DNA of 64,000 bases from Octopus sinensis (Eukaryota), in assembly GCF_006345805.1 (NCBI RefSeq), contig NC_043002.1, positions 1,860,001 to 1,924,000 on the forward strand, in the 5' to 3' direction. Position 1 is the first letter of the stretch. Each line of letters opens with the position of its first letter. Under the pieces are notes generated by a model. It saw only the letters and a list, made by a program, of their open reading frames with translations, did no database searches and had not been told where the DNA came from. Shown one piece after another: positions 1 to 64,000 of this stretch. The translations under genes were made by a program, and so were the position numbers.

Positions 1-905
1 ATTTCCTCGGAACTTTCCTGGAAGTTTTCGATGAAATTTCCCGGATGTTAGAAAATCCTCGCAATTTCCCATGCAATTTCCCATGCATTTTTAGCCGTAA
101 TTTCCGGGGTGTTAGAATATCCTCGGAACTTTCCGTGCAGTTTTCCACTAAATTTCCTGGAAGTTAGAAAATCCTCGGAACTTTCCTGGAAGTTATCGAT
201 GAAACTTCCCGGAAGTTAGAAACCTCGGAACTTCCCATACGGTTTTAGTCTTAATTTCCCGTGAGTTTGAATGTACTCGGAACTTTCCATGCAATTTTTG
301 TACCAAATTTCCCGGAAGTTAGAAAATCCTCGGAACTTCCCATACAGTTTCTCACGAAATTGCTGGATGTTAGAATATCCTCGGAACTTTCCATGCGGTT
401 TTCCACCAAATTTTCCATAAGTCAAAAAATCCTCGGAACTTTCCTGGAAGTTTTCAACCTAATTCTCGGAAGTTAGAGAACCCTCGGAACTTCCCATGCT
501 TTTTTCGACGAAAATTCCCGGAACGTCCTAGGAATTTTCGATCAAATTTCCCGGAAGTTAGAAAATCCTCGGAACTTTCCATGCATTTTTAGTTGTTTCT
601 TTTGGGACTTTCCTCGGAACTTCCTATGCAATTTTCGACCAAATTTCCCGGAAGTTAGAAAATCCTCAGAACTTCCCATGCAGTTTTCCACGAAATTTCC
701 CGGAAGTTTCAATATCCTCGGAACTTTCCATGCAATTTTTTACTAAATTTCCAAGAATTTAGAAAATCCTCGGAGCTTTCCTGGAAATTTTCGACGAAAT
801 TTCCCGGAAGTTAGAAAATCATCGGAACTTTCCTGGAAATTTTCGACGAAATTTTCCGGAAGTTAGAAACCCTCGGAACTACCCTTGCATTTTTCGTCAG
901 GAAGT
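1..905. repeat. Tandem satellite, about 52-bp unit, about 17 diverged copies (runs off the window start)
   Basis: Unit GAAATTTCCCGGAAGTTAGAAAATCCTCGGAACTTTCC(N)14 recurs; CCTCGGAA at 121 and 173, CTGGAAATTTTCGACG at 781 and 833 give a 52-bp period. Confidence 0.95.
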
Positions 906-909
906 TTCT

Positions 910-2450
910 CGATCTTCTTGAAACGGATCCGCTAATCTGCTCGCACGAATGCAGTGAAATCTCTAGATGGTACTTTCAACGGTTATTTTGTCGGTGCTGA
1001 GATGATTTTGGTTCTTTATAGTTTTGAAGATAACCTTAAGGACCAACTTGTGCCTCCATGTATACCTGTTCAATGCTAATGAGCAGTTGGACAGAATATG
1101 TTTTAGTGTATCGACCTTTCCACATTTGCAGATGTCATTCTCTGACTAGATGGCAAAATTTTATAAGATGAACGAATCAGGAAACTCAACCGAGATGTCA
1201 TCCACGTTCACATCTCATCCAAACTTATCTTCCTCTCAACAACATGTTCTTCCCATCTCGTCATCTAACCTTGATGAACACATCGGATCAAATGAAGCTC
1301 TCTTCTCTCTGCTTCTCTTGTTTTGACGCTGATGCTAACAACAGATCTGCGTTCACTCCACATCATGCTTGCAAACGGTCTGAACTGATCCGCGCCAAAA
1401 CCAAGTCCCTTCTGTGTTGCTCCCACCATATCTCTATGTATAAGAGAAGACAAGATGTCGTCAGTTTCTGCTTCTGCTTTCCACTTCCTGGCTGTTTTCA
1501 CCTCTGGTGGGTTACGCCTGATTTCCATATCCTTTGATTCTCTCAGCATCATGACCGTCCGTCCCAGCTTATATATTTCGACTATTGATACTATTGGTAG
1601 CTGCAACGAACGTCTTTTACGATAAAGAGCTGAACTGTTCAACATACGAGGTAGGCCTAGCCACTTTCTAATGAACACATTACATTTTTGTTCAATGATT
1701 TCAACTCGTGACAATGCTACCTCGTATATTAAAAGTGGCCACTCAAGTCGCGGGTACAAGCCGAACTACAAGCACCAAATTTTATAGTTACCTGGTAACT
1801 TGGAATTATCAATCGCTGATAACCCAGCCTCGGCCTGTTTCATAATTTCAATCCCTCGACTTCTGCCTGACAATGTTCCAGCGTATACTCGCCCCAATCT
1901 CTTGACGGGCTCTTCCTTGACTGTTGGAATGCTTTCTTCAGATATTCGAAATTTAAATTCTTTCTGCACTCCCTTAACAAATGTCAGACTACGCGAATTT
2001 TTGGTCTAAATCGCATCCTTGACCACCTTACAAGTTCGTCTAATCTCAAGAGGGCATTCTGCATGATTTGTTTATCTGTAGCTAGAAGTGTCACGTCATC
2101 CATGAAGGCTTTCTTAGGCGATTGTACATGGGCGATTTGTTCCGAAACATCTACACCTTTCAAAATCAACTCCATGACTAAGACAAACCACGTGACATAT
2201 ATTGTACAGCCAGCAGCAATGCCAACCTCTAATCGGTGCCAATCTGTTGTAAAATTTCCAGTTGTAAACCTCATTTCGAAACTGTCATAGTACATCCTCA
2301 TTATTTTGATCACTTTGTCAGGAATGTGGAAGTGACTCATGGCTGTTATTAGTAATTCGTGTGGCACTGAACCATACCCGTTAGCTAGGTCGAGCCATAC
2401 CACGTTCAGACTTTTCTTGTTCTGTTTGGCGTCCTGGATCGCTTTCCAAA
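910..2450 (-). mobile_element. HERO-clade (R2-group) non-LTR retrotransposon fragment: RT plus CCHC knuckle, decayed
   Basis: VWLDLANGYGSVPH, AFMDDVT, KLPGNYKIW, PRLEWPLLIYEV, KWLGLPR; at about 1030-1140 CKCGKVDTLKHILSNCSLALNRYTWRH; frameshifts and stops; endonuclease end absent at the satellite junction. Confidence 0.85.
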
Positions 2451-2476
2451 TCGAAAAACAGTGTTATATATATATA

Positions 2477-3315
2477 CAGGGTGTCCATAAAGTCTCTTTA
2501 CAATTTAAAAATTTTATTACAAAGGCAGTTGGCAAGATATCTTAACCAGATTTGTTTTATTGTAATAATTGTTTATTAAAGTTTATTTTAACTGTTATTT
2601 AACAGACCTCAATATGGGCACCATTAGTGCAATGGCATTACAAATCCTTTACTGCAAGTCAGCAATGTCCCGTATCTTTGTTTCATACATATCTTTTACA
2701 TAACCCCATAAAAAAGTCCAAGGCAAATTTATGTGGCGAACGCCGTGCTCATGGAATTGGCCTGTCCCTTCCAATCCATCGGTCTGGAAATGTCTGATTG
2801 AGGAACTGACGAACATACCGTCCCCAGTGTGGTGATGCACCATCTTGCTGGGAAATGATGGCTGGTTGTAAATCAATCAGTTGTGGTGCCACATATTCGG
2901 TCAGAAGGTGGGGGTAAACATCTGCAGTAATTGTTGCCTAGTTGAAGGAAAATGGACCAATTATTCAATTGCACATGATTCCACACTACGCATTCAATGT
3001 CTCCATAAATTTTTTGTGCCATGAATCAATTGAAGGATGCGATGGTGGATCCCTTCCATACATAGTTGTGTAGTTTCGAGTCTGAACATCCGATTTTGTC
3101 TCAATAAACCAGGATACACATTGTGCCTTTTCATGAGGAGTAGCCATTTTATGGGGGTTCAGTGAATCAGTTCCCTCCCATCAACAGAGTATCTGAAACA
3201 CAAGACTTTAATAAACTTTAATAAACAATTATTACCATAAAATAAATCTGGTTAACATATCTCATCAACTGCCTTTGTAATAATAATAAATTGTAAAGAG
3301 ACTTTATGGACCCCC

Positions 3316-3317
<2 letters not shown>
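2477..3317 (-). mobile_element. Tc1/mariner DD41D (rosa/Visitor-type) internally deleted element with about 105-bp TIRs
   Basis: TA|CAGGGTGTCCATAAAGTCTCTTTACAATTT at 2477 and its inverted copy ending 3317|TA; remnant QQDGASPHW...WIGR...ALDFF with 41 residues between the 2nd and 3rd D. Confidence 0.9.
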
Positions 3318-3372
<55 letters not shown>

Positions 3373-3393
3373 TATATATGTATATATACATAC

Positions 3394-3428
<35 letters not shown>

Positions 3429-3492
3429 AATACATACATAAATACAACATATATATATATACATATATATATATATACATATATATATATAC

Positions 3493-3563
<71 letters not shown>

Positions 3564-3590
3564 CATACATAAATACAAACATATATATAT
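3318..3590. repeat. (TA)n microsatellite
   Basis: Interrupted TA run. Confidence 0.95.
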
Positions 3591-3636
3591 ACGGATATCA
3601 TCATAAAAATGATAATATCAGTGGCCTAATGTTACC

Positions 3637-3685
<49 letters not shown>

Positions 3686-3699
3686 CTGTGTGTGTAAAT

Positions 3700-3885
3700 A
3701 ATAATAATAGTGTTTTCATATAAGCTTAAAGCTTATGGCGATCACCGTGCAATGATTAAGGAAACTAGTCTAATAAATGGGATTATAAGCCCTAGACAGA
3801 AAGAACGTTGTTCCTCTCCGCGTGGGAATCGAACCCACATCCCTTTGTTAACGCAACTAAGTGTACTACCTTTACACCAGTGAAT
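3700..3885 (-). mobile_element. tRNA-derived SINE-like element with (ATT)n tail
   Basis: Minus strand: D-arm GTGTA-AAGGTAG-TACAC, T-arm GTGGG-TTCGATT-CCCAC (B box GGTTCGATTCC at 3825-3835); acceptor and anticodon arms do not pair, so not a functional tRNA. Confidence 0.5.
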
Positions 3886-4024
3886 CAGCATCCCTTTGCT
3901 TTTCAAAGTTAAGAACTATAATAGTTCGTATCTGTTTTTGCATATGTAAGCAAACTTTCTATATGCTTTCGGTGCGAATGTTTTTTTCTTTTTTGTTATA
4001 CGGTACCGTCTTTACAATCCTGTA

Positions 4025-4083
<59 letters not shown>

Positions 4084-4085
<2 letters not shown>

Positions 4086-4640
4086 CCCTGATGCAGTACC
4101 AGGCAGTGGCTCTCATGGCTTCTGATCTTAACTGATTGGAAGTGTTATCATGTACATTGTTTTGTCTTGGTATAAAAGATGGGCTACAGCAAATATTCTG
4201 CTCAATACCACAGATTTGCTTGTCAGTTGTTTGACCGTAACCAGTTGAGCATGTCCCTTAGTGGCTGACGATATGTGCATTTCTGATCACGAGCAGAAGT
4301 AGTGGGGGAGCATCATAGCCATGTGTTGAGAAGGATTCTTTGGGGTTTGAATAATTCACCTCTGGAAACATGGGTGTTTCGTTCAACGTCCTTAAACAAC
4401 CCTTATTCAGGGACCTTTTGAGCGGGATGGGTTACTCGATCTGAAGAAAATTCTAACTGGGCTCCACCTGCAAGGTCATGTGCTGTTTATCTTGATATGA
4501 GATCACCATGCCGCGCACATATGGTTGTGATGCATGTGCCTGGTGTAACCTTATCAGACGGGTAGTCATGATGGGTATACTGGGCTTCGTATATTTTACC
4601 CCAGTGTCACTTTGATGGCATGCTCTGCTCGCTCACTCAA
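4084..4640. mobile_element. About 555-bp non-coding interspersed element flanked by (TAA)n on both sides
   Basis: Sharp boundaries against (AAT)n at 4025-4083 and TAATAATAAT at 4641-4650; no ORF; GC higher than flanks; resembles a high-copy octopus repeat from memory (unverified). Confidence 0.5.
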
Positions 4641-4650
4641 TAATAATAAT

Positions 4651-6698
4651 ATGGCTGTAAAGATCAACTAATGATTAATAAAGATATAACTGAAGACAGC
4701 CACAGAAAGAAGAAAGGCCTCAGTATGGCCTGGATTGACTACAAAAAGGCGTTTGATAGCATCCCCCACACATGGATCCTCGAAACACTAGCCATTAACA
4801 AAGTAGCACCAACAATCATAAAATTCATAGAGCACTCTATGAATAAATGGCAAACAGTCCTACACCTCCAAACAAAAGAGGGACTCATGAAAACCAAAGA
4901 CATCCCCATTAGAAGAGGAATATTCCAGGGAGACACGCTCTCTCCACTCCTTTTCTGCTTGGCACTGTCACCTCTATCTGATATGCTAAATAGAACTGGA
5001 TGCGGATATAAATGTTACGGCAAAACGATCAGCCACCTTTTATATATGGATGACCTAAAACTATACGCTGCCAATGACAAACAGCTGGAAACACTATTAA
5101 AGACAGTGCATGGATTTACCAAAGAAATAGATATGAAATTTGGATTAGAAAAATGCGCCAAAGTAACCCTGAAAAGAGGAAAACTAGTTACGAGTAACAA
5201 CATCACACTAGATAAAACCAATGAAATAAAAGAATTAGACCAAAGCCAAACTTACAAATACTTAGGAATCCATGAACTAGATAAGACACAACACACACAA
5301 ATGAAAGAGAAAATAAAAAAAGAATATTATAGACGAGTTAGATAAATACTAAACACAGAGCTCAATGCTAAAAACAAGATAATAGGTATCAACACTTTAG
5401 CTGTCCCAGTTATAAGTTACAGCTACAATATCCTTAACTGGACACGAAATAAACTGTCCAAAATAGATAGGAAAACAAGAAAAATACTGACAGGATCTAG
5501 GATGCATCACCCAAAATCTGACATAGAAAGACTATATAAACAACGTATAGAAGGTGGTAGAGGCCTTATACAGCTGGAAAACTACTATAAAATAACCACC
5601 ATAGGACTGCAAAAATACCTACTTCAGAAGGAAGGAAAACTGATCTAGATAGCAGCAAAACACGAGCAAAACAAAAAACTGTTCTCAGTATTTAAGGAAG
5701 CTGTCAAATACAAACAAGAAATCATATACCACCTAATAAACATGAAGAAGAAGAAGAAGATGAAGAAACAACAAAAGCTATAAAACAAATGAAATCCAAA
5801 CTAAAAATAGAACAGCAACGAACCATGATAAAACGATGGCAAGAAAAGCCCCTTCATGGTAAATACTGGACTAAACTAAACGCAAAAGAAATAGACAAAG
5901 AAAAATCCCAGCAATGGTTGAGAAGCTCAGGACTCAAAGCAGAAACAGAGGGATTTTTAATTGCAGCACAAGACCAAAGCCTCCCCACCAGAAATTCCCA
6001 AAAACATGTAATGAAAAGAAATATTACAAGTAACTGCAGAATATGTGGAGATGGACAAGAAACAATAAATCATATTATCTCTAGCTGCCCAGTCTTGGCT
6101 AAGAAGGAATATATTCACAGACATGACAGAGTTGGAACCTACATACATTGGAAGCTATGCCAACATTATGGAATAACAACAGAAAAAAGATGGTATAGGC
6201 ACACACCAGAAAAGGTCACAGAAAACGAGAAAGCAACCATACTCTGGGATATGCCGATACACACAGATAGAGAAATTAAGGCCAACAGACCAGATATAGT
6301 TGTCAGAGATCATGAAGAAAAAAAATGCTTTCTAATTGATGTATCAATACCGGCAGATGACAACGTGTCTCTAAAAGAAATGGAGAAACTCTCAAAATAC
6401 AAATACCTGGAAATAGAGGTAACTAGAATGTGGAATCTGAAAACAGAAACAATTCCTATCATAGTAGGTGCATTAGGCATGATAAAAAAATATTCAGACA
6501 AATACATAACAAAAACACCAGGACTTACAAACACATATAACATACAGAAAATTGCACTACTAGGCACTGCACACATCCTACGCAGAACACTTTCCATACA
6601 ATAACCATCAGAGCATCACAACAAATCACAGCACATACCCAAGGCACACAGAGCTGCGCTCGGTAGTGAAGTGAAAGCACGCTATAAAAATAAAACTA

Positions 6699-6701
<3 letters not shown>
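4651..6701 (+). mobile_element. Dong/R4-clade non-LTR retrotransposon, 5'-truncated (RT, CCHC, RLE endonuclease, 3' UTR)
   Basis: YGCKDQL, MAWIDYKKAFDSIPH, GIFQGDTLSPLLF, LLYMDDLKLY, CRICGDGQETINHIISSC, NRPDIVV, LIDVSIP, KLSKY; in-frame stops at about 5343 and 5646; (TAA)n on both flanks. Confidence 0.92.
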
Positions 6702-6779
<78 letters not shown>

Positions 6780-6802
6780 ACTACTACTACTACTACTACT
6801 AC

Positions 6803-6836
<34 letters not shown>

Positions 6837-6872
6837 TAATAATAATAATATAATAATAATAATATCATTATT

Positions 6873-6942
<70 letters not shown>
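6702..6942. repeat. (TAA)n microsatellite with a (TAC)n patch
   Basis: Direct reading. Confidence 0.95.
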
Positions 6943-6943
<1 letters not shown>

Positions 6944-8652
6944 CCGTTGGTAGGGGCCGAGGTTATGGTTTATCACAATGTAAATCCGTGCGTGAGCTCC
7001 AGATAAACTGGTTTTTACAGAGTGATGTATAAGAGAGAAGTTAAGATAATGGTCATTCCATATAAGTCCTTTCTTATAGCAAATTTGGCTTACAGCTGTT
7101 GCCAGGAGTCCTCATACAATGGTTTACTCAATTCACCAAGAGACCAATTGAGTAAACGTATCTGCAATGATTCCTGCGAAAAGTTGGAAGCGAAATTTAC
7201 GATAAGAATGGAAGTGTATGGAATTACCGTTATTTTAATTTGTCTGTTATATATATATATATCACTCTGTACATAGATACATATATATATATATGCTAGG
7301 TGCCCCAGCATGGCCCCAGTCCAATGGCTGAAACAAGTAAAAGATAGATACATACAAACACACACACGCACACACACACACATGTACCGATACAAATATA
7401 CTCACACAGATAAAACAATGTACCAATACTGTTGCATCGTTAGCGTTGCGTAGCAGCTGGTGATGTCTAGACAGCTTCTCTTTCGCTTATTCGTGTTTCT
7501 TTAGTCTGCATCGGTAGTTACACTGAAGTTTCAGAGAATTATATTATTTTCTGTCGACTCTAAGAAATAGATTTAAATTTGTATTCAAATCCTGTAGTTG
7601 GGTGGAAATGACGTGTCTTATTTTAAGATGACAGAGGTGACAAAAATTCGAACAGCGGACGTTTATGAAATACAGTCAAGATTACGAGTTATCAAAGGGT
7701 TTAATTGGATTTTTAAATATTAATTTGTGGCTTGATAATGTTGTGTTGGTTCCTTCATCTAAAGGTAAATAGCAACTCTTAATACTCCCTTCGTAATTGC
7801 CGATATTTGCCGATAGTTGTGTGTCGTCTGGATCTAACACTGTAACTTACTAAGTGAATTGTTTAGTGTTGTATGAAATATCCAATGAGCATTGCTCTTT
7901 ATTTTGATGAGTTGCAATTTTCTGCCACCAAGCGCAGCGAGATTATTCTAAAGGGTGACCAGGTTTGAGCACTTGGTATGCTTTATTCACTTACTTCTTT
8001 CGAGGCCTACAACCTGCTAAATATTCGTCTCCCTTATTAAAACCTGTTAGGTGTTTGCGTTTCTTGTTTTTACGTACAAAAGATTATTCATGCGATAAAT
8101 AGGGATCAATAAATATGGAAGAATGTAATAAGCAAATGAATCGGTATAAATGGCTAATCCCTTGAAATAATGGCCATAACATAACGTTGTCGACACATTG
8201 AAACCATTGGAAGAATAAAGAATATATAGAGAAAAGATATTACATGGAATGCCTTGTAACATGTGCAGAGAGATAAACTTTGATAGATTAGAAGACATTC
8301 TAAGAAAGATATTATGTAAGGTTCTTAGACGATGTCTTCAGATTAGACGGAACAGTTCTCTACAGACTTACTTAGCACTAGAATGGATGGCGTATTGTTA
8401 TGTTTTGGTTCGAGTAAGAAGATGATTCTTTTGTAACAGTGCCAGGCAAATCCTATTAGAATGATTAGATAAAGAAACAAAATCACAGACCAGAAGAATG
8501 TTAAATGAACCGAAACAATATTCACAACGCTTTAATTGTTGGTTTCGATGTTCATGTGGTCGTAACAACAAAATGTTACCGAAATCTCTTCAACTCTACG
8601 AACGTTATATATGTATATGTGTGTGTGTACGTGCTTGAGTGGGTGTTATATG

Positions 8653-8729
<77 letters not shown>

Positions 8730-8794
8730 TATACATATATATACATATATATACATATATATACATATACATAAACACATATACAAATACACAG

Positions 8795-8856
<62 letters not shown>

Positions 8857-8869
8857 CTGTTTTACTGTT

Positions 8870-9305
8870 TTACTGTTTTACTTTTTCAGCCATTTGACTG
8901 CGGCCATGCTGGAACACCGCCTTTAGTCGAACAAATCGACCCCAAGACCTATTCTTTGTAAGCCTAGTACTTATTCTATCGGCCTCTTTTACTGAACCGC
9001 TAATTTAAGGGGACGTAAACACACCAGCATCGGTTGTCAAGCGATGTTGGGTGACAAACACAGACACACAAACATATACTCACATACATACACACACACA
9101 CACACACGCACACACACACATACCCCCCATACATATATATATATATACGACGTGCTTCTTTCAGTATACCAAATCCACTCACAGGGCTTTGGTCGGCCCG
9201 AGGCTATAGTAGAAGACACTTGCCGAAGGTACAACGCAGTGGGACTGAACCTGGAACCATGTGGTTCGTAAGCAAGCTACTTAACACACACCCACTGCTG
9301 CACCC
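8870..9305 (-). mobile_element. tRNA-derived SINE, family 1 (dominant family in this window)
   Basis: Reverse complement matches copies at 48725-49144 and 57160-57556: tRNA-like head, internal (TA)/(CA) tract, GGCGGTG..CCAGCATGGCCGCAGTCAAATGGCTGAAA tail. Confidence 0.9.
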
Positions 9306-9831
9306 ATATATATATATAGTTATAATGATTCTAAAAAGAAATAAAGGAAAAGTGAAATAAAAGTAAATAGCGAGTTTTAGGAATTTAGCAATATACGTCT
9401 TAAAACACTCAAATATCAAAAGATTAATAAAGAATTTGTATACACACACACATGCACACAAACACACACACACACACACAACACGCACACACACACATAC
9501 CCCCCATACATATATATATATATACGACGTGCTTCTTTCAGTATACCAAATCCACTCACAGGGCTTTGGTCGGCCCGAGGCTATAGTAGAAGACACTTGC
9601 CGAAGGTACAACGCAGTGGGACTGAACCTGGAACCATGTGGTTCGTAAGCAAGCTACTTAACACACACCCACTGCTGCACCCATATATATATATAGTTAT
9701 AATGATTCTAAAAAGAAATAAAGGAAAAGTGAAATAAAAGTAAATAGCGAGTTTTAGGAATTTAGCAATATACGTCTTAAAACACTCAAATATCAAAAGA
9801 TTAAATAAAGAATTTGTATACACACACACAT

Positions 9832-9845
<14 letters not shown>
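9100..9845. repeat. Near-identical 377-bp tandem duplication (SINE head plus flank) bounded by (CA)n
   Basis: TACGACGTGCTTC at 9146 and 9523; outside the CA tracts I see only a 1-nt indel (AGATTAATAA vs AGATTAAATAA). Confidence 0.9.
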
Positions 9846-9908
<63 letters not shown>

Positions 9909-9974
9909 ACATATATATATGATAATATATATATAGAGAGAGAGAGTTACTGTACCTTGTTATTCATATACATA

Positions 9975-10235
9975 TATATATATATAAACTAAGAATGTGT
10001 GCCTGTCTGTTTACCTAAAACTTAAGAACTACACAACCAATTTCATTCAAATTTTACACATCCCTTACTTAAGGTCCGGGGAGCGTCATCGGCCACAAAA
10101 TATTAACTTTTTCCCTAGGGCGACCCCACAGCAATATCATATCTTCTCCACTATTTCAGTATTACGTGTTAAAAGTTAAACAAAAACATCTCTCTATTGT
10201 AATGTCAGATACTTTCACTTTAATACTGAAACTAT
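9975..10235 (+). mobile_element. Possible non-autonomous Helitron-like 5' segment
   Basis: TATATATAAACTAAG-(TGTG/CTGT)-...ACAACCAATTTCATTCAAATTTTACAC resembles the 5' layout of DINE-1/Lep1-type elements; no 3' hairpin identified. Confidence 0.25.
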
Positions 10236-10806
10236 TAAAGGGAAAGTATTATATAACAGGGATGAACCATTAACAGTGGTCATCCATTTTGTTAGAAGAT
10301 CCGCTATGGTCTTATATGCTACACCACTGGTTTTCAATTCATATTAATCAAATTAATATTAAATTTTTCACCCTTATTATGTGTGTGTGTGTGTGTGTAT
10401 GTGTGTGTGTGTGTGTGTGTTAGCAATTCGTATAAGATTGCATCAATGACTTGAACTTGAAAAGTGGTGTCACATAAATGGGGATAAATTAAAAAGGTTT
10501 GTTGTTGTTATTATTACTGTTTGACTATTGTAATCACATTTGTTGGTTCCTCGTCAGGGAAACGTTGTTGTGTTGATTTGTTAAATAATTGTAAACCGTA
10601 ACCTTTCGGAGAAGGGGCTTTGGTTATTGTTTAAAAATTGAATTGTGTCCCTGTTTGGGGAAACAAGAAGAGAAAAAATGTATGAAGTGGTTAACGATCC
10701 ATCAGGGCGACTAGTAATATATATATATATATATGCATATGGATATATATATAAATATATATATATAAATATATACATATGTATATATATATAAATATAT
10801 ATATAA

Positions 10807-10856
<50 letters not shown>

Positions 10857-10913
10857 AAATATATATAAATATAATATATATATATATAATATATATATAT
10901 ATAAATATATATA

Positions 10914-10968
<55 letters not shown>

Positions 10969-11053
10969 AATATATATATTATATATATATATATAAATAT
11001 ATTATATATATAAATATATATATATATATATAGATATATATATATATATAAAT

Positions 11054-11092
<39 letters not shown>

Positions 11093-11106
11093 AATATATA
11101 TATATA

Positions 11107-13266
11107 TCACGAACATATGTGCAAGACACACCCCATTAAGATCTGCAAACAAATCTAAGTGTCGAATCCCTAGAAATAGAAAATGTCTCATAAGGAAAAT
11201 TAAAAGAATCAACAAAAAGATCAACATGCTGAAATACTGTCAACAGAAACACACCAACCTGACTGCCATCTCGTCGCTAGAGATTAAAAAACATAAACTC
11301 CAAAACAACATGATGTCTATCATCAATAGTCAGCGAAGAGCTGAAGAGGCCTGGGCCATTGAGAAGATCAAACTCAATCCCAAAGTGTTCTTTTCATTTG
11401 CAAAAAAACACAGAGCCACTGGTTCTACTGTTGGCCCTCTGATTGATGAAAATGGTACTCTTCAAGACAATGCCAAAACCATGGGAGAGATATTGCAGAA
11501 ACAATATTGCTCTGTTTTCAGCAATCCTGATATGACTGATCTGGGCTGTATCAGTGATGTTACTCCCCAATACACTTTATCGGACATAAAATTTGGCGCT
11601 CCTGATGTCTTAGCAGCAATAAAGGAAATGAAGCGTAATTCAGCAGTAGGTCCTGATAGGTTCCCTGCTTGTGTCTTGAAGATGTGTCAAAACCAACTTG
11701 CACCTCCTCTAGCCAATCTGTGGCGGAACTCACTGGATGCTGGATATATACCAGAAGACCTTCTATTCCAGTCTGTTGTCCCAGTTTTCAAAAAAGGAAA
11801 CAAATCGCTTGCTGTGAATTACCGTCCAATCTCACTCACCTCTCATAACATCAAGGTATTTGAGAGGGTGCTGCGATCGCGTATGACTCACTTCCTTGAG
11901 AGTCATAATATGCTGAACCCCAACCAGCATGGATTCCGTAATGGGAGAGATTGCCTGACGCAGCTACTGCATCATTTTGATGACATTTTGAGAGCCTTGG
12001 GAGAGGGTTCCAACACTGATGTCATCTACCTTGATTTCAGCAAGGCCTTTGACAGGGTTGATCATAAGATCCTTCTGAGAAAGCTGTCCAATATTGGTGT
12101 CACTGGAAAGCTGCTGCAGTGGATCAAGTGCTTTCTGTCTAACAGAACCCAACATGTTGTAGTCGAAGGAGTCAAATCCAGCCCAGCCAAAGTCAGCAGT
12201 TGTGTCCCACAAGGCACTGTGTTGGGCCCACTTCTCTTCATCATCTACATAAATGATATTACTGACACCATCAAACACAGTAACATCAGAACCTTCGCTG
12301 ATGATTCCAAGCTCCAGAAGGTCATCAATGGCGTGGATGACCGAATAAACCTTCAGTCAGACCTACTGGCTGTTGTCCAATGGGCGGAAAAGAATAACAT
12401 GTTGTTAAATGAAGACAAATTTGAACTGATCCACTTTGGAAGAGAGGACACTCTGAAACTCCCATACTCTCTTCCTTCTGGAGAAATTCTCATGGCATCC
12501 AACAACATCAGAGACCTGGGAGTAACAGTGGACAACAACATAAGCTGGGCTACACATACAAGCAGCAAACTTGACATGGCTCGCAGAATGTGTTCCTGGA
12601 TTCTCAGAACCTTCCAGTCGAGAGATTCCCACGCTATTATCCTTCTCTTCTCCACTTTTGCCCGACCCCACCTTGAATACTGCTGTCCACTGTGGTCTCC
12701 CTACACAAAACAAAATATTATGAGAATTGAAGCTCCCCAAAGGTCAATCACAAAAAAGATAGATGGCATGTCAGACCTTGACTACTGGGGTAGACTAGAG
12801 AAGCTGAAATTGTATTCACTCCAACGACGCCGTCAACGCTACATTATCTGTATGATGTGGAAAATATTCCACCAGCACTGTCCGAATGATGTTGGCATCA
12901 CCTTCAAAATGCATCCAAGGCTAGGACCACGTGCCATCCGTCCACAACAAAAATCTAAATCGCATCACATAACGACAATACGGCACAACTATTTCACCTC
13001 AATTGGACCTGCTCTCTTCAACATTACACCAGGGCACGTCAAAAAAGAAACTGACCACACAAAATTCAAGAAGTCTTTGGACAAATTCCTTCAAACAGTA
13101 CCGGACAAACCACCCACACCCGGATATGTCTCCGCAAACAATAACTCTCTGCTCGAATGGGCTTGGTGCCCAAATCCTGAACTGAAAGACTTCGCCAGGA
13201 GGTGCTATTAAGTTAGACATGGCCTGGGCCAATACTGGCCAAAACCTTTCTAAGTTATTCTAAGTT
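11107..13266 (+). mobile_element. CR1-type LINE, 5'-truncated, lying in a (TA)n tract
   Basis: Open frame from about 11106 to 13211; 3' UTR with CATGGCC plus stem-loop and (TTCTAAG)x2 tail; TA-rich tracts at 10718-11106 and 13267-13550. Confidence 0.93.
11226..13211 (+). CDS. LINE ORF2 reverse transcriptase (endonuclease part lost by truncation), 661 aa, uninterrupted
   Basis: NYRPISLTS, YLDFSKAFDRVDH, VPQGTVLGPLLF, FADDSKL, RPHLEYCCPLWSP, LYSLQRRR. Confidence 0.9.
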   Translation: MLKYCQQKHTNLTAISSLEIKKHKLQNNMMSIINSQRRAEEAWAIEKIKLNPKVFFSFAKKHRATGSTVGPLIDENGTLQDNAKTMGEILQKQYCSVFSNPDMTDLGCISDVTPQYTLSDIKFGAPDVLAAIKEMKRNSAVGPDRFPACVLKMCQNQLAPPLANLWRNSLDAGYIPEDLLFQSVVPVFKKGNKSLAVNYRPISLTSHNIKVFERVLRSRMTHFLESHNMLNPNQHGFRNGRDCLTQLLHHFDDILRALGEGSNTDVIYLDFSKAFDRVDHKILLRKLSNIGVTGKLLQWIKCFLSNRTQHVVVEGVKSSPAKVSSCVPQGTVLGPLLFIIYINDITDTIKHSNIRTFADDSKLQKVINGVDDRINLQSDLLAVVQWAEKNNMLLNEDKFELIHFGREDTLKLPYSLPSGEILMASNNIRDLGVTVDNNISWATHTSSKLDMARRMCSWILRTFQSRDSHAIILLFSTFARPHLEYCCPLWSPYTKQNIMRIEAPQRSITKKIDGMSDLDYWGRLEKLKLYSLQRRRQRYIICMMWKIFHQHCPNDVGITFKMHPRLGPRAIRPQQKSKSHHITTIRHNYFTSIGPALFNITPGHVKKETDHTKFKKSLDKFLQTVPDKPPTPGYVSANNNSLLEWAWCPNPELKDFARRCY

Positions 13267-13283
13267 ATAAATATATATATATA

Positions 13284-13331
<48 letters not shown>

Positions 13332-13405
13332 ATATATATATATAATATATATATATTATATATATATATATTAATATATATATATTATATATATATATAT
13401 ATATA

Positions 13406-13444
<39 letters not shown>

Positions 13445-13551
13445 TTATAATATATATATATTATATATATATATATATTATATATATATATTAATATATA
13501 TATATATATTATATATATATATATATATTATATATATATATATATATATGT

Positions 13552-13749
13552 AAACAATTGCAGCGTGGAAGGTGTTTGTAAGCCATTTAAGAAACACACA
13601 AAAGCCGTTAGATTCACTTCAACATTTAAGTTTAATTTGTCAAAATATTTTCGTCGCTAAAATCCGCGACCTTAAATGTTGAAGTGAATCGAAAGGCTTT
13701 TGTGTGTTTCTTAAATGGCTTACAAACACCTTCCACGCTGCAATTGTTT
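13552..13749. repeat. Inverted repeat: 79-bp arms, 40-bp loop
   Basis: 13552-13630 vs 13671-13749, 2 mismatches; loop carries a partial hammerhead motif on the minus strand. Confidence 0.95.
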
Positions 13750-13798
13750 TCGTTTCAGCACACTATCTCAGATCAAATCACTTGCTAGTACATCTCCG

Positions 13799-13890
<92 letters not shown>

Positions 13891-13970
13891 CATATGTATA
13901 TATATGAATATTTATATACGCACATATGTATATATATATGAATATATATATACATAATGTAAATGTATAA

Positions 13971-14015
<45 letters not shown>

Positions 14016-14130
14016 CATATTCTGATGTATATGTATAGCTGCATATGTATAAATGTATTTCTATAGATGTACATGTATATGTAAACATGTATGTCTAGAT
14101 ATATATATAGATGTACATGTATTATGTACA

Positions 14131-14219
<89 letters not shown>

Positions 14220-14519
14220 TACATGCATACATATATACACCCATACACACATGCCGAAACACCCAACAACCCACACACACAAACATACACACACTGGTGC
14301 AGGTGTGGCTGTGTGGTAACAAACTTGGTTCCAGAACACTTGGTCCTCATTTCAGTCCCACATGGCATGTGTCTTCTGCTATAGCATCATACCAGCCAGA
14401 GCTCGCTCTGGGCGACGTTGGGGCGACTGTACACAGCTACCAGCCCACAGTCGACGCTATGGCATTGGTATCACTGGTTGGGTTGGGTTGGGTGGAAAGA
14501 ATTTCCATTATATATTGAG

Positions 14520-14830
14520 AACTATAGCGCGAAGGCAGCTTAAAAAAACAACCCTTCCTTAATTGTTGGCAGATTTACCTACTCCGCATTGCGAGCAGTG
14601 GAACAAGATGCGTCTAGTCAAAGCAATTGCTTCTCCAAAGCAAATTAAATAAAATTTGAGATACGTGGAAACTCAAAGCTGCTAACAAAAACAGGACAGT
14701 GAAAACATTCGGTAAGGGCTGTTTAACCCTAACGAGGTGAAATGGTGAACGCTGGAGAAAAAATGGTTTGTCAAGAGACAGACAAGAATGCGTGTTATAG
14801 TTATAAACTGAACGAGAAGAAAAAGAATTA
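14520..14830 (+). repeat. Dispersed repeat, homologous to 29260-29640
   Basis: Shared AAACAGGACAGTGAAAACA...GGTG.CGAACGCTGGAG...GAGACAGACAAGAATGCGT; weaker inverted match near 22500-22640. Confidence 0.5.
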
Positions 14831-15225
14831 CATTTAGAAATACAGATCTATAATTATTGAGGACAGAATTTGAGTTAGAAATAAAGAACTATAAATATTG
14901 TATTATGCATAAAGTGGTGGCTTACATTCGGGGCTTCCAATTTCTCTGTAAAATATAAGATAGTCGCAAAATCATCGCACATGTCACCATTGATTACAAA
15001 CACCGGTGGAAGATAAAAGTTCCAGAGGACATTCTTGTTTTTTCGTTTGTACAAGGATCGTATTATGATTCGGCTTAAAATATATTATAGATACAAATAT
15101 AATGTATAGAAATATATAAAAACCAGAATAGAAAATAAACGTCTTAGGCATATAAAATGAGATAACATGAGATATCAAGGTGTTATAAACTTGAAACCTA
15201 CTAGAATATCATAGATTATATATAT

Positions 15226-17805
15226 CAAGTCATCCAATCAGTTCTGTCCAATTTTACCTTTTTTTTCAGATTTGAATGAAATTTAATAGTATTTTCAAAT
15301 GTCTAATTCAATTAAAAATTATTTTTATGCGTTCGTGTACGTTTAAACTAATTCAATATTGTTTTACAAAATAATGGAGGGTGTCCACAAAGTCTGCGTA
15401 CATGGGGATTAACACATACTTTAAAAACAAACCAATTTCATTTAATTATAATGTTAATAAATAATATTTTCAAAGTGATTTCCATCATTTTTCAATGCAT
15501 AACTTGATGCGCCTTGCAAAATTCAGGTGAACTTGATTAAATAGGTCTACATTGCCATCAATTTCAGCACACTGACTGGTAATGTGTTCTCTCGTGTGTT
15601 TTAAATCTGTAATCTTTATTGTAATCTTTCTCTTTCAACATACCCCCAGAAAAAGAAATCAAGGGGAGAAAGGTCTGGTGAACGAGGGGACCTTTCCATA
15701 TGAGCCATTCTTCCAATCCAGTGAGGAAAAGTGTCATTAAGCCAATCTCTAACAGTTGTGGCAAAATGGGTAGGGGCCCCATCCTGCTGAAACCAATTCG
15801 GAAGGCCCTCGCCTAGGCGCTCAATTTGAGATATTAATTTGTCTCTCAATATGTTTACATAAGTCTCATCCGTTACATGTTCAATGAAGAAGGGTCCTAG
15901 AACATGAGCTTTCCACAAACCACACCACACCATCACCTTTTTGCTGCCTTGCTGTTTGGATGGATCCATCCAATGTGGATTACCTCGAGACCAGTATAGA
16001 AAATTCTGTCTGTTGACCTCACCATTAACATAAAACGTAGCTTTGTCATTGAACAACAAAGTTTTTCGTAAAATTGATATTTTCATCCAATTTATCTGAA
16101 AACCATTCGCACGTCTACATTCGTCTACCAGGGTCGTCTTCATTTAAGTGATGCAAAATCTGTAGGTTGCATCGATGAAACTTTTCCTCAACCAGCATTT
16201 TGTGGATGGTTGGTTTTGGAACACCTAACACGGTGGATGTCCGACGAAGTGATTTCTTTGGGCTAGCAGAAACTTTAGCCATGGCAGCCTCTTTCGTTCC
16301 ATCTGAAGTCTTTGGTCGCCCGGAACGGGGTTTATCCAAAACACTGCCTGTTTCTTTAAATTTCTTGATCAATTTCCCGACGGCAGTAAAAAAAAAGGTT
16401 ACCTATAAGGGTGTCGAAGATTAAATTCTTCCGCAATTTTGCGATAAGACCATCCCTCTCATTCACTTAATAATACTAATTCGATTCTTTCTTCTATAGG
16501 CAGATCCAACATTCGATCTGGGATTCTTCTTCTTTAGACAAAGCCATCATTCGATCATCTGTAGAAAAAATAACAAATAAATTTAGAAAAGTAAAGTATT
16601 TTTTAAATTTAATTTAAACAAAAGTAAAAAAGGAAAATTATTATTTCTTATATTTGTTTATGTTATGATTTTATTCCATGTACCCAGACTTCGTGGACAC
16701 CCTAAAATTGCTTTGGTTAAAACCCTTTCAACATGGAAGTATCCAAGGAGCATTTAAGGCACATATAATTCTTTATGAGTACAATAAAGGTAACTCTGCA
16801 GCCGAAGTGACTCGAAACATATACTCAGTTTATGGGAAAGTGCTTGAATGAAAGAACTTGCAGGAGATCGTTTGCAAAACTGAAGTTGAAGATCGAATAT
16901 GATGTCCAGTTGAGTTTGATGATAAGTTCCTTGAGGCATTACTTGAAGAAAATCCGTCATTATCAGTTGAAGAATTGGCAATAAAGCTTACTTCAAACCA
17001 TACAACAGTTCATCGTCATCTTCAACAACTTGGAAAGTTTCCTAAACTTGGAAAATGGGTGCCTCATGTATTGTGCGAAAGCAACCGCAAATCCCGAGTT
17101 GACATCTACTCTTCTCTCCATTCTCGCAAACTCATTTCACCCTTTTTCGATAGACTTGTGACGAAAAATGGATTTTCTATCGAAATGTTAAACGTCGTAA
17201 ACAGTGGCTTGGTAAAAGGGAAAATGCTCAACCACAACCGAGAAGGGAATTTCATGGGAAAAAGATTCTACTCTATTTGGTGCGATTGCAAAGGCGTAAT
17301 TCACTTTATATTGTTACCACCTAATGCAACAATCAATGCTCAAGTCTACTGTCAGCAATTAGAGCGTTTGAACCAAGCTTTGAAGGAAAAAAGAGCCGCT
17401 TTAGTGAATCGAAAACGTGTGATGTTTCATCAGGACAATGCGCAACCTCACAATGCAAAGATCACATCACAGAAGATCGAAGAGGTCGGTTTGGAAACAT
17501 TTCTTCATCCAACTAATTCTCCCGACTTTACTCCTTCAGGATGCCATTTGTTTCATAGTTTACAGAATTATTAGGGGGACACAACTTTCGCAAGCCAGGA
17601 GGAGGTCGAACTTGACATTTCAGAGTTCTTCGCTTTGAAACTAAAAGAGTTTTACATTGATGGGATTAAAAAGCTTGTAAATAGATGGAAGTAAGTCATA
17701 GATAATCAGGGAAAGTACATTGATCATTAACTTTCAATTAAATATAACACTTGATCACTTGGATTCTTTATCCACAATTCGGACAGAACTTATGGGATGA
17801 CCTGA
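15226..17805 (+). mobile_element. mariner (DD34D-type) element, decayed, apparently interrupted by a rosa-type element
   Basis: Left TIR CAAGTCATCCAATCAGTTCTGTCC (15226) vs right TIR reverse complement CAGGTCATCCCATAAGTTCTGTCC (ends about 17805); ATG at 16733 (MEVSKEHLRH), GKWVPH, FHQDNAQPH, SPDFTPSG (third D mutated). Confidence 0.75.
15378..16703 (-). mobile_element. Tc1/mariner rosa-type element (DD40D spacing), frameshifted transposase
   Basis: 28-bp TIRs AGGGTGTCCACRAAGTCTGSGTACATGG; KFKETGSVLDKPRSGRP; FQQDGAPTH...WIGR...SPDLSPLDFFFWG with 40 residues between the 2nd and 3rd D. Confidence 0.9.
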
Positions 17806-17999
17806 GATATATACACCGGCGAAAATATATTTAAGACCGACGATAAAAGTTCTATTTCTTACAAAATATTTTGTTACTAACACCATACAAATTATTTATA
17901 TCTTTTACACCTTATGCAAAATTTATTTTCCTTTTGAATGATGCAAACAATTTTTATACAACTTGAAGAATTCTAATGCTAAATTAATATATATTTCTT

Positions 18000-18155
18000 T
18001 ACTGCCCACAAGCGGCTAAACATAGAGGGGACAAACAAGGACAGACAAACGGATTAAGTCGATTACATCGACCCCAGTGCGTAACTGGTGCTTAATTTAT
18101 CGACCCCGAAAGGATGAAAGGCAAAGTCGACCTCGGCGGAATTTGAACTCAGAAG
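18000..18155 (-). mobile_element. SINE family 2 fragment
   Basis: Core GACTTTGCCTTTCATCCTTTCGGGGTCGATAAATTAAG shared with 36850-37072. Confidence 0.75.
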
Positions 18156-18777
18156 GTAATATAAACGTTTCAAATGTACTGGCAAAATTAGTTTAAGACC
18201 ATGTAATATGTATGCAATTTTTTTGGCTAAAGTGGGTGGTCACACAACGAGCCTAAATGCACCATATAAAGTTATAATTTAATGTTATTATACAATTTAT
18301 TAATAATGGGAAAACAACGTAGTCTTAGTCCAGTCACGAGAGCAAAAATCGTATATTACAGCAAAAAGTTTCCTTTAGGAACATCAGCAAGCAACTAAAG
18401 TGCAGTAAACCGGCTTGCGTGCAAGCGTGGAATTTATACTCGGAGACTGGTCAATATAAAGATCGGCAAAGGACTAGTAACAGAATATTTTGTAAGAAAT
18501 AGAACTTTTATCATCGGTCTTAAATTTATTTTCGCCAGTGTGTATATTATATATATATAATGTATATAATATGATAATTTTAATGGAGATAACCTGCAGT
18601 ATATAGTACAACATTTTTGTCTCCGTACAGGAGCTAAGTATTAATAAAATGTGGTATACGATAAAAATTTGTCTTAAAACATTCAGACAAGAAAATTCAG
18701 ATGTAGCACATGATTATTATTCCATACGAATATACACATATTTATGTTAAGAGTTTCATGATAAAAATATAGAAATA

Positions 18778-19342
18778 TTGGGTTGTCCGGAAAGTTCGTG
18801 CCGATTTATAGTAGCTTATCTTTCGACTGAGTTTAGAACATGTTTGAGTCCATAAGATAGGATTTGACTACACCTCCATTTAGAGCACAGTTTAAGCTAT
18901 CTTTTCGTGGAAGAAGGTTTATGTTCCTATAACCTGTGTTAATTCTGTAACCCCTTAAAATAAAAGATAAGAAAGTTCATTTTCGGCACTTGATGCTTTG
19001 GGAACCAGACAAAAATTGCTGCAGCTCGGCTGTGATGTGTTACACCACCCTCCCTATTCCCCAGATATTGCTCCTTCAGATTTGCACTTATACAGGTCTC
19101 TGCAGAAAAGTCTTAATGGTAAAAATTTCAATTCCTTAGATGACGTAAAAAGATACCTTAACGAATTTTTTGCCTTGAAACCACCCCAATTCTGGGAAGA
19201 GGGTATTTTCAAGGTAAATGAAAGATGGAGACGTATTGTGCAACAAAATGGTTCAGATTTGGTTCATTAAAAATGTAATGGCAAGTATTTAGTGACCTTT
19301 ACTTTCCTTTAAAAATCGGAACGAACTTTCCGGACAACCCAA
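18778..19342 (+). mobile_element. Internally deleted mariner (565 bp) with TIRs and TA target duplication
   Basis: TA|TTGGGTTGTCCGGAAAGTTCGT...ACGAACTTTCCGGACAACCCAA|TA; N-terminal KDKKVHFRHLML fused to C-terminal HPPYSPDIAPSDLHLYRSL. Confidence 0.93.
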
Positions 19343-19432
19343 TATAAACAAAACAATGAAATACGAATATAAACATGAAAAATAAGAACCTAAATTGAAA
19401 TAGGCGATTAAATTTTTTTTCCTAACCTGCAG

Positions 19433-19537
19433 CCGTTTCAGAAAAGTGGTTGTACGAAGTATTCGAAATTCAGCCCTCCTTCCTCAGGGTTCCTTTCTCG
19501 AGGTAAAATCCAGCAAAAAGCATTAAGGCACTACATG
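19433..19537 (+). other. Candidate 105-nt internal exon (unverified)
   Basis: Acceptor TTTTTTTTCCTAACCTGCAG, donor ATG|GTGAGT, frame 0 open (PFQKSGCTKYSKFSPPSSGFLSRGKIQQKALRHYM); no homology recognised. Confidence 0.3.
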
Positions 19538-20158
19538 GTGAGTATTCAGTTGGTGAAAGTTCAGTTTTTGAGTATCGATGAATAAGTGACAGATTTTCAA
19601 GAGGATTACAACGTTTAAATAAGATATGAAATTCATTAAAAGGTTAACTTTAGTTAATCATGCAAATAATAGCCAATGGGATTATTCTACTCTACTATAA
19701 AAAAATAATTTAAGATTACAGGTTTGTGCATAAGTGTTCACTGGATCTAATGATCTAATTGGACCGTATTTTCAAAAAGCTTTTATATTCTAAAAAATTA
19801 TATTTTAAAGTTTAAGAAAATTATAAGACGCTAAATATTTATGCTTACAACATGCCAAAATGTCTGTAATTTTTTATATATGGGTGAATAAATGAATTCT
19901 TGTGTCCCCTATATTTAATTTTAAAATTAGTAGTACTTCCTATATAAATTTTCCTAAGTCCGGAGCGTTAAACTAATAAACCTGTTTGCTGTTTACACAC
20001 CCGTCTTCGTCTTTTGTTCGTTTCTTTTGTAAATTCCAAATATATATGTATGCATGTGTGTGTATGCATATATATATATATAATATATATATATATGGAT
20101 TTCGTAGACAGGAACTGAAACAAATCGATCGTATATATATAAGTGTATGTGTTTTGGT

Positions 20159-21990
20159 ATTGGCAACATGAATGACAATGGCTAGAGACTACTTGAATTT
20201 TGCACATACCATAACCTGTGCATCACTAACACATTATTTGCCAACAAGACATCCCACAAGGCATCTTGGAGACATCCAAGATCTCACCACTGGCATCAGC
20301 TGGATCTCATCATTACACGAAGACCCTTTCTGAATTTTGTTCAGTGCTGGGCTCTTAGAGCTAGAAACAGTTATCGAAGCAAAGCGTGCAGCTCTGATGC
20401 AATACAAGAGTGATTCTTCTATAAAGTCACTCGAAGAACTCAGAAAGGCAAGAAATAAAACCCAACTGACTGCCAGACGCTGTGCAAATAGGTATTGGCA
20501 GGAGATCTGTCAGAGTATCAAGTCAGCTACTGACAGTGGCGACACCCGTGGTATGTATGCCGGTTTGAAGAAGGCCCCTGGTCCATCCGCAACCAAGTCA
20601 GCCCCTCTAAAATCAACTACTGAGGATCTCATCAAGTGCCAAAGCAAGCAAATGGATAGATGGGTGGAGCACTACCAGGATCTCTACTCACGAGAGACCA
20701 CGGTAGCTGAGGCTGCAGTCGAGAGTGTCAAGATCTTGCCAGTCATGTGTGTACTTGACGGTCTTCCATCTATAGCAGAGCTCACCAAGGCTATTGACTC
20801 CCTAGCAAGTAACAAGGCTCCGGGAAAAGATGGCATCCCCTTAGAGATAATCAAAACCGGCAAAAACACCATCCTGCTTCGGCAGCTTCATGAGCTTCTG
20901 TGTCTGTGCTGGGAAGAGGGTACAGTCCCTCAGGATATGCGGGATGCTAACATCATTACGCTTTACAAAAACAAAGGTGACCGTGGTGATTGTAACAATC
21001 ACCGTGGTATATCTCTTCTAAGCACTGTTGGATAGACCTTTGCCCGCGTTATCCTGGCCAGGCTGCAACTGCTTGCTTCTCGAATTTATCCAGAATTGCA
21101 GTGTGGCTTTAGAAGAAGCAGATCAACTATTGACATGATATTCTCCATACGACAACATCAGGAGAAGTCCAGAGAGCAGAAAATGCCATTATGTATGGCC
21201 TTCATTGATCTGACAAAGGCCTTTGACTTGGTAAGTAGAAAAGTCCTCTTCATCCTGCTCCAAAAAATTGGATGTCCACCTAAGCTGCTGAGGATCATCA
21301 CATCTTTCCATGATGATATGCAAGGCACCATACAGCACAACGGTTCAACATCAGCCGCCTTCCAAATATAAAATGGGGTAAAGCAAGGTTGTGTCCTTGC
21401 TCCTACATTATTTGGCATCTTCTTCTCACTGCTGCTGTCACATGCCTTTGTGACATCAGATGATGGAGTGTTTCTGCAAAGTAGAAGTGATGGGAAACTG
21501 TTCAATCTCTCGCGTCTGCGTGCCAAGACCAAAATCAGAAGCGTCCTGATCAAGGAGATGCTATTTGCTGATGATGCCGCTCTGGTATCACACACAGAGG
21601 AAGCCCTACAAAGGCTCATCAACTGTTTTGAGCAAGCATGTTGCAACTTTGGCTTATTTATCAGCCTCAAGAAGACCAAAATCATTGGTCAGGCTACATC
21701 GACCATCCCAAACATACATATTGGAGACCACAGATGAGGTGGAGAAGTTTACCTATCTTGGCTCTACCGTCACCTACAACCTATCCCTTGATACTGAGCT
21801 CAATATACGCATTGGCAAGGCAGCTGCTGTGAGGGCCCAACTCTCCAAACGGGCATAGGACAACAATAAGCTGACCAAGACCACAAAAATGAAGATTTAC
21901 CAGGCATGTGTACTTAGCACTCTACTGAATGGAAGTGAGACTTGGACGCCATACACAGGCCATACGACGCCTAAATATCTTTCACCTTAA
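20159..21990 (+). mobile_element. RTE-clade LINE fragment (APE C-terminus plus RT), decayed
   Basis: LLEFCTYHNLCITNT, SWRHPRSHHWHQLDLII, KAPGKDGIP, QCGFRRSRSTIDMIF, FIDLTKAFD, KQGCVLAP, LFADDAAL; stops, frameshift, internal deletion near 20335. Confidence 0.92.
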
Positions 21991-21999
21991 AAACATGTT

Positions 22000-22345
22000 C
22001 AGATAAATCATTTGTCGAACGATCTACACAAATATCATTAAAATCGATAAACCATTCTTTAATAACACAATCTTTTGTAACAACGCAAAACAGTTGACAG
22101 TTGGGAAGAGTTTGATACATTGAATGCTTCATCTACAAGAATAGCGACAAATTTAGCCTGCATCAGTTCATTTCCTGTTTCAATGAAGATAACTGTTTGA
22201 ACAGCAACGATCATTTTCTTTTGAATTCTGTTGGAGAGACTTGAGAAAGCAGAAGCTCTGTCTAGATGGCTTGCCAAATTTTCGTCATATTTACTAATTA
22301 AATATAAGATTTTTTAAAATAATTTCCGCGATTATTGTATTCCTT
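22000..22345 (-). mobile_element. hAT/ZMYM1-like (DUF4371-type) transposase remnant
   Basis: NRGNY..LISKYDENLASHL..FSSLSNRIQ..AKFVAILVDEAFNVSNSSQLSTVLR. Confidence 0.7.
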
Positions 22346-25156
22346 AGATTCGAAATGACACAGAAATGATAATTTCGGGCGACCAAGAAAATCAGCTGCA
22401 TCGATCAATCGCCGAAAATGGATCTGTTTTGTCTAATTTCTTCACTATACTGTTCTATGCTGTTTTCGTATTTGCATCTTATTCTAAGTCTTCTCACTTG
22501 TATTTCTAGCCTCTCCCATTTCATTTCTTCTTACTTTCTCTCCACTTCCTCTCTGTCGCATTCTCCCTCTCTCTCCTCTACCTGTTACTGACACGTGACC
22601 CGTGGTCAGCTTTCCTTCTTTTTATTTCTTTTTCACACCGGCCGCCCAGCCATTTAGTTGCAAAAACATTTCTCTGTCTTCCTGTTTCCATATCCTTTAA
22701 GATTTCTTGCGAATGTATTTGTTGTATAGCTTAAAAACCCCATCTCGTGGTTACGATGTTTAGCAAACCCTGAATACCAGCAAAAGGCTCTTGCTTCCAT
22801 TTTTTTTTTTTTTGGCATCCTCCAACGAGGACGGAAAAAGTCACGAACTTTCTAGATTCTTGTTTTCACTCTGAAGTTTTGGGATTTCTTGCAAGGAAAA
22901 TTCAGATAATAATCTCTGTGTGGATTTGGCAGAGAAGGTTTATAAACACGAGACCGAACGAATATAATAGATTCACAAACGCAACAGATACTCTCTGCAT
23001 CTCTATCAGAATTGACCTCTAATCACGTGCGGCCCTAATCCAGTTAAACGCACAAATGATAGTACAGATAACTTCAAATGATTTTTGTTCTGACCGATTT
23101 CGATATTATTAATGTTTAAATTGAAGAAAAGGAGTATTAAACTTCAAATCATTAGTTTAATCATATTATTAGTTGATCATTACTAAACATTAGGAAGTAC
23201 ACACGTTTATAATTTCGTTACAAACATTCATACTTTTAGGGGAGATAATTGAAGTTTCGTGTGTTTTTGGTTTTCTTTTTGTAAAGTGACATTAAAGCAC
23301 TAAGTCTGAAATTCTATGACATCGTTATGGACTCACGAGTCAACACGCTTGAAGACCACTTCTTTTTTTTTTCGTCTAGTGACGTAAGGCTAGAGGATAA
23401 TTAAAAGAAAGCAAATAATAATATGTAATTTTGTGATTTCTAAACTGAAATGCAAGTCAAAGGAACGCGAAACTTCTCACTTGTACTCCATTTCAGATTC
23501 AGAAACCTGCAACGCAGAAGCCATTTCATCCTTCAGCAAGTACGACACCTGATGCTGTTTACTTGAGGGTGAAACGGCAACACCATTCAATTAACGAATA
23601 TCTTGTTAACTTGATGCCTTAGCTTCAAGATCTGTAAATGAATAAACTTAACAAACTCTCCACTTATTATTAAAGGGTTTTAATTTGTCACTTTCTTCAT
23701 AAAATTTTAAAACAGAACAGTAAATTGAGGACACGTACAGATTTTAAAGAATTCCAAAATGGCATATTTTCCCAATTCTGATATTACGAAGCGTTTGTCA
23801 CTATCACCACCTTATTTTAAAGATACCGGAGTTTTTAGATCAGAATTATAGAATGATATTGATTCATAATAAAAAAAAGTAAAAAGAGGAAATTTAGTTT
23901 AAAACTCTAGACTCTTCAATTCCTGAACAATTTATAGCAATATTCCTTAGAACATCAAGTGGTTGAATATACCTGTGATGCTCTTGCTGTTAGTGCCATC
24001 TCTACTGCTAAGTCAGTTTCAGAACATCTGTTATATTTATTTGGAATGTTCTTCAACATGGAAGCGCGTGAGCCAAGTATTTTACTAAACGCTTTCCATG
24101 CCACCACCAACATTCAACAATGGTACCTTGGCTAATTATCGTGAGTCCATTTGGTTTTTGGAAAGTAATACGTACTTATATTCTCGAATTAGGAGAACAA
24201 ATGTCCGGAAAAGCTGTGCAAAGCCAATTATTCTTTGCAGTCTCTTTAATAATAATGATAATCTCTTTCGAAGCAGGATGTGACATGGGAGTGTTATGCT
24301 CTGTAGAATTATTTAAGGTGAACGCGGCTGCAGTAACCACGTTGAGATGTGCTTAAAATGAGTCGGGATAATTGCTCCTATCTAAAGATGACAACTCAAT
24401 ATCTTTCGAAGGAGAAATGCCCTGAAGCCACAGGGAGATGGAAAACACTTTATCGTTCTATAAACGATTGTAATATATTGGCAAATTCTCTCTCTCTCCG
24501 TTGGCATCTATAGTTTTATTTCAAAGAAAGTATTAAAGGAATCGTTACTGCAAAGATATGGAAATATTTAATTATAGATCATGGTAGCTTATAGAAGTGA
24601 AATAAAGAGAAACGCCGGTGGATTATTTTCGATCTGACGCCATAATATATGAAAGATGTAAATATTTAATTGCAGCTGATTACATCCCAGCTGCAGAATG
24701 TTTCTTCGCAGTGTTCAACGCAGTGCCATGCAAGGACGATAGCTCTGTAATGAGTACATATTCAAAGGGAATTATTATCGCTAGATTGCTTGTTTCATCC
24801 GCAAATCAATGAACGTCTCAGAAATACTATTACGCTAACTAAATTACTATGACGGGTCAATGGCCGTCGTTTTCACACCGTTGCTCGGTCAGTTATAATT
24901 AACGGTAAAATAGGCTAAAAATCACATCACAGCATTTTTTTTAATATATAAAGCATAATCGGATTATCGGATAATGGATAATGTGGTTCTAAATGAAGTG
25001 TGAATCTGAAGACCTAGAACGCACTACACCTAGAAACAAGAAGGTAAAATCACAATTGCTTTGGTTTAGGACTACTGAATTAGGTGTTCATATACATAAG
25101 AGAAAGAGACAGAGAAAGACAGAGAGAGAGCGAGATACAAGCATACATACACGTGC

Positions 25157-25213
<57 letters not shown>

Positions 25214-26366
25214 TATATATACATATACATATACATATACACACGCATACACATATACACACACATACACATATATGCATATATATCAACAAGCAGAGAC
25301 GGGATTAAACTTAGACAAGTTAATTATTATTTATATCAATCGTCAGCAAATGTCTTTTTGTACGGACTACAATTTGTTAGATAATTATTATATAAGGAAA
25401 AAGAAGGACAACTGAAAGAAGCGGAACTTGATGATTGTTGCGGAAGAATGTTTAGATGAAAGTTTACTGGTCACACAGTTTTTAAAGTTTCCATGATATT
25501 TTAGAAGGATATTCATCATGAAAGTATGACGTCTCTGACGCAACCTTTTGCTTCTCTGTCAATTCTCTTCTGACAAGTTGTATTAGTTTGAAACGTTAGA
25601 TCTGAACGTATAATTTCTTTGAACAACCATTGTCTACATGAAAGATCACAATATTTGTATTTACTTAATGTATGTAGGATAATCTGTAACTTGAGTAGAG
25701 TTACTTTAAAAGACACACGAATGTTTAAATAAGCACAGACACCCACACGCAGACAGACACAAACGGGCCTATGTGGACACACAGACACACAGAAATAGAC
25801 ATATAAAAGTAGATAAGAGGAAGAAGAAGACAAAAAAGAGGGGAGAGAGAGAGATGGGGAGGGGAGAGGGAGAAGTTGAAAGTGAACTGGACATTGACCA
25901 GTGAAAGAAGAACGAAGTGGGGAAGTTTGAATAAAATAAAAGAAAGAGGAAGGAATGGAAAAGTGCGCTTGAAAGAACAACAGGGCAGATGTGAAGCAGT
26001 AAAGGAATGAAAATGTAGAGAAGGAATGGTGGGGGTGGAGAAAGAAATAGGAGAAGAATATCTAAGGAAACGTTTGTGGAAGAGGGATGGGTTACGGTGT
26101 GGCTAAGAAGGGGTTTTAGAAATGGAATACAAAGGTTGAATTTTGAGTGTGTAGCCAACTCCAAAAACAAGGGTGTGTCTTTAAAAGTGATTGTGAATGT
26201 GAGCGAGCACGGGTAAGTGTATTAAGAGTGTGAAGAAATGGATAAATACGAATGTTCTTTGGGGGAGTCATAATAGATATGAAAGAAAAGCAAATGTGGA
26301 ATTTGAAAATAATGAAAAGATAACAGACATAGGACCTGGTGCAGCTTCATTATATATATATATATT

Positions 26367-26490
26367 ATCGATACCAGGAGAGTTAAAGACAAAGTTGACT
26401 ATGAAGGGATTTGAAATCAGAACATAAACCGTCAGAAGAAATGCTGGCAAGAATAGATTGTTTAACGCCCTAACAATTCCGCCATCCATC
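26367..26490 (-). mobile_element. SINE family 2, diverged fragment
   Basis: ATCGATACCAGGAGAGTTAAAGACAAAGTTGACTATGAAGGGATTTGAAATCAGAAC aligns to 36955-37010. Confidence 0.55.
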
Positions 26491-26525
26491 AATATTTTAC
26501 CGTTGTGAGATTTAGAAAGACCAAC

Positions 26526-26623
<98 letters not shown>

Positions 26624-27065
26624 TGTATATATATATATGTGTGTGTCTATGTATATATATATATATATGCAAAGACACTAAGAAAATATATTTCATATAG
26701 GTCTAGGTTTAATTACATAAGCAAGACATAACTTAGACAGAACTTGCTTTTTCAATAGCTTTACTTTCCATTCACCATTTTATTTCATAATAATACCTCC
26801 ACAGAAGAAGAAGAATTCATTTCATGTTCGGTGAGCTCCATACTTTTTACAAAAATTGCCCTCGTTATATTTGTGTGATATTTATTTCTGTTATTACTAC
26901 ATAACTCATTTCAGTGAGTTGGTTTCGCATCGGTTTTAGTGTTCAATTTAGTTCAGCAAAAAATCCTATGTTGACAGTCTTTTTATTAGGAAAATACTGT
27001 CGCAGACGTCACTATCTCTTCAAATTTTACCGTATTTACGCTGTTAAGTTCTATATATATATGGG

Positions 27066-27115
<50 letters not shown>

Positions 27116-27124
27116 CACAGACAC

Positions 27125-27157
<33 letters not shown>

Positions 27158-27289
27158 TGAAGACAAGGAAATATGGAAATGGACAGCGGAAATTGAAGTA
27201 AAAATCGAAGACATAGTTATAACTGCTGGTAGCATAAACAGAGCTGCAGATTGAGCAAAAGGATTTAATAGAAGCATACAGGTCTTTTA

Positions 27290-27490
27290 TCTTATACTTT
27301 TTTACTTGTTTCATTCACTGTTCTGTGGCCATTCTGGAGTACTACCTTGCAGGATTTTGTTGAAGAAATTAATCCCAGTATGTATTTGTTAAGCATCGTA
27401 CGCATTATATCGGCCTTTTGCCGAACCGCTAGGTAACGGGGACGTGAACGAAACAATGTCGGGTTTCAAGTGGTGGAGGAGGACCAACAC
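27290..27490 (-). mobile_element. SINE family 1, diverged 3' half
   Basis: TTTTACTTGTTTCA..TGTGGCCATTCTGGAG..TTTTGCCGAACCGCTAGGTAACGGGGACGT. Confidence 0.65.
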
Positions 27491-27544
27491 AAATGCATGC
27501 ACAAACACACCTATAGTTATACACATCTACACATACATACATAC

Positions 27545-27657
27545 AAAAATACCTTGTTGTTGATGTTGAAATTCCAATGAAGGAGCCTTGGATCGAGACG
27601 AGAAACCGGCTCTTCCTCTATTGACGAGAAATCTTAAAATATAATTGAACAATGATA
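27545..27657 (+). mobile_element. About 110-bp short element embedded in (CATA)n; second copy at 63563-63671
   Basis: CATAC|AAAAATACC...GATGTTGAAATTCCAATGAAGGAGCCTTGGATC...GAAACCGGCTC...GAACAATGA|TATACATAC. Confidence 0.7.
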
Positions 27658-27872
27658 TACATACACATACATACATACATACATACATACATACATACAT
27701 ACATACATACATACATACATACATACATACATACATACATACGTACATGCATAGATACATATATATACAGTTATTTTTATTAGAAACTTTTACTGATTAG
27801 CCATATAACGGCTTTATTGCTTGCCGGTCATCGATATAATTTTTGTTGTTATTATTAATTATTTATATATTT

Positions 27873-27894
27873 ACTGCTAATAATAATAATAATG

Positions 27895-27952
<58 letters not shown>

Positions 27953-27968
27953 TAATAATAATAATAAT

Positions 27969-28041
<73 letters not shown>
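27873..28041. repeat. (TAA)n microsatellite
   Basis: Direct reading. Confidence 0.95.
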
Positions 28042-28530
28042 TTGGACTTAGCAAAAAAGTGATACGAACATAAACCCGAATGCACCGTTGAAAATAGAAA
28101 TGCAAAGATCCTATGGGATTTTATGACTCAGTGCGGCCATGAGATAGCGAATTATGAAGCCAAACATAGTGTTAATTGAGAAAGAAAGCAAACGATGCAG
28201 GATCATAGATATAGCATGTCCAGATGGCAAAGAGGTATGCGACAAGGAAGAAAGAAAAGTCGATAGATATGACAGATTAGCTTGGTAGGTTAAGCAGTTG
28301 TGGTCGAGGAAAAAGGTAGTACCAATAACTGTCGGAGCCCAGGGAACAATGAGTAAAAACTTTGAGAAGTACATGGGACAAATATGGACTGCAAAAATAG
28401 TGGAGCACCTGCAAAAAAGAACACTGCTTGGAACCACTCGAAAACTAAGGGGTGTTACCTAAGTTCACTGGTCGTGAACCGCTGACATTGTAGTACATCT
28501 CCAGCGTTAGAAGCTGTGCAAAGACAATAA
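28042..28530 (+). mobile_element. Dong/R4 3' fragment (RLE domain plus 3' UTR), different subfamily
   Basis: HKPECTVENRNAKILWDF, KPNIVLIEKESKRCRIIDIACP, VVPITVGAQG, LQKRTLLGTTRKLR; (TAA)n on the 5' side, TAATAATGATAAT on the 3' side. Confidence 0.85.
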
Positions 28531-28581
28531 GATAATAATGATAATATCTATATGAATATAGATTCGAAAACTTACTCCTTC

Positions 28582-28633
<52 letters not shown>

Positions 28634-28646
28634 CCTATTTTAATAA

Positions 28647-28995
28647 TTCCTCCTGGAAATTATCTTGAGATGTATAATATATTTGTTGTAATCTTTTGTG
28701 CCCATTATTTCAATGAGCTTGTAAAACTTTTTTATATTCTCAACATACTCTTGTCACCAAAGAATGTATATTTATATGGATTATAGTACTCTGTGTCGAC
28801 CAATATTCTGTGCATGTTTGAATATACAGATACAATACCAATACCAATATCAATTCTTTCTGGAGACTATCTTAAGCATGTCCTTGAGAACGATTATTTA
28901 TGTAGTAATCTTTTGTGCCCAATATTTTAAGGAACTTGTTGAACTTTTTTATGTCCTTAACATGTCCCTGTTACCAAAGACTGTATATATGTAAT
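28647..28995. repeat. Diverged direct duplication, about 205-bp period
   Basis: GTAATCTTTTGTGCCCA...AACTTTTTTAT...CTGTYACCAAAGA occurs at about 28685 and 28905. Confidence 0.7.
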
Positions 28996-29826
28996 GTAGC
29001 AATTTGCAACAACCAATAATTAACGCAACCAAACTTCTACATGTTACTTTTGGCAATCTTTTTCCAAAGAGTGAAACCGGTAAAGTAAATAAACATCTTT
29101 TAAGTTGCATTTTCAAACCTTCTTTCGTATATAATTCCACTCGTGCGGTACCCCACAACTCCACTTTGTTATATATATATAATACGTAAAGAGCATGAAA
29201 TACGAAATACGAAAACATGAAATACGAAGAAAAACTTTTGCATGCGAACAACGAACGAAAGAAGTGGAAAAGAAGGCAAGTAACATAAAGAAGGACCCTT
29301 CATCAGTTGTCAGCTGTTCATCTGCTCCACATTTCCAGCAATTCACGATAATATGCGCCTTCGAGAAAACAAAATAAATTTGGAATATACGAAGTGTCAA
29401 AGTTGGTAACTTAAACAGGACAGTGAAAACAAACAGTGAGGGCCACTAAGTCATACGCGGTAAGGTGGCGAACGCTGGAGGAACAATCTTTGGCAGGAGA
29501 AAAGATAGGAGAGGAGACAGACAAGAATGCGTCTGGTCTGTGACAGACCGAAAGAGAAGAAAGATGATCACGTAGGGAAAAGAAAGATGGACGATGGTCA
29601 CGTGTGAGCAAGGAGAGAGTAAAGGAGGAAGAGGGAGAGAGAGGGACAGATAGAAAACGGTAAAGGGGAGAAAAAAGAATTAGAGAAAGGAAGACAGAGA
29701 AAACAAAAGAGGGGAGGGTGAGAAAAACAGTACTAGACAGGGTCGCATCAAAATTATAAAGAGAAACTTACTTGGAGATGGATGCGTGGCGTTCAATCAT
29801 ATAATAATATAAATAATATATATATA

Positions 29827-30018
29827 TATATTAGAAGAAATGAGGTACTCAGAAATTCGGATGGCTTTATATTTACAGATATTTATTTGTATATTACATG
29901 TTTTTATACATCATATATGATATATGTTATATGATGTATAAAAACATGTAATATACAAATAAATATCTGTAAATATAAAGCCAGCCGAATTTTTGAGTAC
30001 CTCATTTCTTCTAATATA
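29827..30018. repeat. Inverted repeat: 91-bp arms, 10-nt loop
   Basis: 29827-29917 vs 29928-30018, 2 mismatches; starts in (TA)n. Confidence 0.95.
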
Positions 30019-31139
30019 AAATACCTGTACATCATCTCCAAACCTTCTAATATATATATGTGTATATGTACGGAAAAATTCCCAAGCCTTCCTCTCCAAT
30101 AAACCACTATTATTCCTGAAAAGTGTTTTTTATACACTTGACCGAGGTTCCCAGCGGTGGGTCTAAACCTAGAGCCACGCCATTGGGAAGCTAATGTCTT
30201 AACACACAACAAACCATGTGTGGCATTCTATATTTTCGCGGCCATTATATGTCATTGTTCCTCTAAATACGAATTGTTTTCATTTTCATAAACAATTTCC
30301 TATTAAAATTTATTTTCCTTATATTTTCGCTATATGTATTTTTATTATTAGTATAATGAACTTGTTTGTTAATTTGAAATTGCTTTTTAATGTTGATTTC
30401 TGTTGTTAGAGATCTTTGCACAAATGTTTTACAGGAAATTACTGTAATAAACATTTCCCCGTCTTCGCCGTACTTCCCGTTGCAATTTTCGAACTATTAC
30501 AGCTGATGTATTAAAACAATGATTTCTGTTCAGGCATTTTCTCTCTTCGCAGTAAATTGACGGATGCTTCATGCGAGTTAATGCACTGCTTAGTCTTCTA
30601 GAAATACGAGTCTGTGTCTGGAGAACACGAGGGTTTGCTGAAGAGTACCTGGTTTGAAGGGTATCGCGAAAGGCCTGTGGGGAAGAGCTGCAATAAGTGT
30701 GGGAATCTGAGAAGGGAATGTGTTGAATAAAATCATAATTAACTGATCCTCCTCCTGTGTTTTCTTTTACGCAGTTCCAGGAACTTTTCAGCGCCCCCTC
30801 GCATATATTTAATACCTTAATATGGTTTAATCCTCATCTTTCTTTACATCTTGCCTTCCCTTATACACCATTATACTATTTCTCTAAACGGGAGGTTATT
30901 TAAGTTTTTATCGAGTTCTTAGTTCCGATATTTTATGCGGAAAATGTTACGCTCTTCAAGATTGCGACTTATTTTTATCGTTACTACAAGTATATAGACA
31001 TATTAGGCTTATACAACAACAACGACAACAACAATGATAATGAGAAGCATTATTACGAATTAGCATTAGCATTATGTTTAATTCATTTTTATGTATAAAT
31101 ACAGAGAGACAAACAGAAAGATAGTAACAAAGAAGTTGA

Positions 31140-31179
31140 CCACAGACAGACAGACAGACAGACAGACATACAGACAGAC

Positions 31180-31239
<60 letters not shown>

Positions 31240-31240
31240 G

Positions 31241-31293
<53 letters not shown>

Positions 31294-31315
31294 GTAGATA
31301 GACAGATAGATAGAC

Positions 31316-31394
<79 letters not shown>

Positions 31395-31404
31395 CAGACA
31401 TACT

Positions 31405-31439
<35 letters not shown>

Positions 31440-31483
31440 GATAGATAGATAGATAGACAGACAGACTGATAGATAGATAGATG

Positions 31484-31566
<83 letters not shown>
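31140..31566. repeat. (GACA)n/(GATA)n microsatellite
   Basis: Direct reading. Confidence 0.95.
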
Positions 31567-31567
<1 letters not shown>

Positions 31568-33980
31568 TGTTTCTTTATTAGCCACACAGAGCTGCACACA
31601 GACAGAACAAATTACAAGGTAGAGCTTTTCTTTTTGGGGTAAAAAAAGGGGGTTGGTTTTCGATCAAAAGGGATCGTAAAAGGAAAGAAAGAGGACAAAA
31701 AACGGGGAGGATTTTTAAAAAAAGGGGGGGGAGAAAGAAAAAAAAGGGGAGAGGGAAAAAAAGTTGATCAATAGGGATCGTAATCACAGAAATGTCAAAA
31801 TGAAGTGTAAAGGGGAGGACAGGTGAGGTTTACCCGTGGAAGGAAAAGCCTACGGAAAAGACCACGGTAACCTCGATCAATGAAGTCACATGTTATATTT
31901 CTTTTTCTTTTTTTTTCCAAATAAGCAACTCTGTATTAATTTTTACGGTTCATAGAATCATAGTCAAGGTGGCTTCGTCATTCATACGTGCCATCCTTGC
32001 TACATTCACCCATCTTTTTTTAAAACATTCACTAGACAAAACTTGCCTCTCTACTCTCACTTTCCTCTTCAAGTGATACTTGAAGAAGTTGATGAGAGAT
32101 TGACCAGAGAGGAAAGTGTTTGTCTCTAATCCTTTCAGGCGCGTCCACCAGATACATTCTTTCGCCATAGCCACAAGTATGATGAAAATAGCTCTTCCTT
32201 CCCGTTTGAAGGAAGGAGGCGTGACGATATTAACGATAGACTCGGCTGATAAACCGACACGTCCCACACGTGACAGCAGTCGTTCGACATAAGCCCACAG
32301 GTCGGAAATTGGTGGACACTGCACGATTGCGTGCAGAGCGGTTTCGTCGCTCTGCCCGCATCTCGGGCAGGTCGGCCCCGTGTTTCTCGAGCCATGCCTA
32401 TAGAGCTTATCCCGAACGGGTAGCGCTTCTCGGTAGCACCGCCAGGCCAGGGATCTCTGGAAGTTGTCCATAGGTCCCGGACCGAAAGTCGTTTGAAACA
32501 GGCGGGTCAGGTATTCCTCGTCGACGCTCAGGCTCGCCCCGAGATCGTCGTCGTACCTCCCCTCCACTAATCCCCTATAGAATGTTTTGGTTGTGTTGAA
32601 GTCACTCAAGGTCGACCCGGGACGGCAGAGTTGCTTGAGAGCAACGCGACACTCGCGGTGCCATTCGCCCTTCCTCGGCCTCTTTTTGATCCACTACTGC
32701 AGTTCGGTCATGGAGACGAGTTGCGGGAATGCGTGCCTCACAAACGGCGACCACACCTGTTCACCGTCGTTTACATAGATCCGGAGATGTCGCAGTCTCA
32801 GCGCGTGTCTGCGCATCATCAACCACGGCATGCCCAGCCCTCCTTTTAACGGGTGTTGACAGCAAATGGATCGCCTGACCATCGGGACGCATCCTTTCCA
32901 CAAGAAGCGGAAGAGAATGCGTTCTAGTTTGGTGATGGTAGGGTCGGGACAAGGTACGACGGTCAGGCGGTAGTAGATGATGGACGCGATGTACGTTTTC
33001 GCCACCTCCGCCCGACCTTTTAGGGACAGTTTCCTCTCGGCCCATTGCTGGGCGAGAGTGACCACCCTACTCGTTATCTCGTTCCAGTTCTTCTCCATTT
33101 GAAGGTCCGGACCGAACCAGACCCCGAGCAACTCAACCGGGCCGTCTGTCCAGCGTCCCACGACGGAGGTACTGGTGGACGGCATGGGCTTGCTTCTCCA
33201 GGTGCCGAGCCGCAAGCCCACTGACTTTTCCCGGTTGAGTTTTGCTCCTGTCACCGCTTCGTAGTCTTTCAGTGTCTCGCCGACCCGCTCGATGTGCTCT
33301 TGGCTTGACACTATGACGGTGACGTCGTCCGCGTATGCAGACACGCTCGTTCCGCATCCCAATTATCGCGGGATGCCCCTCAGAGTCGCCAGCTTCCGCA
33401 GTAGTGGCTCAAGAGTCAATACGTATAGAAGCGCCGAGAGGGGGAATTCCTGACGGACCGAACGTGCAATGTCGAAAGGTCTCGATAGATGTCCATTTAC
33501 GCGAATTACCGAACGGATGCCTCTGTACAAGGCAGCTATCCAGACGTGAAAGAGGGGACCGAAACCAGCCGCTCTCAGGACTGCCTCCAAGTATCGATGG
33601 TCTACCCTATCGAAGGCTTTCGATTGATCCAAGTTGATCAGGGCCCCACCCATGCCAAGTCCGTTAACTACCCTGTCTATGATGTAGCGCATCAGATGGA
33701 GGTTGTCATGGATGCTCCGGCCCGGCACAGCGCACGTTTGTGCGTTGTCGACCAGTTTCTCGATGACAAGCGCCAACCTCTTGGCTAACACCTTTGTCAA
33801 AATTTTCAGGTCTGCATTGAGCAGAGTGATTGGTCTAAAGTTATCTATAATGTTCCCCTTGTTTGGATCTTTCTTCAGCAGTGTTACAGCTCCTCGACTC
33901 ACAAAACCGGGTATGCTCCCGTTTTGCTGCCAGTTGCAGTATACCACTGCCAAGACGTCTCCAAACAAGTCTGGCATACA
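31567..33980 (-). mobile_element. Tx1/L1-group LINE, 5'-truncated at the start of RT, with (TCTA)n on both flanks
   Basis: One frame 33977 to 31950 with two premature stops (33363, 32694): NFRPITLLNAD, INLDQSKAFDRVDH, AYADDVT, LSLKGRAEV, CPRCGQSDETALHAIVQC; 3' UTR ends AATAAAGAAACATA|TCTATCTA. Confidence 0.93.
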
Positions 33981-33999
33981 ATAGATAGATAGATAGATG

Positions 34000-34066
<67 letters not shown>
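33981..34066. repeat. (GATA)n microsatellite (5' flank of the Tx1)
   Basis: Direct reading. Confidence 0.95.
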
Positions 34067-34070
<4 letters not shown>

Positions 34071-34099
34071 AGAGAGTGGGAGAATAGGACTGAGATGGT

Positions 34100-34265
34100 C
34101 CGGGTGATATTTGGCTTATCATTAATTTTCCGCCGAGGTCGACGTTACCTTTCATATTTTCGGGGTCATTAAATTAGGTACCAGTCATGTACTGGACTCA
34201 ATACAATCACCTTGTCTCCTCCTTCTAAATTTCAGGCTTTGTGTCTTTCGTAGAAAAGATTATTA
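34100..34265 (+). mobile_element. SINE family 2, diverged
   Basis: TTCCGCCGAGGTCGACGTTACCTTTCATATTTTCGGGGTCATTAAATTAGGTACCAG. Confidence 0.6.
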
Positions 34266-35339
34266 ATTTTGACTTTTGTCATTTGCTACCATGTTAATTA
34301 GTACTTTTGTAGCACGATAATTTCTTATTAATAGTATCGTTAATACATGTAATTATGACTTTAGAGCAATTGGTCCCATGCAATTAATACTATTGTGAAT
34401 CATTAGAAGAACTTCACATTGCTAACATGTTCTAAAAGAAATGGCTTATTGCAAGCTTTCACCTAATGATCAGAGACTTTAGTTTTCTAAAGAAATGAAA
34501 AACATCGTGGGACTTTCCTTTTTGTGACTATGAGCATAAATATCTAGATAAATGACAATATCATTATTTCTTTACCGAACTGTCATTTCACAAATGGAAC
34601 AGGCTTTTGCGGGTGATATTTCATTTCCAGCAGTTTGCCACTGGCCAGTCCGTAACGGTGCGCGGACGCAGGACATGTTTAAGTATTGAGTAAATGCGTT
34701 TTATTGAAAAGAGAAATTTATTTTCGCTCCTTGAATCTAACCAAAACCGTGATTGAATTCTATGCCTGCTACACCACTCTGATTACGACTCGACACAGAG
34801 TAGTCTTTGTTGATCGCTATCGCCATGCTGAGACACGAGGTGACGTCAGATGCTTTGAATCAGGAGACGTTTAAACATGGCGATGTTCATCCAACCACAT
34901 TGAACCAACATCGCCAATACTATCGGCAGTGATTACACATCATTCAACTGAGCGCCGATCTACACAATGGCACCGAATGGGCATCTCTTCACGGTGAGGA
35001 AGATTAAATTAAATATTACATCATAGGCTCTGTTAAAAACAATATTTCTAAATGTTGTTTTTTTATGTATGACAGTATAAGCGTGTGTGTATGTCTCATG
35101 TATATGTTTATATACAGGAAATTTAAAGTTTTGCGAGGTTTAAACGCTATAATTTATTGTTGTTTCTTTCTGCTATATGGATGGAATTTAACAACACAAT
35201 TAATTGCATTAACGCTTCTCTGTTATACTATAACTGGCACTACGTCAGTTACGACGACGAAGGTTCTAGTTGATCTGATCAATGGAACACTTGGCTAGTG
35301 ACATTAACATGCAAGTGGCTGAGCACTCGACAAACAGAG

Positions 35340-35770
35340 AAGAAAGATAACCACCAATCGTAACTCCACAGAAAAAGGGAAACATATTGTATCGTGTGTA
35401 ACTGCAGACGTAAAAACGAATGCAGTTTTAATAACAACTGCATAAGGAATGTAGTGTACAAATGTGAGATGAAGGTGAATGCGCCGAAATGTGTGTACAT
35501 TGGTAGTATCGCAGACTCCATGAAAAATCGTCTGAGAAACCACCTTTAATCGTTTTTCCACATACTCGTCGAACCTCATCTGGAGACTAAAACAGAATGG
35601 AGTAGAATATACAACCCACTGGTCCATTATATAAAATAAATGCTGCACCATATAACGGGACTTCAAGTGAATGCATCATATGCGTTGAAGAAACCCGGGA
35701 CATAATCACATCCAGGGAAAATGTAATAAATAGACATTCTGAGATGGTCATATCCAGCGGAAGCAGAGGA
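35340..35770 (+). mobile_element. Penelope-like element GIY-YIG endonuclease remnant
   Basis: From 35397 CNCRRKNECSFNNNCIRNVVYKC..VYIGSIADSMKNRLRNH; then LIWRLK..HWSII and PYNGTSSECIICVEE..INRHSE, with frameshifts. Confidence 0.75.
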
Positions 35771-36808
35771 AGAAAATAGTTTTATAGAAATTGGAAAAAA
35801 TATTTTGAAACGAAATAACAAATTAGAAAACAGTGAAGGAGGCCAAACCAAGAAAAAAAACCGAAAAGACCAATGCTTAAGATGATACACACTATAAGAA
35901 CAGAAACAGCAAAAACGTCAGTATAAGAGGAGGAGGGGTGGTATTAATCCATTCGGTCAACAAAGCCCTCTGTATAGCGGCTGACCACCTGTTGGGTTCA
36001 GGGTTTATTGAAGAGACTCATGTCTTGAATGAAATAGAACAAAGGAATCTACAACCATCCTTAGATCTTCTGAATGAATGACCATCCTTAAAATCTGCAG
36101 ATTGAATAGCAAATAAGTGCAACACCACCACACACACATCCGCCCCCATATTGCTATCCTTCCTTCCTCTACTCCTATCACCTACTTCCCCCTACCGAGT
36201 ACACACAGAAATACCCACAAAGCTAGATAGCCTTCATACTGGCAAGAAGGGATAAACGTCCGTTTGTGCTTCATCCAATAATGCAGCATCAACTGATGAA
36301 AGGAATCGATGATGATGATCAACCAGACGCCCACGGATAATATGGACTATATTGTACTCATCCCAAGGATATGGACTCTGATGTCAAAATCACCTGATCT
36401 GTGGAAACGCGCACATCCTGATATTATTGTTATTATATTTTTCCCGCATTATACCGGCATAAGCATGATGCAACCCCGAAAATCTGACTCATTCATCAGT
36501 ATTATTAAATGGTAGACGGCATAATTAAATAGAAGCTTTATTTGCATACCATTAACGTTACCACAAATTAAAACATATATATATATAAATATATAGGGCA
36601 AAGAAGAAGATCTCCGTTTTCTTCGGTTCTTTATACATTCTGGGTAAACTTTTGTTTACTTCCACTTATACCTATCATTCAATTGTACTATTGCCTTGCA
36701 ACAATAAGCATTTGGATATAAATAGGTATCAATCCAGTAGTATACTGGATATTTATTATCCCTCGGATGGTTGTTTAAGCTCTAACTCATATGTATGTGT
36801 AAGTATGT

Positions 36809-36849
<41 letters not shown>

Positions 36850-36852
<3 letters not shown>

Positions 36853-37072
36853 CTTTACTACCCACAAGGGGCTAAACACAGAGGAGACAAACAAGGACAG
36901 ACAAAGCGATTAAGTCGATTCCATCGACCCCAGTGCGTAACTGGTATTTAATTTATCGACTCCGAAAGGATGAAAGGCAAAGTCAACCTCAGCGGAATTT
37001 GAACTCAGAACGTAACAGCAGACGAAATACGGCTTCGCATTTCATCCGGCGTGCCAACGTTTCTGCCAGCCG
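36850..37072 (-). mobile_element. SINE family 2, near full length
   Basis: Head GCTGGCAGAAACGTTGGCAC..GAGTTCAAATTCC (B-box-like), core CCTTTCATCCTTTCGGAGTCGATAAAT, tail CCCCTTGTGGGTAGTAAAGAAA. Confidence 0.85.
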
Positions 37073-37090
37073 TGTATATATATATACATG

Positions 37091-37121
<31 letters not shown>

Positions 37122-37149
37122 CATATATGGATGAAATATGTGTATCTCC

Positions 37150-37350
37150 GTGTTTATTCCACATCTCCAATTCACAACCGGTGTTGGTGACTTTATGTTC
37201 CCGTAAATTAGCGGTTCGGAAAAAGACTCGATGGAGTAAGTGCAACACTCGAAAACAAGGTACTGGGTCCGATTTCTTCAACAAAGATTTTTCCAAGTCG
37301 GTGCCCCAGCATGGCCGCAGGCTAACGACAGAAACAACTGAAGGTAAAAG
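37150..37350 (+). mobile_element. SINE family 1, diverged 3' half
   Basis: TTAGCGGTTCGG..GGTGCCCCAGCATGGCCGCAG..GAAACAA..GTAAAAG. Confidence 0.65.
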
Positions 37351-37355
37351 TAAAA

Positions 37356-37396
<41 letters not shown>

Positions 37397-38036
37397 ACAC
37401 AAACACATATATATACACAGGTGTGTGTGTGTGTGAGTGTCAGAAAACGGAAATAATGTTGCAGTACCTCCCACGGGAATCGAACCTGCATGTTACAACT
37501 TTTCCCGTCTTACACACAGTGATGCACGCACGTGCGTATTTAATTATGTATGTATATATGTATGTATGTATGCATGCATGTATCTATCTATCTATCTATC
37601 TATCGCTCTGTTTGTGCGGTATCTCATCGAATGCGTGCTTATATAATCACGTGTGTGTATATATGGGAGTCAAATGCGTGGTGTATCGAACAGAAATATC
37701 TTTTGGTATTAAATTCTTTCTCGCTCGCCATGTCACACCGGTTTGTGTCCTTCTCCCCCCTCTCAACGTCCAAGCAATCAGTTGCAGGGGAAAACACTGA
37801 ATTAAATACGGCGATGTCTCCATGACTGGGAAAACTAATCTAATACAGTAAAGTATACACACACTTTATGTACACCTGTATACCAAGATGTCCGTATATG
37901 TTTATGCATACATATATAAGTGTACGCGTTTGAGTGTGTGTGTTTATATATACATACATATACATATTTTTATATACGTATATATATATACATATATATA
38001 CATACATAATATATATATACATATATACATACATAT

Positions 38037-38109
<73 letters not shown>

Positions 38110-38147
38110 TAGATATATATATATATATATATATATGTATGAATATA

Positions 38148-38187
<40 letters not shown>

Positions 38188-38859
38188 CGTATATATATGT
38201 ATGTATATGTATATGTATATATATATATATATTATATATATATATATATATATGTATGTATGAATGTACGTATATATATTTGTGTGTGTATGTGCGTGGG
38301 GGTCGTGTGAGCGTGTGCCTGTGTGTCTGTGTGTCTGCAGATAATTAAGTAAATAAAGGTTGTCAGACACTATGTATTTAACACTAAACATGGCTGCGGT
38401 TGCTAAGATAAGTCATTCCTCTCCTTCGATATCTTACTCTGCTCTTACATTAAATTATGTATTTGTGATTCTGCATTCCATTCACCTGAATATGAATACA
38501 AATAAAATATTGGTTCTAAATTAGTTGTAAGATATTCTTTACAAATTGGTTCAGCTACGTTTAGAAAAGAAATCTTTTTATATTATAAATTACATAATGC
38601 AGACAGTAAACCTCGTGTGCGCACTTAGAAAGAAACGTATGCGTGTAGGTGAATGTGTTGTATTGCATGTATCATATTATGTGTGTGTGGTGTGTGTGTG
38701 CGTGCGTGTGTGTGTAAATAGATAGGTATGTTTTTATGTATATAAATACATATGTATACGTTACATATATATACATGTTTACATAAAGAAAGAAGGAAGA
38801 AATGAGAGAAAGAGGGAAGGAGGGAAAGAAAGAAAGAAAGTAAGAAGGAAGCACAGTCG

Positions 38860-38929
38860 ATAGATAGATAAATGGCTAGTTAGTTAGCTAGATAGATAGA
38901 AAGATAGATAGATAGATAGACAGATAGAC

Positions 38930-38995
<66 letters not shown>

Positions 38996-39010
38996 GTAGA
39001 TGATAGATAG
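38860..39010. repeat. (GATA)n microsatellite
   Basis: Direct reading. Confidence 0.9.
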
Positions 39011-40423
39011 GTATCAGTGCATTTTCAGATATATTTGTGATTCAATATTCGTTTCTCTTGAGTTACTTAATACAGAATCGATTTTTCTTCACTATTGTGC
39101 AGTGAACGTTCTATTGATTGCACTTACTCACGAGGGCGAAAGTAGAAGATCATAGATGTGGGAGAATGAGAGCTAAGTAATGGTTGAGTCAGTCGAGTTC
39201 ACCTAGATTTTGGCTACGTTACAACTATAACAACTCATGATGAGTGCTCGGTAGCGAAAAGATCACATCAGTTTAATTCTAGAATGCATAGTCTTCCAGA
39301 AAAAAGAAAAAAAAACATTATCGCGATTTCGTAACGGTCTGCATTTCAATGATTAAATAAAAATTATTTAGCATCAGCAATTGATTGGTGTAATCGAAAT
39401 ATTAGATATTATGTGTGTTTCATCTGATAGTCCCTTGGTAGACATAAGAATTGCAGAAAGACGTTGCTGCCTTGTCAATAGAGTTGCGAATGCAGGATTG
39501 ACATTCCTTACAGGAACATTTTCCATGCATTTAGATACAGATATCTCTTGAAAGCATCACTGCAAAATTAAACGTCATATACTTGCTAAACCATCTTTAC
39601 TCGCCTTAAAATGCCAGCTTTCTCACTTGCCAGGCATCCACAAGGGTCAGATTCTTCAGAATAATGGACGAAATTATTATCAATACTTGACTGAAATTGA
39701 AATCTTATACTCTGTTCTTTACCTATTTTTATAGATCAAGTCTTCGCTTACTACGCAATGTAATTGGAATCAGGCTCCAGCAAATAAAAGGTTTTAATGA
39801 ATCACGCATTTATTTGAGAAAACAAACAGTATCATCGTAATTATTAGATATATTAATTAGAAATTATTTACTGTCTCTACGAGTTCTAAATATTATCTCC
39901 TTGTTGAATATCAGTGACGTTCATTTCAACTAATATAATTTTCAACAAAAGTATAAGGCATTATAACGGCTTTACAGATATAAACACGCTTCCAATCCTA
40001 TTCTGCGCATTTTAAACCAATCACAATTTAAATGCATTCTTATTCAACATTTTCAATATTCGACTCAAATATTCAACACATTTGCAAATTCAAACCGCTT
40101 CCAACTTGAATCGGTGTATTTAATGATAATTAAACGTTTTGTGTCCAAGATAAACATCTTGCATTTAGTTGAAGGGAAGGCAGCTTCCAATTGAAGATCG
40201 AGATACAATGAAGTTAACGAAATTTGGCTAAAGAAGGAATCACTCTCCTAATTGATATCATGATGGAACATTAATACTCTCAGAATTCTACAGCATTTTA
40301 GAGAATGTTTTCACTTAAAAATCGCATTAAATACACTTCTGTTAATATTTTGTGTACAATGTATATGATACAAGCATAAATATCAATTTCTTATCCACAG
40401 ATTTATTTCACCATCTAAAATTA

Positions 40424-40677
40424 CGGTGGCACGTTAAAAGCTCCAACCGATCGTGGCCGATGCCGGACCCCCCTCCCCTGGCACCTGTGCAGGTGGCACT
40501 TAAAAAGCACCCACTACACTCGCGGAGTGGTTGGCGTTAGGAAGGGCATCCAGCTGTAGAAACACTGCCAGATCAGACTGGAGCCTGGTGCAGCTCCTGG
40601 CTTCCCAGACCCCGGTCGAACCGTCCAACCCGTGCTAGCGCGGAAAACGGACGTTAAACGATGATGATGATGATGAT
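40424..40677 (+). mobile_element. RTE-type 3' end or RTE-associated SINE with (GAT)n tail
   Basis: GGAGTGGTTGGCGTTAGGAAGGGCATCCAGCTGTAGAAAC...GGACGTTAAACGATGATGATG. Confidence 0.7.
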
Positions 40678-40999
40678 ACAAGAATGCAAAAGAACAATTT
40701 TGGCAAATTATTGACCATACCAGAAATTTGAAGGAATATGATCAGTTATCTGTATACATACGTTGTAAAAACAATACTTCATCATACACACTCTATCGGG
40801 TAGTTCTATATCACTAAGAAATGGAGAAGTTTATCAACAATCTAAGAATTGTTAGGTAAATACAGTGCTTACTGTGATTCAGCCTTGACTAATTATATCA
40901 GGGAACACAGCTTTTTTATTTATACTACCGCTAGATTTAATTAGGAACAAATGTAGTTTTATGAAATTTACTTCTCTCCCAAATTGCCTCTACAGTGTT

Positions 41000-41825
41000 T
41001 GCTTATGTAGCCAGGCATCTTCGCCTACTATTCGGGTGAGGGCCGTTGGCATAGAGTCCACAGCCATTTTTCTCCACAGGGTATGATCAGAAACATTAGA
41101 CTTTTCGGCTGGGTTCACAAATGCGATCAACTGAGTCTGTGGATATTATCCAACTATCTCGTTCTTGGTGAACTGTTAGGTCTCCTGCCGGTTGGCTCAG
41201 CTTGGAGAATCCGTCTTGCGATTTTTCCCTTCGACATTCTAATCATACGAACCGTAGCGCCAGAGCAGCGACCTCTCAATGCGGAGAAACAGCGGCACAA
41301 CCTGAAGAGGCTCCCCGATCCCCGAGATACTCAACCTGTCAAATAATGTTACGTCAAAGGCCTTTCGGAGGAACTCCATTTCGGCCGCTTGTGTTTGCGA
41401 TCGTACTCTTTCCATCATTACTCAGCATTCTTGACCACGAGTGAGGACAGGTACGAATTGAAGAATGTGAATTTAGCTTTTTTGTCCACCCCTCCCCTTG
41501 TGAGGATTAAATGTTGGCACATTACCGTGCCAGTATCCCTAATTGTGGCACCCAGTTCAGCGTCCTGTCTTCCAGCACTCGGCGATACCCGCCACGAGAT
41601 ACTTTTTCACTTACGTGCAAAATGCGCAAAAGAAACTTTCTTGCCAGACCCAATGTCCTAGTCTTCGCAACACTAATTCGCACTTCTACGTCGCAGCATT
41701 CGCAGGTGAACCCATTCACTGCATGCTGGAGGTCATCTTCTTATGAACCACGTAACACGATATCGTCTGCAAATATCAGTCGATCGATCACACATCCACC
41801 AATTATCATACCATTTCCACAATAG
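41000..41825 (-). mobile_element. Old RTE-clade LINE 3' fragment
   Basis: LIFADDIVL, DDLQHAVNGF, RISVAKT, QAAEMEFLRK, LRIERSLLWRYG, RRILQAEPTGRRP; many frameshifts. Confidence 0.8.
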
Positions 41826-42475
41826 CTTCATTATTTACCATTTAAACATCGATAGTCTGTCTAAAATTTAGATTCTAATATTTAATAAATATATTTCTCG
41901 CAGTCATTATGACAGAAATATATTGACCAAGTTATATTATGAATTTTGCTGTTGTCATTTCATCTTATATGCCTACACTCTACCTACACTTGGTCTTTAC
42001 TTGACGTAGAATTCTTACATTTATTCTAGAACATTTTTCAATACGGCCTTATTCAACTATTTGACAGATTGTTGGCTATTTAACATGTTTCCACGATAAA
42101 GGTGAACAGAAATTAGAAAATAACCTATAATTTGATTTTTATAAATTAACTTAATGATTAATCTTTTAACAAATAAACTTTATTTTTATTAACTAAATTA
42201 AACTTATCATGACTTTAGAGAAGATGTGATTATTCAAAGAATTAGGTTGCTTCATAGAAAAATCATATCCACTATGGTCTTCTCTAATTATCACTGTACA
42301 GGGTAATATTGTTACTATTTCTAGTAGGTCGAGGGATCTCATATTGACTTTGTTTCTGACACGAATCTATATTTCCTTTTATGGAATTTTGTTGTTGCTC
42401 AAGTACATTCAAGCGCACACACACACATCTGTATGTAAACAGACATCTGTATGTATGTATATATGCGTGTTTATA

Positions 42476-42539
<64 letters not shown>

Positions 42540-42585
42540 GTTGTTGTTGTTGTTGTTATTATTGTTGTTATTATTATTATTATTA

Positions 42586-42649
<64 letters not shown>

Positions 42650-42945
42650 TGAGGGCGCATGGCTTAGTGGTTAAGTTGTTGCATTCACGATCGCTAGATC
42701 GTGTTTTCAATTCCTAGATCGGGTGGCGCGTTGTGTTCTTGAGCAAAACACTTCATCTCACGTTGCTCACCGATCACCTTGACACCTGACACGTGCTACA
42801 CTGTGCACCTGTTCCGGCAACGTCGAGTTGGTGGTGAGAGTGAGCTTATGTGCGGCACGAACGTTTAATCACCATAAACAATTCATTTGCAAAGGTCGTT
42901 CGTCGAAAACTAAACACTCATCCGTCGTCTTCGACTGGAGAGTCT
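42650..42945 (+). mobile_element. tRNA-derived SINE, family 3, between two (ATT)n tracts
   Basis: A box TGGCTTAGTGG, B-box-like TTTTCAATTCC, GTTGTGTTCTTGAGCAAAACACTTCAT; (ATT)n at 42477-42649 and after 42945. Confidence 0.8.
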
Positions 42946-42964
42946 TTTATTATTATTATTATTA

Positions 42965-43003
<39 letters not shown>

Positions 43004-43627
43004 AAAACTTTTATTCTGTGACTAATAATTGCAAATATGAATACTTTATAAATAGTATTACAAAATCTGACGAGTTTTCTATCAAGGGAGATAATGAAGC
43101 CGGTTTTTTATGTTTGGGTGTTTTGTGTTCAGTTGACATGTTTGTTCCTTGCTTCATTCCATTCATATTTAAAGTGTTTGGATCTATTTTGTTTTCTATA
43201 TAAATAGATCTTTTCTTGCATTTAAAGTGGAGTAAGTATTAATATGTTTTGTTTTCTATAGTTTATATATTTCGATTCCATTTGAAATTTATAACTTTAT
43301 TTGTAGTTATATTTTTTGCCTATAATAAATGCAAACTGGAATAAGAGTTTCAATTTTCAGAAAGTAGGACAAACAAATGCTTCCAAACGCAGACAAAATA
43401 TATACAAACGAAACATCTTTACGGAAAAGAAACTGCTTCTGTTGTAAATCATGTAAACCAGTGATTGATTCCCAACCACTTTGAACCTATGGACCCCTTT
43501 CATTTTTATTTTACTCAGATGAACCCCCATAGCTATTAGATGTTTAAAATTCATAGCAAGAAAGAAGATAATATTCTCTCCCCACCCTCCAGGTAAACAG
43601 CCCTCCTCAATATGTAGGAAAGAGAGT

Positions 43628-43957
43628 GGGTTATTTGCATTTCACAGGGATCATTCGAAATTGGGTTAAGGCTATCATCAGAGAGGCATTACTTGCATTT
43701 CACAGGGTTAATTTGAAATTGGGTTAAGGCTATCCTCAAAGAAGAGTTATTTGAATTTCACAAGGGTGATTCGAACTCAGGTTCAGGCTACCCACAGAGT
43801 GGCCTGACCAGGAAGTAACTTGAAACGGTGTGAGCAGTAACTTGAAGCCTTTTCATCGGGCCTATGTCAGGGGGAAACTTGCCCAAGGTATTGTGCTGTG
43901 GGACTGAACACTAAGCCACATGGTTGCAAGGCGTACTTCTTAACCACTCGGCCAATA
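43628..43957 (-). mobile_element. SINE-like element: tRNA-like head followed by three 58-bp tandem units
   Basis: Head TGGCCGAGTGGTTAAG..GTTCAGTCCCAC..CCTTGGGCAAG (43870-43957); TTCACA anchors at 43641, 43699 and 43757. Confidence 0.55.
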
Positions 43958-44723
43958 TAAAGCTAGATTTTCTATAAGCACAGTGGAATTAGAATTTAAA
44001 TAATTAAAAATGAGTAGTGTATACCTATCACTTTTTAAGATCCTCAAATTCTATTCAGGTAAAGTTTATTTTTTTATATTCCATTTTCTTCGGAAATACG
44101 GATCAGTTAATATATTTAATTAGATTTAATATTCTCGAGTATGTCTCCTGTATTAGTAAAATTAATCTCCTTACATACATAAACTAGTTGACGTGAACAA
44201 CTGGATTATTGCATACGAGAGTTAGGAATGAACGAAGATAATTAAAAACTACATATACATTTATCTTAAAGAAGCTAGTCTGCTTAGTACAGGAAGCACA
44301 TAGAATGGGCTTTAGCTTATAACCATAATCATTTTGTATGAGCTTATAATTTTTACAAATATTACATGATTCACTATGAAATATATACCGTGTGTGAGTG
44401 TGTGTGGTTGGGGTTTATTACATCACAAGAGGCAGGGTACTCTGAGTTTCAGTCTTAGCTGAACTGTTCATGTGCGCCGTCAACAACCAAGCTAAGACTG
44501 ACTCTCACAGTCGGCTGTCCACCTTGATATAGTAAATATATACGTGTCTATCTACTCTACCCAACGTATTCACTTCTATCCCAGGTAATACCTGCTGCTG
44601 TACTATGTAAAGTATGCTATTGATATAGTTTACTGGTTACATTACTATGTGTGTATAGAAAAAAATGTATGTGTCTGCACACACACACACACGCACACTT
44701 ACATATATATATATATATATATA

Positions 44724-46886
44724 TGATTGATTTTGATTGATTGATTGATTGATTCTAGTTTCAGCTCATGAGCTGTGGCCATGCTGGGGCACCGCCATTT
44801 GGTGTTGCTACATGGTTTTACTTCACGAAAGCTTTTTAGCAACTGCCATTTGGTGCATGAGAGAGTTCAATGCAGCTGCCCTCATCTGCCCCTCCTGCCG
44901 TGAAGTTGGTTCATCTGGGATACCTGACAGGAAGAGATCCAGTTTCATTTTAAAGACATCTGCATCCACCCCATGCAGGTCTCTTAGGTTCTTCGGGAGG
45001 ATATTGAAGAGCTGTGGGCCTCGGAAGCCCAGGCTATCACAGTATCTTGTCCTACATCTTGATGGCAAATTTGGAGTCCTAGGCACCACACAGCGGCGCC
45101 CAGTTCTGGCATTTGTGGAACTCTCGATGCCAAAGTTTGGGGCAAGTCCCTCCAGGATCTTCCAGATGTATATTATGGCATATTTTTCCCGCCTACGCTC
45201 CAAGGAATATAGTTTTAATCTCTTGAGTCTTTCCCAGTAGCTTATATTCTGCATAGAGGCTATCTTCTTCGTGTAGCTACGTTGGATCGCCTCAAGTTCT
45301 GTGATCAACTTGACACTGGATGGTGACCATAACTGAGAGCAATAGTCAAAGTGGCTTAGGACAAGTGTCTTCCAGAGGACCATCATGGTTTTTTGTTCTC
45401 TTGTTCTAAAGGTTCTGAGAATCCATCCGGCCAGTCGTCTACATTTCATTGCCAATTTAGCAACATGTACACGAAAGGTTGCGTCATCACTCATGTAAAT
45501 ACCCAGGTCACGCACTGATTGTGCCTCTGGGATTGCAATCCCTCCGGGTCCAGCGTATTCATTGGGTATTGCATTTAGTTTTGCATGCTGATAGTATAAA
45601 GCTTGAAACTTTTCAGCATTGAACTGCATGCTATTCTTTTCAGCCCACTTGTATATTTTGTCCAGCTCACATTGCAGGCGTTTAGTGTCCTCAGGGTTCT
45701 GTATTGCCTGTGAAACTTTTGTATCATTTGCATAACTTGTGATCGTGGCTCTCTGTGTGGCTGAGGGCATGTCTGAGAGGGCCATTATGAACAGTAGTGG
45801 TCCCAAAACAGTGCCATGCGGAACACCGCTCACTATTTGCGTGTTAATGGAAGTGGCTACTACCACCTGACTTCTATCTTTCAGAAAGTCATGAAGCCAA
45901 CCTCCCAGTTTTCCAACTATGTTGAGATCACGCAGTTTGTGACATATCATTCCATGATCGACTTTATCAAAGGCCTTTGCAAAGTCGAGATATATCACTT
46001 CCACATTTGAGTGGTTGAGCAGTCGTTTCAGCACCCAGTCATAGTGTTGTAGGAGCTGAGTTAGGCAGCTTCTTCCTGGTCGGAAACCATGTTGGGTGTC
46101 GGGCAGCAGGTCATTTTCTTCAAGGAAGGTGATCCGTTTCCTTCTGACTATTCGTTCCATGACCTTGCTGATGTGTGAGGTCAGAGAGATAGGTCTGTAG
46201 TTCTTGGCCTCCGCTCTGCTACCTCCTTTATGAATAGGGCATATTTTACCTTCCTTCAGTTTTCTTGGAAGTTTGCCAGCTGCAAGGAAGCTCTGAAAGA
46301 GGAACTGCAATGGTCTTGCTAGGACGCTCTTACATACTTTTAGGAGGATTGCCGGGAATCCATCGGGGCCAGTAGCTGAGTCTGTTTTCATTTCATCTAT
46401 AGCCTTTATTACATCGTCTTCCTTTATATCGATGTAATTTATCGTCGCCGTCTCTGATTTTATATCTGCAGTGGTAAAGAAGTCAGTTGGATTGGTGATT
46501 TGGAAATGCCCAAGGGGTGGAGTGAAAACACTCTTGAATTGCTCATTCAGTATTTCACTTACCCTCATTGGTTTTCCTGTGAGTGTGCCATCCTTTTCAA
46601 GGAGTGGCCCTATCCTACAGTGCACCGTAGCTGTTTCTTTGGCATACCTGTAGAAAGCTCTGGGGTTAGATTTTATGTTGTCTATAGCCCAGGCTTCTTT
46701 GTCTGCTCTTTCCTTTTCATGGGAGAGTTGCAGACATTTTTCAATTTCCAACAGTTTTATTTTCAGGCGGGACTTTTCACTGCTTTCAATTTGTTTGTTT
46801 AGGCGATTTGAAATTTCTGTACGCCGTCTCATTAAAATTTTCCTCTATCTGGGGATTTTGTTCTTGTGTACAGTGGCCTTTCTCTC
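44724..46886 (-). mobile_element. CR1-type LINE (second subfamily), 5'-truncated, (ATCA)n tail, lying in (TA)n
   Basis: 669-aa ORF; 3' UTR GGCGGTGCCCCAGCATGGCCACAGCTCATGAGCTGAAACTAG then (AATC)n; TA runs on both flanks. Confidence 0.93.
44823..46832 (-). pseudogene. LINE ORF2 RT, open but with mutated catalytic motifs
   Basis: YLDFAKAFDKVDH intact, but VPHGT (for QG) and SYANDTK (for YADD). Confidence 0.85.
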
Positions 46887-47356
46887 TATATATATATATT
46901 TAAATAATGAGGGAGACAAATTAATATTAATTTTAATATCAATTTAAAACCAGTAGTCTAGCATACAAAAAATCTGAGAAATCAGAGAAAATTCTAATAT
47001 ATGTGTATATTGGCAGGGCAAGACTGCTAGGTAGTCGGCCGTATGCTAGAAATAGATCATCAACGATCAAACTACAAAGAAAGTTCTCTAGGGGAAAAAT
47101 TCAGCGAACACCAGAACCAAATTTGGCGGGCAGGACAGATAAAGTATGGGAGTTTAGTTCACAGGTGATCTAAACGATTAGATACGTCAGGTAAGTGCTG
47201 TAGCTAGGGCTCCAAGGTTGTAGCCGAGACAGTAGTTATGGAGTCATTGCAGATTTCCGATGCAGTGGATATAGAATTATTAAAGAGGACAACAAACATT
47301 AAGCCGAGGCAAACATCCCAAGTCGAATACAATATTATTATGAGAAAAGATTCAAA

Positions 47357-47412
47357 ATCTTACAGCTGTTTCTGGGATATCCCCGAATATCGGATATTCC
47401 GTCATGAGGGAC
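47357..47412 (-). ncRNA. Degenerate minimal type I hammerhead ribozyme motif (left arm)
   Basis: GUCC-CUCAUGA-stem II-GAAA-CAGCUG-UA-AGAU; core G to C mutation. Confidence 0.5.
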
Positions 47413-47754
47413 AAATAGAGAAAAAATAGGGAAAATGAGAATGGTATAGATTAATGAGTTGATGACGTAAAGGAAGGGAATAAAAGGAGATGGAAAGAAA
47501 GAAGAAAAAAGAAGCATAAAAGTTCGACTTTCCGAAGTTATAGAAAGCAGAGCATGAGTGCTTAGGTTCAATCCTGCGCAGATCCATGTGGGTTAAAATC
47601 CTGATATAGCAGACATCCCAAGACAAAAGACACGAGCATATCAACGTTCAATATTTCCTTCTTTCTTTTCATCTCCTTATTCTTTTATTCCCTTCCTTTT
47701 AGTCGTCAACTCATTAATCTATACCATTCTAAGTTTCCCTATTTTCCCCTATTT

Positions 47755-47810
47755 GTCTCTGATGACGGAATATCCCATACTCGGGGATATCCCAGATACA
47801 TCTATAAGAT
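47755..47810 (+). ncRNA. Degenerate minimal type I hammerhead ribozyme motif (right arm)
   Basis: GUCU-CUGAUGA-stem II-GAUA-CAUCUA-UA-AGAU; GAAA and stem III mutated. Confidence 0.5.
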
Positions 47811-47917
47811 TTTCAATCGTTTCCCATAATAATTGTATTCAACTTGAGATGTTTGCCTTGCCTTAATGCTAGCTGTACTGTTTAACCATACACACACACA
47901 CACACACACACACAGAG

Positions 47918-47987
<70 letters not shown>

Positions 47988-48057
47988 ACTGTTTAACTAC
48001 ATATATAATTTTATATATATATATGTACGTATGTATGTATATATATATGTGTGCATG

Positions 48058-48125
<68 letters not shown>

Positions 48126-48129
48126 TATA

Positions 48130-48233
48130 TATGCGTCTCGAAACAAACCGATAGAAATCTCTAATAAATTCGTTACCAATACGGTAATAACGAATTTTTT
48201 AGAGATTTCTATCGGTTTGTTTCGAGACGCATA
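48130..48233. repeat. Inverted repeat: 46-bp arms, 12-nt loop, TA at both ends
   Basis: 48130-48175 vs 48188-48233, 1 mismatch. Confidence 0.95.
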
Positions 48234-48445
48234 AATTATAATAGTTATTGAAACGTTTTGTCTTTTTTTCGGCATATTTGGCATTAGAATTTTTCTTTTG
48301 CCCTTATCTTGTAAACTATTTATAAATTTAACCTTTAAAGGTATTTTTTGATATGCTGGCCATTGATAAAATTTTTTTCCCGAAAAAAATTTTATCCTAC
48401 ATTAGTTATATGTATATATATGCACATACATACATAAATACATAC

Positions 48446-48476
<31 letters not shown>

Positions 48477-48594
48477 AATTAATAATAAATATTAGGGAAT
48501 AAATCCAAATTTACAGGGAAAAATCAGATTTAGGATTGAATCTAATTTTATAGTAAAATATTATATTATATTAAATTAGGGACAAAACCACTAT

Positions 48595-48724
48595 TATGCA
48601 AATCAAACAAAGAAAGCCTTAATCCAATACATAAATTAATTCATATAAATTTAGAAATTTAACAATTATAATTATTAAATTAATTTATGTATTGGATTAA
48701 GTCTTTCTTTGTTTGATTTGCATA
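48595..48724. repeat. Inverted repeat: 47-bp arms, 36-nt loop, at the end of a dispersed AT-rich repeat (48483-48724)
   Basis: 48595-48641 vs 48678-48724, 1 mismatch; upstream sequence is homologous (inverted) to 57900-57985. Confidence 0.92.
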
Positions 48725-49144
48725 TTACTCTTTTACTCTTTTACTTGTTTCAGTCATTTCACTGCGGCCATGCTGGAGCACCGCCTTTAGTCGAGCAAAT
48801 CGACCCCGGGACTTATTCTTTGTAAGCCCAGTACTTATTCTAACGGTCTCTTTTGCCGAACCGCTAAGTGACGGTGACGTAAACACACCATCATCGGTTG
48901 TCAAGCAATGCTAGGGGGACAAACACAGACACACAAACACACACACACATACATATACATATATATATATATACATATATACGACAGGCTTCTTTCAGTT
49001 TCCGTCTACCAAATCCACTCACAAGGCATTGGTCAGCCCGGGGCTATAGCAGAAGACACTTGCCCAAGATGCCACGCAGCGAGACTGAACCCAGAACCAT
49101 GTGGTTGGTTAGCAAGCTACTTACCACACAGCCACTCCTGCGCC
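48725..49144 (-). mobile_element. SINE family 1, full length
   Basis: GGCGCAGGAGTGGCTGTGTGGTAAG head at 49144, (GTAAAAGA)n tail at 48725. Confidence 0.93.
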
Positions 49145-49359
49145 TATATATATATATATATTTGAGTAGAAAAATGAAATATCTTTTTATGGATAATTCG
49201 TTTAACCGATACCTGGGTAGCAAATTCACATCAGAAACATATGTCGAAAATAAAGGAAATTTGTTAATTTGTCGTTCAACTCCATTCTTTCATTCTTTCA
49301 TTTATTCATTAATTTTATAAAAATATATATATATATATATTATATATATATATATATAC

Positions 49360-49421
<62 letters not shown>

Positions 49422-49627
49422 CTGTTGTGTCTGGGGAGAGTCATTTTCGTTGCGTCAAATTTTAGGAAAAAAGTGGAAATTTTATCGGTGAGTGTGTTAT
49501 ATTATAAGGCACAAAAATAAAATGACTCTTCCGCGACACAACAGAATATGCTTCAACACACGAACTCATATAAAGAATCTTGCAAACCAAATCCAAAGAA
49601 AATATATATATATATATAGTTACTTGA

Positions 49628-50655
49628 TGTTGTCAATTCGTTCGTCTACCTAGTAAGCTCTGTTCAAAATGATGGAAATCTTGATACAGAAATACAGCTG
49701 CAAATTCAAAGGCCAGCAAAGGCATTTGGTGGCTTGGAGTCCCGCGTTTGGCGCAAGTGACATATAAATAAGAATACAAAGCTGGCTCTTTACAAATCCT
49801 TTGTCTTACCATCCCTGTTGTATTCCTGTGAAACTTGGACTTGTTATGAAAGTCGTTTTAAATTGTTAGAACAATTCCACAAAAAATGCCTTCATTGCAT
49901 TTTAAAAATTAAATGGAGTTCTTTTACTCCAAACACAGATGTCCTTGCATCTGCGAGCATCACCTCAATTAAAGCTACGATTTTGAAGAGCCAATTGAGA
50001 TGGTGTGGCCATATTGCTCGAATGGCAGATGAACGGAAACAGCTGTTTTATGGTGAGCTTGCAGAGGGGAACGCTGTCGGCGTAAACCTAAAAAAAGGTT
50101 TAAAGATGACATAAGGACTATTATGAAGTCACTTGGAATGGTTCCAGAAGATATAGAAACCTTTGCTTCGGATCGAGTTGGATGGCGAACAAAGGTGTGG
50201 AGTGGAGTGAAAGCATCTGAAGAGGCCGGGATAACACAAGAAAGATTCAAAAGAGATCTAAGGAAGAATGTAACGATCGAGAAGGTGAATGACGATGACC
50301 TTTCTTTTGTGCAGTCTGAGACAGACCATGCCTGGCCATGCTGGCCTCAAATCTTATCTGCGAACGCATGGAAAACGAACCTCCACCAAATATTCTGCCT
50401 ATACGTCTGTGCACAACATTGACTGCAGTGTATGCCAGAAGGTTTGTAAATTCAATGAAAGTCTCAAAAGAGATTTTAAATTCCACAAAGAGCAGAATTT
50501 ATCTGCAGCTCTTGGTAGTTGAAATCGGAGGTACAATTTATGGGGGTGTCTTTTCAGAATACTGTCTGGGTTGAAGAGCCACATCAAATGCCATGATGGT
50601 GCTAACGTGTAGGTACAGGAGTTGGTCAATCTTTGCATAAGGAGTAGACAACTAC
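49628..50655 (+). mobile_element. RTE-clade LINE 3' fragment with three C-terminal C2H2 finger remnants
   Basis: LLYSCETWT, QLRWCGHIARM, QLFYGEL; CAV*DRPC..HAGLKSYLRTH, CSVCQKVC..LKRDFKFH, YNLWG..SGLKSHIKCH. Confidence 0.85.
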
Positions 50656-50699
<44 letters not shown>

Positions 50700-50703
<4 letters not shown>

Positions 50704-50966
50704 CTTTTACTGGTTTCAGCCCAGGGCTGAGGTCATGCTGGTGCACCCAGTGTATGCGATATTGTTTTTGGTGAAGTAGCGAGTTAGGCGGAGCTGATCT
50801 TCTTTGCGTCTCATTTCGCGATGTGAGTTCATCTGGTGTCTATATATATATATATGGAGAGGTTTCTATCTCCGCCCAACTCGCTACTTTACCAAAAACA
50901 ATATCGGAAACTACACGGGGTGCACCAGCATGACCTCAGCCCTGGGCTGAGACCAGTAAAAGATAA
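50700..50966. mobile_element. MITE-like element, about 95-bp TIRs, in (TA)n
   Basis: TATCTTTTACTGGTTTCAGCCCAGGGCTGAGG...GGCGGAG (50701-50793) vs inverted copy 50870-50965. Confidence 0.85.
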
Positions 50967-50984
50967 TATATATATATTTGTCTT

Positions 50985-51185
50985 TTATTTCTCTTTTATT
51001 TGTTTCTGTCATTTGACTGCGGCCATGCTGGAGCACCGCCTTTAGTCGAGCAAATCGACGCCAGCACTTATTCTTTGGAAGTCTAGTACTTATTCTATCG
51101 GTCTTTTTTGCCAAGCCGCTACGTTACGGGGACGTAAACACACTACCAACGGGTGACGAGCGATGGTGGAGGGCCAAAGGCACAC
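50985..51185 (-). mobile_element. SINE family 1, 3' half
   Basis: GTCATTTGACTGCGGCCATGCTGGAGCACCGCCTTTAGTCGAGCAAATCGAC. Confidence 0.8.
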
Positions 51186-51304
51186 ACACACACATATATA
51201 TATACATATATATACATATACGTATATATATACATATATACGTGTATCTATGCATAGATATGTATTTACACACACACACACATATATATATACATATATA
51301 TATA

Positions 51305-51388
<84 letters not shown>

Positions 51389-53137
51389 TACATACGTCCA
51401 TACATAGCTAGATACGCACATACATACATACATGCATGCATACATACATACGTACATACATACATACATACATAATACATACATACATACATACATACAT
51501 ACATACATACATACATACATACATACATACATACATACATACGTACATACATACATACGCTTTGTATTTCCTTGAGTAGTTCTAACGGGCATCAACGGTA
51601 TCCTAGTGTTCTGAGGAAGCCTTATACACAAACATTATCTTTGACAGATTGAGAAAAAGAGAAAACTTGAGAAAGCAAAACCTTCCATCTTCCACTCAGC
51701 GCGATATTATTTAATCTGCTGAAGATGTTGTTTCTTTGAGAAATTTCTGAGAATTAATAAATTGACAATAATGAATAAAGCATGAAATATATTCGTGTTT
51801 AGCTTTTTTTAATCACTCTGAAATTATAGGTTGTCTTTGTTTATTTAGTATGAGAGACTGAGAATGGAAATGACCACTCATGGTTGCTGTATTTAAAACA
51901 GTTTTTTTTTTATATATAAAGAACTATGCTGAGAATCCCTAAACCAACTCTGTTCTGAAACCTAAAGTTGAAGGGGGTTTTTCAACAATGACGCAGTTGC
52001 GGGAATTAGCAAATATTTTTTATTAAACTGTCTGCTCCGTTCACCTTGAAGCCATTGTTTCTCTCTCACTTGATATTAACCAGACACAAATATATCGCAT
52101 ACATAAATATTTAAAATCACACATTTATGCATATTCCACCGATATTTTCTCCATCTTTGAAGCTCACTTCCAGTTTTGAATGAGATATTGTTTCAGTACA
52201 CTTATTATAATTGCCGTATATTTCAATCACGAATTGTTTGAGAATAGTCTTTATCACATTCAAAAGAGAGATATATACAAAAATTCTTTGATTATACTTA
52301 TATCAAAGTAAATAAGCAATATTGTGAGTCATTGCTTTTGCGAAAGCAGATTTCTTTCGGAAAGTAGGCTCACGAATTCTATATAATCAGTATGGTTGGA
52401 CAATCAGAATATATTCTTTGAAAGAAATAAATCCATTCTTAGTCAGCTTTCGAGTCATAAAAGAATGCGATATCTTAAGAATAAAGATATTTATGGCTTT
52501 CACCTTTTACGTAAGCTGTATTGGATGCGAACAAATTCTGTTCAGGATCTATTGATAATTCGAAACATATTTTCCATTGCACTGCCATATAATAGAAAAT
52601 ACTTTTTATTCAATTATATGATTGTTTGTGAAAATATATGAAAAGCTATTACTTTACTCCGTATATTAGTTTTAAACAGGTTTCCCATTGCGGTTTTTAT
52701 AGCACAACTTTTAAAAGTAATCTTACTTCCTACTTTGCATCACGCAGAAAAGTCATACAAATTGTCAGAATTGGCAACAGTCGTGTTGATGAAGCTTCAC
52801 ATTCTTTACAGATGTTTCCTGAGTTCGTAATGTACCCAGGATGCTCTTCTCATTCATGACTCAAACAGTAGAAATGTGTTTCCGATTTCTTGCAAAACAA
52901 AATCGGTAATTATTTATCAACAGCTTATATTAACTAACAATTGATGTTTAGTATGGTTACGTACAGCACGAAAACTGTATCTCGTAACGTACGAATGAAG
53001 AGAAGTCGAACCATATTTGTACTCCTTTCATTTTAACCTTTTAAACGTTCGCATTCCTGAATTTTATTCATTTTCTATATTAAGATCTCGCATGAAGAAT
53101 ATATCTCTTGGTATGTTCTCTCACAAGTCAAACAAGT

Positions 53138-53199
53138 TTATTTCATTTTATTGTGTTATTTGAAATGATTTCTGAATTAAATATGTGGCTAAGTTTATT
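53138..53199 (-). terminator. Cluster of three AATAAA polyadenylation signals
   Basis: Plus-strand TTTATT at 53138, 53147 and 53194, about 800-860 nt downstream of the stop at 53998; AT-rich context makes chance occurrence likely too. Confidence 0.25.
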
Positions 53200-53997
53200 G
53201 AGCTTTAAAAGTTTACGACTGGACTTGAGATTTAGCAGTTGAACTTTCTCAACGTGTATTTTAGGTTATTTCAAGTTTGTTAATGAGCCAGCTATGACGA
53301 AGGGTCATCTCAATTCAAAGGATTTAATCTGTGATATTTAAATAGGATGGAAAATATATTCTGTATGCTGCTGTGCAGATTCCGTGAATCTCCAAGGAAC
53401 ACAGTTCTGTCTTAGAGGCAATTGTTTTAATAACTATTAACAATGAGAAACACTGGCGGTGTTGTCACTAACAACGTCTTAACTTCCATTTCGGCGAACG
53501 AAACCTATGTGCTTCTATTATCATATGGCACACCTAGGTGACACTGCCCTCTGGCACGTTACTTCTATGTAGATGATATTAACTCACATCCGTACTTAAT
53601 CTTTCATATACAGAGATCATTAACAGATAATGTGAATGTTTCTTAATTACCGAATGACTCCAATGCCATCTGCAATAGCTTTGGAGTCATTCTTCAACGG
53701 GAAATAATCATCTTGTCTCAGCAGCGGGAAGAAACAATCAGAACCCGCCAAGAAAAGAGACCTTAGATTCTCTGGTCATTAACACTTCAAAGGCCACTCC
53801 TGGTCAAAACTTTAACACATAGACGAAGCTTAAATTATAGGGACAGAAACTATTTATGACAGTGTGGAGTATTCACGCACGCACACACACACACACACAC
53901 ACACAAACATGCACACTGGATTACAACCGAAGTTATGCCAGTGGATTGATTGGCAAATATTCACACAGCAACACGCTGCGAATTCAAAGACACGTTG

Positions 53998-54151
53998 TTA
54001 TTCTCCTCGTCCTTTGTTCCTTTTCTTGAATGGCATCAGGCTTCTGAACATGGCAGCTGCCTCACGAACCGTCTTCTTCTCAAATCCTGACAATATCTCA
54101 TGCCTCCTCTTCGCGACAATCTGCACTCCGTCCTGTCTTTCCTCGAAATGA
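53998..54151 (-). CDS. Candidate terminal coding exon of an unidentified host gene (50 aa plus stop)
   Basis: Acceptor TTATCTCCAGTTCTTTTGCAG, then T-HFEERQDGVQIVAKRRHEILSGFEKKTVREAAAMFRSLMPFKKRNKGRGE*; GC-richer than flanks; no TE motif; followed by mostly unique UTR-like DNA. Confidence 0.5.
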
Positions 54152-55371
54152 CTGCAAAAGAACTGGAGATAATGCAAGTGCGGCGAACTCCGTGAATGGA
54201 TGACATGAAAGACAAAACCATGGGAATGGGAAGAGTCTGTAGAAAGATTCAGAAGTTGTGTCGAGCAAAAGAGATTTGGAATGTAATGCAAGTGTTAGAG
54301 AAAGGAAAAGAGGAGAACACTGAATAGAAGAAAATAAAAGAAAAAGGAAAAGAAGAGAAGAAAAGCACAGAAGGGAGAAGAGGAGGAAAGGAAAATGCTA
54401 TTTGGAAGTGGAAAATGGTGAGAAGAGAAGGAAAAATATATTTCATTCTTCTTAAAAGTCAACATTTGCACAGTATTCCACTTTTTATATCCAGCGACAA
54501 TGAGCATAAACATAGACATACGCACGCACACGCAGAGAGAGAGAGAGAGAGACGTAGATATATGTAGAGATATATGTGTATACATAGTGTGTAGTATGTG
54601 TGTCTGTGTACATAGCCTCGGCAGCTGCATGTGAAATTATTATTGCTATAAGCCAAATAATGTTATGTCTCCGAGGTTTTCTTTATGATCGTGAGTGGCA
54701 TTAAGTTTCTCTTTTAACTAAACTGGCAATAAACGTGTAGAAAATCAAATTATTGATTTACTTACTGATCGAAACAATCTGCCAGGGTGTCTTTTCCTGT
54801 GAGTCTATCGTGTATTTCTTTTGTTTTCGTTCTTTTTAACCGAAATTCATGGAGTTGTGTGGCATTTAGACGGGCATTTAAGTTAACGGATCTTTTGTTT
54901 TGAAAGCATTTTTCACTTTGATAGCAGAGACATCTATTTTAACTTTCACTGTCTTCGTTTATGACTTGATAAAGAGATGTGTATTGACAGACGAGATGTG
55001 CGCACGCGCGTTTCTGTTAGTATGTTTGTGTGTGTGTGTGTGCGTGTGACTGCGTCTGTCTATTTATGCCTGTATATGTCTATGTACATGTTCAGCCAAC
55101 GATATCCGACCACTGTCCATTGAAAGATTACGTGAGAATCTGGTCTCTTTCCAAAAGACTAAATTGTTGAAGAAATATCTCGGTTTCTAAGAAGACTTCC
55201 ACGAAGTAAATACACTCATCTCTTCTGTCTGTAAATGGTTCTGTCCAAGATGTCTTTTGCGGATTCATATGTTCAGCATAAAGAACCGAATTAATATTCT
55301 CAGAAAATGAATTCCATTTCACTAATTAGGATATGCTTTTCTCTTTTTATATAAATACATATACATAAATA

Positions 55372-55527
55372 GGCGCAGCAGTGGCTGTGTAGCTGGCTTA
55401 CCAACCACATGGTTCCGAGTTCAATCCCACTACCTGGCACCTTGGGCAAGTGTCTCTTACTATAGCCTCGGGCCGACCCAAACCCTTGTGAGTGGATTTG
55501 ATAGACGGAAACTGAAAGAAGACTGTC

Positions 55528-55530
<3 letters not shown>
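55372..55530 (+). mobile_element. SINE family 1 head
   Basis: GGCGCAGCAGTGGCTGTG..GAGTTCAATCCC..CCTTGGGCAAGTG. Confidence 0.85.
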
Positions 55531-55595
<65 letters not shown>

Positions 55596-55618
55596 ATACA
55601 TACATACATACATACATG

Positions 55619-55666
<48 letters not shown>

Positions 55667-55674
55667 CATACATA

Positions 55675-56775
55675 TGACTTCATTTTCGTATTTGTCAGCT
55701 TCCTTAAAGATTGAAAACAGTCTTTTGTTTCGTTCGTGATCTGTGGCTGTTTGTATTAGCTTTCCCTGCTTCCGAAGTAGGTATTTCCGTAGTTCTAGCA
55801 TGTCAGATAAAGGTGTCAGTGCCAAGCAGAAAAGGAGTGGAGAGTGTGTCTCCCTTTAATATTCCTCTTCTAATGGGGGTAGCTTTGGTTTCTATGAGTC
55901 CCTCTTTTGTCTGGAGCTATAGCACTGTCTGCCATTTATTCATGGAATGTTTTATATATTTTATGATTGTTGGTGCTTCCTTATTCATGGCTAGTATTTC
56001 TAGGATACATGTTTGGGAATACTATCAAAAGCCTTTCGGTAATCGATCCAGGCCATAATTAGACCCATCCTCCTTCTGCAACTGTCTTTAGTTATGGCTT
56101 TATTGATCAATATCTGATCTTTACAGCCATATAAGCCCCTGCAGCATCCCTTCTGCTCTTCTGGAAGCAAGTTATTTTTTTCCAGATGCTTCTTCATTCT
56201 TTGCGATATTATTACATTAAAGGCTTTGTATATTGTAGTGAGACAAAATATCGGTCTGTAATTTTGTGGACTTGCCGTTTCAGTGGATTTGGGGAATAAG
56301 ATAGCTTTCCTTTTAGTGAGCCATTCAGGCATTGTCTCCGGCTCTGCTAGTACTTCATTAAATTCCTCAGCAAGCTAGTTATGTGTTTTTCTCGGGTATT
56401 TTAACCAGAAGTTGGGGATCTTGTCGTGCCCGGATACCTTTCATTTGCTTAGTTTTTGCAGCGCCTGGTTGACCTCTTCAGTTGCTATCGGGACGCAGGA
56501 TGGTTCAGATGCTGTGTTCATTGTTTTGATAGATCTTTTTCTGAGCTTCTCCCTTCGCTGACCATATTTCTTTACAAAATTATTCCACTTATTCTGCTGT
56601 TGGTGCTGCATTGATCTCTATTTTATTTTTGCCAAGTTCTTGGTAGAATCTTTTGGGGTTAGAGTAGAAGTGCTTGTTTTGTTCAAAGAAACGTTGGCGT
56701 TTCTCATACCGCTGGATTCTTTGTGCTTTGTCGAGGATATTTTGCTTTAGCTGTTCTTTTACCTCAGGTATACCT
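55675..56775 (-). mobile_element. Dong/R4 internal fragment (pre-RT and RT N-terminus), with internal deletion
   Basis: [70 protein letters not shown]. Confidence 0.88.
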
Positions 56776-57159
56776 TATGATTAATATTATTACTGTTGTT
56801 GTTGTTGCTATTGTTATCATTATCATCATCATCATCATTATTATGAGAGGTCCTATTCTTATGAGTGAGAGAGTGTAAAGTAATATTTCCAGGTTTATGT
56901 TCATTTGAAGCCATTATTAATTTTATGCGATCGAGTTTCTTTTCTTCTTTGTCTTTTTACTCTTTGAAAAATGGTGAAGAGGCAGAGGCAGGAAACCGAA
57001 GGCCTCGCAGTCATTTAAAATTAAAATTAACATTATCCATAAGTATGAATGATGTTTTCTATTTTCTTTACTTTTAACAGTGGAGGAGAAACAAAGAGGG
57101 GAAGAGATTTAGTGATGGGAAGGGGGGAAGGTTTCTTACGTGTTTAGGTTCCCATTCAG

Positions 57160-57556
57160 TGTGGTAAGTAGCTTGCTTACCAACCACATGGTTCCGGGTT
57201 CAGTCCCACTGCGTGGCACCTTGGGCAAGTGTCTTCTACTATAGCCTCGGGCTGACCAAAGCCTTGTGAGTGGATTTGGTAGACGGAAACTGAAAGAAGC
57301 CCGTCGTATATATGTATATATATGTGTGTGTATGTGTGTATACGTTTGTGTGTCTGTGTTTGTCCCCCCAACATCGCTTGACAACCGACGCTGGTGTGTT
57401 TACGTCCCCGTAACTTAGCGGTTCGGCAAAAGAGACCGATAGAATAAGTACTACGCTTACAAAGAATAAGTCCTGGGGTCGATTTGCTCGACTAATAAAG
57501 CGGTGCTCCAACATGGCCACAGTCAAATGACTGAAACAAGTAAAAGAGTAAAAGAG
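57160..57556 (+). mobile_element. SINE family 1, near full length
   Basis: GTGTGGTAAGTAGCTTGC..GGTTCAGTCCC..CATGGCCACAGTCAAATGACTGAAACAAGTAAAAGAGTAAAAGAG. Confidence 0.92.
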
Positions 57557-57892
57557 TATATAAAATATTAGAAAAGACCCACCTTTTATCAATTCAAAAT
57601 GAATAATTAAATTACACCATCTAGAAAATTACATATAATAGAAAAGTTAAAATTAAAATAACAATAAAATGTAAAGATTAAGTAAATTGCAAAAATAATA
57701 ATAAAAATGTATATAATTGTTTTTTCTACCTATTATATACATTTTTATTATTATTTTTGCAATTTACTTAATCTTTACATTTTATTGTTATTTCAATTTT
57801 AACTTTTCTATTATATGTAATTTTCTAGATGGTGTAATTTAATTATTCATTTTGAATTGATAAAAGGTGGGTCTTTTCTAATATTTTATATA
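57557..57892. repeat. Inverted repeat: 161-bp arms, 14-nt loop
   Basis: 57557-57717 vs 57732-57892; I find a single mismatch (AATTAAAAT vs AATTGAAAT). Confidence 0.97.
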
Positions 57893-57986
57893 TATATATA
57901 TTATATTGTGTGTAATTTGATTTAGTATTTCTAAATTGAATTCTTTTTCCTTGTAAGTTTGGATTTTATCCCCTCAAATAATAATT

Positions 57987-58063
<77 letters not shown>

Positions 58064-59996
58064 ATGTATGTATGTATGTATGCATGTATGTATGTATGTA
58101 TGTATGTATGTATATGATAATGTGTGTGTGTGTGTGTGTGTGTGCATAATATTACATTACGTATACTATAAGTAAATCAGTAAATCAATAGCAGTTCAAT
58201 GTCAAAATCATGCTTGACACCAAGTTAGCTGCTGTAAAATAAATGACATCAACGACATTAGAGTCTCCGCTACACTATTCACTCACATTTGATGCATATT
58301 ATTCAGGTTATTAACCACGTTTTGCTATGATGTGAAATAAATTGGTCTTCATTTTAATATCCAATAATGTGTTGCATATTGACAGCATCATTTTATTGGT
58401 TGAAATACTTATTAAAGATCTATTGGTAAAGTAAACTCTGAGATATATAACCGTAGAGACAACAAAAGACGAACGAAAAAAAAGAAAAAAGAGCTATAAA
58501 ATAGAGCTGAAATTTAGATAAGGTAAATTTATATGTTACTTAATCTCTAATGACAAATATTTCTTGTTCGCATAACGATTTACATTTATGACAGACTTCC
58601 TATTATAAACTTGTAATGGAAATGAAATCAATACCGGGAAGCAGACTCGTCACATCGAGAAGTTATTTCTTAACTATTTCCCTCGCCATACAGGGTAGGA
58701 ATTACTGTAGAAATTCGTAACATATAGGAAATACATAGAGCATTGATTCAAAGCTTGCTTCTTCACAACTATAAGCTTTTTAAAACGTTTCCCTGGGTTC
58801 AAATATTATATGAAAACATGAACTTGGCGATAAAACCAATCGGCAGGTATCAGTACATCCCTTCAACAAATTAGAAATGCAGAACAAATTTGGTTACACC
58901 TGTAAGCATAAACATCATTTTTATTGTTTTGGATATTTCCCAAAGGCTACCGCAGCTAACAGCCTTAATATATGACATGTCTTTCGTATAAAAAAATATG
59001 CAAGTATTGCACAACTAGTTGGATGAGACGCAGAAGCATTCGTTTGCTGGTGAGATATTCACTTGAAAGTCAGTTCGGGGTAAATGGTTTTGAAGCTTCG
59101 CCGTCTGCATCGACACCATCACACAGCTACTGAAATGCATCATTACTATTTTACTTTCCTCCAAGTAAAATCTCTTGCTAATTTCCTTTTTCTGTCAGGA
59201 TTTTTACTTGGCTGGAAATGAAGACCATACGTAGATTTCCCAACGGAAGCATATATATATATAACTTCTAATACAAGAAGATAGGAAATTCTCTCCAAAT
59301 CTAATTTTGCTACGTATTTTCTTTTTTTTTTGCAACGTAAAGTACAAAGAAGTTTGCAAAAGGATTTTAACTTTTTCTTTTTTTTTTGCAATGAAATGCG
59401 ATAGAAAAGTTGGATAGGTTTTACAATGTTCAACAAGAATAGATATCACATAATAATGCATATATCACAATATTCAGCTAATATATATAATCGGCAAAGG
59501 GATACAATGTGACTCAAGGGCCCACAGTTTCGTGTGTTGGCATTTATCAAACTATTTTTAAATGAAGGCGCTATACATTTGTATACCGGTGATAATGGTA
59601 TTACTCTGAATTCTTCTGGAACAATTAAAATGTCACGTGGGTAATATGTTTTCCCCTTTATGACATTGAGTAAATAAATGAATAAACACATAAAGGGAGT
59701 TTAAAGATAGACTAGCATACACAGGCACACATAAATGAAAGCGGCGGTGAATATAAGTGGGCGCATGAATACATGCACATGGATTCACAAACACACACAC
59801 ACACAAACACACAAAAACACGCATACAGATATATATAAATATAAACATGAAAACGAAAACAAATATACGCATAGGTGTATAAAGGTAGGAAAAATATGCA
59901 CACATATATATACCAATACACATATAAATATATATATGCATATGTGTATATAGACAGATAGATAGATATATAGATATGCATATACACAAGCAAGTA

Positions 59997-60028
<32 letters not shown>

Positions 60029-60189
60029 CATACATACACACATATATACATACACGCACATATACGCACACTCTTATATACGTTCACATTATTAGACGAA
60101 CAGGGACAAAATAAAATGAAGTAACTAAATAAGATTAACATTATCGATCACATATACTTAACATATACACCCCGTATATATATATCCGG

Positions 60190-61190
60190 GGGATGCGACA
60201 TGGCGTGATGGAGATTACTCTCTCAAAGCGTATTGCAATAATTTCACTACGGGCATCAAAGGATGAAGGCTCTGATGAGGAGTTATGTCTATTGGCCGTC
60301 TATAGACCGAAATATCAAAAACTTGGTGAGAACTTGCTGAGGTTGCCCGTTCGCGGCCAAAACCATGCTGGTAAAATATCAATCGTGGCCAGAGACGGGG
60401 AATCCATGGTCTAGTTTACACATTGACTATGCCAGACCGATAAACGGTGATTACTACCAAATCTTTATAGATAGCTGTACTAAATGGCAGGCGGTTTGCA
60501 GGTGCTATAGACCAACCTCCAAAAGTCCTAATACGAATTGTTTGCGCGATAATTTGTCCTTGACATGCAAGTTTCCGACAACGGAACGCAGTTCTATGAG
60601 TATAAATTCAAGAACTTCGGTAAAAGCATGAGACTAAGCATATTTTGACTCCGCTCTACCACCCGTGCTCAAACGGTTAGGTAGAGAGATTTGTGGACAC
60701 CTTTAAGAGTACGTTAAGAAAAGCGAGGAATGAATTAAATAACGACGAAGCACTGACAAATTTCTTAAGAATATACAGAGTGATCCCCAATCCAATTACA
60801 AATTCAGGATTGATGTTCTCAAGAAGAATAAAATCCACTTTTGACAAGCTATTACCAGAGAGAAAATGACGTAATGGAAATACGAAAGAGCCAACGAAAT
60901 AAGTCGAGATATGTGATAAAGTGCATTTAAAGACTTATAGAAACGGTGAAGAGGGCTGGGAAGATGGCCTTGTTACCCGAAAAATTAGACGTATAATGTA
61001 TCTAATTAAAGAGTTACACGATGAACATAAGAGACATATACACCAACTAAAGAGGAGGTATACTCAAGATCGGGAAGAAATTGCCATGGAAGTAATCTGT
61101 GAAATATTTGATGTACCGGTACCAAAAGTAATAGAGGCCCGTAGAACCAGCATGAGAATAAAGAAAGTAGACTATACACCTTGAGATAAT
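60190..61190 (+). mobile_element. Ty3/Gypsy integrase remnant
   Basis: GH..MKALMRSYVYWP..C*GC (HHCC), PWSSLHIDYA, NGTQF, YHPCSNG*VERFVDTFK, KRHIHQLKRR. Confidence 0.85.
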
Positions 61191-62740
61191 GCCCAAGTCA
61201 AAGAGTTACTACAGAGGTGAATTTTTCTTTCCTGACTATGAAACGTACTGAGAGAATATGTCTGACCTCTTAAAATGAGGATTGACAGGTAATAATGGAT
61301 AATATGAAGTGAATTGTAGTGTCGACGGAATACGGCATAGAGCAAGTGATAATTAATTAGATAATAGCTTTCCTAAATGTTAAATAGGAGCTGATATTTG
61401 TTAGCGTAAACACAGTTTAATTAGAAGCAGGCGAATTTATAACCTTAAATCTAGCGATTCCATGACACTAAAAGTCAGGCGATCATAACCAAAGTTTAAC
61501 ATTTTTCGTGAAGCTTCATTGCTTAAGTCGTCAGTTCATAAGACTTTAACTGCTTAAAGAGGACATCGTCCTTTACAGGTACGTGATCTGCTGAATGACT
61601 CGGATATGAAGGCATTCTGTATATTTCAGGGTCTTTGATGGCCCCTAATAGGCAGCATATCTAACAGCATGATGGCATGTCTAATCTCCCATATATATAG
61701 AGCAACAGAAATACATGGAAGAGACCAATGACGGTAGTGTCAGAAATTTTACTTACTTCCCGAACAGTTAATCGTCTGATTTATTGAGAACAAAAATAGC
61801 AGGTAATTCTTCTGTCACGTGTTAATTCGACCAATTAACAGTGTTGAGAAATTGAAACAGAATCCTGCAGGAGACGTATCGCTGATAGGAAAGGATTTTA
61901 AGCAAGGAAATATCTAAGTTGCCATTCACTCACACGTCGCCATCGAAAGCTAACACTAATTTTCTCTCTTTCTCTCTGTATGTTCTGTTAATAAAAATAT
62001 TTGTAGTCACGAGTAAAAATTATAAGTGAATGAAGTAAATAAAAATACTTCTTAATCTTGCTTCGCCTTTTTTCTTTCCCCTAACATAATCCACCATTTG
62101 TGGCAGACACACAAACCATGTATATCATTTTCGGATCATATAACTCGATTTTTTCTGTTTCTTAAAATTAGCATAATAAATACTGTCTTGCTATTCTGCG
62201 ACATTATTATAGTTTTCAATTCATCACATTTTCTTATTTACCAACTTCTATTTCATTCTTATAACATAATTCATATTCAGCCTCTAAACTCATTTGAATT
62301 ATTATTGAGTCTCGTAAGTTGTTATTAAGTCCTTAATTACGCTAAATATAAAGTTGACTTCGTCCTTTTGTAAAACGAAAGTGCGGAGTATTAATCGCGT
62401 ACAAACGCATGAAATATCTGAAACTAAATTCAATGTCGTTGTGTTAATGTAATTTCATGAAGAGAAATTGTTTTACCAGAAATTAATAATTTATCAGATG
62501 ATCTGTTGAATGCTATCATTCATAATTATTTAGTTTCATGGATTATAAAGTTATTTGAAACTTCCATTGGGGTGTATACGCATAATGAAGACAAATCTGT
62601 GTATCTTCCCAGCTTCTGTAACCTTCCAATGACTGATGAAATCTCGCACTGGATTCGCAGCTCATGGCTTGGGAAACCGGGAAACCAGATTTTAGCTTAA
62701 TACTTCGAAGAGTTTTTGTTTATTTACTTTTTTTTTACAG

Positions 62741-62883
62741 ATCTCAGTTCATCTGTCTATCAAACAACTCGTTCATGAACTTCGACAAGAGGAGTTATTC
62801 AGGAACCAATTAAATGGAGCAAGTGTATTATTGCTATCTACACACAGCAAATAAAGAACAATGAACGTACAAGACAAAAAAAG
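62741..62883 (+). other. Candidate 143-nt exon (non-coding, or 5' UTR plus start codon)
   Basis: Acceptor T10-ACAG, donor AAG|GTAAAT; all three frames closed, ATG at 62861 gives MNVQDKK up to the donor. Confidence 0.25.
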
Positions 62884-62987
62884 GTAAATATTGTAGATTA
62901 TAATTAATGTCATTGCACTTCTTTCTTTTTCTTCATCTCCTTCTTCCTCTTCTTCTTGTTTTTCTTCCTCTTCTTTTTTTTCTTCTA

Positions 62988-63063
<76 letters not shown>
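62988..63063. repeat. (TTA)n microsatellite (3' flank of a Dong fragment)
   Basis: Direct reading. Confidence 0.95.
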
Positions 63064-63065
<2 letters not shown>

Positions 63066-63510
63066 CACTCAACAGATTAGACTGTTGGAAAAGAAAAGAA
63101 TTCTAACATCGGGTTACAGCAAGTAACCTTAGATGGCAAGAACCCTCCAAAGCATCCTAGCTGTCCCTAACAACACTGCTTTCTGCAGCTGCACTAAACT
63201 GGGTTTTATTCCTTTTTTCCTCTATCCATCTGTTCAGATCTTTAAGGATAGTTCTCATTGCACCTCTGATGTCTGGGATACATTCTACCCGCACTTTCCA
63301 TAGTCTCTGTAATTCAATAGCTGGTTCCTACTATTTCTTCTATACTTCTCATATTAATTTTTCATGATTTGGGACTGTAAAGTCAATTATCTGGCACTTT
63401 CTATTCTCTTTAAAGTCCGATATCATCTTGTCTTTCTTACTTTCTAGTACTTTACAAGGTTCGTGTTCATACAATTTGTAGATTACAGATTCCCAATGTA
63501 GTCTAACTGG
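63064..63510 (-). mobile_element. Dong/R4 3' fragment (decayed RLE domain plus 3' UTR), not annotated in the ORF track
   Basis: YEHEPCKVLES, KCQIIDFTVP, IELQRLWKV, QLQKAVLLGTARML; ends directly in (TAA)n. Confidence 0.8.
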
Positions 63511-63562
63511 TTGTGTGTATATGAAGAAGAAGAATATGTATGTATGTATGTATGTATGTATG

Positions 63563-63671
63563 TCGTTATTCAGTTTATTTCAAAATTTCTTGCTAATAGA
63601 GTAAGTATCGGTTTCTAACCTAGATCCAAGGTTCCTTCATTGGAATTTCAACATCACCAATAGGGTATTTT
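63563..63671 (-). mobile_element. About 110-bp short element in (CATA)n, second copy
   Basis: Reverse complement CATAC|AAAATACC...GATGTTGAAATTCCAATGAAGGAACCTTGGATCTAGGTTAGAAACCG...GAATAACGA|CATAC. Confidence 0.7.
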
Positions 63672-64000
63672 GTATGTATGTATGTATGTATGTATGTATG
63701 TATGTATGTATGTATGTATGTATGTATGTATGTATGTATAGATTTGTATGTTGTATGCATGCATTCATACATAAACATTCGAAGCGACAAATCGTGTATT
63801 GACGTGGGAGACTATTTATCGAAAATACAACAAATACTATCTCCAACTTTGCAGCCAGAACTATCATCCTTGCTAAATAACTGGTTAATCTTCAGATGAA
63901 TTAACTGAGGGAGTCTTTTATTCACGATCGTACCGGTTTTCTACTGCAACTTGAATATTCCATACAGAGAGATACTACAAACAACATGGCTGGACACAAC

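What the first reader, a model, noticed from the sequence alone, without database searches (positions are those of the whole stretch)
44755..44796. CR1 LINE and the dominant SINE share a 3' end with a covarying stem-loop
Seen: LINE 3' UTR GGCGGTGCCCCAGCATGGCCA-CAGCT-CATG-AGCTG-AAACTAG versus SINE GCGGTGCTCCAACATGGCCA-CAGTC-AAAT-GACTG-AAACAAG (57500-57540). Other SINE copies keep the stem through G-U pairs (CAGTC/GGCTG near 7318 and 8890). Known: SINEs borrow the 3' tail of a stringent partner LINE, with a stem-loop read by the RT (eel UnaL2/UnaSINE model). Inference: a CR1 lineage mobilises this very abundant SINE. The terminal repeats differ ((AATC)n vs (GTAAAAGA)n), so the exact partner is probably a sister subfamily. 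I do not know whether this pairing has been reported.
Basis: partly seen in the sequence, partly recalled or inferred. Interest (0 to 1): 0.75.

Follow-up and report, generated by a model that had tools for sequence, protein, structure and literature searches.

The report
Octopus SINE borrows LINE 3' tail
The commonest short repeat (SINE) in this octopus-like DNA ends in the same roughly 45-base, two-hairpin sequence as a family of reverse-transcriptase-encoding LINEs, which is the classic sign that the short element is copied by the long one's enzyme; the mechanism is well known, but I found no report of this pair in octopus.

Summary
The 42-nt motif at 44755-44796 (minus strand) is the 3' end of a 5'-truncated LINE copy (44725-46886). 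It recurs at the 3' end of every tail-bearing copy of the window's most frequent SINE.

Four external relatives of this LINE (87, 74, 65 and 58% ORF2 identity, one from Argonauta hians) and two tiny LINE 3' ends inside the window all carry the motif at the end of a short 3' UTR (about 10-65 nt). It is an island of near-invariance between a variable 3' UTR and a subfamily-specific microsatellite. It is therefore the LINE's native tail, not a neighbouring SINE fragment.

LINE 3' ends at 50700-50966 and locus L125 end in AGTAAAAGA, the SINE's terminal unit.

The tail folds into two hairpins. Only the distal 5-bp stem covaries, and modestly: 2 of 5 pairs.

LINE and SINE copies are both flanked by (TA)n.

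The "CR1" label fits the architecture and published octopus annotation, but I did not test it by phylogeny. Trans-mobilisation is inferred, not shown.

Verdict: a new member of a well-known kind (stringent SINE/LINE tail sharing). Interest is moderate.

The parts
44725..46886 (-). 5'-truncated copy of a CR1-like LINE, flanked on both sides by (TA)n
   Evidence: tblastn of P0001 (1033 aa, APE+RT) aligns its residues 342-1026 to 46886..44841 at 87% identity. (TA)n lies at 46887-46900 and 44703-44724.
44823..46832 (-). Intact 669-codon remnant of ORF2 (RT domain plus C-terminal region)
   Evidence: ORF list. Pfam RVT_1, E 1.9e-25. 4160 homologues at E<=1e-20, and full-length ones carry Exo_endo_phos_2 plus RVT_1.
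44797..44822 (-). Variable part of the LINE 3' UTR
   Evidence: This stretch cannot be aligned between LINE subfamilies, and its length ranges from about 10 to 65 nt.
44777..44796 (-). Tail hairpin 1: GGC.GUGC[CCCA]GCAU.GCC, invariant in sequence
   Evidence: Predicted in the MFE and centroid of all tails but one, the short LINE 3' end at 50.7 kb, which keeps only the inner GUGC/GCAU stem. GGTGC-CCAGCATG-CC is invariant across LINE subfamilies of 58-87% aa identity. No covariation.
44762..44775 (-). Tail hairpin 2: CAGCU[CAUG]AGCUG, the covarying stem-loop of the finding
   Evidence: Fold. Pairs 4 and 5 vary as C-G/U-A/U-G and C-G/U-A among LINE subfamilies and SINEs.
44755..44761 (-). Conserved AAAC spacer (AAACTAG) between hairpin 2 and the terminal repeat
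   Evidence: GCTGAAAC is invariant in all LINE tails aligned.
44725..44754 (-). Terminal microsatellite (AATC)n of this LINE subfamily
   Evidence: Other subfamilies end in (TTAAA)n, (ATACAAG)n, AGTAAAAGAGTA and others.
50700..50840 (-). 141-nt 5'-truncated 3' end of a sister LINE subfamily ending CAGTAAAAGATAA (the SINE's terminal unit)
   Evidence: It reads ...PDELTSRNETQRRSAPPNSLLHQK, matching the ORF2 C-termini of P0002, P0003 and P0005. Tail 50710-50750 scores 52 bits. Flanked by (TA)n.
50856..50966 (+). Second 5'-truncated copy of the same sister LINE subfamily, head-to-head with the first
   Evidence: Inverted repeat, 66 nt at 97%. Tail 50916-50956 scores 51 bits. Reads ...SPPNSLLYQK.
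57159..57555 (+).
   Evidence: blastn. Tail 57499-57540 scores 59 bits.
48726..49144 (-). Full-length SINE copy
   Evidence: Tail 48744-48785 scores 63 bits.
8863..9304 (-). Full-length SINE copy with the U-G variant of hairpin 2 and (GTAAAACA)3
   Evidence: Tail 8880-8921 scores 55 bits.
50981..51233 (-). SINE copy with the 3' module only, tail-to-tail with the short LINE end at 50856-50966
   Evidence: Tail 50999-51040 scores 63 bits.
7296..7344 (+). Tail-only retrocopy (49 nt) that cannot be assigned to SINE or LINE. Stem CAGUC/GGCUG
   Evidence: 57 bits. Preceded directly by (TA)n.
27290..27551 (-). Old, diverged copy of the SINE 3' module with a decayed tail
   Evidence: About 70% identity. 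Tail 27305-27346 scores 50.5 bits.
37097..37350 (+). Old, diverged copy of the SINE 3' module with a decayed tail
   Evidence: About 70% identity. Tail 37297-37338 scores 55 bits.
11115..13268 (+). Second, distantly related LINE (40% aa identity) with an analogous two-hairpin tail (13198-13248), (TTCTAAGTTA)2 and a (TA)n flank
   Evidence: tblastn. Sequence. The covariance model was not trained on it, yet hits its exact 3' end at 14.4 bits, E 0.0036 over the window.

Best explanation
The window comes from an octopod genome. A lineage of APE-type, CR1-like LINEs ends in a conserved 3' module. The module has hairpin 1 (GGC.GUGC/GCAU.GCC, fixed sequence), hairpin 2 (a 5-bp stem with a CAG...CUG base and variable inner pairs and loop), an AAAC spacer, and a subfamily-specific short tandem repeat.

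The window's main SINE has a tRNA-like, CORE-type 5' module, an internal (TA)n(TG)n tract and a 189-nt 3' module. It carries the same LINE module at its very end, with the terminal unit AGTAAAAG.

Most likely mechanism: the Pol III SINE transcript presents this tail to the ORF2 protein of a partner LINE subfamily that also ends in AGTAAAAG. The reverse transcriptase recognises the hairpins, as a stringent-type LINE does. It then primes on the terminal repeat at a nicked (TA)n target and copies the SINE into the genome.

Shown here:
- the tail is shared;
- it is native to the LINE and conserved there;
- the two hairpins are predicted;
- hairpin 2 carries compensatory changes;
- a sister LINE subfamily has the SINE's terminal unit;
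- LINE and SINE copies share (TA)n flanks;
- copies of both are 5'-truncated.

Inferred:
- recognition of the tail by the RT;
- mobilisation in trans;
- the role of the terminal repeat;
- membership of the CR1 clade.
For: 1. The motif lies at the end of a short 3' UTR in the window LINE and in relatives at 87% (L001), 74% (L125), 65% (L002, L003) and 58% (Argonauta L004, two copies) ORF2 identity.
2. The alignment of LINE 3' ends shows conserved codons, then an unalignable UTR, then the invariant island GGTGC-CCAGCATG-CC-N-CAGC...GCTGAAAC, then divergent microsatellites. That pattern points to purifying selection on the tail.
3. SINE-LINE similarity is restricted to the last 45-55 nt, with scores of 42-59 against shuffles of 16-17 +/- 2.3.
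4. L125 and the short LINE ends at 50700-50966 end in AGTAAAAGA(G)TA, as the SINE does.
5. The two-hairpin fold is the MFE and centroid of every tail but one (the short LINE 3' end at 50.7 kb), with SINE z-scores of -3.2 and -3.7. In hairpin 2, pair 4 is C-G in LINEs and U-A or U-G in SINEs, and pair 5 is U-A or C-G. A 40%-identity LINE in the window has a different 5-bp stem (GGCCA/UGGCC) at the equivalent place.
6. In 7 of 11 cases the 3' junction abuts a (TA)>=4 run, against a 7.4% background, and the 5' flanks are also (TA)n.
7. Both element types occur as 5'-truncated copies down to 49-141 nt, as expected from target-primed reverse transcription.
8. Argonauta has the SINE's 5' module with a different 3' part but has the LINE with this tail. 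So the tail belongs to the LINE and was acquired by the SINE.
9. The kind is established: CORE- and V-SINEs share stem-loop tails, with compensatory changes, with CR1 LINEs in bivalves (PMC4824008, PMC4758252, PMC11481361). CR1 tails consist of a hairpin plus an 8-bp microsatellite (PMC5729268).
Against: - No LINE seen here has the SINE's own stem (CAGUC/GACUG), so the actual partner master copy has not been observed.
- Covariation rests on two pairs and on few, related sequences. Single genomic SINE copies decay neutrally, so their mismatches and G-U pairs are weak evidence.
- Hairpin 1 has no covariation, so its structure is only predicted.
- (TA)n is common in this genome (4.3% of bases), and two of the junctions share one tract.
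- There is no experimental evidence of trans-mobilisation, and activity periods were not compared.
- RTE, Dong-R4 and L1-Tx1 LINEs are also recently active in Octopus (PMC13282606).
Confidence: 0.8

Rival explanations
1. The motif beside the LINE at 44755-44796 is only a SINE fragment that happened to insert next to this one LINE copy.
For: SINE tail-only retrocopies do exist (7296-7344). Insertions also cluster in (TA)n tracts, for example the LINE and SINE lying tail-to-tail at 50956-50999.
Against: The motif sits at the same place, 10-65 nt after the stop codon, in six independent LINE loci from at least five subfamilies and two genera. Each is followed by its own microsatellite. The LINE versions share diagnostic bases that the SINE lacks (GGTGCCCC, stem CAGCY/RGCUG).
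Confidence: 0.01
2. The transfer went the other way: the LINE lineage captured its tail from the SINE, or both took it from a third element. The tail would still serve 3'-end recognition.
For: Template switching between SINE and LINE RNAs is known. The SINE's 189-nt 3' module upstream of the tail matches no LINE sequence seen here.
Against: The tail is present in LINEs of Argonauta and Octopus, and in recognisable form in a LINE of only 40% identity. The Argonauta copies of the SINE 5' module carry a different 3' part. This favours the LINE as the older owner. Only 22 kb of Argonauta was sampled.
Confidence: 0.05
3. The shared tail is a relic. The SINE arose from this LINE lineage's tail but is, or was during its main burst, mobilised by another LINE (for example the RTE or Dong-R4 elements active in Octopus), or the conserved island serves a function other than RT recognition, such as RNA 3'-end formation or stability.
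For: Several LINE clades are recently active in Octopus vulgaris (PMC13282606), and an RTE element is the one reported as expressed in the brain (PMC9115989). No functional data exist for this tail.
Against: The youngest-looking SINE copies keep the whole module intact, including the terminal unit shared with LINE subfamilies. LINE and SINE copies have the same (TA)n flanks. The LINE is presumably transcribed by Pol II and the SINE by Pol III, so a shared 3'-processing role is less natural than shared recognition at reverse transcription (inference).
Confidence: 0.12

Closest known systems
Bivalve CORE- and V-SINEs paired with CR1 LINEs: BivaCORE-SINE1 and BivaV-SINE2 with CR1-14_CGi (Nishihara et al. 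2016, PMC4824008); Vhc_1 with CR1-1_CGi and CR1-14_CGi (Matetovici et al. 2016, PMC4758252); Amar_SINE-2#CORE with Amar-1_LINE#CR1 (PMC11481361)
   Same: These are mollusc SINEs with a tRNA-type head and a conserved central domain. Their last tens of nucleotides (35-61 bp, 72-95% identity in PMC11481361) match the 3' end of a CR1-type LINE. Stem-loops with compensatory changes were used as the argument for RT recognition.
   Different: Here there are two hairpins and a (TA)n target preference, and the SINE has an internal microsatellite at a module boundary. The CR1 membership of the LINE here is untested.
Eel UnaL2 / UnaSINE1 (L2 clade; Kajikawa & Okada 2002, as summarised in PMC3747384)
   Same: A stringent-type pair: a shared 3' tail with a conserved stem-loop, and a short terminal repeat ((TGTAA)n there) thought to act in template slippage. 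It is the experimental model for the mechanism proposed here.
   Different: UnaL2 belongs to the L2 clade and is a vertebrate element. Its tail sequence is unrelated and a single hairpin was studied. Trans-mobilisation was demonstrated there and not here.
Amniote CR1 and CR1-mobilised SINEs (TguSINE1 and PittSINE, PMC5729268; the tortoise Pol III/SINE with PsCR1, from my own knowledge of Ohshima et al. 1996)
   Same: A 3' UTR hairpin proposed as the RT binding site, followed by an 8-bp microsatellite. The SINE tail is copied from a particular CR1 subfamily. The octopus SINE also ends in an 8-nt unit (AGTAAAAG).
   Different: No sequence similarity to the amniote tail (AUUCURUG repeats). The octopus LINE subfamilies use 4- to 10-nt units of many sequences.
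Octopus SINEs OK, OR1 and OR2 (Ohshima & Okada 1994), and the 'tRNA-Core' SINEs that dominate Octopus repeat annotations (PMC8967140)
   Same: The SINE here has a CORE-like segment (CTGCGTGGCACCTTGGGCAAGT...) and a tRNA-like head. It is probably one of these known families.
   Different: I could not obtain the OR1/OR2 sequences to confirm identity. No paper in the held library names a LINE partner for them. The pair table in PMC3747384 contains no octopus entry, and the label 'tRNA-Core' carries no partner suffix.

Membership tests
Stringent-type SINE/LINE pair with a common 3' tail | The SINE 3' end is homologous to the 3' end of a LINE from the same genome, and the homology is limited to the tail | tested here: met
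   Local alignments are confined to the last 45-55 nt, scoring 42-59 against shuffles of 16-17 +/- 2.3. The covariance model finds 10 tails at 50-63 bits.
Stringent-type SINE/LINE pair with a common 3' tail | The tail is the LINE's own conserved 3' end, not an adjacent insertion | tested here: met
   Present in L001, L125, L002, L003 and L004 (two copies) and in two short LINE ends in the window. It forms an invariant island between a variable UTR and a variable microsatellite.
Stringent-type SINE/LINE pair with a common 3' tail | A conserved stem-loop in the tail, supported by compensatory changes | tested here: met
   Hairpin 2 has 87% of cells paired and 2 of 5 pairs changed on both sides. 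The covariation score is 0.101 against 0.071, with 13 of 500 shuffles reaching it. Support is modest. Hairpin 1 is predicted only.
Stringent-type SINE/LINE pair with a common 3' tail | No poly(A); both elements end in short tandem repeats, and the true partner shares the SINE's unit | tested here: met
   The SINE ends in (AGTAAAAG)n. L125 ends in GAGTAAAAGAGTA and the LINE ends at 50700-50966 in CAGTAAAAGATAA. The 44.7-kb copy itself ends in (AATC)n.
Stringent-type SINE/LINE pair with a common 3' tail | The LINE protein mobilises the SINE in trans, dependent on the tail | not testable with these tools
   This needs a retrotransposition assay.
Stringent-type SINE/LINE pair with a common 3' tail | Overlapping periods of activity for the SINE and the partner LINE | not tested
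   Only one 64-kb window and a few short loci were available, so no genome-wide divergence profiles could be made.
CR1 clade of non-LTR retrotransposons | ORF2 with an N-terminal APE endonuclease and an RT | tested here: met
   Full-length relatives P0001-P0003 carry PF14529/PF03372 plus PF00078. The window copy is 5'-truncated and retains only the RT and C-terminus.
CR1 clade of non-LTR retrotransposons | The RT domain groups with CR1 reference elements in a phylogeny, rather than with L2, Rex1, Jockey, RTE and others | not testable with these tools
   No labelled LINE references were available. The PDB holds only L1 and R2 proteins.

Indirect support: among the clades reported as recently active in O. 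vulgaris (RTE, Dong-R4, CR1, L1-Tx1, Hero, R2; PMC13282606), only CR1 fits this element's features. Those features are an APE at the N-terminus, no RTE-type C-terminus and a microsatellite tail.

From memory, the C-terminal motif LYSLERRREKYAIIYIWKILEG resembles the avian CR1 motif LFSLEKRRLRGDLI.
CR1 clade of non-LTR retrotransposons | A 3' UTR hairpin followed by a short microsatellite, without poly(A) | tested here: met
   L2 and Rex1 share this feature, so it does not discriminate between clades.
tRNA-derived CORE-SINE | A 5' head derived from a tRNA, with Pol III A and B boxes | tested here: inconclusive
   By eye there are box-like motifs (TGGCTGTGTGG; GGTTCAGTCCC) about 45 nt apart. ARAGORN finds nothing in the window or in the consensus head, and Rfam gives no tRNA hit at E<=1.
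tRNA-derived CORE-SINE | A central CORE domain | tested here: inconclusive
Published annotations call the main octopus SINEs tRNA-Core (PMC8967140). No curated CORE model was available.
UnaL2/UnaSINE1 system (L2 clade) | Sequence homology of the tail or the LINE to UnaL2 | not tested
   No UnaL2 sequence was at hand. The resemblance lies in the mechanism only.

The most novel reading that the evidence does not exclude
This CR1-like lineage, rather than the RTE elements so far highlighted, may drive the octopus-specific SINE expansion (SINEs make up about 11.6% of the O. vulgaris genome, PMC13282606).

The SINE itself may have been created in the Octopus lineage when an older CORE-SINE acquired a tail-bearing 3' module. 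The Argonauta copies of the 5' module carry a different 3' part, and they diverge from the octopus SINE exactly where it has its internal (TA)n. (TA)n is also the preferred insertion site of this LINE. On this reading the partner's target preference built its own parasite.
Probability: 0.3. Interest if true: 0.6.

Novelty: new member of a known kind. Interest (0 to 1): 0.4.

Why it matters
SINEs are the largest repeat class in Octopus genomes and are considered an octopus-specific expansion (PMC8967140, PMC13282606). In the literature I could search, no autonomous partner is named for them.

Pinning the main CORE-type SINE to one LINE lineage, through a defined 45-nt two-hairpin tail, gives three practical things:
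- a concrete candidate for the enzyme behind that expansion;
- a compact RNA element for mutational tests of stringent RT recognition in an invertebrate CR1-like element;
- a search key (tail plus terminal unit) for sorting octopus SINE and LINE subfamilies and dating their co-amplification.

The principle itself, SINEs borrowing LINE tails with covarying stem-loops, has been textbook knowledge since 1996-2002.

Tried and rejected
- Metagenome scan for GGTGCYCCAGCATGGCC. It returned 120 loci, all GC-rich bacterial chance matches with no CAG...CTGAAAC downstream.
- Exact look-up of the window's 669-aa ORF. It is not on record, so the source species could not be confirmed.
- More distant LINE relatives at about 45% identity (L126, L127). 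They have no tail motif after the stop codon, and a 12-bit model hit 2.4 kb downstream in L126 has no terminal repeat and is chance. The motif is therefore specific to the octopod lineage.
- tRNA detection in the SINE head with ARAGORN, on the window and on the consensus, and with Rfam at E<=1. Both were negative; the Rfam hits were microsatellite noise.
- PDB search for a solved CR1 or L2 relative to help with clade assignment. Only L1 ORF2p (E about 1e-23) and R2 proteins came back.
- Full-text search for the motif string CCAGCATGGCC. Only unrelated primer and gene hits.
- Literature searches for a named octopus SINE partner found none. Albertin 2015, Gilbert & Labuda 1999 and Ohshima 1996 are not held. 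The SINEBase supplements are not held.
- Twin priming as an explanation for the head-to-head LINE ends at 50700-50966. Rejected because both arms cover the same 3'-terminal segment rather than complementary parts.
- A model hit at 55724-55765 (E 0.38) was inspected and dismissed.
Full report
**1. What is at the coordinates**

Read on the minus strand, 44796->44755 is GGCGGTGCCCCAGCATGGCCACAGCTCATGAGCTGAAACTAG. It is followed by (AATC)n at 44754->44725 and then by (TA)n.

Twenty-six bases upstream is the stop codon of a 669-codon ORF, 44823-46832 on the minus strand. The ORF carries a reverse-transcriptase domain (Pfam RVT_1, E 1.9e-25).

A protein search gave 4160 homologues at E<=1e-20. The full-length ones are about 1000 aa, with an N-terminal APE endonuclease (PF14529/PF03372) followed by the RT.

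tblastn with the closest homologue (P0001, 1033 aa) aligns its residues 342-1026 to 46886..44841 at 87% identity. The window copy is therefore a 2.16-kb, 5'-truncated LINE insertion. It has (TA)n on both sides.

**2. The SINE**

blastn and alignment define a repeat with three parts:
- a 163-nt 5' module, made of a tRNA-like head and a CORE-like segment;
- an internal (TA)n(TG)n tract;
- a 189-nt 3' module.

The element ends ...GGCGGTGCTCCAGCATGGCCGCAGTCAAATGACTGAAACAAGTAAAAGAGTAAAAGAG.

Copies in the window:
- full or nearly full: 57159-57555(+), 48726-49144(-), 8863-9304(-);
- 3' module only: 50981-51233(-);
- two old 3' modules at about 70% identity: 27290-27551(-), 37097-37350(+);
- two 5' modules: 9525-9681(-), 55372-55528(+);
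- a 49-nt tail-only copy: 7296-7344(+).

It is the most frequent SINE in this window. A second family has only two copies.

**3. Is the resemblance real?**

Three tests say yes.
- A 23-nt probe with up to 3 mismatches hits 5 sites, against none in 100 shuffles.
- Local alignment of the SINE consensus with five LINE 3' ends gives scores of 42-59, against 16-17 +/- 2.3 (maximum 29) for shuffles. In every case the aligned stretch is the last 45-55 nt of both partners.
- A covariance model built from 14 tails finds ten tails in the window at 50-63 bits and nothing else of that strength.

**4.

I fetched the DNA encoding the closest ORF2 relatives. All carry the motif at the end of a short 3' UTR, roughly 10-65 nt after the stop codon, and each has its own terminal repeat.

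| Locus | ORF2 identity | Tail | Terminal repeat |
|---|---|---|---|
| L001 | 87% | identical motif | contig ends |
| L125 | 74% | ...CAGCCTGCGGGCTGAAACA | GAGTAAAAGAGTA, then (TA)n |
| L002 | 65% | ...CAGCCCTAGCGCTGAAACAA | (TTAAA)n |
| L003 | 65% | ...CAGCCTTCGCGCTGAAAC | TTATAAATGAATAAATAAATA |
| L004, Argonauta hians, two copies | 58% | ...CAGCCGGCAATGGCTGAAACTGA | (ATACAAG)n |

Aligning these 3' ends shows four zones in order:
- conserved codons (PDEPTSRQE...NSLxHQ);
- an unalignable UTR of about 10-65 nt;
- the island GGTGC-CCAGCATG-CC-N-CAGC...GCTGAAAC, invariant in all sequences;
- unrelated microsatellites.

The tail is therefore native to the LINE lineage and under constraint. The 'adjacent SINE fragment' explanation is refuted.

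**5. The sister-subfamily prediction**

The 44.7-kb copy ends in (AATC)n, whereas the SINE ends in (AGTAAAAG)n. Two things show that LINE subfamilies with the SINE's unit exist.
- L125 ends in GAGTAAAAGAGTA. It is also the best overall match to the SINE tail, with 53 aligned columns.
- Inside the window, two short head-to-head elements at 50700-50840(-) and 50856-50966(+) read ...PDELTSRNETQRRSAPPNSLLHQK... and ...SPPNSLLYQK.... This is the ORF2 C-terminus of this LINE family. They continue into GGGTGCACCAGCATGACCTCAGCCCTGGGCTGA(A/G)ACCAGTAAAAGATAA, followed by (TA)n.

None of the LINE tails seen has the SINE's own hairpin-2 stem, so the actual master partner remains unobserved.

**6. Structure**

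In all but one tail the MFE and the centroid structure are two adjacent hairpins:
- hairpin 1, GGC.GUGC[YCCA]GCAU.GCC;
- hairpin 2, a 5-bp stem (four pairs and a six-base loop in L002 and L003) with a 3-6-nt loop.

The exception is the short LINE 3' end at 50.7 kb, whose MFE keeps the inner GUGC/GCAU stem and hairpin 2 but pairs its two ends instead of forming the outer GGC/GCC stem.

z-scores are -3.2 for the 80-nt SINE 3' segment and -3.7 for the 42-nt SINE tail. For LINE tails they range from -0.9 to -2.2.

Counting pairs on the MAFFT alignment of 14 tails gives these results.
- 87.5% of cells form standard pairs, against 21-42% when the 3' partners are slid by 1-3 columns.
- Hairpin 1 never covaries.
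- In hairpin 2 the three outer pairs (C-G, A-U, G-C) are fixed.
- Pair 4 is C-G in all seven LINE tails. Among the seven SINE-type tails, it is U-A in three and U-G in two; the two old decayed copies lack a standard pair.
- Pair 5 is U-A (window LINE), C-G (most tails) or C.C (L002, L003).
- The covariation score is 0.101 against 0.071, and 13 of 500 shuffles reach it.

This is genuine but modest support. Mismatches in single decayed SINE copies say little.

Independent support comes from the second LINE in the window, 11115-13268(+), which is 40% identical to P0001. Its 3' end is GGAGGTGCT...ACATGGCC-TG-GGCCA-ATAC-TGGCC-AAAAC, followed by (TTCTAAGTTA)2 and (TA)n. The model was not trained on it, yet hits its exact 3' end (14.4 bits, E 0.0036 over the window). 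Its distal stem has a wholly different sequence at the equivalent position.

Relatives at about 45% identity from other sources lack the motif.

**7. Shared insertion behaviour**

Seven of eleven tails are followed directly by a (TA)>=4 run. The chance of that at a random position is 7.4%, and two of the junctions share one tract.

The 5' junctions of the LINE copy, of both short LINE ends, of three SINE copies and of the tail-only copy are also (TA)n.

Both element types occur as strongly 5'-truncated copies.

This fits a single endonuclease/RT machinery acting on (TA)n targets. (TA)n is, however, abundant here (4.3% of bases).

**8. Direction of transfer**

The Argonauta locus holds five copies of the SINE's 5' module (positions 51-163, 86-91% identity). 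After ...GAAAGAAGCCCGTCG they continue with an unrelated 3' part. That break point is exactly where the octopus SINE has its internal (TA)n(TG)n.

Argonauta nevertheless has the LINE with this tail. On this small sample, the tail is ancestral in the LINE. The Octopus SINE is a chimera that gained a tail-bearing 3' module.

**9. Mechanism (inferred)**

By analogy with stringent-type LINEs (review PMC3747384; UnaL2/UnaSINE1), CR1 tails (PMC5729268) and the bivalve CORE/V-SINE-CR1 pairs (PMC4824008, PMC4758252, PMC11481361), I infer the following.
- The ORF2 protein of a LINE subfamily ending in AGTAAAAG recognises the two-hairpin module on the Pol III SINE transcript.
- It primes reverse transcription on the terminal repeat at a nicked (TA)n site.

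The LINE is presumably a Pol II transcript and the SINE a Pol III transcript. A function common to both 3' ends is therefore most simply recognition at reverse transcription.

**10. What is not established**

- *CR1 membership.* The architecture fits: APE plus RT, no poly(A), hairpin plus microsatellite. Among the clades reported as recently active in O. vulgaris (RTE, Dong-R4, CR1, L1-Tx1, Hero, R2; PMC13282606), only CR1 fits. From memory, the C-terminal motif LYSLERRREKYAIIYIWKILEG resembles the avian CR1 motif LFSLEKRRLRGDLI and not the L2 motif LHWLPV..RI.FK. No labelled references were available for a phylogeny, and the PDB offers only L1 and R2.
- *tRNA origin of the head.* ARAGORN and Rfam do not confirm it.
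- *Source species.* Not confirmed.

**11. Novelty**

The kind is long known. For octopus I found no named partner.
- The SINE/LINE pair table in PMC3747384 has no octopus entry.
- Octopus repeat papers list 'tRNA-Core' and 'tRNA-Deu' SINEs without a partner (PMC8967140, PMC13282606).
- The octopus LINE paper discusses an RTE element and names no SINE partner (PMC9115989).

Repbase, Dfam and the 1994 and 1999 primary papers could not be consulted, so prior annotation cannot be excluded.

I rate this a new member of a known kind, of moderate interest.

Noticed in passing
window 11115-13268 (+): A second, distantly related LINE copy (40% aa identity to P0001 over residues 335-1027). It has its own two-hairpin tail (13198-13248), (TTCTAAGTTA)2, and a very long (TA)n tract downstream.
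   Followed up: partly
window 50700-51233: A cluster in one (TA)n tract. Two 111-141-nt 5'-truncated LINE 3' ends lie head-to-head, separated by (TA)7; the arms are 97% complementary over 66 nt. A SINE 3' module abuts tail-to-tail. Twin priming does not fit, because both arms cover the same segment. In these copies the ORF2 frame shows no stop codon before the tail.
   Followed up: partly
window, the flanks of all LINE and SINE copies listed in parts: (TA)n lies at both the 5' and 3' junctions. Seven of 11 3' junctions abut one, against a 7.4% background. This suggests that the LINE endonuclease prefers TA microsatellites, or that the tracts are generated at insertion.
   Followed up: partly
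L004 75-187, 12669-12781, 13677-13789, 15033-15145, 15415-15511; window 55372-55528: Argonauta hians carries the SINE's 5' module with a different 3' part, breaking exactly where the octopus SINE has its internal microsatellite. The window also has a 5'-module-only copy followed by (TA)n. The SINE therefore looks like a modular chimera.
   Followed up: partly
window 9148-9304 and 9525-9681 (-): Two identical copies of the SINE 5' module, sharing the same upstream flank and the same 6-nt deletion. This indicates a local tandem duplication of about 377 bp rather than two insertions.
   Followed up: no
window 36850-37075 (-), 17994-18159 (-); L002 3235-3291: A second SINE family with a tRNA-like head, ending ...GCCCCTTGTGGGTAGTAAAGAAA. 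It has a different tail from the one studied here. Its presence in the flank of L002 suggests that this metagenome contig is octopod DNA.
   Followed up: no
window 49818-50422 (+): ORF fragments with an RTE-like LINE C-terminus (…LRWCGHIARMADERKQLFYGEL…; the assignment is from memory of the RTE/BovB motif).
   Followed up: no
window 20778-21428 (+), 33315-33953 (-), 56018-56494 (-), 4653-5186 (+): Further weak RT-homologous fragments (22-31% identity to P0001), probably old LINE remnants of other clades.
   Followed up: no
SINE 3' module, for example window 57471-57490: A predicted extra hairpin (GUCGA[UUUGC]UCGAC) lies just upstream of the shared tail in the SINE. It is absent from the LINE 3' UTRs seen here.
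   Followed up: no
L127 5210-5430: A LINE relative at about 45% identity has a tandem array of a roughly 22-nt unit (GCACGCAATGCTAATGGTACA) directly after its stop codon.
   Followed up: no
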